DNA of 64,000 nucleotides from an uncultured Pseudomonadota bacterium (GTDB taxonomy: Bacteria > Pseudomonadota > Gammaproteobacteria > DASZBR01), in contig CAVQJZ010000007.1 of the NCBI GenBank assembly GCA_963712965.1, forward strand, positions 134,015-198,014, written 5' to 3'. The translations under genes and the position numbers were made by a program. Each line of letters begins with the position of its first letter. Position 1 is the first letter of the stretch. Shown piece by piece: positions 1 through 64,000 of the stretch. The notes under the pieces were generated by a model. The model saw only the letters and a list, made by a program, of their open reading frames with translations. It was not told where the DNA came from and did not search any database.

Positions 1-1570
<1,570 letters not shown>

Positions 1571-1575
1571 CAAAA

Positions 1576-1681
1576 TTTACTCAATCCATTGAGTAAATTT
1601 GCTCAATGGATTGAGTAAAATCAAGCTCTATTGTTTAATCAATGGCCATTGACTAAATTTAGTCAATGCTCACTGACTAAA
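1576..1681. repeat. Four 22-24 nt palindromic units (TTTAsTCAAT..ATTGAsTAAA) arranged as two tandem pairs
   Basis: Units at 1576-1597, 1598-1619, 1634-1657 and 1658-1681, read directly. Unit 2 is nearly the reverse complement of unit 1. Confidence 0.75.
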
Positions 1682-1725
1682 TTTTTAACAAACGCACAAC
1701 ATTAAGCAAATTCACTCGATCCAAT

Positions 1726-1773
1726 GTCATTCCCGCCCCTGTTTTCGCAGGGGATAAACTCCAGCGGGAATCC
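1726..1773. repeat. Nested-hairpin REP-like element (GTCATTCCCGC...GCGGGAATCC)
   Basis: Outer stem ATTCCCGC/GCGGGAAT encloses inner stem CCCCTG/CAGGGG. It lies in a convergent spacer with no coding support. Confidence 0.5.
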
Positions 1774-1781
1774 ATTTTTTT

Positions 1782-1880
1782 GTCATGCCGCACGCCGTAA
1801 TAAATACGGCGCATGCTTGTTGCGGCATCTGGTAAAATTTTAAACATTTTCCAGACCCCGCAATAAATGCGGGGTGACAC
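1782..1880. mobile_element. MITE-like repeat, family A, long copy (two hairpin modules)
   Basis: About 90% identical, in inverted orientation, to 9990-10064 apart from a 23-nt internal insert. Contains hairpins ATGCCGCA..TGCGGCAT and CCCCGCA-ATAAA-TGCGGGG. Confidence 0.6.
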
Positions 1881-1937
1881 GAAAACCACATGGAGCAACA
1901 AACTTGACCGCTTGCTTACGCGCGCGGCTCAGATTTT

Positions 1938-3239
1938 TCACTTCAAACATTGCAATAAACACAACAGCCCTTCACATGCTTCATGCTGCTGCATTCTTAA
2001 TGTCGCTTGCTCAATAGCAACTACTTTAAAATTACATTGTTGCGCTAATTCACGAATATAATGTTCGCTGTGCGCATAACGGCTATTGTTTTGCAGCACC
2101 CATTCTTTATTATGCCTTGCTTTTTCGACAGAGAACAATAAGTAGCCGTTGGATTTTAATGCAGCAAAGCAGCAAGAAAATAATTCTTTAAAATCGCCGA
2201 AATAATTAAACGTATCTGAGGCCAGCAACAAATCAAATACTTGATCATATTTTTCTAATGCCTGAATTAAATCTGCTTGAATTAACTCATTATAAATATT
2301 TTTTTGTTTAGCCAACGCCAACATTTTTTCCGATAAATCAACGCCGATTAACTTTTCTGCAATATCTGTAAACGCCAAGCCTGACAACCCCGTACCGCAA
2401 CCTAAATCTATGACCGACAGTTTATTGGTTTTATTGTGTTGGTTAAATAAAGTGCGTAATTGTTGCGGTGTTTTATAGTGCAAAATATCCACCATGTGCT
2501 GCTCATAATGTTTAGCATAATGATCAAACAAATCACGCACATAAATTTCGGGTGGTTTGTCGGGCGAATTTTTGCCAGTAATAGCCGCATACAAATAATT
2601 GATAATAGAGTGGTTAGGGTCAATTTTTAATACATCTGAAAAAGTATTTTGCGCCAACTCTCGTTTTCCGGCTTTTAAATACGCGATACCTAAATTGCTT
2701 AGCGCATCAAGATGATCCTGTTTTAATTTTAATACTTGCTGAAACTGCGCGATAGCTTGCTCAAAATCACCCAGCTCTAAAAAGGCCAACGCATAACTAT
2801 ACAAACCGCCAATGTCATCAGGTTTTAATTGCAAAAAAGCATCGTATTCTTCCAAGGCTTTTTTATATTGGCCTAACTGTAAATAACAGGCGGCTAAATT
2901 ATTCAGCGCTTCATGATGTTTTGCGTCAATCGTTAAGACAGCTTGGAAACACTCGACCGCCTGAGAAAAATTCTTTTCATACACCAACAACGCACCTAAA
3001 TTATTCAGCGCATTCATATGGGCCGGATTAATTTCTAATACACGCTCTAAATAGTTTTTCGCTAGCGCAATTTTTTCTTCACTAATCGACAACAACGCCA
3101 AATTATACAAAACCTCGGGAAATTCCGGCTCTACCAATAACACTTTCTCATACCATTCTCGCGCCTGAATTAAATCACCTGCACGGTGTGCTTGCAGCGC
3201 CAATCTCATTTGTGTTTCAATCACGTCAACTTGCGGCAT
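1938..3239 (-). CDS. TPR-repeat protein fused to a class I SAM-dependent methyltransferase domain
   Basis: 433 aa. The N-terminal ~220 aa are tandem 34-aa TPR units (A..Y..AL...P....AL.NLG). The C-terminal part carries SAM motif I VIDLGCGTGLSG. Confidence 0.8.
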   Translation of the reverse strand: MPQVDVIETQMRLALQAHRAGDLIQAREWYEKVLLVEPEFPEVLYNLALLSISEEKIALAKNYLERVLEINPAHMNALNNLGALLVYEKNFSQAVECFQAVLTIDAKHHEALNNLAACYLQLGQYKKALEEYDAFLQLKPDDIGGLYSYALAFLELGDFEQAIAQFQQVLKLKQDHLDALSNLGIAYLKAGKRELAQNTFSDVLKIDPNHSIINYLYAAITGKNSPDKPPEIYVRDLFDHYAKHYEQHMVDILHYKTPQQLRTLFNQHNKTNKLSVIDLGCGTGLSGLAFTDIAEKLIGVDLSEKMLALAKQKNIYNELIQADLIQALEKYDQVFDLLLASDTFNYFGDFKELFSCCFAALKSNGYLLFSVEKARHNKEWVLQNNSRYAHSEHYIRELAQQCNFKVVAIEQATLRMQQHEACEGLLCLLQCLK

Positions 3240-3253
3240 AGATTACTCTTACG

Positions 3254-4144
3254 ATGACAGATAAATTTAAAATTTTATTTTTTCTCATTTTACTTATACT
3301 CATTTGGGGTGTTGGTTGGCCGATTATTACTATCGGATTGCCTTACTGCCCTGCTATTTGGTATAGCGCATTACGTTTGATTATTGGCGCTGTTATTATT
3401 TTTATCGCCATGGCGGTTTCAGGAAATTTAACAATACCCAGCAAACGCGATCTACCTTTTATTTTCAGCATTGGTTTTTTGCAAATGGGCGTCTTTGTAC
3501 TGTTAATTACCCTAGGTTTGCAATATGTACCACCAGGGCGCTCAGCCATTCTTGCTTATACATCACCATTTTTTGTCACGCCCATCGCCGTGTTTTTTTT
3601 CAAAGAAACGTTATCGCCTTTAAAAATTATTGGTCTTTTACTTGGCATTACCGGCATTGTATTACTGTTTAGTCCCTGGCAATTTAATTGGCACGATCCA
3701 CACACATTACTAGGCAATGGGTTATTAATTTTATCTTCTTTAGTCTGGTCTATCGTGATGTTACACACACGTTACGGCAAATGGCACAGCTCGCCCACCG
3801 CATTATTACCTTGGCAAGCATTAATCAGCCCCTTACCAAGTTTGATAGCGGCATTATTATTAGCTCCACATCCAGTCATTCAATTTACTAACACTTTTTG
3901 GTTTAGCATGCTTTATACCGCTATTTTATCAACACCTGTTGCGTATTGGTTAGTGACGATGGTGAGCCGCTCGCTGCCAGTCATCACAACATCACTCGCT
4001 TTATTAGCTATTCCTGTGGCCGGCTTACTCTCTTCCGTGGTGATGGTGCACGAAGCGCTCAACCTTTCAATTTTATTGTCTTTAGGTTTAATTATTGCGG
4101 GATTAGTTTGTATATCAATTCCATCGCGTGCGCACGATGACTAA
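3254..4144 (+). CDS. EamA/DMT-superfamily transporter (10 TM)
   Basis: 296 aa, strongly hydrophobic, with a two-fold internal repeat typical of EamA domains. Confidence 0.8.
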   Translation: MTDKFKILFFLILLILIWGVGWPIITIGLPYCPAIWYSALRLIIGAVIIFIAMAVSGNLTIPSKRDLPFIFSIGFLQMGVFVLLITLGLQYVPPGRSAILAYTSPFFVTPIAVFFFKETLSPLKIIGLLLGITGIVLLFSPWQFNWHDPHTLLGNGLLILSSLVWSIVMLHTRYGKWHSSPTALLPWQALISPLPSLIAALLLAPHPVIQFTNTFWFSMLYTAILSTPVAYWLVTMVSRSLPVITTSLALLAIPVAGLLSSVVMVHEALNLSILLSLGLIIAGLVCISIPSRAHDD

Positions 4145-4688
4145 GGCGATTTTTTTCTTCTTTATTTAATTCTGCGGCACTGCAACGGTGGGTTGGCACA
4201 TAAAAAACAGGATCGTAACCAAAACCATTTTCACCTTGTGGTTTCAATAATATTTTCCCTTCCCAAACTCCCTGCGCAATAATTGGTAGCGGATCATTAG
4301 CATGGCGCATATAAACTAAAACACATATAAACCGCGCGCTTCTTTTTTCTTCAGGCACATTTTCTAAATTAGTTAATAATTTTTGTATGCATGCTTGCGC
4401 GCTCGCTTTTTCACCCGCATACCGCGCGGAATAAACACCCGGCTCGCCATTGAGCGCATCGACAATCAACCCAGAGTCATCTGAAAGTGCCGGCAATTTT
4501 GCATGATGTGCCGCATGACGCGCTTTGATTAATGCGTTTTCAACAAAGGTGTTTGCTGTTTCGGGAATTTCTGCGATAGAAAAATGATTTTGCGGAATTA
4601 ATTCCCAATGCAATGCTTGTGATAAATGTGCAAATTCGTTGAGTTTGCCAGGATTATTTGAAGCTAAGACAATTTTTTGCGTACGCAT
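4092..4688 (-). CDS. rdgB: Non-canonical purine NTP pyrophosphatase (RdgB/HAM1 family)
   Basis: 198 aa. IVLASNNPGKLNEF..., ...ETANTFVENALIKAR..., FGYDPVF motifs. Confidence 0.9.
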   Translation of the reverse strand: MRTQKIVLASNNPGKLNEFAHLSQALHWELIPQNHFSIAEIPETANTFVENALIKARHAAHHAKLPALSDDSGLIVDALNGEPGVYSARYAGEKASAQACIQKLLTNLENVPEEKRSARFICVLVYMRHANDPLPIIAQGVWEGKILLKPQGENGFGYDPVFYVPTHRCSAAELNKEEKNRLSHRAHAMELIYKLIPQ

Positions 4689-5473
4689 TAAATTAATTCG
4701 CCTTCAAAAACAGTTACCGCAGGACCTGTCATTAAAATCGATGATTTTTCATCCGGCCACACAATTTTTAATACGCCACCTGGCAACTCTACCATTACTT
4801 TGCGATCCAATAATCCTTGCACGCATCCGGCAACCACAGCAGCGACCGCACCACTACCACATGCTTGTGTTTCACCCGCACCACGCTCGTACACCCGTAA
4901 TTTAATTTTATTTTTATGAATGATCTGCATAAATCCCACATTCACGCCCTCAGGAAAATAGGCGGCTTCATTCATTAATTTACCTATTGGCGCAATATCC
5001 ATACCGTCTAATTCTCTCACGACAGTCACCGCATGTGGATTACCTAAAGAAAGCGAAACAAATTCTAATTCGTGTAACGTATGTTTATTAATTTGTTGTG
5101 GTAAACCCATATCAACCGTAATATTTTCATCATCAAGAATATCGACGACTAACGTGGTATTTTTCGTCGCTAACACTAATTTATTTTTATGCGTTAATTT
5201 TTTATCCCGCAAAAATTTTGCTAAACAACGTGCGCCATTACCACATTGGCCAGACTCTGAACCATTCGCATTGAAAATACGATAATTAAAATCTACATTA
5301 GGCTTGGAAGACGCTTCTGCAATTAAGACTTGATCACAACCAATGCCGCGATGACGATCAACAATCGCGCAAATCCATGATCGCGAAACAGGTAACGCTT
5401 GAGTAACACCATCCAACACGACAAAATCATTACCTAACCCATGCATTTTGGTAAATTTTATTCGGGAAGACAT
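4688..5473 (-). CDS. dapF: Diaminopimelate epimerase
   Basis: 261 aa. FTKMHGLGNDFVVLD, catalytic-Cys contexts GQCGNGARC and QACGSGAVA. Confidence 0.95.
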   Translation of the reverse strand: MSSRIKFTKMHGLGNDFVVLDGVTQALPVSRSWICAIVDRHRGIGCDQVLIAEASSKPNVDFNYRIFNANGSESGQCGNGARCLAKFLRDKKLTHKNKLVLATKNTTLVVDILDDENITVDMGLPQQINKHTLHELEFVSLSLGNPHAVTVVRELDGMDIAPIGKLMNEAAYFPEGVNVGFMQIIHKNKIKLRVYERGAGETQACGSGAVAAVVAGCVQGLLDRKVMVELPGGVLKIVWPDEKSSILMTGPAVTVFEGELI

Positions 5474-6687
5474 CGCTCACCTGCCATTAATTGTTCCATT
5501 GTCTCTCGCGCTCGAATTAAATAATGGGTGTTGCCATCGACCATCACTTCAGCAACACGCAAGCGTGAATTATAAGACGAGCTCATGGAAAATCCATACG
5601 CGCCCGTCATGGTGACAGCCAATAAATCATTCGCCTGAAGTGCCAAATGAATATCATGCGCTAAAAAATCGCTGCTTTCACACACGGGCCCTACAACGTC
5701 ATAACATTCCATCGGCACAGAATTTTTTTCCAAGGAAATAATGTCGTGCGTAGCGCCATATAATGCCGGGCGCATAAAATCATTCATACCCGCATCCACA
5801 ATCGCAAAATTTTTGTGCGCGGTTTTTTTCAACGATAATACGCGCGTTAACAAAATACCCGCAGACGCCACAATCGCTCGCCCAGGTGACAATAATAATT
5901 TAATACGATGCTTCTCAAGCAAGGCAATCAATGCCTGCGCATAATTTTTCACCGCCATATTTTTATCTTGCGATGAATAGCACACGCCCAACCCACCACC
6001 CATATCAATATGTTTGATATCAATATGAAGCGCTTTTAACGCGTCGACTAACTCCAGCAATTTTTGCAAGGCTTGCGTAAACGGCACAATGTCATTAATT
6101 TGCGAGCCAATGTGGCACGCAATCCCTGTAATTTTAATATGTTTTAATTGATTGGCTTGTTGATAAAACGATAACGCTTCGCTGCAATCAAGCCCAAATT
6201 TATTGTCTTTTAACCCAGTGGTAATATACGGATGCGTAGTAACGGCAATATTAGGATTCATGCGCAACGAAATATTCGCGAAGCAATTTAATTTTTCTGC
6301 GCAAGCGTTTAATAAGGCTAACTCTTCCCATGATTCTACATTAAAACATTCAATATTTAATTTTAACGCGCGCTCTATTTCATGTGGTTGTTTACCCACG
6401 CCAGAAAAAATAATTTTTTGTGGATTGCCACCGGCAGCAATCACACGTTCAAGTTCGCCGACTGACACAATATCAAAGCCAGAACCTAATCGTGCTAAAA
6501 GATTTAACACCGCTAAATTACTATTGGCTTTGACGGCGTAATAAATATGATGCGGATAATTACTACATGCTTGATCAAACTCGCGCCAATTTTTTTCTAG
6601 CACTTGGCGCGAATAAACATATAAAGGCGAACCATATTGTTCGGCGAGTTTTTTTAATGTAGGGATCGCGAAAAAAGATAAGTTCAT
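5458..6687 (-). CDS. lysA: Diaminopimelate decarboxylase
   Basis: PLP-binding YAVKANSN and GGGLGV motifs. Start moved to MNLSFF... (6687) because it forms an ATGA overlap with the lptM stop. The longer track ORF (to 6759) would overlap lptM. Confidence 0.92.
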
Positions 6688-6815
6688 GTGTGTGAGACGG
6701 TTGTTTGTGTTGCAGGCGCTGCGGGTTTGGGCAAATATAAAGGCCCAGATTGGCCGCATGCGGTAAGACCGCTAAGCAATGCCATCGTAATAAACAAAGT
6801 AATACATTTTCTCAT
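6684..6815 (-). CDS. lptM: Small lipoprotein LptM/YifL (43 aa), absent from the ORF track
   Basis: Manual translation gives [43 protein letters not shown]. Lipobox LTAC followed by the signature G-PLYLP. GAGGG Shine-Dalgarno upstream. Position upstream of lysA-dapF matches yifL-dapF in enterics. Confidence 0.65.
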
Positions 6816-6879
6816 GCAAACCCTCGCGCTAAAGCTAATTTTTTCATGTTATCATGATTTTTCTAACAATGAGGAATCC

Positions 6880-7884
6880 ATGTACGTACTTGGTATCGAA
6901 ACATCCTGCGACGAAACAGGGTTGGCAATTTATGACAGCCAAACTCATCAGCTCCAGCATGTATTACACAGTCAACAACACCAACGCTATGGTGGTGTGG
7001 TGCCCGAACTCGCATCGCGCGATCATATTTTGCGCATTGGCGCATTATTAAAAGAGTTATTACAAAAAACAGCGTTATCCCTAAAAGATATTAATGGCAT
7101 TGCTTATACCGCAGGCCCCGGATTAATTGGCGCATTATTAGTTGGCTCGGGATTTGCAAAAAGTTTGGGATTAGCGCTCGATACACCGACCATTGCCATT
7201 CATCATATGGAAGGTCACTTACTCACGCCTTTGTTGGAACAAGATCCACCGCATTTTCCTTTTTTAGCATTATTAGTTTCCGGCGGTCACACACAAATTG
7301 TGCACGTTAAAGCCTTAGGACAATACGATATTTTAGGTGAAACATTAGACGACGCGGCTGGTGAAGCATTCGATAAAGTCGCTAAATTAATCGGGCTCGA
7401 TTATCCTGGTGGTCCTGCATTAGCAAATCTAGCACTGCATGGTGATCACAAACGTTTTCATTTTCCACGCCCCATGTTAAACCGACCTGGACTTGATTTT
7501 AGTTTTAGCGGATTAAAAACCAGCGTACTCCATTTATATCAATCACTTGAGGCGCCTGATGAAAAAACCAAAGCGGATATCGCGTGTGCTTTTCAAGATG
7601 CGGTCATCGATACTTTGGTTGCAAAATGCAAACGCGCGTTGGAAGAAACACAAATTACACAATTGGTTGTTGCTGGTGGCGTGAGCGCCAACACTCATTT
7701 ACGCACACAGTTAAACGCATTGTTACATCGACATCACGGCAAAGTGTATTTCCCTCGCCCTGAATTTTGTATGGATAATGGCGCAATGATTGCATTCGCT
7801 GGATTTTTACGCTTACAAGCAGGCATGAAAGATAGTGATTTACGCATTCAAGCGAAAGCGCGATGGGAGATGGATCAAATATAA
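6880..7884 (+). CDS. tsaD: tRNA N6-adenosine threonylcarbamoyltransferase
   Basis: Starts [14 protein letters not shown] with GAGGA Shine-Dalgarno at 6871-6875. HHMEGH metal motif. 334 aa. Confidence 0.95.
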
Positions 7885-7886
7885 AA

Positions 7887-7955
7887 TTAACCCCTATAGA
7901 GGTTAATATTTACTTTACCCCCTATAGGGGTTATTGTACAATTTAACCTCTATAA
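7887..7955. promoter_or_regulatory. Candidate HipB operator array: TTAACC-N8-GGTTAA palindromes (2.5 copies)
   Basis: 7887-7906 TTAACCCCTATAGAGGTTAA; 7916-7933 TACCCCCTATAGGGGTTA; half-site 7944-7955 TAACCTCTATAA. All lie immediately upstream of hipB. Confidence 0.55.
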
Positions 7956-7981
7956 GCAATATTTTTTATTGGAGCAAACAA

Positions 7982-8233
7982 ATGCTTATTCATTCGCCCA
8001 AAGAGCTCGCCCTGTTTATAAGCACTCAGCGCAAAAAGCACAAAAAAAGCCAAGCGCTAATTGGCAATTCAGTGGGATTAAAGCAAACCACTGTTTCTGC
8101 ATTTGAAAACAAACCTGAAAGCACTCAATTAGAAACACTATTTAAAATACTCTCGGCTGCTAATTTGGACTTAAGAATTTCACCTAAAAATGAAACGCCT
8201 GCGGACAAAAACAAATGGAAAAAAGAGTGGTAA
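7982..8233 (+). CDS. hipB: HipB-type XRE-family HTH antitoxin
   Basis: 83 aa from MLIHSPKELALF with GGAG Shine-Dalgarno at 7971. HTH segment SQALIGNSVGLKQTTVSAFEN. Directly precedes hipA. Confidence 0.8.
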   Translation: MLIHSPKELALFISTQRKKHKKSQALIGNSVGLKQTTVSAFENKPESTQLETLFKILSAANLDLRISPKNETPADKNKWKKEW

Positions 8234-8235
8234 CC

Positions 8236-9543
8236 ATGAAAAATAAAAATCGAGTTCTCAGCGTCTTAATGAATGGCATTTTAGTAGGTCACTTAGAGAA
8301 AAAAAATAACACGGGTTTTATATTCACCTATCATCAGGGTTGGCTAGACACACCAGGTGCTCGCCCTATTTCCCTATCATTGCCATTACTACATCAACCC
8401 TTTACAGGAGATGTTGTCTATAATTTTTTTGATAATCTACTTCCAGACAGCCCTCAGATAAGAGCACGCATTCAAACCGCGTTTCAAACACCGACCAATC
8501 AAGCATTTGACCTGCTCGCCAGCATTGGAAAAGATTGTATCGGAGCGGTACAGATTATTGATGGCCCCATATCCATTTTCAAAAAGCAGATCAATTACAA
8601 ATCGCTCGATGAAAAAGAAATCGCTTCTTTATTAAGCGGCTATCAAGAATATCCTCTTGGTATGACCAATGCTTCTGATGACTTTAGGGTATCAATTGCG
8701 GGTGCACAAACAAAAGCTGCTTTTTTATACCATAAAAAAACCTGGAACAGGCCATTAGGAACAACTCCTACCAGTCATATATTCAAGTTGCCTATTGGCT
8801 ATATTCAACACCAACACATTGACCTCAGTGATAGCTGTGAAAACGAATGGTTGTGCTCACAAATTGCGCAAGCATTTGGTTTACCTGTAGCCAAGTCTGA
8901 AATTTTACATTTCGACCAGGTAAAAGCATTAGTTGTTGAAAGGTTTGATCGTAAATTATCCAGTGATAAGACGTGGTTAATGAGATTGCCTCAAGAAGAT
9001 ATATGTCAAGCACTGGGTATTTCTTCTCACTTAAAGTATCAATCAGATGGCGGACCGGACATACGGATTATTATGCGTTTATTGTTAGGCTCTGCAAATC
9101 CAACCAAAGATCGAGATACTTTTTTCCGTTCTCAAATTTTGTTTTGGTTGCTCGCCGCCATTGACGGTCATGCAAAAAATTTTAGCTTATTTATTGAACC
9201 CGAAGGCAAATATCGATTAACGCCACTATATGACATTTTGTCTGCGCACCCTTTAATAGCAAAAAAACAATTGCAGAGGCAGAAAATAAAAATGGCTATG
9301 GCACTGAAAGGAAAAAATAATCATTACCATTGGCATAACGTGCAACGTAGATTTTTTTTGGATACAGCTAAAGCGGCAAATTATTCATCAAAAAAGGCTG
9401 AACAACTACTTGATGAAATGTTAGAACAAATGGATTCTGTTATTGAAGCAGTATCGACTCAATTACCAAAAAAATTCCCTACTCACATTGCGGAAGCAAT
9501 TTTTGACGGCATGCGTTTGACAAAACGTAAGCTGACAACCTAA
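8236..9543 (+). CDS. hipA: HipA-family serine/threonine kinase toxin
   Basis: 435 aa. HipA N-terminal/coupling region (LVGHLEK...FTYHQGW) and kinase core (SIAGAQTKAAF, DGHAKNFSL). Confidence 0.9.
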   Translation: MKNKNRVLSVLMNGILVGHLEKKNNTGFIFTYHQGWLDTPGARPISLSLPLLHQPFTGDVVYNFFDNLLPDSPQIRARIQTAFQTPTNQAFDLLASIGKDCIGAVQIIDGPISIFKKQINYKSLDEKEIASLLSGYQEYPLGMTNASDDFRVSIAGAQTKAAFLYHKKTWNRPLGTTPTSHIFKLPIGYIQHQHIDLSDSCENEWLCSQIAQAFGLPVAKSEILHFDQVKALVVERFDRKLSSDKTWLMRLPQEDICQALGISSHLKYQSDGGPDIRIIMRLLLGSANPTKDRDTFFRSQILFWLLAAIDGHAKNFSLFIEPEGKYRLTPLYDILSAHPLIAKKQLQRQKIKMAMALKGKNNHYHWHNVQRRFFLDTAKAANYSSKKAEQLLDEMLEQMDSVIEAVSTQLPKKFPTHIAEAIFDGMRLTKRKLTT

Positions 9544-9962
9544 AAAGGTTTCACCACCGTCAAAATAACAATCAACACTAACACTACCGTCGGATATTCA
9601 TTCAACCAACGATAAAACACGTGCGAATGTTTATTTTGATTTTTGGCAAACACTTTGCGCAAATGCCCACAATAGAAATGAAAACCAATAAGTGTTGCAA
9701 CTAAAAATAATTTGATGTGCATCCAATAACTTTGTAAATAAAATGGCATATAGCCCAGCAACAACCAAATCCCAAACACCAGCGTCATCACCATGCCTGG
9801 CATCATGATGCCGTAATATAATTTTCGCTCCATGATTTTAAAACGTTCGAGACTAACTTGATCTGTGCTCATGGCGTGATAGACAAATAATCGTGGCAAA
9901 TAAAATAAAGCGCTAAACCAGGTGATCAGAGAAATAATGTGTAACGCTTTAATCCAAAGCAT
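9540..9962 (-). CDS. hemJ: Protoporphyrinogen IX oxidase HemJ (UPF0093 membrane protein)
   Basis: MLWIKALHIISLITWFSALFYLPRLFVYHA... is the characteristic HemJ N-terminus. The 13-codon extension in the track ORF runs into the MITE-like repeat. Confidence 0.85.
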   Translation of the reverse strand: MLWIKALHIISLITWFSALFYLPRLFVYHAMSTDQVSLERFKIMERKLYYGIMMPGMVMTLVFGIWLLLGYMPFYLQSYWMHIKLFLVATLIGFHFYCGHLRKVFAKNQNKHSHVFYRWLNEYPTVVLVLIVILTVVKPF

Positions 9963-9989
9963 GAAAAAATACCGCCTTCTGCTACATTT

Positions 9990-10064
9990 GTCACCCCGCA
10001 TTTATTGCGGGGTCTGGCAAACATTTTAAATTTTACCGGATGCCGCAACGAGTGCGGCATGACA
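9990..10064. mobile_element. MITE-like repeat, family A, short copy (inverted relative to 1782-1880)
   Basis: GTCACCCCGCATTTATTGCGGGGTCTGG...CCGGATGCCGCAACGAGTGCGGCATGACA is the reverse complement of the 1782-1880 element. Confidence 0.6.
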
Positions 10065-10075
10065 CATTAAAAAAA

Positions 10076-10936
10076 TTATGCCTCTTCTAAACGTTCTAAA
10101 ATACCATCAAGAATCTCGAGATTTTGATAATGAATCACTAATTTTCCGCGGCCTTTGCTGGTATGTTCTAATTTTACTTGTGTACCTAAACGATCGGAAA
10201 GACGTTGTTCGAGTTTTAAAATATCAGGATCGGCAGTAGGCGATTTTTTGTGCGTGGCTAATGTTTGTTGCCAATGTTTTACCAAATGCTCGGTTTGACG
10301 CACGGAAAGATTTTTATCCACCACCATTTGCGCGGCTTTAGTTTGATCATTTGACGTTAACGCCAATAATACTTTGGCATGTCCCTGGCTTAATAAATTA
10401 TCTTGAATTAATTTTTTCACGGGCGCGGGCAATTCTAATAAACGAATTAAATTAGTGACTGTTGCGCGCGATTTACCGACAGCATCGCCAACTTGTTGCT
10501 GCGTTAAAGAAAACTCTTCTAATAATCGTTGCAACGCAATGGCTTCTTCAATGGGATTTAAATCTTCGCGCTGAATATTTTCAATTAACGCCATCGCAAT
10601 AGCCGCTTCATCTTTCACATCGCGAATTAATACAGGCACATCTGACAAACCGGCTAATTGTGCAGCACGCCAACGACGCTCACCGGCAATAATTTCATAA
10701 CGACCATTGGTCACTGAACGCACAACAATCGGTTGAATAATGCCTTGCGCACGAATAGAGTCGGCTAATTCTTGCAAGGATTCTTTGGCAATTTCTTGAC
10801 GTGGTTGATATTTACCCGTTTGCAATTGATCAATGGATAACTGTGTTAACTTGCCGTTCACGGGAGAATTTTTTTCTGACGTTGGCGCACCACCACTTAA
10901 TAACGAATCTAATCCACGGCCTAATCCACGCTTCAT
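10076..10936 (-). CDS. parB: Chromosome partitioning protein ParB (Spo0J)
   Basis: 286 aa. GLGRGLDSLL, ParB box IIAGERRWRAA, HTH region. Confidence 0.95.
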   Translation of the reverse strand: MKRGLGRGLDSLLSGGAPTSEKNSPVNGKLTQLSIDQLQTGKYQPRQEIAKESLQELADSIRAQGIIQPIVVRSVTNGRYEIIAGERRWRAAQLAGLSDVPVLIRDVKDEAAIAMALIENIQREDLNPIEEAIALQRLLEEFSLTQQQVGDAVGKSRATVTNLIRLLELPAPVKKLIQDNLLSQGHAKVLLALTSNDQTKAAQMVVDKNLSVRQTEHLVKHWQQTLATHKKSPTADPDILKLEQRLSDRLGTQVKLEHTSKGRGKLVIHYQNLEILDGILERLEEA

Positions 10937-11730
10937 GCTGCTACTTCCACTGTTTGAGTTGAAAAACTTTGTTCCCGTCTTTTAGCTAATTCACTGGCTA
11001 ACGCCGCATACGCTTGCGCACCTGGTGATTGTTTGTCGTATAACACACCTGGCATACCATGACTGGGCGCTTCAGCTAATCGCACATTACGTGGAATAGA
11101 AGTTTCATACACTTTATCACCAAAATGTGTGGTTAATTGTTCAGAAACTTGTAGCGCTAGCGACGTACGACCATCAAACATCGTGCGCAACAAACCTTCA
11201 ATATGTAATTTTTTATTCACGCTCTGACTAATTTTTTCGACGGTATTTAATAAGCTGGTTAATCCTTCCAAAGCATAATATTCACATTGAACAGGAATCA
11301 ACACAGAATCCGATGCGACTAACGCATTAATCGTCAACATATTAAGCGAGGGCGGACAATCAATTAAAATAAAATCAAAACGCCCGCGTACTTGACTGAT
11401 AATTTTGAGTAATCGATGTTCGCGCAATGGCGATTGCAATAAACTAACTTCGGCTTCGGTTAAATCCCCATTGGCGGGTAATACTTCAAATCCCCATTGG
11501 CTGTGTTGCAAGACAGCTGTTAATTCAGCGCGATCTAATAATAAATCATTGATACTATGATCGAGTTGATTTTTATTAATGCCGCATCCCATGGTGGCAT
11601 TACCTTGTGGATCTAAATCAATGAGCAATACTTGATAATGTTGTGCACTTAACGCGGCGGCTAAATTAACACACGTAGTGGTTTTTCCCACCCCGCCTTT
11701 TTGATTGGTAATCGCAATCACTTTTCCCAT
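10933..11730 (-). CDS. parA: Chromosome partitioning ATPase ParA (Soj)
   Basis: 265 aa. Deviant Walker A NQKGGVGKTTT. 4-nt overlap with parB. Confidence 0.95.
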   Translation of the reverse strand: MGKVIAITNQKGGVGKTTTCVNLAAALSAQHYQVLLIDLDPQGNATMGCGINKNQLDHSINDLLLDRAELTAVLQHSQWGFEVLPANGDLTEAEVSLLQSPLREHRLLKIISQVRGRFDFILIDCPPSLNMLTINALVASDSVLIPVQCEYYALEGLTSLLNTVEKISQSVNKKLHIEGLLRTMFDGRTSLALQVSEQLTTHFGDKVYETSIPRNVRLAEAPSHGMPGVLYDKQSPGAQAYAALASELAKRREQSFSTQTVEVAA

Positions 11731-11733
11731 ACG

Positions 11734-12363
11734 CTAGGTTAGGCCTACTTCAATTAAATGACGCTCCGCATCTAACGCAGGAATTTCCAAACGATGTGCG
11801 CCAACAATGGAAAATCCTTCAGGCAAATCTTCTAATTCAATTAAAGGATACACGCCTTTCATGGCTAAAAATCTCCCTTGAGGTTTGGCAAATTTTTTCG
11901 ATGAGATTAAAAATTCACGCAACGTTGAAAACGCACGACAAATAACAGTATCAAAGGGTTCATGTGTCAATTCTTCAACACGTTGATGCACTATTTTAAC
12001 ATTCGTTAAATGTAACGCATGCACAGCCTGCACTAGAAAACGCGTTTTTTTCTGATTGCTGTCGACTAACACAAATTGTTTGTCAGGAAAAATTAATGCT
12101 AACGGAATACCGGGTAATCCAGCGCCTGTGCCCACATCTAAAATGATATTGCCTTTGATAAAAGACGCGATACTTAAACTATCTAATAAATGACGAACCA
12201 CCATCGCATCCAAATCACGAATCGCCGTTAAATTATACGCACGATTCCATTTGGAAATTAATTCAATAAAATTAATTAAGGCATGCTCCACTTTCGCGGG
12301 TTGCGGTTGATTTAATTTATGCAGACCTTGGTGTAACAAATCCAATAATTCAATGCGAGACAT
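11734..12363 (-). CDS. rsmG: 16S rRNA (guanine527-N7)-methyltransferase
   Basis: 209 aa. WNRAYNLTAIRD and SAM motif LDVGTGAGLPGIPLAI. Confidence 0.93.
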   Translation of the reverse strand: MSRIELLDLLHQGLHKLNQPQPAKVEHALINFIELISKWNRAYNLTAIRDLDAMVVRHLLDSLSIASFIKGNIILDVGTGAGLPGIPLALIFPDKQFVLVDSNQKKTRFLVQAVHALHLTNVKIVHQRVEELTHEPFDTVICRAFSTLREFLISSKKFAKPQGRFLAMKGVYPLIELEDLPEGFSIVGAHRLEIPALDAERHLIEVGLT

Positions 12364-13840
12364 AATATATCATTACCTTATCACTACGTTTATTAGCAAA
12401 AACTTTCACCGGTTCGTACGGCAATTGTGCCACCATTTGTTTGAAAGTGGTATTAGCATTATGATCCACACGAATGGCTAACCAATCGTACCCATGAAAG
12501 TGTTTTGTTTTCAATGGTGTAAGATCAAATACTGCACGCGCTTCACGCCAGTGATTAGCATAAAACAATACTTCAGGACTATTACTATAGACAGGTGCGT
12601 TTTCTGCATGCTGTGCTAGCCAATCCCCGCCATCGCGCAAATACGCTTTAGAAACACCGGCAGGCATAACCACAAAATAACTCATCACCACCAAACCCAA
12701 TACCAATAAATAACGTCCCCAACGTGGCCAATGTAACAACCAATACTCCAGCGCAAGCGGTGCCCACAAGAGCAACAAAAAACAACCCGGCACTAAATAA
12801 CGCGAGGCTAAAAAATAATCTTGCGAAAGAAAAATAATAGGGATCAAAAATGTTAATCCCATCACGGCGATCAAAACATATTTGCGATCAGTGTCTAATG
12901 GCAATGGTAAATGCGCCAACGCATAAATGACCAAAATTAAATAAGGCAGTCCCAAAACACCCACAACATTATTAATTAAAAACCCCACTAAACCAGAAAA
13001 TAAAAACACGCCCGCACTTTCACCAATCGAATTCACTAATACTGTTTGCTGTAATTGTTGCGCGACTTGATTAAATTTGTTCACTGTCATCATGAGCCCA
13101 TCACGAAACTCGCCAGCGATTTCATTCAAACGACCCAATTGATTGAGACTGTGATGATGACCAAATAACAACCACAGCAATAAACCCAACACAGATACCC
13201 AAATTAAACTACCCACTTGCACAACTTGCCAACATCGTTTCGACCAAGCAAGCGATTGTTGCAACAATAAAAAAAATGGCGCGAACAAACAAAGAATGGC
13301 GCCTTCCATACGAAATAATGTTCCCATCATTAATAAAAGACCAAAACACCACGCGCGCCACCACGAAGGGTTACGCATATAACATAATAATTGCCAACAA
13401 GAGAGCAACATCAGCGCCCAATAAACCGGATCACGAATAACAAAAATGCGGTGTTTATTCAGTTCTGTAAACAACAACATAACTAAAATACCGCACCACA
13501 AAACAGAACGAGCAACACCACATTCTTGAAGAATTAAAAGATAGGCAACGATAGCCAACGAAATAAAAAATGTATTAATCGCATAGGCGCTATTGAGCAA
13601 ACTTAAATGCGTTAACTGATGCAACCATGCGATACACAAAGAATAAAATGGCCAGGGATAAAGTAATTTGGCTTGTGCTAATCCTTCATGCAAATAGGTT
13701 TTTGCGACTAATAGATAAAGAATTCCATCAAGATTAATAGGTTCATGGTGTGCCAAAAGATTGACTAACGAGATGGCAATGCTCAACAAAAAAGCCCACA
13801 AAAGTAAGCGCTTTTGTGGGCGCATGATGCTATCCACCAA
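12350..13840 (-). CDS. Polytopic inner-membrane protein with a C-terminal soluble domain; GT-C (ArnT/PMT_2)-like glycosyltransferase architecture
   Basis: 496 aa: about 11-13 TM helices, then a ~95-aa hydrophilic tail. The first loop NLDGILYLLVAKTY...PWPFYS resembles the acidic first loop of ArnT/PMT_2 proteins (pattern recognition only). Overlaps the icmX stop by 11 nt and the rsmG start by 14 nt. Confidence 0.45.
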   Translation of the reverse strand: MVDSIMRPQKRLLLWAFLLSIAISLVNLLAHHEPINLDGILYLLVAKTYLHEGLAQAKLLYPWPFYSLCIAWLHQLTHLSLLNSAYAINTFFISLAIVAYLLILQECGVARSVLWCGILVMLLFTELNKHRIFVIRDPVYWALMLLSCWQLLCYMRNPSWWRAWCFGLLLMMGTLFRMEGAILCLFAPFFLLLQQSLAWSKRCWQVVQVGSLIWVSVLGLLLWLLFGHHHSLNQLGRLNEIAGEFRDGLMMTVNKFNQVAQQLQQTVLVNSIGESAGVFLFSGLVGFLINNVVGVLGLPYLILVIYALAHLPLPLDTDRKYVLIAVMGLTFLIPIIFLSQDYFLASRYLVPGCFLLLLWAPLALEYWLLHWPRWGRYLLVLGLVVMSYFVVMPAGVSKAYLRDGGDWLAQHAENAPVYSNSPEVLFYANHWREARAVFDLTPLKTKHFHGYDWLAIRVDHNANTTFKQMVAQLPYEPVKVFANKRSDKVMIYYVSH

Positions 13841-14954
13841 GGCTCTTGTTAATCATGATCTGCTGACTACCCAACGTTGCAGTCGCCATACCATTGGCCT
13901 GCATTTGTATCATCGACATCGTAGCTAGCAATCGTTCATTGGTCATCTGCATTTGCAACATTTGTTGTTGCATTTCTGCTAAGACATACAATGTTTCACG
14001 TTGTAACACAGCAGGCGACGCATTATTCATCGCTTGATACCACGCTGTATTTCCCACACGGCGATTAATCATAAATTTTTCTAATTGCAAAAGACTCGCA
14101 TCAGCCACAGGCTTTTCAGTTCCATCGGTAGGCAATGTCGTCATACCTGCTTGTGTGCCCAAACCTTTGGTGATACTTCGTTCTTGCGCCAAGTAATTTA
14201 AATTGCTGATCGCTAATGATTGAGCCGCAACAATGGCACGCTTTGCTAAAAGAAATTGCTGCACATTAGGGCGTGATAATTGCTGATTACGTGTTGTTGT
14301 ATCGCTACTTAATGCAAGCGTTGGTAATGGTTGTGCCATACCGGATAAAAATGACATTAAATTATTCACTGCTGTTTGCTGTGTACTATCGTAACCATCG
14401 CTACCTAATAAAGTGTCCACATCAAATGCCGAATTATCAACCACCGGACAATTTTGTCCTTGGCAAGGAATAGCTGTGTCAGTACCTGGCACAGACAACA
14501 AGGCTTGTCCAAAAAATAAACTGCTTGGTGATAACAATCTCGTAATATTACTCAACGTCAATTTCGCTGCAGCGCCTACTGTATTTTGATCGGCGGTAAT
14601 TTTTTGCAAATTAAGCGCCATGGTTACATCTGTTTTATAACCACCCACACTTGTCACACTCGCTTTTTCTAACTGGTAAAAGAAATCAGCGTAATTAACA
14701 AGTTGCGCGAGATTGGCACCAATCCAAGGCAAATAAGGCAAAAAATTATAGGCATTCACTTCTGCGGTAGGAACAGCTGCTGTACCTGCTGCAGGTAAAT
14801 TATAAGGCCAAACTAAATTAGGATAACCTGGCGCTGGTACTGTTGGCGCAGCTGCCACATTTCGTGGCGGTGGTGCATATGCGGTGTCAGCAAAACTTGT
14901 GCTAACAGCAAACAAACTTGCCAATAATAATCCCTTTGAAAATAAGTGTTTCAT
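13830..14954 (-). CDS. icmX: Dot/Icm T4BSS periplasmic component IcmX (assigned mainly by synteny)
   Basis: 374 aa. Sec signal MKHLFSKGLLLASLFAVSTSFA, then a Pro/Ala-rich segment. Position downstream of icmW matches Legionella and Coxiella. Confidence 0.6.
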   Translation of the reverse strand: MKHLFSKGLLLASLFAVSTSFADTAYAPPPRNVAAAPTVPAPGYPNLVWPYNLPAAGTAAVPTAEVNAYNFLPYLPWIGANLAQLVNYADFFYQLEKASVTSVGGYKTDVTMALNLQKITADQNTVGAAAKLTLSNITRLLSPSSLFFGQALLSVPGTDTAIPCQGQNCPVVDNSAFDVDTLLGSDGYDSTQQTAVNNLMSFLSGMAQPLPTLALSSDTTTRNQQLSRPNVQQFLLAKRAIVAAQSLAISNLNYLAQERSITKGLGTQAGMTTLPTDGTEKPVADASLLQLEKFMINRRVGNTAWYQAMNNASPAVLQRETLYVLAEMQQQMLQMQMTNERLLATMSMIQMQANGMATATLGSQQIMINKSLGG

Positions 14955-14975
14955 AAAAGCTCCTTGGCTATGCTA

Positions 14976-15407
14976 TTAGCGAAAAATATTAATTGAAGAA
15001 TCCGATGAATTTTTTTGATTGCTGTTATTAGGATTTGCTGGCAAATAAATATTGGGTGGTGTGCTCGCTTGATTTTGATTCGTTGTAGTCGTAGCAGGCA
15101 CATTCGCACTAGAAGTATTGGATTGATTTGGTGGCATTTGTTGTTGTGTCGATGGCGCTGGTGTTGGAGGCACGGGTGCCGCTGGTGCAGCAGGCAATGT
15201 TTTTGTGGGAATACCACTTCGATTATTAATCGTCGGTGCTTGGGGTTGTGGATAATTACGGTTAAATTGATCGGCGGCACTGGCGTTTGATTTATTCAGC
15301 AACTGCTGCATGTGATCCGTATACGGGTTAACGTTTTTATTTTCTTGTGCCCAAGCAAAAACACAAAAAAACAATAACCCACCTGCTATAAAAATATATT
15401 TACGCAT
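14976..15407 (-). CDS. Small exported Pro/Thr/Asn/Gln-rich low-complexity protein between icmW and icmX
   Basis: 143 aa. Signal peptide MRKYIFIAGGLLFFCVFAWA. Body ...PAAPAAPVPPTPAPSTQQQMPPNQSNTSS.... 8-nt overlap with the icmW stop. Coxiella also carries an orphan ORF at this position (from memory). Confidence 0.6.
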   Translation of the reverse strand: MRKYIFIAGGLLFFCVFAWAQENKNVNPYTDHMQQLLNKSNASAADQFNRNYPQPQAPTINNRSGIPTKTLPAAPAAPVPPTPAPSTQQQMPPNQSNTSSANVPATTTTNQNQASTPPNIYLPANPNNSNQKNSSDSSINIFR

Positions 15408-15861
15408 GTTCTTCTCCCTCTAATGCTTTCATGACCAATCCAAAACGCGCTGCTGAAAAAACGCGACTTAATAAACGCAATCGTTCAAACACAATATTGC
15501 GACGCAAAAATAAACCCGCGGCATCATCTGGGCTTTCAGAAATTTCTTCGGCGTGAATTAATAATTTTGATGCGGATCCAGGATGCGCGGTATCAATTGC
15601 TTGCAATAATCGGAGCACACGCGATGTTTTGACATGACAGGCGATACGAATAAATAATTGTTGCTGACCTAACTGCGATAAATCAATAGAACTAATATCA
15701 TCTAATTCTTTGCCTAATGCTTGTAATACATTTTCAACGCTAGCTTGACCATCGAACGTCCAACGTTCAACACCTTCCATAAATATCACCACACGATAAA
15801 CGGATTTATCTTGATATTCGTGCCAAAACTTGTGCACTGCTTCACGACTAAAATCTGGCAT
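15400..15861 (-). CDS. icmW: Dot/Icm type IV adaptor/chaperone IcmW
   Basis: 153 aa. MPDFSREA...YRVVIFMEGVERWTFDG...LRLLQAIDTAHPGSASKLLIHAEE...RNIVFERLRLLSRVF closely matches the L. pneumophila IcmW sequence as I recall it. Confidence 0.9.
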   Translation of the reverse strand: MPDFSREAVHKFWHEYQDKSVYRVVIFMEGVERWTFDGQASVENVLQALGKELDDISSIDLSQLGQQQLFIRIACHVKTSRVLRLLQAIDTAHPGSASKLLIHAEEISESPDDAAGLFLRRNIVFERLRLLSRVFSAARFGLVMKALEGEEHA

Positions 15862-16016
15862 ACATTTTGAGACCTATGCGAAAGTGAACTATCCACCTGA
15901 GTATAGTAAATGTCCTTTCGTTGTCAATTTATTATACCTTTAATCAACATGGCGCTTTGTCATTGATGTGCTATGCTTATCTACCATGGATTTTTATTTT
16001 TTATCAGCGGGTGTTT

Positions 16017-16466
16017 ATGGGAATAAAATCAGGCACTAAAAAGTTTTTCAAACCTCTCGTAGATGTCCCTTCATGGATTGGCTTTGGTCAATTAAAAGAA
16101 CGTACCGGCTATATTGCCAGCGTTATCAAAAATATTTTTACTATAGACAAACCTTCTGAGTCCAAAGAAACATTTGACGAAGCCGCAAAAAGACTTCATC
16201 TAGATGAAGCTACACTTTCAAGAAGACAGAAAGGGTTTCAACGTCTTGTAATAATTTATCTCGTGCTAAGCCTCACTATAACTACCTATCTAATTTACTC
16301 ATTGTGGCAATCTGCTTGGCTTGCGAGCATGGCATCTTTTGGAATTTTAGCAGTCCTGCTGGGACAATTGTTTCGATATCACTTTTGGTTATTCCAACTT
16401 CGTCAACGTCGATTAGGTTGCACTTTTCGTGAGTGGCTCAATGGTTTGGTAGGTAGGGCAAAATGA
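16017..16466 (+). CDS. icmV: Dot/Icm inner-membrane protein IcmV
   Basis: 149 aa from MGIKSGTKKFFKPLVDVPSWIGFGQLKE, two TM helices. Divergent from icmW and ATGA-coupled to dotA, as in Legionella region I. Confidence 0.8.
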   Translation: MGIKSGTKKFFKPLVDVPSWIGFGQLKERTGYIASVIKNIFTIDKPSESKETFDEAAKRLHLDEATLSRRQKGFQRLVIIYLVLSLTITTYLIYSLWQSAWLASMASFGILAVLLGQLFRYHFWLFQLRQRRLGCTFREWLNGLVGRAK

Positions 16467-18997
16467 AACGCTTATTAGTTCTATTATTCACCGTATTTTT
16501 TTCGCCTTTAGTATTGGCGCAATCTATTGGCTCAATTGGAAACCTGAGCCTTACACCACCGCCAGGCGATGTGTCTGTTGCATTTTTGAGCAATATATTT
16601 GGCTCTGTCGACGGCGTTCTTCATGGTTCTGGCAGCCAATTACTCGGCAACATGTTTGGCGTATTTAATGCCGCCGTACTTTTTTTGGGTGGCCTTGTCA
16701 TACTTTACACACTGCTTATTTCTACTTTAAACACAGCGCACGAGGGTGAAGTATTAGGAAAAGATTGGTCTTCCATTTGGGTACCTCTGAAAATGGTTAC
16801 GGGTATCGCATTACTAATTCCTAAAGCAAGCGGCTATTCATTCATTCAGATATTTATGATGTGGGTAGCAGTAATGGGCATCGGTGCTGCGGACAGCATG
16901 TGGAATGTTGCGGTGAACTACCTCTCTCAGGGTGGCTCTCTCATACAACAAAATCAACCTGTTCCTGCTTCACTGTTGACGAATTCTGGCACTGTTTTTA
17001 AATCACTCGCTTGCACTTTCACACTGCAAAACCAATTGAAACAATACCGCAATGATCAAATTAGTAATGGCGTTCAACCAATTGCTGTTGTACCCGATTT
17101 TTATCAAGCAATCCTAACTGCACTAAATACAAACGGAAGCTCTGGATTAGTACAATTCCCGCCAAGCACACTACCGGCACCTTACGATAAGCTTGCTGGC
17201 GCCTGTGGTTCAGTTTCTTGGACGGCAGCATCAGCGAAAGTACTTCCTTACTATGTATTCGACGATAACCATCGGATGTTACCTCAATACCACTACATGA
17301 GTGCTGCCTACAACAGCGCGAAGAAACAAGCTGTCTCTGAAATAATCACTAACCTCGTGCCTGGCGCCATATTAGCTGCCGCTAATTACGATCGCAGCAA
17401 ATTACCGCTTGGTAAAATGTTGTCAACGAGCCCATTGCAATGGGGATGGGATGATAACAAACCATACATTCTGCCTGGATCACTTTTAAGCGATTCAGCA
17501 TCGAGCTATATGGCAATCATGTCACCCGTTGTACGCACACTCACAGCTTCCAGCAGTAGCTCCATTTATAATACCAAAGACTTAGCAAACAGTAAGGACC
17601 AGGGCTGGGCGTTGGCTTCTACTTACTATTACGATATTACTCAAGCAAATACCTATGCCACCAGCGCATGGAGTTCAGCCGCTGACTTTACAGCGACTGG
17701 CCCATCAAATGATTTAAGTAATTCGTCAATTATTACCAGCGTACTTCCGGCGAATAGTGCTTACGTTGGAAACATTAATACGATGGTAAATGGCAACGCT
17801 AATTATGCGATACCTTCTTATCTTACTCAGGCAACCTCGTATGGCCAGCAACTTACTTATGGAAGAGTAACTCCTGTCAACAGTTATCGGGATGCGTTGG
17901 GCGGTGGTGATAGCGGAGAAATAGTTGCCGCTCTGTTGAGCGCGGTCAGCCAAGGGATGACTGAAGTATTTGAAGGGTTTTGGAATTTAGAAAATGCGCA
18001 AGGGACAAATGAAGATCCTGTTATCTCCGTAGCAAGATTGGGCGCTGGCTTGGTCAGTCAGTCAGTCACATGGATGATCACCATTTCCGGCATCGTATTT
18101 GATATTACTTTTGCAATGGGCGCATTTTTTGGCACTACTTTTTCATCTGCGATGCTCGCTTTGATCACACCATTAACTTCTGCACTAACACCTATATTCG
18201 TTCTGCTTTTGACAACTGGAATAACGTTAGCTTTTTACCTCCCTCTTATACCTTTTATCTTATTCACCTTCGGTGTAGTGGGTTGGTTTATCACAGTAAT
18301 TGAAGCGATGTGCGCTGCTCCGCTTGTAGCACTCGGAATAACTCATCCTGGCGGGCATCCGATTTTGGGTAAGGCTGATCCCGCGGTATTATTGCTCGTC
18401 AACGTATTTATTCGACCAACACTGATGATCATCGGCCTTCTGGTTGGAATGATGCTAAGTTATGTGAGCGTATGGCTTCTCAATAAAGGGTTTTTTCATA
18501 TTATTTCTTCGAGCGTGTGGCCAGTACTAGGAGGTCTTTCATTTTGGTTTGCCTGGGTAGGAGTTTTAATTGTCTATACAGCTGTCATCGTGCAACTAAT
18601 GCATAAAAGTTTTTCGCTCACCTACGTTATACCAGATCAAGTATTCAAATGGATCGGTACCAATATTCAAGGCATGGGTGGTGAAGAACAAGCAGAACAA
18701 GCAATTGCTGGCAGCGTCCACAAAGCAGCTGAAGGCGCTGCTTCTGCTGTAGGCACAGCAACGAAAGGCATGGGTGAAGCAGGCGAAAAAGTCGGCGGCG
18801 CAGTCCATAGCGCAGCAGGAAAAGCTGTGAGCACAGTACAAAAAGGTGCCCAAACTGCTATCAGCGCTGTTGGCAGTGTAGCGGGGAGTGCTGGTGGTGG
18901 CGGTGGTGGTGGCGGCGGCGGTGCCGTTGGTGGTGTCACCAAAGCCGGCAGCGGAGTAATCCAAGGCGCCAACGTCATGGATGCTGAGAAGAAATAG
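16463..18997 (+). CDS. dotA: Dot/Icm polytopic membrane protein DotA
   Basis: 844 aa: signal/TM, large periplasmic loop, cluster of C-terminal TM helices, Ala/Gly-rich tail. Position icmV-dotA. Confidence 0.85.
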   Translation: MKRLLVLLFTVFFSPLVLAQSIGSIGNLSLTPPPGDVSVAFLSNIFGSVDGVLHGSGSQLLGNMFGVFNAAVLFLGGLVILYTLLISTLNTAHEGEVLGKDWSSIWVPLKMVTGIALLIPKASGYSFIQIFMMWVAVMGIGAADSMWNVAVNYLSQGGSLIQQNQPVPASLLTNSGTVFKSLACTFTLQNQLKQYRNDQISNGVQPIAVVPDFYQAILTALNTNGSSGLVQFPPSTLPAPYDKLAGACGSVSWTAASAKVLPYYVFDDNHRMLPQYHYMSAAYNSAKKQAVSEIITNLVPGAILAAANYDRSKLPLGKMLSTSPLQWGWDDNKPYILPGSLLSDSASSYMAIMSPVVRTLTASSSSSIYNTKDLANSKDQGWALASTYYYDITQANTYATSAWSSAADFTATGPSNDLSNSSIITSVLPANSAYVGNINTMVNGNANYAIPSYLTQATSYGQQLTYGRVTPVNSYRDALGGGDSGEIVAALLSAVSQGMTEVFEGFWNLENAQGTNEDPVISVARLGAGLVSQSVTWMITISGIVFDITFAMGAFFGTTFSSAMLALITPLTSALTPIFVLLLTTGITLAFYLPLIPFILFTFGVVGWFITVIEAMCAAPLVALGITHPGGHPILGKADPAVLLLVNVFIRPTLMIIGLLVGMMLSYVSVWLLNKGFFHIISSSVWPVLGGLSFWFAWVGVLIVYTAVIVQLMHKSFSLTYVIPDQVFKWIGTNIQGMGGEEQAEQAIAGSVHKAAEGAASAVGTATKGMGEAGEKVGGAVHSAAGKAVSTVQKGAQTAISAVGSVAGSAGGGGGGGGGGAVGGVTKAGSGVIQGANVMDAEKK

Positions 18998-19010
18998 GAG
19001 TAAGACACAG

Positions 19011-19805
19011 ATGATAAATCACAGAGATTTTGAATCATTACTTGACGCCATCAATGATGGATCTTCAACAGCCATCAAACGATTTGTTCAGTACATGTAC
19101 TATCATCATCAGGCAATCGATAATGCGACTTATCAGCAACATCAAAAAATAGCTTTCGATTATTTTTCTGAAAAAGCACGCGAGGGCAACCCGATTGCTC
19201 AAGCGTGTTTGACTATCCTTTATCTGAGTGATTTTGGTGATCCTACCATTGCAGCAACCAAAGCGTTCGAGTGGGCACGCCGCTCAGCAGCATCAGGCAA
19301 CACTGATGGCGAAAGTTTATTGGGATATCTTTATCTCGACGGCATTGGTATTACACAAAATTACACCCACGCAATGGAATGGCTACAAAAAGCCGCTGAA
19401 AAAAACCATTCAACTGCTATAAATAACATAGGCGTAATTTATGAAAACGGCCTTGGCGTAACTAAAAACTTAAAAGAAGCTCTCAAATGGTATCGCAAAA
19501 GCGCTGAACAAGATGACGCAGTTGCCGAGCAAAACTTGGGTCGTTGTTACAGTCAAGGTATTGGTGTTACACAAGATTTCACTGCTGCTATCCAATGGTA
19601 TGAACGCGCAATAGAAAAAGGCCACCCTTCTGCACTAAACAATTTAGGATTTATGTATGAAAACGGATATGGCGTCGAAGTCAATCTTAGAAAAGCCATC
19701 GAATATTATTTAAAAGCGGCTAAAGCTTTCAAACCAATTGCATTGGCTAATCTTGAACGTTTGAGAAAAAATGGTCACGAAAAATTGATCGAAGAATTAA
19801 GCTAA
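19011..19805 (+). CDS. Sel1-like repeat (SLR) protein
   Basis: 264 aa from MINHRDF with AGGAG Shine-Dalgarno at 18996-19000, inside the dotA 3' end. At least five SLR units (A..W..KAAE.G...A..NLG..Y..G.GV..N...A..WY.KA). Confidence 0.85.
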   Translation: MINHRDFESLLDAINDGSSTAIKRFVQYMYYHHQAIDNATYQQHQKIAFDYFSEKAREGNPIAQACLTILYLSDFGDPTIAATKAFEWARRSAASGNTDGESLLGYLYLDGIGITQNYTHAMEWLQKAAEKNHSTAINNIGVIYENGLGVTKNLKEALKWYRKSAEQDDAVAEQNLGRCYSQGIGVTQDFTAAIQWYERAIEKGHPSALNNLGFMYENGYGVEVNLRKAIEYYLKAAKAFKPIALANLERLRKNGHEKLIEELS

Positions 19806-20957
19806 CCCTGCATCTTTATCAGCATTTTTTGCACTCGCTAATAATAATTTATAATCGCGTTGTGAAATAATGCCTTCTTTAAATCTTCTTTCAGCATCGA
19901 CTTCCATCGGCTGACCACGTTCTTTTAATAAACGCCGAGTAACTGCTGTCACCTCATCCAAATCTGCTTCTAATAAAACATCACGCGTCTTATCATCAAA
20001 AATTAAATACTCACGTAACGCTACACGTTTGCCATCTACCGTCGGCACTAATTTTTGCCAAATGGCTAAACGAATCGTTTCTAAAATATCGATCGTTCGA
20101 CCATGACGTTCTTCCGCTGGAAATGTCGTCACCAAACGACGCACGGCTTCTGCTACACCATTACTGTGTAGCGTGGTGTAAACCGGATGGCCGGTTAATG
20201 CTGCTTCTAATACAGCGCTCATGGTTTCTTGATCACGCGCTTCACCCACTAAAATTAATCGCGGTTTACGACGCAGTGCGTTGCGTACCCCAGCAGCAAA
20301 TGAAGGTAAATGACGAGGAATTTCGGTTTGACTGACAATCGAATTTGGCATTTGAATTCCGTCGTACACAAATTCAATTGGCGCTTCATAGGTTAATACT
20401 TTGCGATGACTCTCATTATTTTCCACCAAATTACGAATAATCGATGCGAGCAATGTACTTTTACCTGAGCCTGTTGCACCAGTGATGTAAACCACACCTT
20501 GATAAGGAGCAACTGCTGCCAAAATATCTGGCGGCAAATCCATTTCTTCTAAATGGGGTGGCATACTCGGAATAGTACGCAATGTAATTTGAATTGCATC
20601 ATGCCCTTCCACCATACAACCTGTGGCATTCACACGATAACGAAAACGTTCGCCACGACTTGGGCGAACTTCATAATGCGTATCGACATCCACGCCATTT
20701 AAAATTTGCGCGGTACCATTTGGGCCATAAATAGCATTTAATACTTCGCCTACTTCGGTATTGGATAATTTACGATGCGTAATTCGATGCAACCTGCCAT
20801 AAATTTCTGCATAAATTGGCTCGCCGGTTTGCAATGTAATATCAGACGCACCTAATTGTTGTGTAAATGCCAACATGCGATCTGTTTCTGCAGGCGTGAA
20901 ACGCAAAGGCTCATTCGACAATAAATAATTTTCATTTAATTCACTGACCTTGCTCAT
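19797..20957 (-). CDS. dotB: Dot/Icm hexameric ATPase DotB (PilT/VirB11-like)
   Basis: 386 aa from MSKVSELNEN. Walker A GATGSGKST. ATGA overlap with the dotC stop. Confidence 0.93.
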   Translation of the reverse strand: MSKVSELNENYLLSNEPLRFTPAETDRMLAFTQQLGASDITLQTGEPIYAEIYGRLHRITHRKLSNTEVGEVLNAIYGPNGTAQILNGVDVDTHYEVRPSRGERFRYRVNATGCMVEGHDAIQITLRTIPSMPPHLEEMDLPPDILAAVAPYQGVVYITGATGSGKSTLLASIIRNLVENNESHRKVLTYEAPIEFVYDGIQMPNSIVSQTEIPRHLPSFAAGVRNALRRKPRLILVGEARDQETMSAVLEAALTGHPVYTTLHSNGVAEAVRRLVTTFPAEERHGRTIDILETIRLAIWQKLVPTVDGKRVALREYLIFDDKTRDVLLEADLDEVTAVTRRLLKERGQPMEVDAERRFKEGIISQRDYKLLLASAKNADKDAGLA

Positions 20958-21784
20958 TGTTGTTCCGTCCGTAACGCAGGATTCCATTGTTGGCTATTGG
21001 ATTGCAATGCAGGCAATGCGGTAATACGCAGTATTTGATCGTTAATATTTAAGCTTGATCCGCCACCTGTCACACCTAAGTTCGTTTTAGCAACAAACGG
21101 CGCGCTGACCATATTTTGTGCGCGCAAATTACGATAGAGCAACATGCCGTTATAATCTCTTTCTAAACGCGAAAGATTTTGCGCATAAATTTCATTTGCT
21201 TGTTGAATCCCTTCTTTCCAACCTTTGTCGATTAATTCTTTCCACAATTTCACTTCTTGTGGTGTTTGCGGCAAAACACTTTTATCTGGCACAGCTGGCA
21301 ATGGATAATGCATCCATAAATAATCACGCCATGTGGGCGGTGTGGTGACAAATTGTGCTTGGCTAATAATTTCATACGCACGATCCGCTAAACGAATCGT
21401 ATCTGGCCCATCAAGATTTAACGTTTGACGCGCTTCGGTTAATACGGGTGGCAAAATATTATGTGGCAATAAAAGTGCACCAAAATTATAAATGCGATCT
21501 AATTGTGAACTACGCTCTTCTAACGTTTGATTAACTTCAGCGGCACGCCAATGCAAACCTGATTGCGCACCAATGCTCATGGCGGTTTCTTTTAATGCGG
21601 CTTCACGCATTGAACTAATGACATCTACTTTTTTCTTAACTGTTGGCGGAGAGGAATGCAAATCCTTCAAACCCTCCAATGTAGCCGTATTGCCTTTGCT
21701 GTCATCGAAATGAGTTTCGGTTGTCGCACATGCTGTCAACCACAAACATCCAGCAATGATTAACAAAATTCGGCCCATAGACAT
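20954..21784 (-). CDS. dotC: Dot/Icm outer-membrane core lipoprotein DotC
   Basis: 276 aa. Lipobox (IAGC/LTAC). dotD-dotC-dotB order. Confidence 0.8.
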   Translation of the reverse strand: MSMGRILLIIAGCLWLTACATTETHFDDSKGNTATLEGLKDLHSSPPTVKKKVDVISSMREAALKETAMSIGAQSGLHWRAAEVNQTLEERSSQLDRIYNFGALLLPHNILPPVLTEARQTLNLDGPDTIRLADRAYEIISQAQFVTTPPTWRDYLWMHYPLPAVPDKSVLPQTPQEVKLWKELIDKGWKEGIQQANEIYAQNLSRLERDYNGMLLYRNLRAQNMVSAPFVAKTNLGVTGGGSSLNINDQILRITALPALQSNSQQWNPALRTEQQ

Positions 21785-21790
21785 AACGTG

Positions 21791-22282
21791 CTAGTTCCTT
21801 GCGTAACGAACTTCGATAATTTTAGCCTGAGGGAGTACTGCAATATTAGCTTGGCTACCACATTGATAATCTGCATCACGCAAAATATAAGCCAGCGGAA
21901 CATTTTTCACATCGAGCGTCACTAAAACGGGAATTGCTGGCGGTACACCCAAAACACGCATTTTATAACCGGCCGCTTGTGCAACTTTTTTGACCAATGG
22001 ACCAACAGGCCCTGACCAATCTAGTGAAGCTAACGTATCCAATCCTGGCTCTGAAGGTTGTGGCAACTGCTTCATCACTAATCCAGGTGTAGTGGCACGT
22101 TGAATGGCCGCTGTATTTAATGATGCTTGGCTTACTGTGCTCGCCGCTTCTGCTAATTTAATTGAGGCATTACTGGTGGCAACAAGCGCTTGTGTTTTTT
22201 GTTGATTGCTTGCGCAACTGGTTAATAACAATCCTGATACAACAACGGCAACTAGTCGTTTGATATCCATAACACTCTTCAA
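21791..22282 (-). CDS. dotD: Dot/Icm outer-membrane core lipoprotein DotD
   Basis: 163 aa (the same length as L. pneumophila DotD as I recall). Lipobox LLTSC. First gene of dotDCB. Confidence 0.8.
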   Translation of the reverse strand: MKSVMDIKRLVAVVVSGLLLTSCASNQQKTQALVATSNASIKLAEAASTVSQASLNTAAIQRATTPGLVMKQLPQPSEPGLDTLASLDWSGPVGPLVKKVAQAAGYKMRVLGVPPAIPVLVTLDVKNVPLAYILRDADYQCGSQANIAVLPQAKIIEVRYARN

Positions 22283-22331
22283 TGGGGGAAAGTTGAAAAC
22301 CCGAACATTGAAACAAGAAGGGTCACTGATG

Positions 22332-22904
22332 TCAAGGCAAAGTCGGCTGCATTAAATGGTATTGAATTTGTTGTGTTTTACCGCTTTTTAAAATACGCCA
22401 ATGCGCAGGAATTGGCAGAGTTTTTAATTCACGCTCCACTTCGATATAAATAAATGTTTGTGCATGAATTAATTTTTTTTCTTCCAACCATTGCGCGCAT
22501 TCTTTTAATAACGATTGATGAAAAGGCGGATCTAAAAAAACAATATCGAACGGTTCTTCTGATGACAGCGCTAACCCTTGCGGCACATTGGTTTCATAAA
22601 TAGCAATGTTGTTTGCTTGCAACGCTAAACTATTCGCACGCAATTGTTGAACGACCACAGGTGATTTATCTGCCATCACAACGTATTTAGCACCACGCGA
22701 TAACGCTTCGAAACTTAATGCACCACTGCCCGCAAATAAATCCAAACAATTAGCATCCACAATATAAGGCGCTAACCAATTAAATAATGTTTCGCGCACA
22801 CGATCGGGCGTGGGTCGTACTTCTTCTAATGCAGGAAAATTAATTTTGCGACCGCGCCACTGGCCACCGATGATTCGTACTTGGGATAAATTTTGTTTAG
22901 ACAT
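22332..22904 (-). CDS. rsmD: 16S rRNA (guanine966-N2)-methyltransferase
   Basis: 190 aa. RIIGGQWRGRKINFP, DLFAGSGALSFEALSRGA, FLDPPF. Confidence 0.9.
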   Translation of the reverse strand: MSKQNLSQVRIIGGQWRGRKINFPALEEVRPTPDRVRETLFNWLAPYIVDANCLDLFAGSGALSFEALSRGAKYVVMADKSPVVVQQLRANSLALQANNIAIYETNVPQGLALSSEEPFDIVFLDPPFHQSLLKECAQWLEEKKLIHAQTFIYIEVERELKTLPIPAHWRILKSGKTQQIQYHLMQPTLP

Positions 22905-23119
22905 TAATGTTGCGTAGAAATACCACGATGAATTTCTTCGACCTGCTCAACAGAAAGTCCAGTCACGCTTGTAATAAAATCAATTGTTGAACCACTGTGT
23001 AATAGACGAACAGCCACTTCATGCATGCCCTCAACACGGCCTTTTTCTATGCCTTCTTGCAGACCAGCTAAGTGGCCTTGCTGTATACCTTCAGCTCTCA
23101 ACATATCGGCGAGTGTCAT
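22904..23119 (-). CDS. Possible intragenic RpnS-like small protein (71 aa), in frame with the Rpn C-terminus
   Basis: Internal ATG at 23119-23117 preceded by AGGAG with 8-nt spacing (TTAGGAGAAAAAGCCATG, read on the minus strand). E. coli Rpn genes are reported to encode such an internal antitoxin. Confidence 0.3.
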   Translation of the reverse strand: MTLADMLRAEGIQQGHLAGLQEGIEKGRVEGMHEVAVRLLHSGSTIDFITSVTGLSVEQVEEIHRGISTQH

Positions 23120-23866
23120 GGCTTTTTCTCCTAAAGGTGGCGATAACGCAGTTGTTAATTCAGCTAAAAATTCGGATTTACTCTTAATCTCAGCCGTACT
23201 AACGACATATTTCAGTATAGCTAATACATAATCTTCTGAACCATTATTTTCTAAATAGTTAATCAGGTCAACGACTTGCTTGATTTTGGGGATGATATCT
23301 CTGGCAAACACATGTTTCATCATGAACTCCATTAAGCCTGCCCATTGATGTGAGCGTAGCTCTTCATCAGGAATTTGAGTCAGATCGATCAATTGGAATG
23401 GATTAGAAAAAAGCTCTTTTGCTAAAGCCGCATGAGGACCAAAAAGATCGAACAAGCTAGTTGAGTAAGGATAAGGTTGTTTGCCATTGAAAAAGATCAT
23501 GGGATAAACTACTGGCAACACATCTGTTTTTTGTTCTTTTAAGTGCTGTTCAATAATACGCAGAGTATATTTAAGTAAGCGAAAAGGCATTAAGACTTGT
23601 GCCTGGGATTGGTGTTCCACCAACACATAAAGATAACCCTGTTCATCACCCAAAAAATCCACAGAGTAAAGCATGTCAGTCATGCTGTTGCGCAGTTCTT
23701 GATCGATATAACTTTCTTTGCGGATAGCCAATGACGACAAATCAATTTTATCGCGAAGATAAGCAGGCAGGTGATGGGTAAAGAAATCTTTGGCTACATT
23801 AAGATTCGACATGACGTGTTTAAACACTTTGTCGTGTGGCGAAGCAATTTTATTATTGTTGCTCAT
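22904..23866 (-). CDS. Rpn-family recombination-promoting nuclease / putative transposase (PD-(D/E)xK, YhgA-like)
   Basis: 320 aa. HDKVFKHVMSN...AKDFF..HLP......DLSSL......YIDQELR...DMLYSV......YLYVLVEHQS is the typical Rpn/Transposase_31 N-terminus. Confidence 0.85.
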   Translation of the reverse strand: MSNNNKIASPHDKVFKHVMSNLNVAKDFFTHHLPAYLRDKIDLSSLAIRKESYIDQELRNSMTDMLYSVDFLGDEQGYLYVLVEHQSQAQVLMPFRLLKYTLRIIEQHLKEQKTDVLPVVYPMIFFNGKQPYPYSTSLFDLFGPHAALAKELFSNPFQLIDLTQIPDEELRSHQWAGLMEFMMKHVFARDIIPKIKQVVDLINYLENNGSEDYVLAILKYVVSTAEIKSKSEFLAELTTALSPPLGEKAMTLADMLRAEGIQQGHLAGLQEGIEKGRVEGMHEVAVRLLHSGSTIDFITSVTGLSVEQVEEIHRGISTQH

Positions 23867-23929
23867 ACATTTTCTCGTTTTAATTAGTAAAAAAATAAAT
23901 TACCTTATTTTAGTATTGTTGTAAAACAT

Positions 23930-25417
23930 TTAATTAGCGCAAACTCGATTTACCGCTTGTTGCCAACCTCGATAATATTTCTCACGCAGCGCTTTTTGCA
24001 TTTGCGGTGTAAATACATGTTCGCATTGCCAATGTTTGGCAATATCGTCAAGTGACGAAAAAATACCCACGCCAAGACCCGCTAACATAGCAGCACCTTG
24101 CGCACTAATTTCGGTAATGACTGGACGCTCCACGCGAATATCGACAATATCGGCTAAAAATTGCATTAACCAATTATTTTTTACCATACCACCATCAACA
24201 CGCAATGTTGTAAAAGTAATGCCAGAATCTTTCATCATCGCTTGCATTAAATCACGTGTTTGGTAACACACCGCCTCCAACGCCGCGCGCACAATATGTC
24301 CAACATTTGTTTCGCGTGTTAATCCTAAAATAGCACCGCGTGCTAAAGGATCCCAATAAGGCGCGCCTAACCCTGTAAATGCTGGCACTAAATAAACACC
24401 GCCATTATCATCAACTGTCAGCGCTAATTTTTCAGATTCTTGTGCGTGATCCATCAAACGCAGCGTATCACGCAACCAAAGCACTGCTGCACCGGCCACA
24501 AAAATACTACCTTCAAGCGCATAAGAAGTTTGTTTGTTAATACGATATGCAATTGTTGTTAATAAACGATTGTTGGAATTAACTGCTTTATCGCCGGTAT
24601 TTAACAAGACGAAACAACCCGTGCCATAGGTACTTTTAATCATGCCGGGTTTAAAACAACTCTGGCCAAAAGCAGCGGCTTGTTGATCCCCCGCCACCCC
24701 AGTAATAGGAATGGCTACACCAAAAATTGCTGGATCGGTAAATCCAAACTCAGCTTGGTTATCCAATACATCTGGCAATAATGCAGCAGGAATACGAAAT
24801 AAACGCAATAATTCTTCATCCCATTGCTGGGTGTGAATATTAAATAACAACGTGCGCGATGCATTAGTAATATCGGTTACATGACGTGTGCCGCCCGTTA
24901 AACGCCACAATAAAAAACTATCAATCGTGCCAAATGCTAATTCACCACGTTCTGCCATGATGCGCGCATTTGGCACATGCTCTAAAAGCCAGGCAATTTT
25001 AGTCGCGGAAAAATAAGGATCTAACAATAATCCGGTGCGCTCTCGCACATCCTCATTCATATTAGCGGAAACTAATGATTGGCATTGTTCGGCGGTGCGC
25101 CTGTCTTGCCACACAATGGCGGGATAAATTAATTGGCCGGTTTTTTTATGCCAAATTAATGTGGTTTCACGTTGATTGGAAATACCTATGGCGGCAATAG
25201 ACGCTGGAGGAATTTTGGCTAACGTCATTGCAATTTTGGCGCTTGCTACGGCATCGCGCCAGATGATTTCAGCATCATGCTCGACCCAGCCTTTGTGTGG
25301 AAATGTTTGTGGTAACTCAATTTGGTGTTGCGAGCAAAGCTTGCCGCTATCGTCAAAAATAATGCTGCGCGTACTGGATGTGCCTTGATCGATTGCCAAA
25401 AGATATCGAGTCATCAT
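23930..25417 (-). CDS. glpK: Glycerol kinase
   Basis: 495 aa from [22 protein letters not shown] kinase motifs. The 31-codon extension in the track ORF runs into the MITE-like repeat. Confidence 0.95.
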
Positions 25418-25441
25418 ATTCCTTATGCAAAATATTTTTAC

Positions 25442-25524
25442 GTCATTGCGAGCGCAGCGAAGCAATCTAGTTTTTTCTGGATTGCCACGGCGATTTCGCT
25501 TACGCTTCATCGCCTCGCAATGAC
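25442..25524. mobile_element. MITE-like repeat, family B (11-bp perfect terminal inverted repeats GTCATTGCGAG / CTCGCAATGAC)
   Basis: 83 nt. A second copy in inverted orientation lies at 46768-46849. Confidence 0.65.
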
Positions 25525-25528
25525 AACA

Positions 25529-26419
25529 ATGAGCTTGCTTATGTTACAACGTTTAAAATCTGGATTGGCAAATTTATTCTTAGGCAAAAAAGCCATTGAT
25601 CCCGCGCTCTTCGAAGAAATCGAAACCGTTTTATTACAAGCCGATGTCGGCTTGCCTGCCACACAAAAAATTTTAAAAGATCTTACCGAACAAGTCTCAC
25701 GCAACCAATTACAAGACGCGGATGCATTAATGCACGCCTTAAAACAAAGTCTTGCTGATTTATTAATGCCCTACGCACAACCTTTAGTTATTGCGCCCAC
25801 CATTAAACCGTATGTCATTTTATTTATTGGCGTTAATGGCGCGGGCAAAACAACCTCGATTGGGAAATTAGCCAAACATTTACAACACGATGGCAAAAAA
25901 GTTTTATTAGCCGCGGGCGATACTTTTCGCGCAGCTGCTATTGAACAATTACATGTGTGGGGCGAGCGCAATCATATTCCCGTCATTTCACAACAACATG
26001 GCGCAGACAGTGCGGCTGTTATTTTTGATGCGATGCAAGCAGCGAAAGCCAGAAATATTGATGTTTTATTAGCAGACACTGCTGGGCGTTTACACACACA
26101 ACAACATTTAGTGGAAGAATTAAAAAAAGTAAAGCGTGTCATCACTCGCGCTGATGGTTCTGCGCCTCATGAAGTATTACTCGTCTTAGATGCGGGCATT
26201 GGGCAAAATGCTATCGTGCAAGCAAAACAATTTCATGAAGCATTAGGTGTCACTGGCATCATATTAACCAAATTAGATGGCACGGCCAAAGGTGGCGTTA
26301 TTTTCGCCATTGCTGAACAATTAAAATTACCGATTCGTTTCATTGGCGTCGGTGAAAAAATTGAAGATCTGAAATCGTTTGATGCAAAGACATTTATTGA
26401 TAAATTATTTGAAACGTAA
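25529..26419 (+). CDS. ftsY: Signal recognition particle receptor FtsY (NG domain only)
   Basis: [32 protein letters not shown]. Start is ATG 25529 or 25541; the upstream part of the track ORF is MITE sequence. Confidence 0.92.
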
Positions 26420-26430
26420 AACAACTTGTA

Positions 26431-26453
26431 GGGGCGCACCTATGTGTGCGCCC
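26431..26453. repeat. REP-like GC-rich hairpin GGGGCGCAC-CTATGT-GTGCGCCC
   Basis: 8-9 bp stem 12 nt after the ftsY stop. No T-run, so probably not a classical terminator. Shares the GTAGGGGC core with the element inside rlmL. Confidence 0.45.
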
Positions 26454-26484
26454 AAGTGAAGCAACGCAACTGGAGCGCTAATCG

Positions 26485-28314
26485 ATGGAATCAAAAAGCA
26501 ATGAACAAAACAACAAAGAGAAAGAAAAGGTTAAAAAACCCGTAGAAGAGCTATCTCTCAAGAACCTTTCAGAAGATGAAGATACACAATTTGGTCAATT
26601 AGTAGCGCTTTGGGGAAATGGAAATATTCAAATTTCTGATATTGAAACCAACATTCAAAAAATCAATGTCGAAGCACTAAATATGCTTGCTGTTGCGCTA
26701 GATAATGGGGACCAAAAATTAATAAAAAACAAAGGGGCCGCGATTAACCTGTATCAAATTGCGGCACAACTTGGCTCACTCTGGGCAAAACATAATTTCG
26801 CACTCTTAGCACCCGACGATCAACAGAGAAAAGAGTTTGAAAAACTAAATAAAGATTTAGCAAAAGTGAAAAATCCTGATTCAGTGGATGGATTTTATTA
26901 TATTGCGGGACACACCAACTATGAACTTGGTCATTATGTGGCTGCGCGCAAGCATTTTGAAAAATATTGCGCCCTCCCTGATTCCAAGAAAAATTCTGAT
27001 TGCGAAAAAGAGGCAAAAGACTTTCTGAAAGAATTGTCTCCTGATGCGTTATTAAAAAAAATACTCTTCAACGCTACACCACCTCCACCTATAATACTGA
27101 AAGCACCGTGGATAAATTTAACGGAAGACTTTGATGGTTATGATGACACCGATGAACAAGAAATAGGAGAAGGAGTTTCTACTCTGGCTGTTTCTGAGGA
27201 AACAGGATCTAGTCCTGCTACAACAAACAAAAAAGTTTACGAGTCAGGTGAACGCTTGCCTGAATTAAAGACTCATGATCGCCTTGTCCAAACAGAAAAA
27301 CATTTTTTTTCGCCCGAGCGCACGCGCAGCAAAACAACTTCAGAAATAGCTACTAAACTTCAGAAAAACAGACTTGAAACAGATCAAAGTAAGTTAACCG
27401 AAATAGATGTAACCAATATCTCAACAAGAAAAATGATTGTCGCAGAAGCAGCCGTGCTTAAAGCATCACTTCAATACAATGGAAGAGGCGCTGATAAGAG
27501 TAATACTCCTCTCCAGTGGGGCGGCAAAGAGGAAACTATGACCATCAAAAAATCTAAAGTTAAATACTATCATCAGCCTAAAAATCACTCTAATCATCTT
27601 GGCAATTATCATATGGATGAGATCGGCACATATGACGCGATTTGTGGCGCCTTAATCAGAATTGCCGGCAGCACACCCCAGCAACCAAACATCGAAAATG
27701 AAAAGAAAATGGCTGCATGGATGTTGGAATATATGAAAAATGGAACACCTGTAACCCTTGAAAAGCTACGAGAGATACGCGGAATAGCAACTCAAAATGA
27801 TGCGGATACTTTAGCAAGAATTTTCTATCACTGCTTTGTGAAAGAAATTGCACGCTGGATGATGCCTAGAGATCAAACTCACGAACTTCCATTCGCTATC
27901 GTGCAAGCACGCGCAGTAAAGTTGATTTCACTGGGATTTCTTAATCTCAAGGATGTATTCGATCAAGATGCAGATTACGGTGTATTTACCCTAAGGCCGT
28001 ATGAGAAAAAAGATGTCCCTTGCAAAATTGGAATTGGAGCAGATATAGATCAATCCGATAGCAAAACACTCAAAAAAATACCTCGTATAAACAAGCTGTA
28101 CAACTCATGTGTTTTAGAAGTAAAACCAACTTCTGCTAAACACTACGCTGCTTTTTTCGAAGAGCATCCCAAAGGCAGCTTAGTTATCACTCGCCAAGCA
28201 TTGCACACAGAACTGAAAGAACATTTCGGAGGTATTGATTCTGACTCTGATGGCGAAGGTTACGATTCAGATACAGCGAACGAATTATATCCAGGTGCAT
28301 TTGAATTTAAATAA
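26485..28314 (+). CDS. Orphan 609-aa protein, candidate Dot/Icm substrate
   Basis: Long uninterrupted ORF. N-terminal Sel1/TPR-like helical segment, central Ser/Thr/Lys-rich linker, Asp/Glu/Ser-rich C-terminus (GGIDSDSDGEGYDSDTANELYPGAFEFK). I recognise no catalytic motif. Confidence 0.7.
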   Translation: MESKSNEQNNKEKEKVKKPVEELSLKNLSEDEDTQFGQLVALWGNGNIQISDIETNIQKINVEALNMLAVALDNGDQKLIKNKGAAINLYQIAAQLGSLWAKHNFALLAPDDQQRKEFEKLNKDLAKVKNPDSVDGFYYIAGHTNYELGHYVAARKHFEKYCALPDSKKNSDCEKEAKDFLKELSPDALLKKILFNATPPPPIILKAPWINLTEDFDGYDDTDEQEIGEGVSTLAVSEETGSSPATTNKKVYESGERLPELKTHDRLVQTEKHFFSPERTRSKTTSEIATKLQKNRLETDQSKLTEIDVTNISTRKMIVAEAAVLKASLQYNGRGADKSNTPLQWGGKEETMTIKKSKVKYYHQPKNHSNHLGNYHMDEIGTYDAICGALIRIAGSTPQQPNIENEKKMAAWMLEYMKNGTPVTLEKLREIRGIATQNDADTLARIFYHCFVKEIARWMMPRDQTHELPFAIVQARAVKLISLGFLNLKDVFDQDADYGVFTLRPYEKKDVPCKIGIGADIDQSDSKTLKKIPRINKLYNSCVLEVKPTSAKHYAAFFEEHPKGSLVITRQALHTELKEHFGGIDSDSDGEGYDSDTANELYPGAFEFK

Positions 28315-28437
28315 CCCACTATTTTTTCGCAAACTTTTTCTGAGTACCGTTACCACGCTCATGCTCAAAACTTAGCATAATTATATGCCCATGATTCGAA
28401 GCAGATAGCAGGAATAAAGGGCAATTTCATTGCCTTA

Positions 28438-28851
28438 CTACAAATGCAATTTTCGACAAAACTCGGCTAATGTCAAAATAGGATAGTCCAACTTTAAATC
28501 TAATAAATCTTGATCACCCGTAATAAGATAATCTGCATGGCTTGCAATCAATGTTGCAAGAATAGGCGAATCATTACTATCTGATTCAACATTGACATTA
28601 ATATGCTGTATATCAACAGTGTTTGCCAAAAAACTTAACATTTCGACATAGTTATCAATTTCTTGAATGCTTAACTTCAATCGTTTGGCAATTTTTGGAT
28701 ACATCAAAACACGTTTAAGCTCAGATAAAATTGGTTCGGATAAGGCAATATCAAAATGCGCTTTACGCCATAACGCAACGACACTGCCAGCAGAACTTGC
28801 TGGTAGTAAAAGGCTGGAAATCCAAATATTGGTATCAAGAACGACGAGCAT
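28438..28851 (-). CDS. PIN-domain toxin (PIN_3 / TIGR00305-like)
   Basis: 137 aa. Acidic residues in VLDTN, SELK, SNDSPIL, ITGDQD. 17-nt overlap with the upstream antitoxin gene. Confidence 0.85.
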   Translation of the reverse strand: MLVVLDTNIWISSLLLPASSAGSVVALWRKAHFDIALSEPILSELKRVLMYPKIAKRLKLSIQEIDNYVEMLSFLANTVDIQHINVNVESDSNDSPILATLIASHADYLITGDQDLLDLKLDYPILTLAEFCRKLHL

Positions 28852-29125
28852 TTTTCTTTTTTCTTCTTACTGTGGTTAACGCTTCAGCAATTTCAGCTTC
28901 AGCTAAAGAAATATTTTCGCCTTTATACGCTTCGCCCAGCGCTTCAGTCAATTGATCAAACTGTTCTTTCAAATGACGAATTTTCTCAAACAAATGAATA
29001 TCAACCAAGGCAGCAACCGGTTGCCCGGCTTTAGTAATCACTACGCTGTCATGGCGATAACACACCCCATTGAGCATTTCACCAAATTGTTTTCGCACTG
29101 TCATCGCAGAGGCTTCATGTATCAT
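28835..29125 (-). CDS. Phd/YefM-family antitoxin
   Basis: MTVRKQFGEMLNGV...VVITKAGQPVAALVDIHLFEKI is a typical Phd/YefM N-terminus. Start is 29125 or 29104. Confidence 0.8.
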   Translation of the reverse strand: MIHEASAMTVRKQFGEMLNGVCYRHDSVVITKAGQPVAALVDIHLFEKIRHLKEQFDQLTEALGEAYKGENISLAEAEIAEALTTVRRKKKNARRS

Positions 29126-29218
29126 CTTTCTACTCCATCAATTATATCAATTAGCATAATTATAGTAGGCCATAAATGCTAAGGAAAATCCATAAATTCG
29201 AGATGCGCATTGGTTAAA

Positions 29219-29245
29219 TTAGCACTCGACCAAAAAGAGTGCTAA
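29219..29245. promoter_or_regulatory. CIRCE element (HrcA operator), perfect consensus TTAGCACTC-N9-GAGTGCTAA
   Basis: Read directly: TTAGCACTC (29219-29227), GACCAAAAA, GAGTGCTAA (29237-29245). The element ends 39 nt upstream of the rpoH ATG at 29284. Confidence 0.85.
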
Positions 29246-29283
29246 ACTGCCTGGCATTGCATTGTTAGAGGATGCCTTTTGCC

Positions 29284-30111
29284 ATGAACCGCCAATTACA
29301 ATCATTAAATATCGCCCTGCCTATTGGCAGTCTTGATGCTTATATCGAGATGACGCGCCGAATTCCCTTATTAAGCCAAGAAGAAGAACATGAACTCGCT
29401 ATTCGCTGGCATGAAAATGAAGATCTTGCAGCCGCACGCCAACTTATTCTCGCTCACTTACGTTATGTCGTTAGCGTTGCTAAAAAATATTCGGGTTATG
29501 GTTTAGCACTTTCTGATTTAATTCAAGAAGGTAGTATTGGTTTAATGAAAGCGGTCAAACGTTTCGACCCTCATGTCGGCGTACGTTTGGTCACGTTCGC
29601 CATGCATTGGATCAAAGCTGAAATTCATGAATTTGTTTTGCGTAATTGGCGCATTGTCAAAATTGCCACCACCAAAGCACAACGTAAATTATTTTTTAAA
29701 TTAAAAGACGCACAAAAACGTTTAGGTTGGGGAAATCAAACAGCCATTAAAAATATTGCGGATGATTTATCTGTCAAAACAGATACCGTCATTGAAATGG
29801 ACGCACGGTTGAATTATCAAGATACTGATTTAGAAGCAATTCTTGATATGGCGGACCATCATGCGGATCCCGCTAAAATTATTGAAAAAAATAGCGATGG
29901 CCAACAACACCAACATTCATTATTAGACGCCCTGGAAAAATTAGATCATCGCAGTCGCGATATTTTAACGAAACGTTGGTTAAATGAAAAAAAATCGACG
30001 CTAGAAGAATTAGCTGCCATTTATCAAGTCTCTATTGAGCGCATCCGTCAAATTGAAAAAGCCGCGTTAGGGAAATTAAGAACAGTTATCGATGCCGCAA
30101 TGACTCGCTAG
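29284..30111 (+). CDS. rpoH: RNA polymerase heat-shock sigma factor sigma-32
   Basis: 275 aa. RpoH box TKAQRKLFFKLK, region 2 DLIQEGSIGLMKAVKRFDP. An alternative ATG lies at 29272. Confidence 0.95.
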   Translation: MNRQLQSLNIALPIGSLDAYIEMTRRIPLLSQEEEHELAIRWHENEDLAAARQLILAHLRYVVSVAKKYSGYGLALSDLIQEGSIGLMKAVKRFDPHVGVRLVTFAMHWIKAEIHEFVLRNWRIVKIATTKAQRKLFFKLKDAQKRLGWGNQTAIKNIADDLSVKTDTVIEMDARLNYQDTDLEAILDMADHHADPAKIIEKNSDGQQHQHSLLDALEKLDHRSRDILTKRWLNEKKSTLEELAAIYQVSIERIRQIEKAALGKLRTVIDAAMTR

Positions 30112-30186
30112 CGCCATTTCTATTAAGGTTCTCTTAATGTTTCTCAGGTAGAATCTCGGTACTTTTTGAGATTTTTGAGGTTTTAA

Positions 30187-33100
30187 GTGGATAGCGTTGG
30201 TTTTTTAGCTCGTGTTTATGGGTTGATGGGAGAAATTTGGAGCTTAGATCCAGACTCGTTGCATGAAAAGGTGCATCATGAGTACGCCAAAAATGTCTTG
30301 GTTTATCTGAACAGCGTTTTGATAGACCCTGAAGTATCTGCTAAAGATCTCCGCGAAGCTTTTACAAAACATTGGCAATTGGTTAAAGGCAATATGCTGT
30401 GTTATACAGCATGTCCGCAAAGTGATGTAACACTCTTGTTGTGTGATATTGCAGAAGCTGTTGCTACTGAACTTGGCATAGAACCCATCGAAGTTTTAAT
30501 GCCAGGCATTAAAACTGAAGCAACGCTTGATGGTTATCCTCCTGATTTAACTAAGATTGATCTCAAAACAATTTTACGTACCCACATTTTAAGTGACGAT
30601 GGAAAACATTTATTACCCGTAAATTGTGTTCTTGAAATTAATTCGCTGCAATCAAAAAAAGCGATTGGAAATCCTTACTATGATCCTGATGTAGACGATG
30701 TGGCGGCTGGATGTATTAATCCCCGCGAGTTGCATCGCATGTTTGAACATAATGTAGATAGTCGCGCATTGCGAGATGTATTAACGCAGCTAGATGGATT
30801 GATGTATGGAGAACATTATTTATTAGGGCAATTAAATCTTCTTTTGAAATATTTGACGGTAGCAAGTGCTTCGGGTGCTGGAGAAGAAATAAATGCGGGG
30901 GAATCTGGCTATGCAGCGATGGCAAGATTTGATGATTTTTATAAACAATTAACCGCGGATGATAAAAATAAAATTCCAGAGAAGCTCAAAAAACAAATTG
31001 AAATTTTATTAAATTTAGATTCAGAACGTTTATTGCTTAGCCGATTTAAATATTATCAAAGGCTTGCTCTTCCACAAAGAGAAAAAAAATATACGGCGGA
31101 AGAAAAGCAAGAATTAGAAGCTGGAGTAACCCAATATGAAAAAAAACTAGAAGCATTTGATCCTAAGGTGGCACGTCAAGAAACTTGTCTCAACACCAGG
31201 CGACGAGTTCTTGCATCAGCTATGTCAGGCCAAGAAGTACTTTTAGGCAACATTGGTTTATCGCAAGAAAACTTAGCTGAGCAACTGACTGCGGCAAAAA
31301 ACAATGTTGAGGCGGCAAAAAAAGATTTAGTAAAAAAATTAACTGTAGGTAAAGTTGAAGGCCAAGACTCATTAGGTTTAAGCCAGCAATTACTTGATCA
31401 GCTTGAAGTGCCTTTCGCGCTCCCCAATCTCGAAACATTTAAAGATTTATTAAAACGAGTGTCCACAGAAGAATTAAAATCGTTGTTAGCAAAAGAAGAA
31501 AATCAACGAGAAATAACTGCCGTTATTGGAAGCTTAGAAAAACTTATTTTGCTTAACACAGAAATCCCGCTGCATTTATTTGTAACGTTCTATCAATGTT
31601 TAGCCAGCGAGCTCAAAGAAACTTTGCTATCAGACAGCGGAGATGTTGGCATGTTGTTAGATATGTTATCGCCAGAACAACAAGGCTTATTCATTAATTA
31701 CTTGATTTCCAAGTGGGTAACATCAAAAGAAGATTTTATTTCTATTCTTAAAAAACTCAGCACACCTTCGCAATGCCAAGCATTTTGCGAAGCGTGCAAA
31801 GACCAAATAATATCAAAAGAAGACTTTATTTCTGTTCTTAAAGAACTCGACACACTTCCGCAATGCCAGGCCTTGGTTCAATCTCATCCTGACACAGCAA
31901 TATATTTGCTGAAAACAGCACTTGTTTCACTCAATGAACTTGGTTCAAAAATACTTGCCTGGCGCCCATTAACAGCTGAATCCACAAAACCTGTTCTAGA
32001 TTTAGTAATAGAATCTACTAAAAACACAGAATTAGAACTTAACGATCTTCAATGGTCGAGCATTGATAAGTCTTCTCATCCCGAGATTAAAAAACTTGTT
32101 ACAGAAAATATAGTATTAAAAGTGCTTTCGACAGACCCTGACAACACCATGCTTACTTGGGATTTTGTAAAATGCATCCTAGCAAGTCCAGTATTAACAA
32201 TAGCACTTGATAAATCTTGCTTAAAAAATACTACTGAGCATTGCCCTGAAATAGCGATATTAATTTTGCAAACATTGGTTAATGATGATACTTGTAATTA
32301 CCCCTCTGACAACGCGAAATTTATTTTGCAAAAATTTTCGATTGAATTTGATGAAAATGATTTGCTTGATATTATCAAGCCTCATCCTGCAGTTGAAAAA
32401 TTTGCTGCAGAAAACCCCATATTGGCAGAACTATTTAAAGACCCCGATTATTTGGTAACAAAAGCCAAATCTGATTTAGATTTTGCAAAACGCATGTTGG
32501 CAATTCCTGCATTCGCGGCTAAATTTAATCGGGATCATTTGCGAGAGCTTGCTAAAATTCATCCTGATCTCGCTAAAATTATTTTTACAATGCCAGAATT
32601 AGCTAATCAGTTTTATGATGATGCGCCTAATTTATTGAACATCTGTGAATCTCATCCTGATACAGCAATATTTATTCTAACAGCATTATTTGATTCGCCT
32701 GACAAACCTGATCCAGAGAAAGACGCTCTACAGAAATTAGTAGCCGAACCTGACCATAAGGCAACAATATCTTTTCTAGAATCATTATTTGATTCATCGA
32801 AAAAACCTGATTCAGAGAAATCTGCTCTGCAAGAATTAGCAGCTAAACTTGATCCATCTCAAGTGTTGCAGATTGCCAAATCTAATCCCGATGCAGCAAT
32901 ATTGATTCTAACAGCATTATTTGATTCATTGAACAAACTTGATTCAGAGAAATTTGCCCTGCACAGATTAGTAACTGAACTTGATCAGTCTCAAGTATTG
33001 AGGATCGCCAAATCTCATCCTACTGTTGCAAAATTTGCTCTAGAAACTGAAGCATTGGTTAATTTATTTGATAACAATTCCTTACGCATCCTTCGCATCA

Positions 33101-34677
33101 GTCAATCTTGCCAACCACCCATAACCTCTGATAATACTTCACGCAATGCTACTGAACCCGATCTAGACAATGCAAAACGCATTCTGGCAGATCCAACATT
33201 ATTGGTGAAGCTCAATAAGCTTGAATTGAAAAATCTTACCGTGGCTCATTCTGAAATAGCAATGTTAACTTTGCGAGCATTAGCTGATGATAAAGCTTCT
33301 GATGACTCTTCTGATGATGCGAAATTTATTTTGCAAACTTTAGCAGCTGAATTTACTAATGATGACCTATTAAATATTGCCAAACTTCATCTTGAAGCAG
33401 GAATGTTTATCTTGAAGGAATTAATTGCCAAATTTAATAAATTTGATCTATGCTGTATCGCCCAGTCTCATCCTGATCTTGCTATATTTATTTTACAAGC
33501 ATTGATTAATTCTTTGGACAAACCTGAGGAAAAAAAATCTGTTCTAGAGAAATTAGCCTCTGAATTTAATGAGTCTGATTTATCAATTATCGCTAAATCT
33601 CACGCGGATGTTCAAAGTTTTGTTACAGAAAACCCCATTTTAACAGCGTTACATAAAGATCCTGATTCTTTATTAGAAGAAGCAAAATCTGATCCGGGCT
33701 TTGCGAAACGCATGCTAACTATTCCTGTATTAGCTGTTAAATTTAATAAAGATCATTTGTATAATCTCGCTAAAATTATTTTAACAACGGATGCATTTGA
33801 TCAACATGCCTTAATAAGCATCGCTGGATCTCATCCTTATACAGCAATATTTATTCTAAAAGTATATTTTGAGTCATGGAATGGACCTCCTAATCCAGAA
33901 AAAATCACTCTGCGGAAATCAATCGTCAAACTTGATGACTTTCAATTATTGCAAATTGCCAAATCTCATCCCGACACAGTAATATACTTATTGAAAGCAT
34001 TGACTTTTTTATTAAATCAAATTAATTCAAAAATTATTGCTTTGCGCCAATTAGAGCCTGAAGACTCTACTAAACCAAGGCTATACGCTCTAGAACAATT
34101 AATGAATGAACTTGATCCGCTTCAATTATCAAGCCTTACCAAATCCACCCATCCTGAGATTAAAAAATATGTGGCAGAAAATCTAATATTAGTGTTATTC
34201 CCGGCAGATCCTATTCTCTGGATAACAGAAACCTGGTCTAATTTAGATTTAGCAAAATTTATACTAGCAACCCCAATATTAATTTGGCGCTTAAATGAAT
34301 ATGCCTTTAAAAAAATTGCCAAATCTCACCCTGAAATAGCGATATCAATGTTGCAAGCATTAATTGATGACAAAGCTTCTAATGATCCCTCTGATGACAA
34401 AAAATTTATTTTGCAAACCTTAGTAGCTAAATTTAACAAAGATGATCTACTTGAGATCGCCAATTCTCATCCTGATGTTGCAAAATTTTCTCTAGAAACT
34501 GAAGCGTTAGTTAATTTATTTGATAAACGCATCCTTCGCATCAGCAAATCTTCTCAGTCTAATGAACCACCCAAGTCTAGTCCTGCCAATACATGGGCTA
34601 GTCTCTTTAATGTGAGACATTCAATTTCTTCTGGCATTGGGTTTATTACTAATAGGATCAAACAAGCGCGACATTGA
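30187..34677 (+). CDS. Giant 1496-aa helical-repeat protein, candidate Dot/Icm substrate
   Basis: GTG start. Uninterrupted 4.5-kb ORF. The C-terminal ~900 aa are built from ~40-aa units (..L..IAKSHPD.A.FIL.AL..SL.KP..EK..L..L..) organised in three super-repeats. Confidence 0.8.
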   Translation: MDSVGFLARVYGLMGEIWSLDPDSLHEKVHHEYAKNVLVYLNSVLIDPEVSAKDLREAFTKHWQLVKGNMLCYTACPQSDVTLLLCDIAEAVATELGIEPIEVLMPGIKTEATLDGYPPDLTKIDLKTILRTHILSDDGKHLLPVNCVLEINSLQSKKAIGNPYYDPDVDDVAAGCINPRELHRMFEHNVDSRALRDVLTQLDGLMYGEHYLLGQLNLLLKYLTVASASGAGEEINAGESGYAAMARFDDFYKQLTADDKNKIPEKLKKQIEILLNLDSERLLLSRFKYYQRLALPQREKKYTAEEKQELEAGVTQYEKKLEAFDPKVARQETCLNTRRRVLASAMSGQEVLLGNIGLSQENLAEQLTAAKNNVEAAKKDLVKKLTVGKVEGQDSLGLSQQLLDQLEVPFALPNLETFKDLLKRVSTEELKSLLAKEENQREITAVIGSLEKLILLNTEIPLHLFVTFYQCLASELKETLLSDSGDVGMLLDMLSPEQQGLFINYLISKWVTSKEDFISILKKLSTPSQCQAFCEACKDQIISKEDFISVLKELDTLPQCQALVQSHPDTAIYLLKTALVSLNELGSKILAWRPLTAESTKPVLDLVIESTKNTELELNDLQWSSIDKSSHPEIKKLVTENIVLKVLSTDPDNTMLTWDFVKCILASPVLTIALDKSCLKNTTEHCPEIAILILQTLVNDDTCNYPSDNAKFILQKFSIEFDENDLLDIIKPHPAVEKFAAENPILAELFKDPDYLVTKAKSDLDFAKRMLAIPAFAAKFNRDHLRELAKIHPDLAKIIFTMPELANQFYDDAPNLLNICESHPDTAIFILTALFDSPDKPDPEKDALQKLVAEPDHKATISFLESLFDSSKKPDSEKSALQELAAKLDPSQVLQIAKSNPDAAILILTALFDSLNKLDSEKFALHRLVTELDQSQVLRIAKSHPTVAKFALETEALVNLFDNNSLRILRISQSCQPPITSDNTSRNATEPDLDNAKRILADPTLLVKLNKLELKNLTVAHSEIAMLTLRALADDKASDDSSDDAKFILQTLAAEFTNDDLLNIAKLHLEAGMFILKELIAKFNKFDLCCIAQSHPDLAIFILQALINSLDKPEEKKSVLEKLASEFNESDLSIIAKSHADVQSFVTENPILTALHKDPDSLLEEAKSDPGFAKRMLTIPVLAVKFNKDHLYNLAKIILTTDAFDQHALISIAGSHPYTAIFILKVYFESWNGPPNPEKITLRKSIVKLDDFQLLQIAKSHPDTVIYLLKALTFLLNQINSKIIALRQLEPEDSTKPRLYALEQLMNELDPLQLSSLTKSTHPEIKKYVAENLILVLFPADPILWITETWSNLDLAKFILATPILIWRLNEYAFKKIAKSHPEIAISMLQALIDDKASNDPSDDKKFILQTLVAKFNKDDLLEIANSHPDVAKFSLETEALVNLFDKRILRISKSSQSNEPPKSSPANTWASLFNVRHSISSGIGFITNRIKQARH
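32650..33040 (+). repeat. Intragenic tandem repeats (~120-130 nt units) within the 1496-aa ORF
   Basis: Three consecutive units encode ...LFDS(P/S/L).K(P/L)D.EK.AL..L...LD.SQVL.IAKS.P... with high nucleotide similarity by eye (e.g. 32650-32760 against 32880-32990). Confidence 0.7.
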
Positions 34678-34682
34678 CAAAA

Positions 34683-35414
34683 CTACTCCGGATTCATCCC
34701 CGTTTGCATAGTTGCTACGCGATCGTTTCTCGGATGCCCTGTATTGTTTTGTGTAATTTGTTTATTACGGCGTTGTAAATACGCATCGCGCACAAATACA
34801 TAAGGATCAAATGCTTGTTTTAATACTGAATCGTAAGGCAACAAATTCGAACGACGATTCACCACATCGGTTGCATACAGCGCAAAACCCGTATTAGTTT
34901 CAATATAAGGATAAATACTGATCACATAATTCACCGGCAATCCTAATGTATCACGCACCGTCGATGGGCCTAAAAATGGCAAGACTAAATAATTGGAATT
35001 GGTGTAACCCCATTTCGCTAACGTCAAACCAAAGTCTTCATTATTTTTTTGCAAGCTCATGTGTGACGCCACATCAAACAAACCACCAATACCTAAAGTG
35101 CTGTTCACTGCTAAACGCCACGTATCTGAAGTCGCTTGATAGAAATTACCTTGCAGCAAATCGTTAAAAATCGTGGGAATTTCATTTATGTTATTAAAGA
35201 AATTGGTGACGCCATCTTTCGCAGGCCACGGCATAATTTTGCTATAAACATTGGCGACAGGTTCTAACACATAATTGTCGATATGTTCGTTAAAAGCGTA
35301 CGACGCACGATTAAAATTTTGATACGGATCGGCAGGATCATACGGACGATTCGTGGTGGCACAACCGCTCAACAAAAGACTCACCACTGCTAGAGACAAT
35401 ACCTTTTTCATCAC
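34683..35414 (-). CDS. mlaA: Outer-membrane lipid-asymmetry lipoprotein MlaA (VacJ)
   Basis: 243 aa. Lipobox LLLSGC. DPYQNFNR..Y.FN...D.....P.A..Y and GLFDVA motifs. Confidence 0.88.
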   Translation of the reverse strand: MMKKVLSLAVVSLLLSGCATTNRPYDPADPYQNFNRASYAFNEHIDNYVLEPVANVYSKIMPWPAKDGVTNFFNNINEIPTIFNDLLQGNFYQATSDTWRLAVNSTLGIGGLFDVASHMSLQKNNEDFGLTLAKWGYTNSNYLVLPFLGPSTVRDTLGLPVNYVISIYPYIETNTGFALYATDVVNRRSNLLPYDSVLKQAFDPYVFVRDAYLQRRNKQITQNNTGHPRNDRVATMQTGMNPE

Positions 35415-35415
35415 A

Positions 35416-36957
35416 TTACCACGCCTGGCTTTGTTTAAATTGAGTAACGGCTTCCTTTAATTGTCCAACAATCTGATCATTGTATTCACACGTTTTATTA
35501 ATTGTCTCCATTAATATCGCATAGTTAGTATGCATATAACGATGTAACTCGCGTTCGAACATAGTAATTTTGCTTAATTCCAAATCATCCAAAAATCCTT
35601 GATCCGCAATAAATAAACTCACTGCCATATCGGCAATGCTCATCGGACTATATTGTTTTTGCTTCATAATTTCAGTGAAACGCTGACCACGACTTAATTG
35701 TTTGCGCGTAACCTCATCAAGATCTGATGCAAATTGCGCAAACGCGGCTAGTTCACGATATTGTGCTAACGATAAGCGCACACCACCACCCAATTTTTTC
35801 ATAATTTTTGTTTGTGCTGCACCACCGACACGTGACACCGATAAACCTGTATTAATTGCTGGGCGAATACCCGCATTAAACAAATCTGTTTCTAAAAATA
35901 TTTGCCCGTCAGTAATCGAAATAACATTGGTTGGAATAAAGGCAGAAACGTCACCTGCTTGTGTTTCAATAATAGGTAATGCTGTTAATGAACCTGTTTT
36001 GCCTTTCACAGCACCTTTAGTCATTTTTTCAACAAATTCTGCATTTACACGCGCCGCACGTTCTAACAAACGTGAATGCAAATAAAAAATATCGCCCGGA
36101 TACGCTTCACGACCTGGCGGACGACGCAATAACAATGAAATTTGACGATACGCCCACGCTTGTTTGGTTAAATCATCATAAATAATTAATGCATCTTCAC
36201 CTTTGTCACGAAAATATTCACCCATCGCACAACCGGCATACGGCGCAATAAATTGTAACGACGCACTATCGGCAGCACTCGCTGCAACAATAATGGTGTG
36301 TTTCAACGCATCGTGCTCTTCTAGTTTTCTCACTACCGCTGCAATAGAAGACGCTTTTTGACCAATAGCCACATAAATACAAATCACGCCGGTATTGCGT
36401 TGATTAATAATGGCATCAACCGCCACGGCGGTTTTTCCTGTTTGACGATCACCGATAATTAATTCTCGTTGGCCACGACCAACCGGCACCATGGTATCAA
36501 TTGATTTAATACCAGTTTGCAAAGGTTGCGTGACAGATTGGCGATGAATAACACCAGGTGCAACTTTTTCAATCGGCGATGTTTGCGTAGCATTGATTTG
36601 CCCACGGCCATCAATCGGCTTGCCTAACGCATCAACAACGCGACCCAACAATCCTTCACCGACAGGCACTTCTAAAATACGTCCGGTGCAACGCACCGTT
36701 TGCCCTTCAGCCACATCTTGCGAATCGCCTAAAATAACGGCACCGACAGAATCTCTTTCTAAGTTTAATGCCACACCAAAAATATTATTAGGAAACGCGA
36801 TCATTTCACCCAGCATCACTTGCGTTAAACCATGAATACGCACGATACCATCGCGCAAGGCAACAACCGTTCCTTCATTATGTGCTTCGGGTGTAATGTG
36901 AAAACGCTGAATGCGTTCTTTGATTAATTCGCTAATTTCAGTGGCGTTAATTGACAT
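35416..36957 (-). CDS. atpA: F1Fo ATP synthase subunit alpha
   Basis: 513 aa. Walker A GDRQTGKT. Full-length C-terminus ...FKQSQAW. Confidence 0.97.
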
Positions 36958-36967
36958 GAACTTTTCC

Positions 36968-37513
36968 TCAATCTAATAAAGCTTGGCGCATTTGATTTAA
37001 CTTATCGCGTACCGATCCATCCATCACGACTGAATCACCTACACGAATCACCGCACCACCAATTAATGTTTCATCTTGTGAAAACTGCATTTGCGCCTGA
37101 CATTGCAAATGCTCGCTTAACACACGCGTTAATTCGCTCATCATTTTTTCTGTTAACGGACGAGCAGTTGTTACTTCCACACGTGCAGTTTTTTCTAATG
37201 CCGCGCGATACTGACGAAATACTTGCGCTATTTCAGGCAATAAATTTAAGCGTTTATTCAACGCGAGCAATTGCAAAAAATGACGCGCATCATCCGCCAC
37301 ATTTTTTATTTCTTTTTCTGTCAACTCAATAAATAATTGTGCTAACTGTTGATGGCTCCAATGAGGATCACTATAAAGCGCCACCAATTGTGTATTCACT
37401 GCTAACGCCGCCCACAATGAAAAAAGCTCGCTCCAACTATCCAGCGCTTTTTTTTCTACGGCTATTTCAAAAATAGCTTTTGCATAAGGCCTAGCCGCCG
37501 TTAATTTATTCAT
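36968..37513 (-). CDS. atpH: ATP synthase subunit delta
   Basis: 181 aa. [12 protein letters not shown] start. Position between atpF and atpA. Confidence 0.9.
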
Positions 37514-37998
37514 TAATTCATCTCAGCATTCATTTCACTAACAAAATGTTTTAGCAAATGCTCATCTAGTTGATGATCAATTTTTTGTTGTAGAATTTTT
37601 TCCGCGCCATCAATCGCTAATAATGCCACTTGTTTTTGCAAGGCTTGGCGTGCGGTGAATAACTCTTGTTCAATTTCTGCTTTCGCGACTTTAATTAAAC
37701 GATCACCTTCTTCTCGCGCACGATCTTTAGATTCATCGATGATGCGCGCAGCGCGTTTGTTGGCTTGATCCAAAATATCCGCAGCTTGAATTTTGGCATC
37801 GCGCAACAACTCTAATACTTTGTGATGCGCTAACTCTAATTCGTGCACACCACGCTCAGCCGCCGCTAACCCTTCGGTAATTTTTTGTTGACGTTCGCGC
37901 AACGCTTTTAAAATGGGTGGCCAAATAAAACGCATCGTAATCGCAATGAATACGATGAAAGTGATCATTTGCCCCAAAAGGGTAGCGTTTAAATCCAT
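37513..37998 (-). CDS. atpF: ATP synthase subunit b
   Basis: 161 aa. A single N-terminal TM followed by a long charged helix. Confidence 0.9.
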   Translation of the reverse strand: MDLNATLLGQMITFIVFIAITMRFIWPPILKALRERQQKITEGLAAAERGVHELELAHHKVLELLRDAKIQAADILDQANKRAARIIDESKDRAREEGDRLIKVAKAEIEQELFTARQALQKQVALLAIDGAEKILQQKIDHQLDEHLLKHFVSEMNAEMN

Positions 37999-38001
37999 AA
38001 C

Positions 38002-39466
<1,465 letters not shown>

Positions 39467-39534
39467 ACCACTAAACCTCCGCGCCCCTCACACGAGCGCG
39501 CGGAGTATAATGATTTTGCTTAACAACCGCAATG

Positions 39535-39560
39535 AAAAAACAGCGGTTTAGAAGCTGTTC
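39535..39560 (-). terminator. Weak intrinsic terminator downstream of the LRR/ANK gene
   Basis: Minus strand reads AACAGC-ttctaaacc-GCTGTT followed by TTTTTT. The stem is only 6 bp. Confidence 0.35.
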
Positions 39561-39638
39561 TGTTTATTTGCTTATCTTTAACGACACGATCCACAGCACG
39601 CCAAAAATCTTCTAACAATTTCATCACACGTAAGCTTT

Positions 39639-41507
39639 CTATAACTTTAATGAAGCTATCTCTGCTTTCAAAGTTTCAACGATCGCCCAAGGGTTAAGAG
39701 CGCTTTGTAGGTTTTGCAGTCTGGCAAGCCATGGCGTTTTTATCAGTAAAGAAAAAGTCTGTTCAGTACTTTCCTCTAATTGTTTGTTATGCCAGCGCTC
39801 AACAATTTCTTTTAAAGCTAGAGGCCCTAAACTTTTCTTTGCCGTCGAATGGATTTTTTCAACGGGGTATAAAGTTACTTTGTTTTCAAACATCTGTTTT
39901 ACAATGATGTTGATAGGAGATTTTTTTAATGCTTCTGTTTTAAAGGCTTGAAGCAGCTCTTCTATCGATCGTGTAATTAATGATTCTCGTTCCTTCGATG
40001 GCAAACTAGCAATATTTTCTTTAGCAAAGCTTAAGGCGTAATTTTTTAAAAATGGCTCTGATAAATCACCTTTCAAGAACATATCCCAAAATGCTTCAGC
40101 CGCTTGGGTATAAAATTGACTAAAGTGTGGCTTAGGTTGTTCGGTGCAAGCATCGTACAACTGTTCGACTCGGGCACTAAACTGTTCCACAAAAGCAACT
40201 TCTAGTTTGTCATCTTGATACGCTTGGGCGAGCTGCTCAGTCCATTTTTCTTTGAGCAGTTCTAATAAGGTTGGTTTTTGCAAGAGGTATGCTGCTATCT
40301 GGTTATTGATGTAATTGATAAATGGTTTATCTAAAGTTTGGTTGTATGCATATTTATCTCGTGCTGTTTGGAGCATTTCATGTTGCCAAAAAATAATCTC
40401 AGGTTGGCTTTGTTCGTTTATGTCTTTACTTTTTTTCCAACTGTCGAAGCTGGATTGATAAATAGTTTTGGCAATATCATCAATTTGTTGTTTTAAAACC
40501 TCTGAGAGTTTCGTAGACCACTGTTCTTGAAAGGCTTGCATTAAAATAGTTTTATAGGTCTCGACAATTACTTGAGGCAAGGGTTGCTGCTCTGAAGCTT
40601 TTAAGAGCAGGTGAACGCCTGCTTCTAAACGACGTAACTCGCGCTTTTGTGTTTTACGGTTGGCAACATCTGCTAACACGGTATCAGTTTCTAGAGCTAA
40701 TTGTTCAATCGCGATAATTCCCCCACGAGCTAGAAGATTAATTTTTTTAGGTTCGTCTAACAAATCTAATACGGTAATAAAACTAATATTTTCTGGGTTC
40801 ATGTCAGAAACAATGAGCGCATTCAATCTGTTGACATCTCGATTTTCGATTGCACTCAACCAAAATGATGTACCATAAACTGGCGTAAAGATAGCATGGG
40901 AATTTAGAGTTGGAGTTTGTTCGTTTTTTTTATTGGGCGATGCTTTAGCAGGTATTGCGCCCTTCACCATAGGTAAAAGGTGTGGCGTTGGTTTTACCGT
41001 TGATTGGCGTTTTTGTATTGTTTCAGCAAGAAAATTAGCAATTTCTTGGCGGCCTAATTCTTGAGCTAATTCAAGTGGTGTTTTGTCAACACCAACAAGG
41101 TTACCCACCAAACTCACACCTTTTTTCTCTGCCAGAGCTTTAACCGTTTCATATTTGTTATCAACAATGGCTTGTCTAAATGTATTTCGTAGCGTTCGAT
41201 TTCTGTTTAATAGGCGTTCGATAACGTTTACTTCTTCAACGCTTAGGCCGTTACTCTGAAGGTTAATCATAATCACCGAATTATTTTTCTTTAACCCCTG
41301 CGCTAGGTATTTTACACCTTCAGAGCCTAGGTTGTTATTCCAAAGGTTAATCATGGTCACCGAAGTGTTTTTCTCCAGGGCTTCAGCCAAAACTTTCATA
41401 TCTTCAGGACCAATTTGTTTTTCTGTAAGATCTATCGTTTCAAGCGAGGGATCATTATTTTTAATTCGATTAATAAGGTCATTCCATTTTTCAAGCGCCA
41501 TTTTCAT
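39639..41507 (-). CDS. Eukaryotic-like LRR (RNI-type) plus ankyrin-like repeat protein, candidate Dot/Icm substrate
   Basis: 622 aa. N-terminal 28-aa RNI-type LRRs (L.EALEKNTSVTMINLWNNNLGSEGVKYLAQGLKKNNSVIMINLQSNGL), then an ANK-like unit (TPLELAQELGRQEIANFL). The C-terminal ~400 aa are helical with no motif I recognise. Confidence 0.8.
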   Translation of the reverse strand: MKMALEKWNDLINRIKNNDPSLETIDLTEKQIGPEDMKVLAEALEKNTSVTMINLWNNNLGSEGVKYLAQGLKKNNSVIMINLQSNGLSVEEVNVIERLLNRNRTLRNTFRQAIVDNKYETVKALAEKKGVSLVGNLVGVDKTPLELAQELGRQEIANFLAETIQKRQSTVKPTPHLLPMVKGAIPAKASPNKKNEQTPTLNSHAIFTPVYGTSFWLSAIENRDVNRLNALIVSDMNPENISFITVLDLLDEPKKINLLARGGIIAIEQLALETDTVLADVANRKTQKRELRRLEAGVHLLLKASEQQPLPQVIVETYKTILMQAFQEQWSTKLSEVLKQQIDDIAKTIYQSSFDSWKKSKDINEQSQPEIIFWQHEMLQTARDKYAYNQTLDKPFINYINNQIAAYLLQKPTLLELLKEKWTEQLAQAYQDDKLEVAFVEQFSARVEQLYDACTEQPKPHFSQFYTQAAEAFWDMFLKGDLSEPFLKNYALSFAKENIASLPSKERESLITRSIEELLQAFKTEALKKSPINIIVKQMFENKVTLYPVEKIHSTAKKSLGPLALKEIVERWHNKQLEESTEQTFSLLIKTPWLARLQNLQSALNPWAIVETLKAEIASLKL

Positions 41508-41628
41508 GCTTCAGTCCTCCAAAGTTTTCACGATTGCAACACATCTGCGAATTCGCAGGTTAGCTTTTTTTGTTCATCCGCCAATCTTAGCTGCTTGCCG
41601 GGGGTTTTACATTAGTTCCGCAAGAAAG

Positions 41629-44600
41629 CTAGCAATTTTTTCGCGGAGATGATGGCTCAGAACTCCAATCATCATCCTCACTTTCATCGTCATTATTATC
41701 ATCGCCGCCTTGATATATGCTTACCCTTCTTTGGGCGAAAGCTCTTTCCAACACATCAGCTAACCTTTCTTCTCCTGACGCACCAACAACCTTTTTCTCA
41801 TCCGGTTTTTCCACGGGTTTCTTCAAAAGACCAGCTTGACTCAAAAGTGCTGCTTGCAATGCTGTTGGCTTATTTTCTTCCACTACTAGAACTGCTTCTT
41901 GCACTGGTGCAGGTGGCGGCAAAGGCACTTCAACAACAACCACTTCATCACTTTTATCACTCTCTATTTTTACTTCCTCAATTATCTCTTCTTGTTCTTG
42001 TATTTTTTCTTGTTGTTGTTCTTCTTCCTTCAATACTTCCACTTCATATTTTTCTACTTTTATTTCTACTTGTATTTTTTGTGGCAAATGCTGTCCGTGC
42101 TTTACGCGCAATTCATATACTGATGAATAAGCCTCATCGCCATTAACTCCTGCCAACACTCGTCGTAACATCTCTACCACAAACGGGCCATGATCAACTA
42201 AATTGTCTGCGGCTACTAGATTTTCGCTCATCAAATATGGACCAGAAAGTGCAATACTATTATTGCTTGCAAGAATTTTCGCTGTACTCACTAACTCCGA
42301 AGATAGCTCACGAAACTCTTGTTGTTTGTCAGCAGAATCACAAAGAACCATGACAAAATTAACATCATCAAATCGATACAGAGCAAAACCCACCCAATAC
42401 GGCTTATCTTCTTCATTTGAACTATTAATAGGGATAACACGAGGGATATATTGCGAATCCAGAAATGCTTTCTCAACAATATCAGCAAAAGCCGATTGAA
42501 AAGGCAAGCCTGGCATTGGCAAATGCCATGAAAGCGGTTGAACAATAGCTCCAGTCTCCGCATATAAAATATTTTGCATTATTTCTGGTGAATACCAACC
42601 TTCGGCTGGTGGCAATGGCGCACTATCTGCTGGTGGCACTAAAGGAATTGGCACTACAGATGCTTTAATTTTCGGCGCAATTAATTCGGCATATGTTGCA
42701 CGCAAGTTGACATCATTAACCAATGTAGGATCAAGTCGCGTAATATTTTTATTACCACCATTTACGACCGCCATTAAATTACCCATGGTAAATACAGGAT
42801 TCTTTGGATCCACATTATCTTGTGGTTTATGCATCACTGTAACTACGTTGAAATCTCCATGCTCGTAACTTACTTTGCCAATCGCTTGCACAATCGGTAA
42901 AACTACCTCTTTCAAAAATGACGAACCATCTTTTTGCAACAAACTCTTTGCGTGTGTTTCCAAATGAATATCGTCACTATTTGCGCCTAAATTTGTCGAC
43001 AACACATTTCCTAATGGATTTAAAATTCTTATTGTGTAACGATTCGGAAGACTTGGATGTGGAATAATAGCCAACCCAAACCACGAACCATCCTTCATTT
43101 TAATCGGCATGACAAATGGCTTATCACACAAAGAAAGCTCGCGCAGAATATCTTCTATTTGCTTCACGTTTTTCCAAACTATTGGCGCATGCACAGTTGT
43201 TTCAATACTTTTCTCCGCAAAATATTTTTCTAGAATTGTTGTAATATCCAAATCATTCAAAGAGTATTTTGGATCGCGAATTTGCTCTGGTGTTGCCAGA
43301 CGAAGAGCGGTCATTGCTTTTGGCGGTTTGGGAGGATTAATAACAAACTCAAGTTGTTGAATTACGTTTTCAGTACATACCGCGCGATAGTTCGTTAAAA
43401 CATATTCAGCCGTTGCCTGATCTGTCTTGCCAAGGTTTTGCAGATGTACTAAAGCAAGCCACTCGCCTTTAGTTAATTCATTAGCTTTTGTGCTAATCAA
43501 AGCTTTGCTATGACTGTCCCTATTGTCACTCGCGTTTAAAAGCTCTACTAATTGCAGAGGGTTTAAAAAACAACGCAACGTCGGCGTTGTTATGATCGCA
43601 CTTAACAACCCCTCATATTCTTTTTTGTTTTTCTGACTCATTAACAAATACAACCACTTGCCAACGGAATCAGAAGCAACTTTATTAAGCCAATCAAATT
43701 CAAAATATCTGTTAAACAAAACATTTGTATCGATTTTACTCAGATCAACAAACTCCTGTGCCAAATAATCACTGACAAATTTTTCTCTATCACTTGCCAT
43801 TAAGTACGTAACAAACCCTCGAGTAATTTCATCATTAAGAAAAAATTCTTCCGTTATTTGCTTTGTGCTATACAAATAATTCATTAAAAATCTAAGCGAT
43901 AAAGATGTTTTTTCTGAGAACATCATTATGTTGGGACTATTGAGAATTTCTCGCAGCTTATCTAGCGTGACAAGGTTTACTCCTTGTGTCTCGAGCAACC
44001 CAGGAACTGCAATAACTGCTTTTACTTCTGGCATAACGGCTTCGATGGATTTTTTCTGGAACTCCGTTGCACCAAAAAGTTTCTTCTTGGGAACTCGAAT
44101 AGTTGTTTCATACTTTTTTTCACCAACTGCTTCAACCGCCTCTACACCCTCAATTAACTGCGGAGCCATTTGAATTACCCAACCAAATACTTCCAAATTA
44201 TTTAACAAATCTCCCAAAGCTGAATCTTTACTCAAGAACCGCTTTAAAAATCTCTCACGTAGATTGTTAGTATTAAAATACTTCTCCACCTCAGCTCGGC
44301 GCGATAGCCCTTGCTCAGGATCACCATAAAATTCCACAAATCCCACAGATTGAGAAGCGCTAGCGATTGCGGCGCGAATGGTACTTACGTCGTTTTTGCT
44401 CAAGTGAGTTTGTTTTAGAACATCAAAAAATTCCTGGGGCTTTAGTTTTTTCAGTATTTTTAGATTTTTTCTTTTTTCTTGTTTTGCTAAAACTTCTGAT
44501 GTTAAAAACGAAGGAAAATCAGAATCATTCAAGATTTCTTTCGCCGATGCATGTACTTTTAACCACTCACTCAAACAACCTTGCGCAAACTTGTTAAACC

Positions 44601-45246
44601 ACAACAACACAGTTTTTTTAGCCAGAAAGTCCTCGTGGGTAACTGGTTGATCTGGCGACCAAAAATATCCCTTCATCCAAAGTTGGCTAATAAATTTTCT
44701 ACGCTCTTCCAAATCAGGTATTTCTTGCTCTAGATCATCTTTAATTTCTTGCCAGAGAAGCTCATTGTCTTTTGTCCAAAAGATATCGTTCATGTGTCGT
44801 TGCACTTCTTGAGGAGCGAGAGAAGTTTCTCGTGCTAAGAAATTGAATAACGAAATGACGTCTTTAGACACCCAAGCGGTATTCTCTGGAACTAATTTCA
44901 TTAAAGTAAGATCGTCGCCTATGACTCCAACAAAACGAATTAATGTATTAATGGAATCGCTCAACTCTACATTTACTGTCTTCGTAACTGCTGGATTAGA
45001 ACGCCACTCTTGCATTTGTTTCTGCACAAGCCCAAGCAGCAATCGAAAATTATCAAAATTCATACCACTGATGTTGGCTGCTTGCAAAGATTGTTCATGT
45101 TTTTCGAATAAGGCTAGCACAGCAGTATCTTCGGTTTTTGTTTTCAACTCTCTCAAACGCTGGAGAATTTCTGTTTTTTTATTTTGAAAAAATTGGGCGG
45201 CTTCTTGTGTGGTTAATTTCAAACTGGCACTAATTGACTTCGGCAT
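41629..45246 (-). CDS. Orphan 1205-aa protein with an acidic C-terminal tail, candidate Dot/Icm substrate
   Basis: Uninterrupted 3.6-kb ORF. The C-terminal ~140 aa are Glu/Asp-rich (EEEQQQEKIQEQEEIIEE...DDNNDDESEDDDWSSE). Confidence 0.8.
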   Translation of the reverse strand: MPKSISASLKLTTQEAAQFFQNKKTEILQRLRELKTKTEDTAVLALFEKHEQSLQAANISGMNFDNFRLLLGLVQKQMQEWRSNPAVTKTVNVELSDSINTLIRFVGVIGDDLTLMKLVPENTAWVSKDVISLFNFLARETSLAPQEVQRHMNDIFWTKDNELLWQEIKDDLEQEIPDLEERRKFISQLWMKGYFWSPDQPVTHEDFLAKKTVLLWFNKFAQGCLSEWLKVHASAKEILNDSDFPSFLTSEVLAKQEKRKNLKILKKLKPQEFFDVLKQTHLSKNDVSTIRAAIASASQSVGFVEFYGDPEQGLSRRAEVEKYFNTNNLRERFLKRFLSKDSALGDLLNNLEVFGWVIQMAPQLIEGVEAVEAVGEKKYETTIRVPKKKLFGATEFQKKSIEAVMPEVKAVIAVPGLLETQGVNLVTLDKLREILNSPNIMMFSEKTSLSLRFLMNYLYSTKQITEEFFLNDEITRGFVTYLMASDREKFVSDYLAQEFVDLSKIDTNVLFNRYFEFDWLNKVASDSVGKWLYLLMSQKNKKEYEGLLSAIITTPTLRCFLNPLQLVELLNASDNRDSHSKALISTKANELTKGEWLALVHLQNLGKTDQATAEYVLTNYRAVCTENVIQQLEFVINPPKPPKAMTALRLATPEQIRDPKYSLNDLDITTILEKYFAEKSIETTVHAPIVWKNVKQIEDILRELSLCDKPFVMPIKMKDGSWFGLAIIPHPSLPNRYTIRILNPLGNVLSTNLGANSDDIHLETHAKSLLQKDGSSFLKEVVLPIVQAIGKVSYEHGDFNVVTVMHKPQDNVDPKNPVFTMGNLMAVVNGGNKNITRLDPTLVNDVNLRATYAELIAPKIKASVVPIPLVPPADSAPLPPAEGWYSPEIMQNILYAETGAIVQPLSWHLPMPGLPFQSAFADIVEKAFLDSQYIPRVIPINSSNEEDKPYWVGFALYRFDDVNFVMVLCDSADKQQEFRELSSELVSTAKILASNNSIALSGPYLMSENLVAADNLVDHGPFVVEMLRRVLAGVNGDEAYSSVYELRVKHGQHLPQKIQVEIKVEKYEVEVLKEEEQQQEKIQEQEEIIEEVKIESDKSDEVVVVEVPLPPPAPVQEAVLVVEENKPTALQAALLSQAGLLKKPVEKPDEKKVVGASGEERLADVLERAFAQRRVSIYQGGDDNNDDESEDDDWSSEPSSPRKNC

Positions 45247-45361
45247 GACTATATTCCTTTAACAGCAATTGAAAGAGCCGGGATTATGGCAGATGAAAGC
45301 TTAAGGTTTTCTTAAGTTAAGAGAAACTGGTTAGTTTATTTTTATTGTCTCCATCCTTGAC

Positions 45362-45387
45362 CAAGGTTAACATATTTGTTAACCTTG
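45362..45387. promoter_or_regulatory. Perfect 11-bp inverted repeat CAAGGTTAACA-tatt-TGTTAACCTTG; candidate TA operator
   Basis: Ends 4 nt before the toxin ATG at 45392. Read directly. Confidence 0.5.
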
Positions 45388-45391
45388 CCTC

Positions 45392-45751
45392 ATGATAATG
45401 ATAAAGTTTTTTCAAAATAATAATGGCTCCTACCCAGTAGCAGATTTTCTCGACGGTTTGTCTTCTAAACAGGCGCAGAAAGTCACCTGGGTAATGAGAC
45501 TCGTCGAAGAGATGCATCACGTACCCACTCAGTACTTTAAAAAACTGGGCCATACTGATGATCTCTGGGAAATTCGTGTGCAAATTAGCGGCAATATCTT
45601 CCGTATTTTAGGATTTTTTGCTGACCACAATCGTTTTATTGCTGCTCATGGGTTTCAAAAGAAAACACAGGAAACGCCTAGGAATGAAATCTTAATCGCG
45701 GAAAAAAGAAAATTTATTTACATGAAGCAGCACGGTGACCAATATGTCTGA
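45392..45751 (+). CDS. RelE/ParE-superfamily toxin (phage Gp49 / HigB-like, DUF891)
   Basis: 119 aa. ...DLWEIRVQISGNIFRILGFF......IAAHGFQKKTQETPRNEILIAEKR is the typical Gp49-like pattern. Confidence 0.8.
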   Translation: MIMIKFFQNNNGSYPVADFLDGLSSKQAQKVTWVMRLVEEMHHVPTQYFKKLGHTDDLWEIRVQISGNIFRILGFFADHNRFIAAHGFQKKTQETPRNEILIAEKRKFIYMKQHGDQYV

Positions 45752-46019
45752 CTTACAACACTATATTACTGAACGAAAAAAGAAAGATCCTAAATTCGCC
45801 GCAAACTATGACGTTGGCTATAGTGAATTTAAAATTGGCGAAATGGTTCGTGAATTGCGTCAAAAAGCTGGCCTGACTCAAGCTGACCTTGCGCATAAAC
45901 TACACACCAAGAAATCAGCTGTATCACGCCTTGAACAACACGCTACGGATATTCGTTTATCCACTCTTCTCAAAATTGCTCTACTTTTTGGCAAACGCTT
46001 GCGTATTAGCTTCCAATAA
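45735..46019 (+). CDS. XRE-family HTH antitoxin (HigA-like)
   Basis: 94 aa. LRQKAGLTQADLAHKLHTKKSAVSRLE HTH. 17-nt overlap with the toxin gene. Confidence 0.8.
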   Translation: MTNMSDLQHYITERKKKDPKFAANYDVGYSEFKIGEMVRELRQKAGLTQADLAHKLHTKKSAVSRLEQHATDIRLSTLLKIALLFGKRLRISFQ

Positions 46020-46023
46020 TCTT

Positions 46024-46335
46024 TCAATCCATCTGCACCTGAATTTTTCCGTCGACAATTTGTACAGGATAAGTAGTTACTGGTTCGTATGCCGGTGGAG
46101 ATAATGCTTCGCCCGTTTCAAGACAAAAATGCGCGCCATGGCGCGGACAAACCAGTTGGTTATCACTCAACCAACCGTCTGACAAATAAGCATGATCGTG
46201 GGAACACAAGTCATCCAGCGCGTAACATTGGCCATCGACATTAACGATCACGATCCGTTGGTTATTCACGGTAAACCCACGCACCGCATTTGGTGCAACG
46301 TCATTGATATTGGCTACGGTAATCCACTGAGACAT
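46024..46335 (-). CDS. Rieske [2Fe-2S] ferredoxin-like protein
   Basis: CSHDHA...(17 aa)...CPRHGAHF Rieske ligand motifs. 103 aa from MSQWITV. Confidence 0.85.
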   Translation of the reverse strand: MSQWITVANINDVAPNAVRGFTVNNQRIVIVNVDGQCYALDDLCSHDHAYLSDGWLSDNQLVCPRHGAHFCLETGEALSPPAYEPVTTYPVQIVDGKIQVQMD

Positions 46336-46368
46336 GCTATGTTTATTCCTTATGTTGAAGGAGTCATT

Positions 46369-46755
46369 ATGCAAAAACCAAACTCAACCCTAGGTCTACA
46401 TCATCTAGCACTTTCGGTTAAAAATCTTGGGGCTTGCGTGAATTTTTACACGAATTTATTGGGAATGAAAATTGTTTGGCAACCGGACAATGATAATGTT
46501 TACCTTTCCAGCGGCAATGATAATTTAGCGCTGCATCGCGCGAAAGAAAGTTTTACTCGCACAGAACATCAAGCTTTAGATCATTTAGGATTTTTCTTAA
46601 AAACACCGGAAGATGTTGACCAATGGCATGATTATTTGCGCGCTCATCAAGTCACTATCAAAGCCGCGCCAAAGAATCATCGTGATGGTGCCCGCAGTTT
46701 TTATTGCGCAGATCCTGAAGGGAATGCGGTGCAGATGATCTATTATCCGATGTAA
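46369..46755 (+). CDS. VOC (glyoxalase/bleomycin-resistance/dioxygenase) family protein
   Basis: 128 aa from MQKPNSTLGLHHLALSVKNL with GAAGGAG Shine-Dalgarno. HLAL...DHLGF...DPEGN pattern. Confidence 0.85.
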   Translation: MQKPNSTLGLHHLALSVKNLGACVNFYTNLLGMKIVWQPDNDNVYLSSGNDNLALHRAKESFTRTEHQALDHLGFFLKTPEDVDQWHDYLRAHQVTIKAAPKNHRDGARSFYCADPEGNAVQMIYYPM

Positions 46756-46767
46756 TTTAACATTACT

Positions 46768-46849
46768 GTCATTGCGAGGCGACGAAGTCGCCGTGGCAAT
46801 CCAGAAACAAAACCTAGATTGCTTCGTCGCTAACACTCCTCGCAATGAC
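46768..46849. mobile_element. MITE-like repeat, family B, second copy
   Basis: Same 11-bp terminal inverted repeats and internal GGATTGCCACGGCGA / GCGAAGCAATCTAG blocks as 25442-25524, in opposite orientation. Confidence 0.65.
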
Positions 46850-46871
46850 AACATTTTTTTTCATAATGACA

Positions 46872-47231
46872 TCACTTCTTTTCATCCGAATTAGGAATTT
46901 GATGAATAAGATCCATCACATGTTGCGCTTGTTTCAATGTTTGATCGTAATAAAAATGAAAGGTTGGTACGACACGCAAATCAACGCTAGCAGCAATTTT
47001 TTTACGCAAATAATGCGCTGCTTTATTTAACCCCATTTCAGCACTTTTTGCTTCATCGTCATTAAACGTTATGAAATAAATTTTGGCGTGGCTTAAATCT
47101 GGCGATACGCGCGCATGTGTTAACGTAACTGATTTTACACGCGGATCTTCTAACTCACTCTGCAATAATAAAGCTAACTCACGTAATAACAACGCTTCAA
47201 GACGTTCTAATCGATGTGATGTTTTATGCAT
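46872..47231 (-). CDS. rbfA: Ribosome-binding factor A
   Basis: 119 aa. RLE..L.RELA.LL..E..DPR.....T...V.VS.DL..AKIY. Confidence 0.93.
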   Translation of the reverse strand: MHKTSHRLERLEALLLRELALLLQSELEDPRVKSVTLTHARVSPDLSHAKIYFITFNDDEAKSAEMGLNKAAHYLRKKIAASVDLRVVPTFHFYYDQTLKQAQHVMDLIHQIPNSDEKK

Positions 47232-47243
47232 AATAAAAAAACC

Positions 47244-49736
47244 TTATAATTTACGCGCGACACTTATTTTTTCATAAACTTCAATTTGATCGCCAACGCG
47301 TACATCATTGTAGTTTTTCACACCAATACCGCATTCCATACCTTGACGTACTTCACCCACATCGTCTTTAAAGCGACGCAAGGATTCTAATTCGCCTTCA
47401 TAAATCACCACGTTATCGCGCAATACACGAATTGGATTATGACGCTTCACGGTTCCTTCGATCACCATAGATCCTGCAATCGCACCAAATTTCGGTGAAC
47501 GAAATACTTCGCGCACTTGTGCCAACCCCAAAATTTGTTCTTTAATTTCTGGCGATAACATACCACCTAAAATACTTTTCACTTCATCAATGATGTCGTA
47601 AATAATACTGTGGTAATGCATGATGACACTTTCACGCTCTACCAAACGACGTGCCGATGCATCCGCGCGTACATTGAACCCCATGATCAGCGCTTTCGAT
47701 GCAATGGCTAAATTCACATCCGATTCAGTAATTGCACCAACGCTATTCGAAACGACTTTTACTTTAATTTCATCAGTGGATAATTTGGTGAGCGCATCAC
47801 TAATGGCTTCGGCCGAACCTTGCACATCTGCTTTCACAATAATATTCAACGCTTTCGTTTGATCATCGCCCAAACGCGCAAACATATCTTCTGCTGTTGT
47901 CATTTGTTTAGCTAAACGCACATCACGATATTTCCCTTGACGGAATAACGCCACTTCACGTGCTTTTTTCTCATCGCTCACGACTAATGCATCATCACCT
48001 GCCGCAGAAGGCGCAGATAAACCAATCACTTCAACAGGAATCGACGGGCCAGCGCTTTGGATGGAACGACCATTTTCATCATGCATTTTGCGCACGCGGC
48101 CAAACTCCTGACCAGCCAACAATATATCGCCTACATGCAACGTTCCACTTTGCACTAAGATGGTGGCAACCGCACCACGACCTTTATCCATAAACGATTC
48201 AATCACTACGCCACGTGCAGGCGCGTCAACCACCGCTTTTAATTCCAATAATTCCGCTTGAATTAATAATGATTCGAGCAAGTCATCAATACCCAAACCG
48301 GTTTTTGCTGAAATAGGCACGAAAATAGTATCGCCACCCCACGCTTCAGAAATCACATTATGTTGTGATAATTCCATGCGTACACGTTCTGGATCAGCGC
48401 CGTGTTTATCCATTTTATTGACCGCAACAACGATCGGCACATTGGCCGCTTTTGCATGTTGAATTGCTTCAATCGTTTGTGGCATCACGCCATCGTCTGC
48501 GGCCACCACTAAAATTACAATGTCTGTTGCTTTCGCACCGCGCGCGCGCATTGCTGTAAATGCGGCGTGACCTGGCGTATCTAAAAATGTCACGGTACCA
48601 CGAGGCGTTTCGACATGATACGCACCAATATGTTGTGTAATACCGCCGGCTTCACCCTGAGTAACTTTAGTACGGCGAATGTAATCTAATAAAGAGGTTT
48701 TACCATGATCGACATGACCCATAATGGTCACAACAGGTGGACGCGGTAATATTTGCGCATCTGTTTTTTCGATTTGCATTAATTCTTCTTCTAACGCATT
48801 TTCTTTCAACGGTTTAGCAACATGTCCCATTTCTTCGACGATAATAGTTGCGGTGTCTTGATCAATTACTTGATTGATGGTTGCCATCACACCTAATTTC
48901 ATCATGGCCTTAATCACTTCCGCCGCTTTAATTGCCATTTTTTGCGCAAGTTCTGCCACAGTGATTGTTTCTGGAATGTTCACTTCATGAATAATCGGTG
49001 CGGCAGGTTTTTCAACCTTAGCCACCATCTCAAATCTTCTTGGTTTATAACGACGACGCGGACGTCCATCGCTTTCTTCCTCACTACCCGTACTTAAATA
49101 ATAATCAGGGCGATGGCGATATTTATCATTGGGTGATTTTTCTGTGCGCTTTGCTTTAGCTTTTCTTTCCGCTTCTTCACGTGCTTCACGTTCTTCACGT
49201 TTTTGTCGATGTTCTTTGTCTTTCTCTGTTTCTTTTGCTTTAGCGGAAACATCTTCCTTCGAAGGTTCAACGGCCATTTTTTCTTTCGGTGTGCGTTCTT
49301 TTTCCGCCAATTCTTGTTGCTGTTTCGCGGCTAATTCTGCTTGACGCGCCAATTCTTCTTGCTTCTTACGCTCTTCTTCAGCGCGCGCCTGTTGCTCTTC
49401 TTGTAACAACTCTTCGGCGCTACGTTTAACAAACGTGCGTTTTTTACGCACTTCCACACTAATCGTTTTTTTGCCGCTCTCATTACTCGATAATGCTGTC
49501 TTGCTGACACGCTTTAAAGTAATTTTTGGGGCGGCAATGGTGGTTTTGGCAGCTGTACTACGTCCACGTTGCAAATAGCTTAATAATTTTAATTTTTGTT
49601 CGTCATTTAAGATCTCATCGATTTTTTTAATTTCGGTGACGCCAGCTTCTTTTAACTGCTCCAATAATTTTTCAGGTGCAATACCAACGGTTGCAGCTAA
49701 TTGCGCAACACTGACACCTTTTTTTACAACAGCCAT
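47244..49736 (-). CDS. infB: Translation initiation factor IF-2
   Basis: 830 aa. G-domain [25 protein letters not shown]. Confidence 0.97.
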
Positions 49737-49749
49737 AACGCCCCCTTTG

Positions 49750-51324
49750 TTATTTAAACCAATGCTCGCGCGCTTTCATGATTAAGTTTGCTGCTTTTTC
49801 TTCGGCGATTTCGGTCACATCCAATAAATCAGCCACCGATTGTTCCGCTAAATCTTCACGCGTGATAATGCCATGATTGGCTAATTCTTTTGCTAACTCT
49901 GTGGTCATCCCAGGCATCGTTAATAAATCTTGCGCAGGTTCTACAGCAGATAACCTTTCTTCGCTTGCAATCGCTTTCGTCAATAAAATATCTTTGGCGC
50001 GCGAACGCAATGCTTCCACAACTTCTTCATCAAATCCTTCAATCGCAAGCAGCTCTTTTGCTGGCACGTAGGCAATTTCTTCCACGTTCGTAAATCCTTG
50101 CTCGGCTAAAATGCGTGCTAGATCTTCATCGACACCGAGTTCATCAATAAACACTTGCAACGTATTTTGTGATTCTGTTTGATGTTTTTGTTCAGCTTCT
50201 TGCTTGGTCATGACATTTAATGTCCAACCTGTTAATTGACTTGCCAAACGAACATTTTGTCCATTTTTACCAATCGCTTGTGATAATTGACTTTCATCAA
50301 CAGCCACATCAATGGTGTGTGTATCTTCATCAACCACGATAGAAGACACTTCAGCAGGCGCCATCGCATTAATGACTAATTGCGCCGGATTATCATCCCA
50401 TAACACGATATCAATACGTTCACCACCTAATTCACCGGATACCGCTTGCACACGTGAACCACGCATACCCACACAAGCACCGATCGGATCAATACGTCCA
50501 TCGTTGGTTTTTACGGCGATTTTTGCACGCATACCAGGATCACGTGCAGCACTTTTCACTTCAATTAATTGTTCACGAATTTCAGGCACTTCCAATTTAA
50601 ATAATTCGATTAACATTTCAGGGCTGGTGCGTGACAACATTAATTGCACACCGCGTGTTTCAGCGCGCACTTCATATAAATAACCACGTAAACGATCACC
50701 GGTACGTAATGCATCACGCGGCAATAAATTTTCGCGCAAAAACATGCCTTCCACATGGCCACCTAAATCAAGAATAATAAAATCGCGCGTAACTTTTTTA
50801 ACAGTACCGGTAATTAATTCGCCGATACGGTGTTGATAAGCATCCACCACTTTAGCCAGTTCTGCTTTACGCACTTCTTTGACAATTACTTGTTTGGCAA
50901 GTTGTGTTGCAATACGACCAAATTCAACGGAAGGCAATGACTCGGTAATTTCTTGACCAACTTCAATGTTAGGTTTTTTTGCTTTTGCTTCAGTCAAGCT
51001 AATATCTTTATCTTCATTCATGACATCGGCATCGGCCACAACAATCCAATAACGTTCTGTTTCATAATGCCCAGTTTCACGATCAATCGTGACACGTGCT
51101 TCGATTTCCATACCATATTTTTTCTTAGTGGCGGCAACTAATGCGGTTTCCATTGCTTGGAAAATAATTTCTTCGGGTACGCCAATTTCGTTTGATACCG
51201 ATTTAAATACCAACAAAAGTTCTTTGCCACTTGGGCCTGTCGTTACTTTAGCGACATCTTTCGTTTTTGTTCTTGTCTTTGCTTTTGCTCTGGTCTTTGT
51301 TTTATCACTCGTCGTCTTACTCAT
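49750..51324 (-). CDS. nusA: Transcription termination/antitermination factor NusA, with a Lys/Thr-rich N-terminal extension
   Basis: S1, KH1/KH2 and two C-terminal HhH (AR) repeats are recognisable. About 33 extra N-terminal residues ([23 protein letters not shown]...). Confidence 0.95.
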
Positions 51325-51342
51325 CGTTTTATCCTCTCTTGC

Positions 51343-51807
51343 TTAAAACTTTGCAACAATGTTGGCACGTTCAATATTGTTAAACGCAATCAACATCAAT
51401 GACTTACTCTCTTCAATTAATAAACTCAGTGTTTCATCATGCACTGCTTGTAAAATACCCAAAAAATTACGCTGATTTTCCACCGGCATTCTCAAACGCA
51501 ACTTCACTTTCTCGCCAACAAAACGTTGATATTGCTCCCGGTTAAATAATGGTCGATCTAACCCTGGCGACGATACTTCTAAAACATAACGCCCTGAAAT
51601 CGGGTTATTCACTTCTAATACACCGCTCATTTGATGACTTGCTGCTTCGCAATCTTCTACCGTAACGCCTTCGGGTTTATCGATGTATACCCGAAGCAAC
51701 GTACTTGGCGAACCTGATTGCAATACGCAACCCCACCATTCAAGCCCTAATGCCGCCACAGCAGGCTCAAGCAACTCTTCTAATGTTATTACCGTTTCAT
51801 TTCGCAT
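51343..51807 (-). CDS. rimP: Ribosome maturation factor RimP
   Basis: 154 aa. YVLEVSSPGLDRPL motif. Position tRNA-fMet / rimP / nusA. Confidence 0.92.
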   Translation of the reverse strand: MRNETVITLEELLEPAVAALGLEWWGCVLQSGSPSTLLRVYIDKPEGVTVEDCEAASHQMSGVLEVNNPISGRYVLEVSSPGLDRPLFNREQYQRFVGEKVKLRLRMPVENQRNFLGILQAVHDETLSLLIEESKSLMLIAFNNIERANIVAKF

Positions 51808-51821
51808 ATTTTATAAAACTC

Positions 51822-51851
51822 AAAAATAAAAAAACCCCATAAAGGGGTTTT
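51822..51851 (-). terminator. Intrinsic terminator/attenuator between tRNA-fMet and rimP
   Basis: Minus strand: AAAACCCC-TTTAT-GGGGTTTT followed by a T-run. This is analogous to the metY-rimP terminator of E. coli. Confidence 0.6.
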
Positions 51852-51873
51852 GTTCTCTTTTAACGTCATGTGT

Positions 51874-51950
<77 letters not shown>

Positions 51951-52020
51951 CCAAGGCGGCCACTATACCGAAAGGGTTAGGGTGATTCAAGGAAAATAGT
52001 AGGAAAATCAATGACTCATA

Positions 52021-52047
52021 CATTTTTGAAGTTGAACTTCAAAAATG
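52021..52047. promoter_or_regulatory. 11-bp perfect inverted repeat CATTTTTGAAG-ttgaa-CTTCAAAAATG overlapping a putative promoter
   Basis: TTGAAG (52026-52031), 16-nt spacer, TAATAC (52048-52053), upstream of the ATPase gene. Confidence 0.35.
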
Positions 52048-52072
52048 TAATACTGTTTGCTATAGTGCGCTT

Positions 52073-53242
52073 ATGTTTAATCGACTCATCGAGCCAGAGC
52101 TCAAACAACTTGCCAAAGACTACCCCGTCGTCACGATTGTCGGTCCACGCCAATCCGGTAAAACAACACTCGTTGAAAAAGTTTTTCCTCGCAAAGCCTA
52201 TGTCAACTTAGAAGAACCTGATGTGCGCGCCTTTGCACAAAAAGATCCCAGAGACTTCCTCAGTCAGTATCCACAAGGTGCTATTCTCGATGAAATACAA
52301 CGCGTACCGCAACTCTTATCCTACATCCAAGCGCGTGTTGATAAAGAAAAGAAAAAAGGCATCTACATTTTAACGGGTAGTCACCAATTAGAATTGCATC
52401 AAGCCATCAGTCAATCATTAGCAGGTAGAACGGCACTACTTCAATTGCTTCCATTAAGTATTGCAGAGCTCAAACAAGCAAAAACAGAATTTACGACGGA
52501 AGACTATTTACTCAACGGATTTTATCCACGCATTTATCAAGATAAATTGAATCCTACTAAAGCTTACCGCAATTATTTTCAAACGTATTTGGAACGCGAT
52601 GTAAGACAGCTCATTAATGTCAAAGACTTAACATTATTTCAACATTTTATTAAATTATGCGCCGGACGTATTGGGCAAATCATGAACGTGCACAGTTTAA
52701 GTAACGATCTTGGTGTTTCAAGTCATACTGTAAAACATTGGCTGTCGATACTCGAAGCATCATTTATTCTTTTTCAATTACCACCTTATTTTGAAAACTT
52801 TGGCAAGCGCTTGATTAAATCACCTAAATTTTATTTTACTGATGTAGGGTTGGCGAGTTTTTTATTGGATATTGAAAACACTCAACAATTAATCCGCGAT
52901 CCTTTACGAGGCGCGCTATTTGAAAACTTGGTTGTCATTGAATTATTAAAAACGCGCGTCAACCAAGGGTTAGACCCACATTTATATTACTTTCGCGATA
53001 GCCAGCAACATGAAATAGATGTGATTTATAAAAATGCTCAACAACTTGTACCTATTGAAATCAAATCAGGAAAAACTTTTCATGGCGAATTTCTTAAAAA
53101 CTTACAATTCTTCCAAGCATTGGTCGGGAAAAAACGCTGCCCTAAGGGATTTTTAATTTACAACGGCGAACATGAGCAGCGAGTTAACGACTGGCATGTC
53201 ATTAACTTGCTGCATAGTGAACAAGTATTTACCACGCTTTAA
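52073..53242 (+). CDS. AAA-type ATPase with DUF4143-like C-terminal domain
   Basis: 389 aa. Walker A GPRQSGKTT, Walker B ILDEIQ. The C-terminal half resembles the DUF4143 (restriction-endonuclease-like fold) family. Confidence 0.8.
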   Translation: MFNRLIEPELKQLAKDYPVVTIVGPRQSGKTTLVEKVFPRKAYVNLEEPDVRAFAQKDPRDFLSQYPQGAILDEIQRVPQLLSYIQARVDKEKKKGIYILTGSHQLELHQAISQSLAGRTALLQLLPLSIAELKQAKTEFTTEDYLLNGFYPRIYQDKLNPTKAYRNYFQTYLERDVRQLINVKDLTLFQHFIKLCAGRIGQIMNVHSLSNDLGVSSHTVKHWLSILEASFILFQLPPYFENFGKRLIKSPKFYFTDVGLASFLLDIENTQQLIRDPLRGALFENLVVIELLKTRVNQGLDPHLYYFRDSQQHEIDVIYKNAQQLVPIEIKSGKTFHGEFLKNLQFFQALVGKKRCPKGFLIYNGEHEQRVNDWHVINLLHSEQVFTTL

Positions 53243-54062
53243 TCGCATCACCGTGGAAAATTTGTTGTGCTGCTTGCAATACTTGTGGTGATTGGAAAGC
53301 TTGCACTAACTCTTGTAGCTTGGGATCATTTTTATCTTTGGTGCGCACCACGATAACATTAGCATACAAAGAATCTGTGCCTTCAAGAAACAATGCATCA
53401 TCGTGACGGCTCACATTCGCATTAATTTCCGGATGTAACCCAGCCTCAATTGCATAGTTGGTATTAATCGCCGCCAAATCCACATCGGGCAATACACGTG
53501 GAATTTGCGCTGCATCTAATTCTTTAATCTTTAAGTGCATCGGATTCGATGCGATATCTTCTACGGTTGCCATGATAGTCACGTTAGGCTCTAAAGTAAT
53601 TAGCCCTGCTTTTTGCAACAACAATAATGCACGCGCTTCATTGGTTGGATCGTTTGGCACTGCCACAATCGCGCCCGGTTTTAATTCTTTTAATGTATTC
53701 AATTTAGAAGAATATAAACCCATGGGATAAACAAATGTTTTGCCGATTGCGCTAAATTGATAATGATGTTGTGACATGCAAGCAGCTAAATAAGGAACAT
53801 GTTGAAACATATTAGCATCAATACTACCATCCGCTAACGCACGATTCGGCATGGTGTAATCAGTAAATTGTATAATTTTGACGTGCAATCCAAATTTTTG
53901 TAATGCCACATTTTTAGCGACTTGCATTAATTGTGTTTCTGGCCCCGCAATGGTTCCCACACGAATTTGATCGGCGGGTTCTTGGCTTTTACTACACCCG
54001 GCTAGCAACAAAATAACCGCGCATAAAAAAACTTTTTTCAACCCTTTCATTTGCATAGCCAC
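53229..54062 (-). CDS. metQ: Methionine ABC transporter substrate-binding lipoprotein (NlpA/MetQ family)
   Basis: 277 aa. Lipobox LLAGC. IRVGTIAGPETQ..., NTNYA motif. Confidence 0.9.
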   Translation of the reverse strand: MAMQMKGLKKVFLCAVILLLAGCSKSQEPADQIRVGTIAGPETQLMQVAKNVALQKFGLHVKIIQFTDYTMPNRALADGSIDANMFQHVPYLAACMSQHHYQFSAIGKTFVYPMGLYSSKLNTLKELKPGAIVAVPNDPTNEARALLLLQKAGLITLEPNVTIMATVEDIASNPMHLKIKELDAAQIPRVLPDVDLAAINTNYAIEAGLHPEINANVSRHDDALFLEGTDSLYANVIVVRTKDKNDPKLQELVQAFQSPQVLQAAQQIFHGDAIKAW

Positions 54063-54070
54063 CTCAATTA

Positions 54071-54730
54071 TTAACGATGATTACATTTGTGTGCGAAGTA
54101 ATCACCAACATATTGCACCAGTTGTACCAATGCAATTAATAAAATAATCGTCATGATCATGACATTCGTTTCAAATCGTTCATAACCATAACGAATCGCA
54201 AAATCACCCAATCCGCCACCACCAATTGCACCTGCCATCGCAGCATACCCAATCAAAGCGATAAACATCAATGTGATGCCAGAAATAATGCTAACCAATG
54301 CTTCTGGCAACAAAATTTTTATAATAATTTGCAACGGTGTTGCACCCATGGCTAATCCTGCTTCAATTAAACCATGCGATACTTCACTCAATGCATTTTC
54401 CACGACGCGTGCAATAAATGGCGCAGCCGAAAGTGTTAATGGCACCATCGCCGCTTCTGTACCAATGGATGTACCCACAACAAAACGCGTCAATGGAATA
54501 ATGGCTACTAATAAAATAATAAAAGGAATAGAACGCAATGCATTCACCATTGCTGCCAATACCCTATGCCAAAAACGATTGGCAAATAATCCATGTTCAC
54601 GTGTAGTAAGTAACAAAATACCCAATGGCAATCCTAAAACAAATGCACACACGCCAGAAACGACCACCATTTTAATAGTTTGCCATGTCGCCTCAATTAA
54701 TTCAGATGTCAGATGTGTTGAGATAACCAA
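54071..54730 (-). CDS. metI: Methionine ABC transporter permease
   Basis: 219 aa, five TM, EAA-type loop (EAGLAMGATPLQII). Confidence 0.92.
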   Translation of the reverse strand: MVISTHLTSELIEATWQTIKMVVVSGVCAFVLGLPLGILLLTTREHGLFANRFWHRVLAAMVNALRSIPFIILLVAIIPLTRFVVGTSIGTEAAMVPLTLSAAPFIARVVENALSEVSHGLIEAGLAMGATPLQIIIKILLPEALVSIISGITLMFIALIGYAAMAGAIGGGGLGDFAIRYGYERFETNVMIMTIILLIALVQLVQYVGDYFAHKCNHR

Positions 54731-55748
54731 TGATATCCACCTCTAAACCTTGTTGTTGAAGATAATCAATGCCGGCTTGTGCTTGATTGTTCTTATCCAT
54801 CACCGAACAAATCATAATGCCAATAGTGTCATGCACAATATATTCCATACTCGCTTGCAAAATATTTAATTCTAATCCAAGTTTTTTTGACAAATTAGCA
54901 ATAACGGGTTCGGTGGCTGTATTGCCACGAAAATAAATACGCCACACTGGTTGGGCATGCAGTTGCGCGGTTAAAAATAATTTTTCTTTGATGGGTGCAG
55001 GCAATTCACATTTTAATGCTGAACGCACAAAATATTGCGCCATTTCTGTTTTGGGACGCGCAAACAAATCCACCACTGAACTGGTTTCAATAATTCTGCC
55101 ATGATCTAAAACGGCTACTCGATCACAAATTTGTTTCACGACATCCATCTCATGCGTAATTAATAAAATAGTGAGATTTAACTTCTGATTAATATCTTTT
55201 AACAATGCCAGAATAGATTGCGTGGTATGAATATCGAGCGCCGATGTTGCCTCATCACACAGCAAAACCTTCGGTTGATTAGCCAACGCACGCGCAATCG
55301 CCACACGCTGTTTTTGCCCACCACTTAATTGCGCAGGGAATCTCTTTTCTTTATCCGTAAGCCCTGTAAGCTCTAACAATGACAATACACGTTCATGAAT
55401 AATTTTTTTCGGTGTTTTATTTAAATACAATGGCAATGCAATATTATCAAATACACTACGCGATGATAATAAATTGAAATGTTGAAAAATCATGCCCATG
55501 TCTTTTCGTGCATGACGCAATGACTTACCTGATAACTGTGTCAATTCATAACCAGCGACTTTTACAGACCCACTCGTCGGACGCTCCAATAAATTCACAC
55601 ATCGAATTAACGTACTTTTGCCCGCACCACTTTTGCCAATCACACCAACAATTTCACCGGCGTTAACACAAAGCGATACATTATTTAGTGCTTGAGTTTC
55701 TTGACCTTTATGTGAATAAATTTTATTGAGATGGGTTAATTCAATCAC
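54702..55748 (-). CDS. metN: Methionine ABC transporter ATP-binding protein
   Basis: 348 aa. Walker A GKSGAGKST, LSGGQKQR, C-terminal NIL domain. Confidence 0.93.
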   Translation of the reverse strand: MIELTHLNKIYSHKGQETQALNNVSLCVNAGEIVGVIGKSGAGKSTLIRCVNLLERPTSGSVKVAGYELTQLSGKSLRHARKDMGMIFQHFNLLSSRSVFDNIALPLYLNKTPKKIIHERVLSLLELTGLTDKEKRFPAQLSGGQKQRVAIARALANQPKVLLCDEATSALDIHTTQSILALLKDINQKLNLTILLITHEMDVVKQICDRVAVLDHGRIIETSSVVDLFARPKTEMAQYFVRSALKCELPAPIKEKLFLTAQLHAQPVWRIYFRGNTATEPVIANLSKKLGLELNILQASMEYIVHDTIGIMICSVMDKNNQAQAGIDYLQQQGLEVDIIGYLNTSDI

Positions 55749-55749
55749 G

Positions 55750-57915
55750 CTATTTCTCTAATAAATAACAGTGGTGATATGCCGCGCGACGCTTGAAATC
55801 TAATGGCAGTGTCAGCTTACTTAAATCATGTACTTTAAATAATACACCGACATCCGGCGCTAATTTGAAATTATGTTTATTCGTCGCAAAATATAATTTT
55901 CCTTTAGGCGCTAATAATCGATGCGCTTGCGACAATAATTCTCCTTGATCACGCTCAATATCAAATGTTTGCTCCATACGCTTAGAATTAGAAAATGTGG
56001 GGGGCTCCAAATAAATCACATCGTATTGACGTTTTTCATTTTTCATCCATTCAATACAATCGGCTTGGATAAAATGATGGCGATGCTCACTAAATCCATT
56101 TAACGCCATATTCTTTTTTGCCCACTGCAAATAAGGCGCAGACATATCTACACTTGTGGTACTTGCCGCACCACCGATTGCTGCATAAACCGTGGCAGAA
56201 CCCGTGTAACAAAACAAATTCAAAAAATGTTTGCCTTTCACATTGGTTTTAATCATAGCGCGCGTCATACGTTGATCGAGAAACAATCCCGTATCAACAT
56301 AATCGGATAAATTCACTAATAATTTGGCTTCATCTTCTTTAATTTCGAGCATTCTTTCTGCTTGATTTAATTTTTGATGTTGCGCACCGGGTTTTTGCCG
56401 GCGTTTGACTTTGACAAAAACATTTTCTGGATTAACCTCAAAGATTTCTGGCAACACCGACACCGCATTATCTAAACGTTCTTGTGCTTTATCGGGATCA
56501 ATGGTTTTGGGTGGCGCATATTCTTGGACATGAACACAATGACCATAACAATCAATCGCTATTGCATAATCAGGCAAATCGGCATCATAAACACGATAAC
56601 AACTGATATGCTCACGCGCCGCCCAACGCTGCAAATGCTTATTATTTTTCTGCGCGCGATCCATAAACATTTGCAGCGATGGATTCGGTAGGGGCACGAT
56701 ATTCGGTAGGGGCACGATGCGTCGTGCCCCTACCGTTGTTTTTACAAAAGACGCTTCTGCAATATCAAACAATAATAATTTACAAGGAATCGTCCCATTA
56801 AAAAACACATACATTTTTTTCGCGCGCAATCCCATGGTTTTCCCCAACTCTGGATTGCCCGTCAATATTGCACCACGCCAATGCAAAAAATGATTTTTAA
56901 ACGTTTCACTTAACCGTTGATATAAATACATCAACTCAGATGCTTCACCTAAACGCTCGCCATACGGTGGATTAACGATGACCAATCCTGGGTGTTTTTG
57001 CCATTGCTGTAAGGATACGACTTGCGCTAATTCTCGTTTTTCCAAATGAATCAGTTGTTGTAAATTTATGTTCGCGACATGCTGGATACCTTCACGAATA
57101 CGTTGCGCATCAGCATCATAGCCAATAATAGTAGATGTAATATCACGTTTGGCGGCATTCGCTTCTTGCAATAATTTTTCCCACAATTTTTTGTCATGCC
57201 CACGCCATTTTAAAAACCCAAAATAACGACGCAATAATCCTGGCGCAATATTGCCGGCGATTAACGCCGCTTCAATAGGAATCGTGGCAGAACCACACAT
57301 CAAATCCACCAACGTTCCACCGTTTAAAGCAATTTGTTCCCACCCTGCACGAATTAATAACGCCGCGGCTAAATTTTCTTTTAATGGCGCTTCACCACCA
57401 TGCTCACGATAATGGCGTTTATGCAAACTCTCGCCTGATAAATCAATACTGACGGTGGCAACATCTGCTTGCACATGTACATTAATTCTGACATCAGGTT
57501 GCGCTTTTTCTACGCTGGGACGCTCCTCAAAACGCGCACGAAATTGATCCACAATGGCATCTTTAACTTTTTGCGCACCGAATTGCGTATGTGTGATCGC
57601 TGAATTAATACTGGTAAAATCAATAGCGAGTGTGTCGCTATAAAAGAGATGCTCTGACCAATCAATTTGACCAATACCGATATATAGCGCTTGAGGATTT
57701 TCGGCAGAAAATGTCGCAATAGGAAATAATATTCGGCTGGCTAAGCGTGACCATAAACAAACTTTATAAGCTAATTCCAAATCACCCTGAAATGACATGC
57801 CGGCTGCACGTAATTTAATATGTGTAGCACCCAAACGCTGCAACTCTTCGCTGAGTAATTCAATCAACCCTTTTGCGCAAGTGGCAAAAAAAGTTGTTGT
57901 GTTTTTTTCATGCAT
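55750..57915 (-). CDS. rlmL: Bifunctional 23S rRNA m2G2445 / m7G2069 methyltransferase RlmKL
   Basis: 721 aa. THUMP plus N-terminal methyltransferase (VNPPYGERLG) and C-terminal methyltransferase (NLFCYTGS). Confidence 0.93.
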   Translation of the reverse strand: MHEKNTTTFFATCAKGLIELLSEELQRLGATHIKLRAAGMSFQGDLELAYKVCLWSRLASRILFPIATFSAENPQALYIGIGQIDWSEHLFYSDTLAIDFTSINSAITHTQFGAQKVKDAIVDQFRARFEERPSVEKAQPDVRINVHVQADVATVSIDLSGESLHKRHYREHGGEAPLKENLAAALLIRAGWEQIALNGGTLVDLMCGSATIPIEAALIAGNIAPGLLRRYFGFLKWRGHDKKLWEKLLQEANAAKRDITSTIIGYDADAQRIREGIQHVANINLQQLIHLEKRELAQVVSLQQWQKHPGLVIVNPPYGERLGEASELMYLYQRLSETFKNHFLHWRGAILTGNPELGKTMGLRAKKMYVFFNGTIPCKLLLFDIAEASFVKTTVGARRIVPLPNIVPLPNPSLQMFMDRAQKNNKHLQRWAAREHISCYRVYDADLPDYAIAIDCYGHCVHVQEYAPPKTIDPDKAQERLDNAVSVLPEIFEVNPENVFVKVKRRQKPGAQHQKLNQAERMLEIKEDEAKLLVNLSDYVDTGLFLDQRMTRAMIKTNVKGKHFLNLFCYTGSATVYAAIGGAASTTSVDMSAPYLQWAKKNMALNGFSEHRHHFIQADCIEWMKNEKRQYDVIYLEPPTFSNSKRMEQTFDIERDQGELLSQAHRLLAPKGKLYFATNKHNFKLAPDVGVLFKVHDLSKLTLPLDFKRRAAYHHCYLLEK
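56683..56735. repeat. REP-like palindrome with an 18-nt tandem duplication, inserted in frame in rlmL
   Basis: ATTCGGTAGGGGCACGAT occurs twice (56683-56700, 56701-56718). The hairpin CGGTAGGGGCACGA-tgcg-TCGTGCCCCTACCG spans 56704-56735. It encodes ...GARRIVPLPNIVPLPN.... Confidence 0.75.
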
Positions 57916-57933
57916 GAATTTTCACCAAAAATT

Positions 57934-58311
57934 TTAATCCCAAACGGCGTGCGAATAATTTTTCAAAATAGTTTCGTCTTTCGTCAACAGAGGATTTGCG
58001 TGTAACGCCGCTTGCGCCGCAATAACACGGTCAAAAGGATCACGTGTCCAAGACATGTGCAAACCCCTTTCAATCACTTTATAAAAAGGATGCGAACAAA
58101 TTTTTAAATAAATAACCTCTTGCAGTTCTTGAATAATTTCAGTTGCTGGCACAATCACTCGACCTATTTCATTAAGATAAGCCAGTTCCAGCATCACGAT
58201 GGGAGAAACATATTTCTCATGGCTATCCAATAGACGTATTGCTTTTTTGCTAAATTTGCGGCGATTCCCTTGATAAAGCCATACGATAATACTGGTATCC
58301 AGATAAATCAT
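57934..58311 (-). CDS. vapC: VapC-type PIN-domain toxin
   Basis: 125 aa from MIYLDTSIIVW. Acidic residues in LDTS, MLELAYL, RDPFDR, TKDE. ATGA overlap with the antitoxin stop. Confidence 0.85.
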   Translation of the reverse strand: MIYLDTSIIVWLYQGNRRKFSKKAIRLLDSHEKYVSPIVMLELAYLNEIGRVIVPATEIIQELQEVIYLKICSHPFYKVIERGLHMSWTRDPFDRVIAAQAALHANPLLTKDETILKNYSHAVWD

Positions 58312-58547
58312 GCTTTCCATTCTCCGGACCAATCAATGTGTGCAAAATCATTATCATTGCCTGTTGTGACATGTCTTCTTTTAGGCAAAACATCAAAAAC
58401 ACTGCCTCGCTTTTTCATATCTTCTACCGGAACAAGTTTTAATTTTTTACCATGTCGCTCTATTTCAACAGGCACCCCTGTTTTTAATACTGAATCGATA
58501 ATTTGATAAATATTCGAACGTAATGCAGTGATATGAATAGCTGACAT
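58308..58547 (-). CDS. Phd/YefM-like antitoxin
   Basis: 79 aa. ...ALRSNIYQIIDSVLKTGVPVEIERHGKKLKLVPVED. Translationally coupled to vapC. Confidence 0.75.
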   Translation of the reverse strand: MSAIHITALRSNIYQIIDSVLKTGVPVEIERHGKKLKLVPVEDMKKRGSVFDVLPKRRHVTTGNDNDFAHIDWSGEWKA

Positions 58548-58590
58548 AACTAACTCCTTCTGATGGAACTTATGATGAAGTATAGATTAT

Positions 58591-58622
58591 TAATAACGTA
58601 CGTCAATATACGTACGTTATTA
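58591..58622. promoter_or_regulatory. 12-bp perfect inverted repeat TAATAACGTACG-tcaatata-CGTACGTTATTA; candidate TA operator
   Basis: 44 nt upstream of the antitoxin start. Overlaps the stop codon of the upstream lipoprotein gene. No T-run follows it. Confidence 0.45.
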
Positions 58623-58970
58623 GTTGGCCCATGTGCCATCACGCTGGCGGCACACTTCGCCTGTTGTTTGTTGATCACGATGATATCTTTTATCCATCAC
58701 AAATTGATAATCACGACATGGCTCACCTTGCGCATTCACGTGTGTATCATTGGTGGTGAGCGTGTAAGTCACATCACCTTCGTCACTTTGCCACGTCACA
58801 GCATCGCCATCGATCGCTGTATTGACTACTTCTTGAAATTTCTGCTGCGCATCCGATGGAAGATTTTGCTGAAATTCTGCCGGATTGATTTCTTTAGGAG
58901 ACATGCTCGCGCAGCCACTTAATAAGATCCCAAGTCCAATCACCATTAAACTTTTATACCTTCGTTTCAC
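58620..58970 (-). CDS. Small surface/outer-membrane lipoprotein (17-kDa-antigen / RT0821-Lpp0805-like)
   Basis: 116 aa. Lipobox LLSGC. C-terminal ...PCRDYQF......CRQRDGTW pattern, recognised from memory of this family. Confidence 0.6.
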   Translation of the reverse strand: MKRRYKSLMVIGLGILLSGCASMSPKEINPAEFQQNLPSDAQQKFQEVVNTAIDGDAVTWQSDEGDVTYTLTTNDTHVNAQGEPCRDYQFVMDKRYHRDQQTTGEVCRQRDGTWAN

Positions 58971-59093
58971 CTTGCACCCCCCTGATTAAGCCTCTAGAAA
59001 CCATCTCTGCCCGAGTTGAGCGACATTCTACGACAAACTGCCCAATCTTTGTCTATACTTATTTCTAGCGGTAAAGCCAAAAGGGAGCAATCC

Positions 59094-60794
59094 ATGGATA
59101 AAGAACAGATGGAAACACATGCCGTACTCGACCAATATCTATCGCCTCAAGTGAGACATTTTCTTGAAGCGAATTACTATGCCAAAATTAATGACGCCGC
59201 ACGTTTAAGCAACATCATGCGCGATACGAATTTCTTGGCACATCCACTCGAACACTTTTCACTTTCAACAGATCACGGTTTAATTCATGTACGCGATATC
59301 GCAATGAATCTTTTAGATCTCCTCGAACAATTAAATGGCGTTCACTTTCCTAAACGCAATGAGCAACGTTTAAAATTTATGCAAGGCTATGGTGTCATGT
59401 TGGCCTATCTACATGGCTTGGGCATGTTAGATCCTCAATTAATTCAACAAAATTTATGCGCTGAATTTTCAGCCAGCGCTATCTATCAAGAAAAATTAGA
59501 AAAAGAATTGTTTCAATTATGGGAAAGCAACAGCGGCAATGTCGCGTGGCATATTTCGCAACTATGCTACAAAAAAATTCTTACGCAAATGCCACATTTA
59601 ATCTTTCGCGAAATGTTAACGTTGTGTTGCGCGTATGATAAAAAGTATTTAGCTGCCAATTTATTTAATTACCCTGTCGAACTACGTCGCGACATGCAAA
59701 CCAAATTAATGCACTCCACATTTACAAAGAATGCATTAAACCTTTATTACCAAGATTTCGCTCACGATTCTTTTTTATGGCTAGTTGATGAACATAAAGA
59801 AGCGATTGAATTTGCTGAAGATGTGATTGATACGTTGCGCGTACTGCGTTGCGCTAAAGCATCGCGTCAACGTGGCGCACGATTGCGCGCCAATGGCGGT
59901 TATCAAATCTTTCTTGATCAACAAACCGCGCAAGCCGTTTATGCTATTAACGCACAAGATAAATTATATTTACTCAAAAGCAGCAATACTTTACTCGGTG
60001 GCGAAGTCAATTTATCGGGCAGCGAATTCACGCGCGAAGGTGATTTGCGTATTTCGTTTTACCATGGGAAATTCGCAGATCATGCAGCCACTGAAAAAGC
60101 CATTTTTAACGCGGCTGTCGCTATCAACGATGTACAAGAAGATATGCTAGAAAGTTTTGTGCGCGCTAAAGATCACAACCGTAGCACTGATTATTTACGC
60201 AAGTGGCAAACGATTTATATCTTATTAGAAAACTGTGACGACAACCCTGAGTTTAATGACAAAGTTAAACAACAACTGGCCATCCAAAACCCTCATTTAC
60301 ACGATAACGTTCGCTTAGTACCTTCTCTACAAAATGCATCCGCGTTAGAGCGTGAACGTTATCTGAGCGCCAAGGAATTGCCATGGAACCAAAAAGAAAT
60401 GCAAGATTTTGTAGAAAAAGTAGCGCTTTCTGGACACAAGCTTGAAAATATTACACTGGAAAAAGCGTTCACTGATGTCAAATTAGTTCATCTTGAAACA
60501 GGCGAAACATTAATTGAAGTCAACACACCCGCCAGTTTTGTTTATATTCCCTTGCACGATGGGTTAACGGGATATCCTTTAGGCGGTTACCAACCTTTTC
60601 CTTCGCGCGCATTTATTCCGTTGGGCACAACCGGTGTTATTCGCGGTGATCTACGTAACGCCACTGTCGTTGCTGAAAATGCGCTGGACGTTATTATTAT
60701 TCCACGCGAAATTTATATGGCACATTGGGATACCGCTTATTCAGAAGCTGAATTTGTCGGCTTACTCAACACCGGCAAAATTTCTGCGGCGTAA
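59094..60794 (+). CDS. 566-aa protein: degenerate HD-like N-terminal region plus C-terminal cyclic-nucleotide-binding-like (CAP_ED) fold
   Basis: ATG at 59094 with AAGGGAG Shine-Dalgarno. DHGLIHVRD...AYLHGLGML resembles HD motifs with HD changed to HG. The C-terminus ...GETLIE.....FVYIPL.G........PLGTTGVIRGDLRNATVVAENALDVIIIP resembles a cNMP-binding beta-roll. Confidence 0.65.
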   Translation: MDKEQMETHAVLDQYLSPQVRHFLEANYYAKINDAARLSNIMRDTNFLAHPLEHFSLSTDHGLIHVRDIAMNLLDLLEQLNGVHFPKRNEQRLKFMQGYGVMLAYLHGLGMLDPQLIQQNLCAEFSASAIYQEKLEKELFQLWESNSGNVAWHISQLCYKKILTQMPHLIFREMLTLCCAYDKKYLAANLFNYPVELRRDMQTKLMHSTFTKNALNLYYQDFAHDSFLWLVDEHKEAIEFAEDVIDTLRVLRCAKASRQRGARLRANGGYQIFLDQQTAQAVYAINAQDKLYLLKSSNTLLGGEVNLSGSEFTREGDLRISFYHGKFADHAATEKAIFNAAVAINDVQEDMLESFVRAKDHNRSTDYLRKWQTIYILLENCDDNPEFNDKVKQQLAIQNPHLHDNVRLVPSLQNASALERERYLSAKELPWNQKEMQDFVEKVALSGHKLENITLEKAFTDVKLVHLETGETLIEVNTPASFVYIPLHDGLTGYPLGGYQPFPSRAFIPLGTTGVIRGDLRNATVVAENALDVIIIPREIYMAHWDTAYSEAEFVGLLNTGKISAA

Positions 60795-61705
60795 CTATTC
60801 AATGGCAATGGTTTTTTAAGCAATTTATTTTGTGCCATAAATTGTTCAAAACGATTGTATTTATTTTTATGCAATTTACCTGGGTTATTTGCAAAGTCGT
60901 CAAGCGTCTCAAACCAGGCCTTTTGATTTAATGTGTTGTTTAATTCAGGATGCGCCTTGGCAAATAATTGCCAACTTTGTTTAGGATGCGCGTGCAAATA
61001 ACTCACCCCTTCTTGCAACGCCGCTAAAAATTTTGGCAAGCGCGGATCATGCAATTCATTGCGATTAGCCACGATAATTAATTCATCGTGTGGTGGCACA
61101 CCGAATTGTTCGGGATAAAAAACGCGTGGCGCAAACCCTTCTTGTTGTAATTGATACACTTCAAAATTGCGCATTAAACCAATCACCGCATCAACTCGGT
61201 GTGTTAATAATGCTTGAGTTAAATCATAACTAATATTAATTAATTTTACTTGAGAAAGTGAAATATTCGATTGTTGTAACATGGCTTTTAGTACCGCCAA
61301 ATCTTGGTCGCTACCCGAATAACCAATAGTTTTACCTTTCAAATCAGCGATATTTTTAATCGGCCCATGCGCATCGACGACCAAACAATCCAATGGCGTT
61401 TTAATTAAAGTAGCGATACGCACTAATGGCAATCCTTGTTGCACATCGACTAATAATTGTGATTGATAGGTCACGGCCAAATTCGCTTTACCGGCAGCCA
61501 CTAATTTAGGTGGATCAGCAGGATTCGCTGGCCCAATTAATTTTACGTTTAATCCTTGCTGTTTAAAAAATCCTTGTTCTTGTGCCACAAATAATGGCGC
61601 ATGATCAGGATTGGGAAACCAATCTAAAATAACGGTTAATGGTTGTAATGTTTGCGCGAACAAAGATGATGAAAACAATAATAAAAAAACCACCGCTATT
61701 CTCAT
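60737..61705 (-). CDS. ABC transporter substrate-binding protein, NMT1/THI5 (ThiY-like) family
   Basis: Signal peptide MRIAVVFLLLFSSSLFA. LTVILDWFPNPDHAPLFVAQEQGFF is typical of NMT1/THI5-like binding proteins. Confidence 0.85.
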   Translation of the reverse strand: MRIAVVFLLLFSSSLFAQTLQPLTVILDWFPNPDHAPLFVAQEQGFFKQQGLNVKLIGPANPADPPKLVAAGKANLAVTYQSQLLVDVQQGLPLVRIATLIKTPLDCLVVDAHGPIKNIADLKGKTIGYSGSDQDLAVLKAMLQQSNISLSQVKLINISYDLTQALLTHRVDAVIGLMRNFEVYQLQQEGFAPRVFYPEQFGVPPHDELIIVANRNELHDPRLPKFLAALQEGVSYLHAHPKQSWQLFAKAHPELNNTLNQKAWFETLDDFANNPGKLHKNKYNRFEQFMAQNKLLKKPLPLNSYAAEILPVLSKPTNSASE

Positions 61706-62451
61706 TACACTTCCTTTTGCCAACGAATTAAAAACTTAAGACAATAATTCACGCTAAAATAAAGCAACAAACTCCACAATACCAACATAAACAATGCCGC
61801 GAACATCACATCAATTTGCATGCGCGCATTCGCATTTAACATTAAAAATCCCAATCCGCGACTCGCGCCCACCCATTCACCAATCACCGCACCAATCGGC
61901 GCGCAAGCTGTCGCAACACGCATACCGGTAACTAACGCGGGCATTGCTGCAGGCAAACGAATATAACGCAATATTCGCCAACGTGTAGCGCCCATGGTTT
62001 GCGCTAAATCTAAAAATCCAGAATCCGTACGACGCAGGCCATCAAAAAAAGCGCTCGTGACCGGGAAAAATAACATTAATATTGTCGTAACAATTTTTGC
62101 ACTCATGCCATAACCAAACCAAATTACCAACAATGGTGCAATTGCAAACGTAGGCAATGCTTGGCTAATTAATAAAATGGGGGTAAGCCACGCACGCAAC
62201 GATTGAATATAAGCCATTAAAATGGCAATCAAAAATCCTAAGATCACGCCACCAGCTAATCCTAATAACGTTTCAATTATTGTTGGCACACTTTGTGCAA
62301 GTAACAATGGCATTTGGGTAATACAGGTATGAATGACATCTATGGGTGTGGGCAAAATATAAGGCGGCAAATGACCTATGATTACAATGAATTGCCATAA
62401 TGCGAGCAAGCCACATAAGATAATAATTAATCTGATCAGCGCTTTCATCAC
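61705..62451 (-). CDS. ABC transporter permease (SsuC/TauC/ThiX-like)
   Basis: 248 aa, six TM, EAA loop (LDLAQTMGATRWRILRYIRLPAA). Confidence 0.9.
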   Translation of the reverse strand: MMKALIRLIIILCGLLALWQFIVIIGHLPPYILPTPIDVIHTCITQMPLLLAQSVPTIIETLLGLAGGVILGFLIAILMAYIQSLRAWLTPILLISQALPTFAIAPLLVIWFGYGMSAKIVTTILMLFFPVTSAFFDGLRRTDSGFLDLAQTMGATRWRILRYIRLPAAMPALVTGMRVATACAPIGAVIGEWVGASRGLGFLMLNANARMQIDVMFAALFMLVLWSLLLYFSVNYCLKFLIRWQKEV

Positions 62452-63194
62452 GACTCACCTAACTCTTGCAATAACATTGCATGGCGCTCTAACCAAATGA
62501 CATCTTCCATTTGGCGCGGCAATTGTTCATGCAATAACATAGGTTCACTTAATTTTGCAGGTACGCCACGCAACACTAAAATTTGCTGGCCTAAACGCAA
62601 TGCTTCCCATGGATCATGCGTAATTAAAAATACTGTTTTATCGCGTAATAATTCCGCGGCTAGATTTTGCAAATGCAAACGTGTTAATGCGTCTACCGCC
62701 GCAAACGGTTCATCCATCAACACGACAGGCTTATTTTCAAATAAGGTTCTGGCTAACGCCACACGCTGACGCATGCCACCGGATAATTCATATGGTTTTT
62801 TATTTCCAATATCCGGCAAGTTCACGGCGTGTAATAATTCACGTGCACGCGCGATATCATTTTTAGTTATTTTTCCGTGACGCAATTTTGCACCCAAACA
62901 AACATTTTCTTTTGCGCTTAACCATGGCATCAGTAAATCTGTCTGCGCCATATACGCCACCTGATGTTTCAATGATTGCCCATCACTGGTTTGAATATCT
63001 GCTGCTACATTCGCATCCAACGGTAAAAGCCCTGCGAGCATACGCAACAAACTGGTTTTGCCCACGCCACTTGGACCCAATAAACATGTCCATTGACCTT
63101 GAGGCAAAGCAAGCGATAATGCATCGAAAATACACTGGCGTTGATACGTCAGATGCGCATTTTGAATAGTGATTGATGGAGAGGTGATGTTCAT
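62448..63194 (-). CDS. ABC transporter ATP-binding protein (ThiZ/SsuB-like)
   Basis: 248 aa. Walker A GPSGVGKTS, LSGGMRQR, Walker B VVLMDEPF. Confidence 0.92.
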   Translation of the reverse strand: MNITSPSITIQNAHLTYQRQCIFDALSLALPQGQWTCLLGPSGVGKTSLLRMLAGLLPLDANVAADIQTSDGQSLKHQVAYMAQTDLLMPWLSAKENVCLGAKLRHGKITKNDIARARELLHAVNLPDIGNKKPYELSGGMRQRVALARTLFENKPVVLMDEPFAAVDALTRLHLQNLAAELLRDKTVFLITHDPWEALRLGQQILVLRGVPAKLSEPMLLHEQLPRQMEDVIWLERHAMLLQELGES

Positions 63195-63226
63195 TTCGGC
63201 AATCTTAATCCCATAAAGGAAAAATT

Positions 63227-64000
63227 ATGTTTGAACTTGGTATTCGCTGTGATCATTTACTCACGATGGCACAAGGTAACACAACTCTCTTGCGCGATCA
63301 TTTTTTGGGTATTCAACAGGGAAAAATTACCCTCATCCAACCCTGGCAAGAAAATTTTCGCGAACAATCGCAACAATTCATTGAAACAAAAAATCAATTA
63401 GTCATGCCAGGATTAATCAATGGCCATTGCCATGCGGCCATGAGTTTGTTTCGTGGACTTGCCGAAGACCAAACATTTGAATATTGGCTACATCAAGTGA
63501 TTTTACCGCTGGAAGCAAAATTTGTTGATCGTGACTTTGTCCGAACAGGTGTGGAATTAGCGTTACTCGAATCTATTTACAATGGCGTAACCACCATTGC
63601 TGATATGTACTTTTTTATTGATGCCGCCGCAGAAATCTTTCATCGCGTTGGTGTACGTGGTCTTTTAGTAGAATCTATTTCCGATTATCCAAGCCCTGAC
63701 AATAAAAACCCGCAAGATAATTTGCATTATCAAATTATCGAAAAAACATTGCATGACTTCAAACAACATCCATCTATACACCTTGCCGTAGGCGTGCACG
63801 CACCTTACAGTTGCAGCAACGAAACACTAACTAAAGCACGGCGTTTTGCACAACAACATGACTTACGACTGTATTCACATGTCGCTGAAGCCACGTTTGA
63901 AATAGAAAGTTCGCTAAAAAAATATCAACAAACACCGGTTGCACGTTACGCTCAATTAGGTTTATTAGATCAAGGCATGTCGCTCGTCCATTGCGTGCAT
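63227..64000 (+). CDS. Amidohydrolase-superfamily deaminase (MtaD / TRZ-ATZ-like); 3' end lies outside the window
   Basis: Not in the ORF track because there is no stop in the window. ATG 63227 with AAAGGA Shine-Dalgarno. MPGLINGHCHAAMSLFRGLAED metal-binding HxH motif. Confidence 0.85.
   Translation, partial: MFELGIRCDHLLTMAQGNTTLLRDHFLGIQQGKITLIQPWQENFREQSQQFIETKNQLVMPGLINGHCHAAMSLFRGLAEDQTFEYWLHQVILPLEAKFVDRDFVRTGVELALLESIYNGVTTIADMYFFIDAAAEIFHRVGVRGLLVESISDYPSPDNKNPQDNLHYQIIEKTLHDFKQHPSIHLAVGVHAPYSCSNETLTKARRFAQQHDLRLYSHVAEATFEIESSLKKYQQTPVARYAQLGLLDQGMSLVHCVH

Follow-up and report, generated by a model that had tools for sequence, protein, structure and literature searches.

The window analysed here, the whole 64,000-nt stretch of DNA, carries a co-oriented run of genes that begins with icmW and continues in the order icmW-orf143-icmX-GT-C-rsmG-parA-parB, where GT-C denotes a membrane protein gene whose position next to icmX is the subject of this analysis (Table 1). 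The rest of a Dot/Icm block of the "region I" type occupies positions 15921..22282.

Table 1. Coordinates of genes and sequence features at the icmX-GT-C locus.
Feature	Position	Strand	Basis or remark
parB	10076-10936		after parA
parA	10933-11730		after rsmG
rsmG (gidB)	11734..12363	-	Pfam GidB 1.5e-56; TIGR00138
GT-C-fold integral membrane glycosyltransferase gene, unnamed family	12350..13840	-	ORF, translation, AF2 model, Foldseek
terminator-like hairpin	13794..13821	-	scan; 11 bp stem and T-run; fold -26.6 kcal/mol, z -2.96
icmX-like gene (374 aa)	13830..14954	-	signal peptide, Pro-rich N-terminal tract, conserved C-terminal helices
143-aa exported protein (orf143)	14976..15407	-	translation; Pro/Thr/Ser/Asn-rich linker
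icmW	15400..15861	-	Pfam IcmW 6.5e-55; NCBIfam IcmW_IVB 2.3e-51
candidate promoter, sigma-70-like	15900..15927	-	TTGACA-16-TATACT, 11/12; consensus scan only
icmV	15921-16466	+	NCBIfam equivalog
dotA	16463-18997	+	NCBIfam equivalog
Sel1-repeat gene	18981-19805	+	
dotB	19797-20987	-	NCBIfam equivalog
dotC/TraI-like	20954-21784	-	Pfam T4SS_TraI 5e-81
dotD	21791-22282	-	NCBIfam equivalog
rsmD	22332-22904		bounds the Dot/Icm block

The 374-aa protein matches the NCBIfam model IcmX_IVB (6e-11) over residues 216-354, its C-terminal part, at a score far below the curated cut-off. Because of this match and its conserved position after icmW (homologues of 40-88% identity always come after icmW-orf), we regard the protein as IcmX-like. 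The 143-aa protein is a member of a small family, located without exception between icmW and icmX in the examined group, the position held by cbu1651 in Coxiella. The earlier note had placed two exported Pro/Thr-rich proteins upstream of the GT-C gene, and both are present, with signal-peptide-like N-termini and tracts rich in Pro, Thr, Ser and Ala. The best sigma-70-like match of the region lies 39 nt upstream of icmW and may serve as promoter of the entire icmW-to-parB run. A terminator-like hairpin is positioned directly after the icmX stop, within codons 7-18 of the GT-C gene, and may attenuate read-through from icmX; it has no conserved counterpart in L005, the relative with 76% identity.

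The GT-C reading frame is intact and encodes a polytopic protein. When read from the TTG at 13840, the protein has 496 residues and its start shares 11 nt with the end of icmX, in line with the overlap described in the earlier note, whereas the public record (P0001, 491 aa) begins at the ATG at 13825, 4 nt past the icmX TAG, and there the overlap disappears. The ATG is the likelier start; a Shine-Dalgarno-like motif, GGTGGA, is found 7 nt upstream of it in the 3' end of icmX. Whether the genes overlap therefore depends on the start codon chosen, but with either one they are closely packed, and the physical coupling of the GT-C gene to icmX in the window stands. At its other end, the GT-C gene overlaps the start of rsmG by 14 nt.

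An AF2 model of the GT-C protein, built on 48 homologues, reached a pLDDT of 92.8 and a pTM of 0.91. In the model, a helical first external loop (residues 31-80) follows TM1, and after it come ten more membrane helices and, at the C-terminus, an alpha/beta domain of ~100 aa, from about residue 397 to 496. We read the predicted topology as ~11 TM passes with the N-terminus inside and the C-terminus outside; the ten helices that separate loop 1 from the C-terminal domain are an even number. When the model was compared with the PDB by Foldseek, the top 35 matches were all GT-C enzymes, 22 of them at E<=1e-3, and included STT3/PglB, ArnT, ALG12, DPY19, AftB/D and Pmt4. The best values were obtained with STT3 (3e-6), PglB (2e-5) and ArnT 5f15 (8e-5; TM 0.54/0.50), and ALG12 gave TM-scores of 0.59/0.61; an earlier, weak model had produced a similar picture. 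The model thus bears out the GT-C architecture proposed from the sequence, with the ArnT, PMT and PglB types all among the structural matches, and we conclude that the membrane protein beside icmX is, as modelled, a GT-C-fold glycosyltransferase. The acidic residue expected in the first external loop is also there: it is D38, which follows TM1 immediately in a PINxDG motif and shows no variation (48/48 and 160/160 sequences), and the loop-1 motif PINLDG(38)...YPWPFYS is the best-conserved part of the family. Other conserved motifs are R136, F176-R177-x-E179-G180 and R347-Y348. Among 160 members not linked to icmX, conservation is 100% for D38, R177, E179 and R347, 99% for R136 and F176, and 97% for W63 and W407.

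By sequence, the protein stands apart from the known GT-C families. A Pfam profile search with the window protein gave no match, and searches of PDB sequences found nothing. ArnT (GT83), the lipid A 4-amino-4-deoxy-L-arabinose transferase, is similar in fold (5f15/5ezm), in size (~500-550 aa), in its small C-terminal domain, predicted to be periplasmic, and in having an acidic residue where external loop 1 begins. Rhizobial RgtA-D and Francisella FlmK are related GT-C enzymes that decorate lipid A or core. However, alignment of the family profile with E. coli ArnT by hhalign gave a probability of 0.1%, no arn genes of the arnBCADEF-type donor pathway are present in the window or the related loci, and the protein has ~11 predicted TM helices versus 13 in ArnT; the hhalign result and the missing arn operon context speak against membership in GT83. 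PMT (GT39, PF02366) and PMT_2 (PF13231) proteins share the fold and the conserved loop-1 Asp, and Pmt4 and Pmt1-2 are among the Foldseek matches at E ~0.03-0.05 over ~260 aligned residues. PMT_2 is matched weakly by 8/48 family members (best 2e-8), which at the sequence level points to a distant relationship only, and PF02366 by 1/48 (0.007). The window protein has no PMT_2 match at E<=0.1. It matches no PMT model and lacks MIR domains, which speaks against a PMT/GT39 identity; the genomic context of the family also differs, being LPS and not protein secretion. Oligosaccharyltransferases (STT3/PglB/AglB) gave the best Foldseek E-values (3e-6 to 1e-4) and have a similar membrane-domain topology and an EL1 Asp. 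In contrast to these enzymes, the translation contains no WWDxG and the C-terminal domain has ~100 aa rather than >250 aa, which speak against membership; TM-scores are only 0.45-0.54, and there is no pgl-type cluster. WaaL/Wzy_C was rejected, given no Pfam match (PF04932) and no WaaL structure among the 50 listed Foldseek matches. The only curated model matched is that of the putative glycosyltransferases LA_3751/LA_3752 of Leptospira (NCBIfam NF047440), weakly, over residues 281-389 of the window protein (7e-6) and in 13/48 family members; these matches score ~25 bits against a 200-bit cut-off, and the NF047440 family is itself uncharacterised.

Counted as representatives of 50%-identity clusters, the family has 2395 members at E<=1e-3 and 1017 at E<=1e-30, all full length at ~500 aa, and it is spread over diverse Proteobacteria and Desulfobacterota. 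No member has been characterised, no curated Pfam or NCBIfam model covers the family, and RefSeq labels one member "hypothetical protein". We inspected flanks of 6-8 kb at 46 family loci that are not linked to icmX; the hosts are free-living bacteria, and icmX was absent from the inspected flanks. At least one lipid A/LPS-core gene was found at 37 of the 46 loci, and in 33 it is the immediate neighbour. The neighbouring genes include lpxL, lpxK, waaA, waaF/C, rfaP-type kinases, GT4, GT2, msbA and hldE, with matches to LpxL-type acyltransferase (Pfam 3e-58), LpxK (1e-86), WaaA (4e-64), heptosyltransferase II (1.5e-79) and HldE (2e-223), as well as to GT4 and GT2, and to LptF/G in one locus. The RfaP match (7e-93) is above the curated cut-off, in a protein fused to a Kdo-kinase-like domain, and an ABC-transporter cluster, with ABC_tran as its sole Pfam record, is read as MsbA-like from its position. 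The typical order, in which X is the family member, is waaA-lpxK-waaF-waaC-lpxL-X-GT2-rfaP (L039). A large GT-C family, assigned to this fold with high confidence (>1000 clusters at 50% identity) and residing in such gene clusters, is a useful by-product of this analysis. It suggests that lipid A-core maturation includes a periplasmic step not yet described, one that could affect outer-membrane charge, resistance to antimicrobial peptides and innate immune recognition.

Because the family normally sits in LPS-core gene clusters, the GT-C enzyme most likely decorates LPS. The reading that we favour, with moderate confidence, is that it is a periplasm-facing, LPS-modifying glycosyltransferase of a new family that follows an ArnT/Rgt-like logic, and that its position next to icmX is inherited gene order. 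The association with LPS genes, shared with ArnT, implies action at the periplasmic face on lipid A-core. The enzyme would take a sugar from a donor, presumably polyprenyl-phosphate-linked, at the outer face of the inner membrane and transfer it to lipid A-core after the latter has been flipped by MsbA. D38 could be the catalytic or acceptor-activating residue, and R136, R177/E179 and R347/Y348, if they lie in external loops, might bind the donor phosphate. Within a single clade of uncultured bacteria with a Dot/Icm system, the GT-C gene has ended up between icmX and rsmG, where it is probably co-transcribed with the icmX run. The choice of LPS as acceptor is drawn from the gene neighbourhood, and the window copy itself departs from this pattern: the 64 kb contain neither LPS genes nor a GT2/GT4 partner nor a polyprenyl-P-sugar synthase, and in the six genomes of its clade the GT-C gene has icmX and rsmG as its only conserved neighbours.

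The GT-C fold alone cannot separate a lipid from a protein acceptor, and the best Foldseek E-values fall on oligosaccharyltransferases that glycosylate proteins. One could envision that the enzyme acts on some other periplasmic or envelope acceptor, as in general protein O-glycosylation, pilin modification or the modification of another glycolipid or glycan, and that the association with LPS clusters reflects shared envelope regulation and not the substrate. The acceptors of the GT-C enzymes matched by Foldseek are very diverse, and 9/46 loci have no LPS gene in the inspected flanks, for example glnE-X-xseA in Legionellales-like MAGs and L004, where the family member adjoins AmiC; in L045, the gene adjoins mrcA-pilNOPQ. 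However, several of the loci without LPS genes are contigs of 3-5 kb, and glnE borders waaF/waaC in L020 and L022, which makes glnE-X look like a leftover of the same LPS cluster. With a lipid A/core gene as the immediate neighbour in most of the loci, we think that a different acceptor is unlikely.

Another scenario is that the family is an en-bloc LPS ligase or oligosaccharyltransferase, a GT-C analogue of WaaL from which lipid A-core would receive an Und-PP-linked glycan, and not a single-sugar enzyme. The slot of the family gene in waa clusters is often the place of a ligase gene, the best Foldseek E-values go to enzymes that use PP-linked oligosaccharides, and no Wzy_C/WaaL protein was found among the unassigned multi-TM neighbours scanned, an inspection confined to some ORFs in the 6-8 kb flanks. 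The absence of a WWDxG-type motif, the C-terminal domain far below oligosaccharyltransferase size and the TM-scores to the monosaccharide transferases ALG12 and ArnT, which are equal or better, argue against this scenario, and we consider it improbable.

The position next to icmX had been taken in the earlier note as the sign of a Dot/Icm-linked protein glycosylation module, in which the GT-C enzyme, co-expressed with icmW-orf143-icmX, would O-glycosylate the exported Pro/Thr-rich tracts in the manner of PMT or TfpW. The order icmX-GT-C-rsmG does recur in related genomes, six in number (the window, L005, L023, L024, L028 and L029), which are divergent: the GT-C proteins are 31-76% identical to one another and 31-37% identical to the window copy, except for L005 at 76%, and five of the six group as a clade with 79% NJ bootstrap. 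Together with the close spacing, the SD-like motif inside icmX and the Ser/Thr/Pro-rich tracts encoded next door, this recurrence favours an accessory role. There is also a Gram-negative precedent in TfpW of Pseudomonas aeruginosa, a GT-C enzyme that reportedly arabinosylates Ser/Thr of the pilin encoded next to it (bioRxiv 10.1101/2020.04.19.049825). Wherever TfpW is found, it is linked to the pilin that it modifies, whereas the GT-C family is linked to icmX in one clade only and not across Dot/Icm-bearing lineages. The adjacency sits in a frozen block, dotD...icmX-[GT-C]-rsmG-parA-parB-hemJ, in which rsmG, parA, parB and hemJ are equally constant partners of icmX. In L025 and L026, a sister lineage, the block exists without the GT-C gene and icmX abuts rsmG, and next to a more distant icmX (L027) comes hemD; genomes without the adjacent GT-C gene still have the Pro/Thr-rich ORF and an IcmX with a Pro-rich N-terminus. 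Moreover, L045, which is closely related to L026 (68-87% identity in pilNOPQ), has the order GT4-GT-C-mrcA-pilNOPQ, and there the family member is coupled to a GT4 gene, not to icmX. The icmX-linked copies retain 80-96% of 56 family-conserved positions, compared with 90 +/- 7% in other members, and therefore give no sign of a changed function. The terminator-like hairpin after icmX, the finding that Dot/Icm function in Coxiella does not need the positional counterpart of orf143 (PMC4117601), and the in-situ near-atomic DotA-IcmX paper, in which "glycos" occurs 0 times, weigh in the same direction. With the family at large in LPS clusters that have no icmX in the inspected flanks, the notion of a dedicated Dot/Icm module is not supported, and an accessory role of this kind is highly improbable. 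Equally doubtful is a variant in which an LPS-type GT-C was captured into the icmW-orf-icmX transcription unit and now O-glycosylates IcmX and the product of the small ORF on their periplasmic Pro/Thr-rich tracts; type IVB secretion systems would thereby gain their first glycosyltransferase accessory.

For Dot/Icm biology, the outcome is mostly deflationary: the most convincing reading of the tight icmX-GT-C junction is gene order passed down in a compact genome, rather than an addition to the secretion machine with a Dot/Icm-specific function. The spacing between icmX and the GT-C gene in the six genomes is -11/+4, +10, -4, +137, 0 and +24, and the 14-nt GT-C/rsmG overlap, which is seen in four or five genomes including the window, L023, L024 and L028, is the steadier of the two junctions.

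The arrangement described in the earlier note, a GT-C-like membrane protein beside icmX and Pro/Thr-rich exported proteins, was confirmed at the positions listed in the table. In the 10-16 kb region of the window, the minus strand carries a tightly packed, co-oriented run, icmW-orf143-icmX-GT-C-rsmG-parA-parB, in which orf143 encodes a 143-aa exported protein. The genes icmV and dotA are on the opposite strand, followed by a Sel1-repeat gene; dotB, dotC and dotD lie on the minus strand again, and the Dot/Icm block is bounded by rsmD. Dot/Icm genes in this order are of the "region I" type, here with an extra small ORF between icmW and icmX.

Coordinates of the features discussed (L-numbers denote other loci with GT-C family members and/or icmX homologues)
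Feature	Locus	Position	Strand	Remark
HipB-like and HipA-like pair	window	7934-9543	+	99 and 442 aa
rsmG	window	11734-12363	-	then parA, parB
GT-C gene	window	12350-13840	-	496-aa membrane protein
Terminator-like hairpin	window	13794-13821	-	
icmX-like gene	window	13830-14954	-	
Small ORF (143 aa)	window	14976-15407	-	translation
icmW	window	15400-15861	-	Pfam/NCBIfam scans
DotA C-terminal tail	window	18880-18960	+	
Sel1/TPR-repeat gene	window	18981-19805	+	
Rpn-family gene	window	22904-23866	-	
Large ORF	window	26485-28314		609 aa
Large ORF	window	30187-34677		1496 aa
Large ORF	window	39639-41507		622 aa
Large ORF	window	41629-45246		1205 aa
Large ORF	window	59016-60794		592 aa
Small ORF family	L023; L024; L025; L026	6567-6977; 6564-6983; 6549-6971; 6581-6973		
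Two DotA-like genes	L025; L026	397-5992; 568-6033		flank icmV
Two-kinase-region gene	L007; L055; L039; L001	3805-5274; 8327-9784; 8329-9780; 4695-6062		~455-489 aa
c52	L003; L043	1122-2741; 2547-4145	-	two unrelated loci

Read from a TTG start, the GT-C gene encodes 496 aa and overlaps icmX by 11 nt; the start in the public record is an ATG five codons downstream (491 aa), 4 nt past the icmX stop and 7 nt past a GGTGGA motif. At its 3′ end the gene shares 14 nt with the start of rsmG. The overlap has the same length in three related loci (L023, L024 and L028) and is similar in L005. Directly past the icmX stop, within GT-C codons 7-18, lies the terminator-like hairpin (an 11-bp stem with six GC pairs, then TTTTTTGTTG; fold z-score of the region −2.96). 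The hairpin was not found in the nearest relative, L005, and we therefore built no attenuation model on it. The search for PmrA-type tandem TTAAT boxes was uninformative (19 matches versus 21.6 expected), and an Rfam scan of the window returned one tRNA only.

A Pfam scan of the GT-C protein gave no match, and an NCBIfam scan gave a single match, of 25 bits, to a Leptospira "putative glycosyltransferase" family that is itself uncharacterised. Word-indexed homologue searches, which recovered only 5-6 relatives, badly understated the size of the family; an exhaustive profile search raised the count to 2395 representatives at E≤1e-3, of which 1017 reach E≤1e-30. Almost all of them are ~500 aa long and align over their full length. 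The first AF2 model, from an alignment of five sequences, was poor (pLDDT 63) and was replaced by one from a 48-sequence alignment (pLDDT 92.8, pTM 0.91). The top 35 Foldseek matches in the PDB were exclusively GT-C enzymes (STT3, PglB, AglB, ArnT, ALG12, ALG9, DPY19, AftB, AftD, PIG-U, Pmt4, Pmt1/2, AftA and EmbA/B), 22 of them at E≤1e-3, with TM-scores up to 0.59/0.61; the poor first model had returned the same enzymes. In the model, TM1 is followed by a helical external loop (residues 31-80), ten further membrane helices and a ~100-residue alpha/beta domain. The invariant or nearly invariant residues are D38, which sits directly past TM1 within the motif PINxDG, W63-P64, R136, F176-R177-x-E179-G180, P188, R347-Y348, K398, W407, N420, N483 and D487. 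By our reading of the topology from the secondary structure of the model, the polar residues among them would all be external, a placement that fits a GT-C active site; a positive-inside count from the DSSP helix ends was uninformative. The well-predicted model, its 35 top matches, all to GT-C enzymes, and the conserved D38 bear out the GT-C structure proposed earlier, and we consider this assignment nearly certain.

Comparison with known GT-C classes gave no closer identity. PMT was rejected, as the protein has no PF02366 match and no MIR domains; weak PMT_2 matches occurred in 8 of 48 members, the window protein not being among them. Homology to ArnT at the sequence level was likewise rejected (hhalign probability of 0.1% against the E. 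coli enzyme), as was an oligosaccharyltransferase, whose WWDxG motif and large C-terminal domain are lacking. The protein has no Wzy_C match, and PDB sequence searches with two profiles yielded chance matches only. It belongs to a distinct, unnamed family within the GT-C superfamily. One family member comes from a cultured bacterium (Pseudomaricurvus/Aestuariicella hydrocarbonica), and its record, WP_167187582.1, carries the annotation "hypothetical protein".

To describe the genomic home of the family, loci were collected from species-representative genomes (17), metagenomes (26) and the contigs of the first homologues (5), ORFs were called, and neighbours were clustered to identify recurrent ones. 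Of the 46 loci that are not beside icmX (3-17 kb of sequence each), 37 contain one or more genes for lipid A or the LPS core, and in 33 the family member directly adjoins one. The recurrent neighbours encode an LpxL-type late acyltransferase (its gene directly precedes the family member in 10 loci), LpxK, WaaA, heptosyltransferases (TIGR02195, 1.5e-79), GT4 and small soluble GT2 transferases, HldE, an ABC transporter that is MsbA-like by position (its sole Pfam record is ABC_tran), LptF/G in one locus, and a two-domain kinase. A representative order, with X as the family member, is waaA-lpxK-waaF-waaC-lpxL-X-GT2-rfaP (L039). The hosts are free-living groups, including Gammaproteobacteria, Methylophilaceae, Methylococcales and Desulfobacterales, and no icmX was seen in the examined flanks of these loci. 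The order glnE-X-xseA in five Legionellales-like MAGs looks like a remnant of a waa cluster, because glnE adjoins waaF/waaC in L020 and L022.

The kinase gene, which adjoins the family member in many loci, has a first half matching RfaP (7e-93 in L007, above the curated cut-off) and a second half resembling Kdo kinase and RfaY; matches to all three are weaker in L055, and in L001 the match is confined to the C-terminal half. This recurrent pairing suggests phosphorylated core sugars, or positions adjacent to them, as possible targets of the GT-C enzyme. A second polytopic protein, c52 (~535 aa, ~10 TM), is encoded near the family member in two loci, with one gene between them; it has no Pfam or NCBIfam match in either, and hhalign (probability 0.6%) led us to reject it as a paralogue of the GT-C family.

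The function with the most support is glycosylation of the lipid A-core in the periplasm by this new GT-C family, as a single-sugar decoration like that by ArnT or Rgt enzymes, to which we give about an even chance. Because the 64-kb window contains no LPS gene, donor-synthesis gene or second glycosyltransferase, the function of the window copy is inferred from family membership and retained residues. As a reference, we took the 56 alignment columns in which conservation among 160 members without an icmX link reaches 80% or more. Of these columns, 80-96% are kept in the six icmX-linked proteins, compared with 90 ± 7% in other members (10th percentile, 80%), and none of the six has lost an invariant polar residue, the C-terminal domain included; thus, these columns carry no signal of neofunctionalisation. 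That the family acts on another acceptor is unlikely, given the frequency of lipid A and core genes beside it. Ligase-like transfer en bloc onto the lipid A-core would suit the same neighbourhood and is distinctly improbable.

How firm, then, is the link to icmX? A search that started from IcmX homologues and the nearest GT-C relatives found the order icmW-orf-icmX-GT-C-rsmG-parA-parB in six distinct genomes, those of the window and of L005, L024, L028, L023 and L029, whose GT-C proteins are 76, 37, 35, 32 and 31% identical to that of the window, respectively. The six proteins formed one clade in a first NJ tree; with bootstrapping, five of them form a clade (79%), and the placement of L029 has 20%. 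The adjacency is, therefore, old and not a one-off. The linkage to icmX holds in these six genomes but fails in L025 (from assembly GCA_964559315.1) and L026 (from JGI 3300056798), where the block lacks GT-C and rsmG starts ~140 nt past icmX, and at the 46 family loci not beside icmX. Furthermore, the junction lies in a larger frozen block, in which rsmG, parA, parB and hemJ accompany icmX as faithfully, and the icmX/GT-C spacing is variable (−11 or +4, +10, −4, +137, 0 and +24 nt). The gene after a more distant icmX (25% identity) is hemD. L045, a close relative of L026 (PilN, O, P and Q 74, 68, 82 and 87% identical), has the order GT4-GT-C-mrcA-pilNOPQ, with a GT4 like those found beside the family at other loci; by extrapolation, the L025/L026 lineage would have the enzyme without the icmX junction.

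The proposed acceptors were the small ORF product and the IcmX N-terminus. The small ORF represents a conserved family (31-40% identity). Its members have a signal peptide, a shared N-terminal helix (NPYVExMQQxFNQA...FDKxYP), a linker rich in S/T/P/N and, near the C-terminus, the conserved motif NIY...NIFR. In L025 and L026 this linker is equally Pro-rich, and the Pro-rich N-terminal tract of IcmX occurs throughout the group; the tracts are kept without an adjacent GT-C gene and so do not track the junction. In Coxiella burnetii, the position between icmW and icmX is held by cbu1651, a positional counterpart of the small ORF that is dispensable for Dot/Icm function (PMC4117601), and a recent in-situ structure paper on DotA-IcmX nowhere mentions glycosylation; both are still compatible with glycosylation in this clade. 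A protein-glycosylation module dedicated to Dot/Icm, as the earlier note had envisioned, is very improbable in view of the frozen block, the LPS-cluster home, the persistence of the tracts without GT-C and the unaltered conserved columns.

Several further features of the window and its sister loci were recorded. The Hip-like toxin-antitoxin pair forms an insertion that separates hemJ from tsaD, on the strand opposite to the surrounding housekeeping run, and is absent at this position in L023-L026. The Rpn-family recombination-promoting nuclease/transposase-like gene adjoins rsmD, where the Dot/Icm block ends on its far side, and may be relevant to the assembly or movement of the block. Five large ORFs, each scanned against one library (NCBIfam and/or Pfam) with no match, are possible Dot/Icm effector candidates. 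In L025 and L026, the two DotA-like genes (~810-890 aa each) fall in the same BLAST cluster as the window dotA, an arrangement that looks like a tandem dotA paralogue. At its C-terminus, the window DotA carries a low-complexity Gly/Ala/Ser tail with a ten-glycine run (GSAGGGGGGGGGGAVGG). The Sel1/TPR-repeat gene starts 17 nt inside the dotA 3′ end and ends inside the dotB 3′ end, and a homologue (cluster c19) occupies the same position in L023-L026.

Follow-up and report, generated by a model that had tools for sequence, protein, structure and literature searches.

A palindrome at positions 29219–29245 of the 64-kb stretch of DNA analysed here (the window) is, on comparative grounds, probably a functional HrcA operator (CIRCE) that coincides with the core sigma-70 promoter of rpoH. 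A CIRCE at rpoH has been described before and is widespread in other proteobacteria, and the window represents a further case in an undescribed Legionellales lineage; the modestly new point is the operator-as-promoter architecture of the rpoH-class CIRCEs. The relevant features of the window are:

29219–29245, no strand assigned: predicted CIRCE operator, with left arm TTAGCACTC (29219–29227), spacer GACCAAAAA (29228–29236) and right arm GAGTGCTAA (29237–29245)
29219–29224, + strand: predicted -35-like hexamer TTAGCA, inside the left arm, matching TTGACA at 4/6 positions, with an 18-nt spacer (custom promoter scan)
29240–29248, + strand: predicted extended -10 TGcTAAACT, formed by the right arm and the next 3 nt (TG at 29240–29241, hexamer TAAACT at 29243–29248)
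29267–29272, + strand: Shine-Dalgarno sequence AGAGGA, 11 nt before ATG 29284, read from the sequence
29284–30111 including the stop codon, + strand: rpoH (sigma-32), 275 aa, assigned by TIGR02392, the RpoH box and a start kept in the sister locus L081

The earlier note had described a perfect CIRCE, and this was confirmed: TTAGCACTC-GACCAAAAA-GAGTGCTAA agrees with the consensus at 18/18 arm positions and its spacer is exactly 9 nt. No other CIRCE match occurs across the 64-kb window, even with three mismatches tolerated. A chance match was rejected, as the site is perfect, only 9.5e-7 perfect sites are expected per window given its base composition (40.4% GC), and dinucleotide-preserving shuffles of the window produced a CIRCE match in 0/100 cases. 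The element lies at a heat-shock gene, overlapping the best promoter candidate and ending 38 nt upstream of the rpoH ATG at 29284, which agrees with the 39 nt previously given within counting convention.

The ORF downstream of the element is a genuine sigma-32, scoring 344.9 bits against NCBIfam TIGR02392 (rpoH_proteo; curated cut-off 323.1) and carrying the RpoH box QRKLFFKLK at residue 133. The ORF list set the start of rpoH at ATG 29272; we adopted ATG 29284 because the resulting N-terminus, MNRQLQSL, aligns with those of relatives and is conserved with L081, and the in-frame ATG 29272 is an unlikely start because it overlaps the Shine-Dalgarno sequence. With respect to an E. coli-type thermometer, the 266-nt 5′ region of the rpoH mRNA folded no better than shuffled sequence (z = +0.99), bearing in mind that a thermometer need not be unusually stable, and an Rfam search returned nothing beyond a mir-223 match, dismissed as a hairpin-driven chance hit.

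The window contains a Dot/Icm type IVB secretion cluster at 13830–22282 (IcmX, IcmW, IcmV, DotA, DotB, a DotC/TraI-like protein and DotD), which places the organism in the Legionellales. Its lineage is isolated, the closest RpoH relative being 76% identical and the next 61%. Gene order around the element runs rsmD, a Rpn/ISNCY transposase-like gene, glpK, ftsY, a 609-aa orphan, PIN and Phd, CIRCE, rpoH, a 1496-aa orphan repeat protein, mlaA and the atp operon; PIN and Phd form a toxin–antitoxin pair divergent from rpoH. Neither hrcA, grpE, dnaK nor groESL lies within the 64-kb window. Among relatives, groESL is located two genes downstream of rpoH in P0005 and P0007, and neither groES nor hrcA occurs in the wide flanks around P0025 and P0014 (L207, L208). 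Genes for hrcA occur in Coxiellaceae, for example in Berkiella (PMC9803151).

Several neighbouring genes are of interest in their own right. The 1496-aa orphan (30187–34677, + strand), directly downstream of rpoH, has no Pfam or NCBIfam match, contains at least seven degenerate repeats with the motif SHPxxA(I/K)F(I/A)L and is missing from the syntenic locus L082; it is a candidate Dot/Icm effector. Further large ORFs without significant family match lie at 12350–13840 (496 aa), 26485–28314 (609 aa), 39639–41507 (622 aa), 41629–45246 (1205 aa), 52073–53242 (389 aa) and 59016–60794 (592 aa); they may encode effectors or be specific to the lineage. A protein with a HipA N-terminal domain (8215–9543, + strand) may be a second toxin–antitoxin-type component of the window, a kinase toxin. 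In the intergenic region itself, a second palindrome, TTAGCAT-N18-ATGCTAA (29150–29181), shares the outer CIRCE hexamers and is 5 nt wider; it lies within the promoter region of the divergent Phd-PIN operon, is not kept as a palindrome in L081 and is probably either a chance occurrence or a toxin–antitoxin operator.

Comparison with Legionellales-like relatives revealed conservation of the element itself. The sister locus L081 (76% RpoH identity), which has the same PIN-Phd-rpoH layout as the window, carries TTAGCACTC-AGCCACAAA-GACTGCTAG followed by AAT, 42 nt before the ATG, and thus keeps 16/18 arm positions. The intergenic DNA around it has mostly diverged from that of the window or differs by indels, the conserved islands being the toxin–antitoxin promoter region and CIRCE. 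L082 and L083 (61% RpoH identity) carry a perfect CIRCE, with AAT after it, that overlaps the stop codon of ftsY; their gene order, dotB-dotC-dotD-rsmD-ftsY-rpoH-mlaA, is that of the window minus its insertions. More distant loci retain the palindrome through paired changes: L206 (58% RpoH identity) has TTAGCACTT-N9-AAGTGCTAA at 2929–2955, with mirror-symmetric C9T and G19A, and L208 (57%) has CTAGCACTC-N9-GAGTGCTAG at 9932–9958, with mirror-symmetric T1C and A27G, a pattern that fits recognition by a dimeric protein. CIRCE also precedes rpoH in L085, L001 and L005.

Other relatives lack the element. Legionella feeleii, L002, L032 and a Coxiellaceae subclade (L003, L006–L009, L011 and L012) have an ordinary TATAAT box instead of CIRCE at rpoH, and its absence from L. 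feeleii and one Coxiellaceae subclade indicates that this control is dispensable in related bacteria. Intermediate states were also found: L004 (about 3962–3991) has a decayed operator, TTAGCAGGT-N9-GAATGCTAA plus ACT, in which TGCTAAACT is retained, and L207 (about 9942–9955) retains TGCTAATAT, its left arm being gone; in both, what is left of the right arm would serve as the extended -10. These sequences suggest that CIRCE may be lost through erosion of the operator-only bases, with the promoter surviving.

The same comparison showed how the surroundings of rpoH have been rearranged. Relative to L082 (2113–4000), the rsmD-ftsY-rpoH-mlaA backbone of the window (22904–29125) is split by the Rpn/ISNCY transposase-like gene, glpK, the 609-aa orphan, the Phd-PIN module and the 1496-aa gene. 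In L206, a DUF900 gene and a Phd-PIN pair in opposite orientation are independently present between ftsY and rpoH. The ftsY-rpoH junction thus looks like an insertion hot-spot throughout which CIRCE stays attached to rpoH. In L. feeleii (L084, 1304–4000), ftsE and ftsX lie between ftsY and rpoH; both are absent from that interval in the window (25322–29284), L082, L206 and L208.

Alignment of 69 rpoH-associated CIRCEs on the element revealed conservation beyond the right arm, position +29 being A in 96% and +30 being T in 99% of the sites, a level equal to that of the arms. The alignment shows no mirror-image conservation before the left arm, which argues that the +29/+30 bases do not belong to a symmetric protein contact. 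At rpoH CIRCEs, the right arm plus nAT spells an extended -10, TGcTAAnAT, and the left arm starts with TTAGCA, a 4/6 match to TTGACA located 18 nt upstream of the -10. The inner arm bases CTC/GAG are also invariant in the aligned sites, though a promoter has no need of them. This configuration distinguishes rpoH sites from those of chaperone operons: AT occupies +29/+30 in 74/78 rpoH sites versus 6/67 groES or hrcA sites (Fisher p = 1e-28), with nAT following the right arm at 5/37 groES and 1/30 hrcA sites of the metagenome sample, and the groES and hrcA sites have a TATAAT-like box just upstream of the left arm instead.

In the window, the bases after the right arm are ACT, so that T is present at +30 and C stands at +29, where 96% of rpoH sites have A; the ACT variant recurs in L023, L031, L149 and L004. 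The resulting hexamer, TAAACT, retains A2 and T6, the key positions. Measured against the consensus, the predicted promoter is weak (-35 with 4/6 matches, 18-nt spacer, -10 TAAACT), and TTAGCA-N18-TGcTAAACT is the only intergenic candidate in the promoter scan that combines a -35 of at least 4/6 with an extended -10.

A further promoter motif accompanies many of the aligned sites. GGAACTT, a -35 of the sigma-E type, precedes the element by about 10 nt in at least 30 of the 69 loci. Most betaproteobacterial sites have it together with TCtcA where the left arm meets the spacer, and the distance between the two motifs is the canonical 16 nt. Together with the extended -10, these motifs imply that sigma-E and sigma-70 promoters are both embedded in the operator in Betaproteobacteria. 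The arrangement was observed among L013–L080 (e.g. L013, 3922–3965) and in the metagenome loci L095, L096, L161 and L190. No sigma-E-type -35 is present in the window, where ATGCGCA occupies -16 to -10, and the GGAACTT/TCtcA motif is absent from L081 and L082 too. We tentatively raise the possibility, which we regard as more doubtful than the operator assignment itself, that the CIRCEs at rpoH are a separate architectural class, not described so far, whose operator is itself the promoter, with a sigma-E promoter interleaved in most Betaproteobacteria and missing in the Legionellales clade of the window; sigma-32 of an obligate intracellular bacterium might then have no dedicated transcriptional input other than HrcA and, by way of HrcA, GroEL availability.

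These observations favour the following mechanism. The left arm would supply the -35-like TTAGCA, and the right arm plus 3 nt the extended -10 TGcTAAACT, with transcription predicted to start near 29255 and to yield a 5′ UTR of about 28 nt. As operator and core promoter are the same DNA, bound HrcA would block RNA polymerase, and a putative HrcA dimer on the arms would compete with the polymerase directly. GroEL keeps HrcA active in studied systems, and sigma-32 normally drives groESL. Titration of GroEL by unfolded proteins, or inactivation of HrcA by heat, would free the promoter and allow more sigma-32 to be made, which would in turn restore GroEL; because sigma-32 drives groESL, the loop would constitute transcriptional negative feedback on the level of sigma-32.

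With this arrangement, HrcA would stand above sigma-32 in the heat-shock network of a Legionellales lineage about which little is known, which is of use for regulon annotation and for understanding stress control in intracellular bacteria and leaves the known picture unchanged. A CIRCE that doubles as core promoter offers a clear and testable mechanism, promoter occlusion, and its architecture hints at how mutation could separate the operator function from the promoter function.

In one alternative, HrcA has been lost or no longer acts at this site and the palindrome is a promoter only or a relic operator, TTAGCA and TGCTAAACT persisting as -35 and extended -10. The state exists in relatives, since L004 and L207 keep the promoter-relevant bases within an otherwise decayed operator; the window, however, has each of its 18 arm positions intact, among them the inner CTC (29225–29227) and GAG (29237–29239), L081 keeps 16/18 of them despite diverged flanks, and the mirror-symmetric changes of L206 and L208 are compensatory, which makes this explanation unlikely. 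We consider slightly less probable still a function in RNA, in which a promoter further upstream would yield an rpoH leader containing the element as a 9-bp hairpin that affects mRNA stability or translation, or that terminates or attenuates transcription. The hairpin is stable (-15.9 kcal/mol, z = -2.8), CIRCE is reported to influence mRNA stability in some bacteria, and in L082 the overlap with the ftsY stop codon means that read-through transcripts there would include the element. The upstream genes of the window are divergent, however, so no transcription from them reads into the element, and no upstream promoter candidate with a good -35 was found in the scan. Moreover, the sequence of the arms, beyond their pairing, is invariant over about 80 loci, single-arm variants are mostly not wobble-compatible, and the asymmetric conservation of nAT fits a -10 element. 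An intrinsic terminator in particular was rejected, as the terminator scan made no call and no T-run (U-run in RNA) follows the stem on either strand.

The neighbouring toxin–antitoxin genes suggest a third explanation, an autoregulatory operator of the divergent Phd-PIN operon, given that antitoxins bind palindromes and that the element, 94 nt away from the start codon of phd, is in the intergenic region that phd and rpoH share. This was rejected as highly improbable, because the element is found at rpoH in relatives without the module (L082 and L208) and in Betaproteobacteria, and because the toxin–antitoxin promoter region (29126–29165) is conserved as an island of its own. Control of rpoH through an HrcA operator, as the earlier note had proposed, is instead the reading supported by comparison, through the sister lineage, the Legionellales-like relatives, the 69/80 rpoH loci and 9/120 metagenome CIRCEs described below and the overlap with the only plausible promoter.

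CIRCE at rpoH is widespread. Among 80 rpoH loci taken from one-genome-per-species contigs, 69 carry a CIRCE with at most one mismatch, located about 10–170 nt before the rpoH segment that was matched. All betaproteobacterial loci whose upstream sequence could be read are among them (>55 genomes), from Thauera, Azonexus, Dechloromonas, Pandoraea, Cupriavidus, Paraburkholderia, Nitrosomonas, Methylophilaceae and others. In an independent sample of 120 perfect metagenome CIRCEs, the site lies upstream of groES in 37 cases, hrcA in 30, rpoH in 9 (about 8%) and dnaK in 1. On a rough neighbour-joining tree of RpoH, the distribution is consistent with a CIRCE that was present at rpoH in the ancestor and was lost several times in Gammaproteobacteria. 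The wiring probably goes back to the ancestor of Beta- and deep Gammaproteobacteria, with repeated loss, for example in Legionella and one Coxiellaceae subclade. Two contigs labelled as Bacteroidota and Desulfobulbus MAGs (L069 and L074) have Rhodocyclales-like rpoH loci, the CIRCE spacer of L069 being that of Thauera, and are likely binning contaminants.

Permina and Gelfand (2003) reportedly predicted CIRCE at rpoH in Betaproteobacteria, and Ueki and Lovley (2007) are said to have studied RpoH and the CIRCE at rpoH of Geobacter sulfurreducens further. Our literature search found nothing on CIRCE at rpoH in Legionellales. In Table 8 of Rodionov et al. (2004), G. sulfurreducens rpoH is entered with a perfect CIRCE at -51; for beta-, gamma- and epsilon-proteobacteria, these authors refer to Permina and Gelfand (2003) (PMC545781). 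Earlier comparative-genomic predictions of the kind mentioned in the earlier note therefore exist, but their restriction to a few lineages is wrong in view of the frequency observed here.

The closest documented parallel is G. sulfurreducens, where rpoH, as in the window, is preceded a few tens of nucleotides upstream of the start codon by a perfect TTAGCACTC-N9-GAGTGCTAA (PMC545781). Its CIRCE is placed at -51, and that of the window spans -65 to -39. Both systems share HrcA control of sigma-32 synthesis, predicted in the case of the window, whereas G. sulfurreducens is a deltaproteobacterium and carries CIRCE also at hrcA-grpE-dnaKJ and groESL. In Betaproteobacteria, CIRCE occupies the corresponding place at rpoH and the extended -10 is likewise based on the right arm, with TAAAAT or TAATAT as the hexamer where the window has TAAACT; most betaproteobacterial sites add GGAACTT and TCtcA, unlike the window, L081 and L082. 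In the classical CIRCE systems at groESL and hrcA-grpE-dnaK (Bacillus subtilis and many other bacteria), the inverted repeat is identical to that of the window and the repressor presumably the same and GroEL-dependent. However, the operator of groES and hrcA CIRCEs lies at or after the transcription start, whereas that of the window coincides with the predicted promoter, and the classical targets are chaperones, whereas the target in the window is a regulator, sigma-32.

In E. coli, rpoH is controlled by sigma-70 promoters and a sigma-E-dependent P3, which the betaproteobacterial sigma-E arrangement resembles, together with an mRNA thermometer and feedback through DnaK, GroEL and FtsH; to our knowledge, neither HrcA nor CIRCE is present. 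This feedback acts on the activity and stability of sigma-32 rather than on transcription. The earlier note regarded the circuit of the window as unlike the E. coli paradigm. The RpoH box, which is implicated in control in E. coli, is nevertheless conserved in the window, so that post-translational control of the E. coli type may operate alongside HrcA control and need not have been replaced by it. Chaperone availability feeds back on sigma-32 in E. coli and, as proposed here, would do so in the window.
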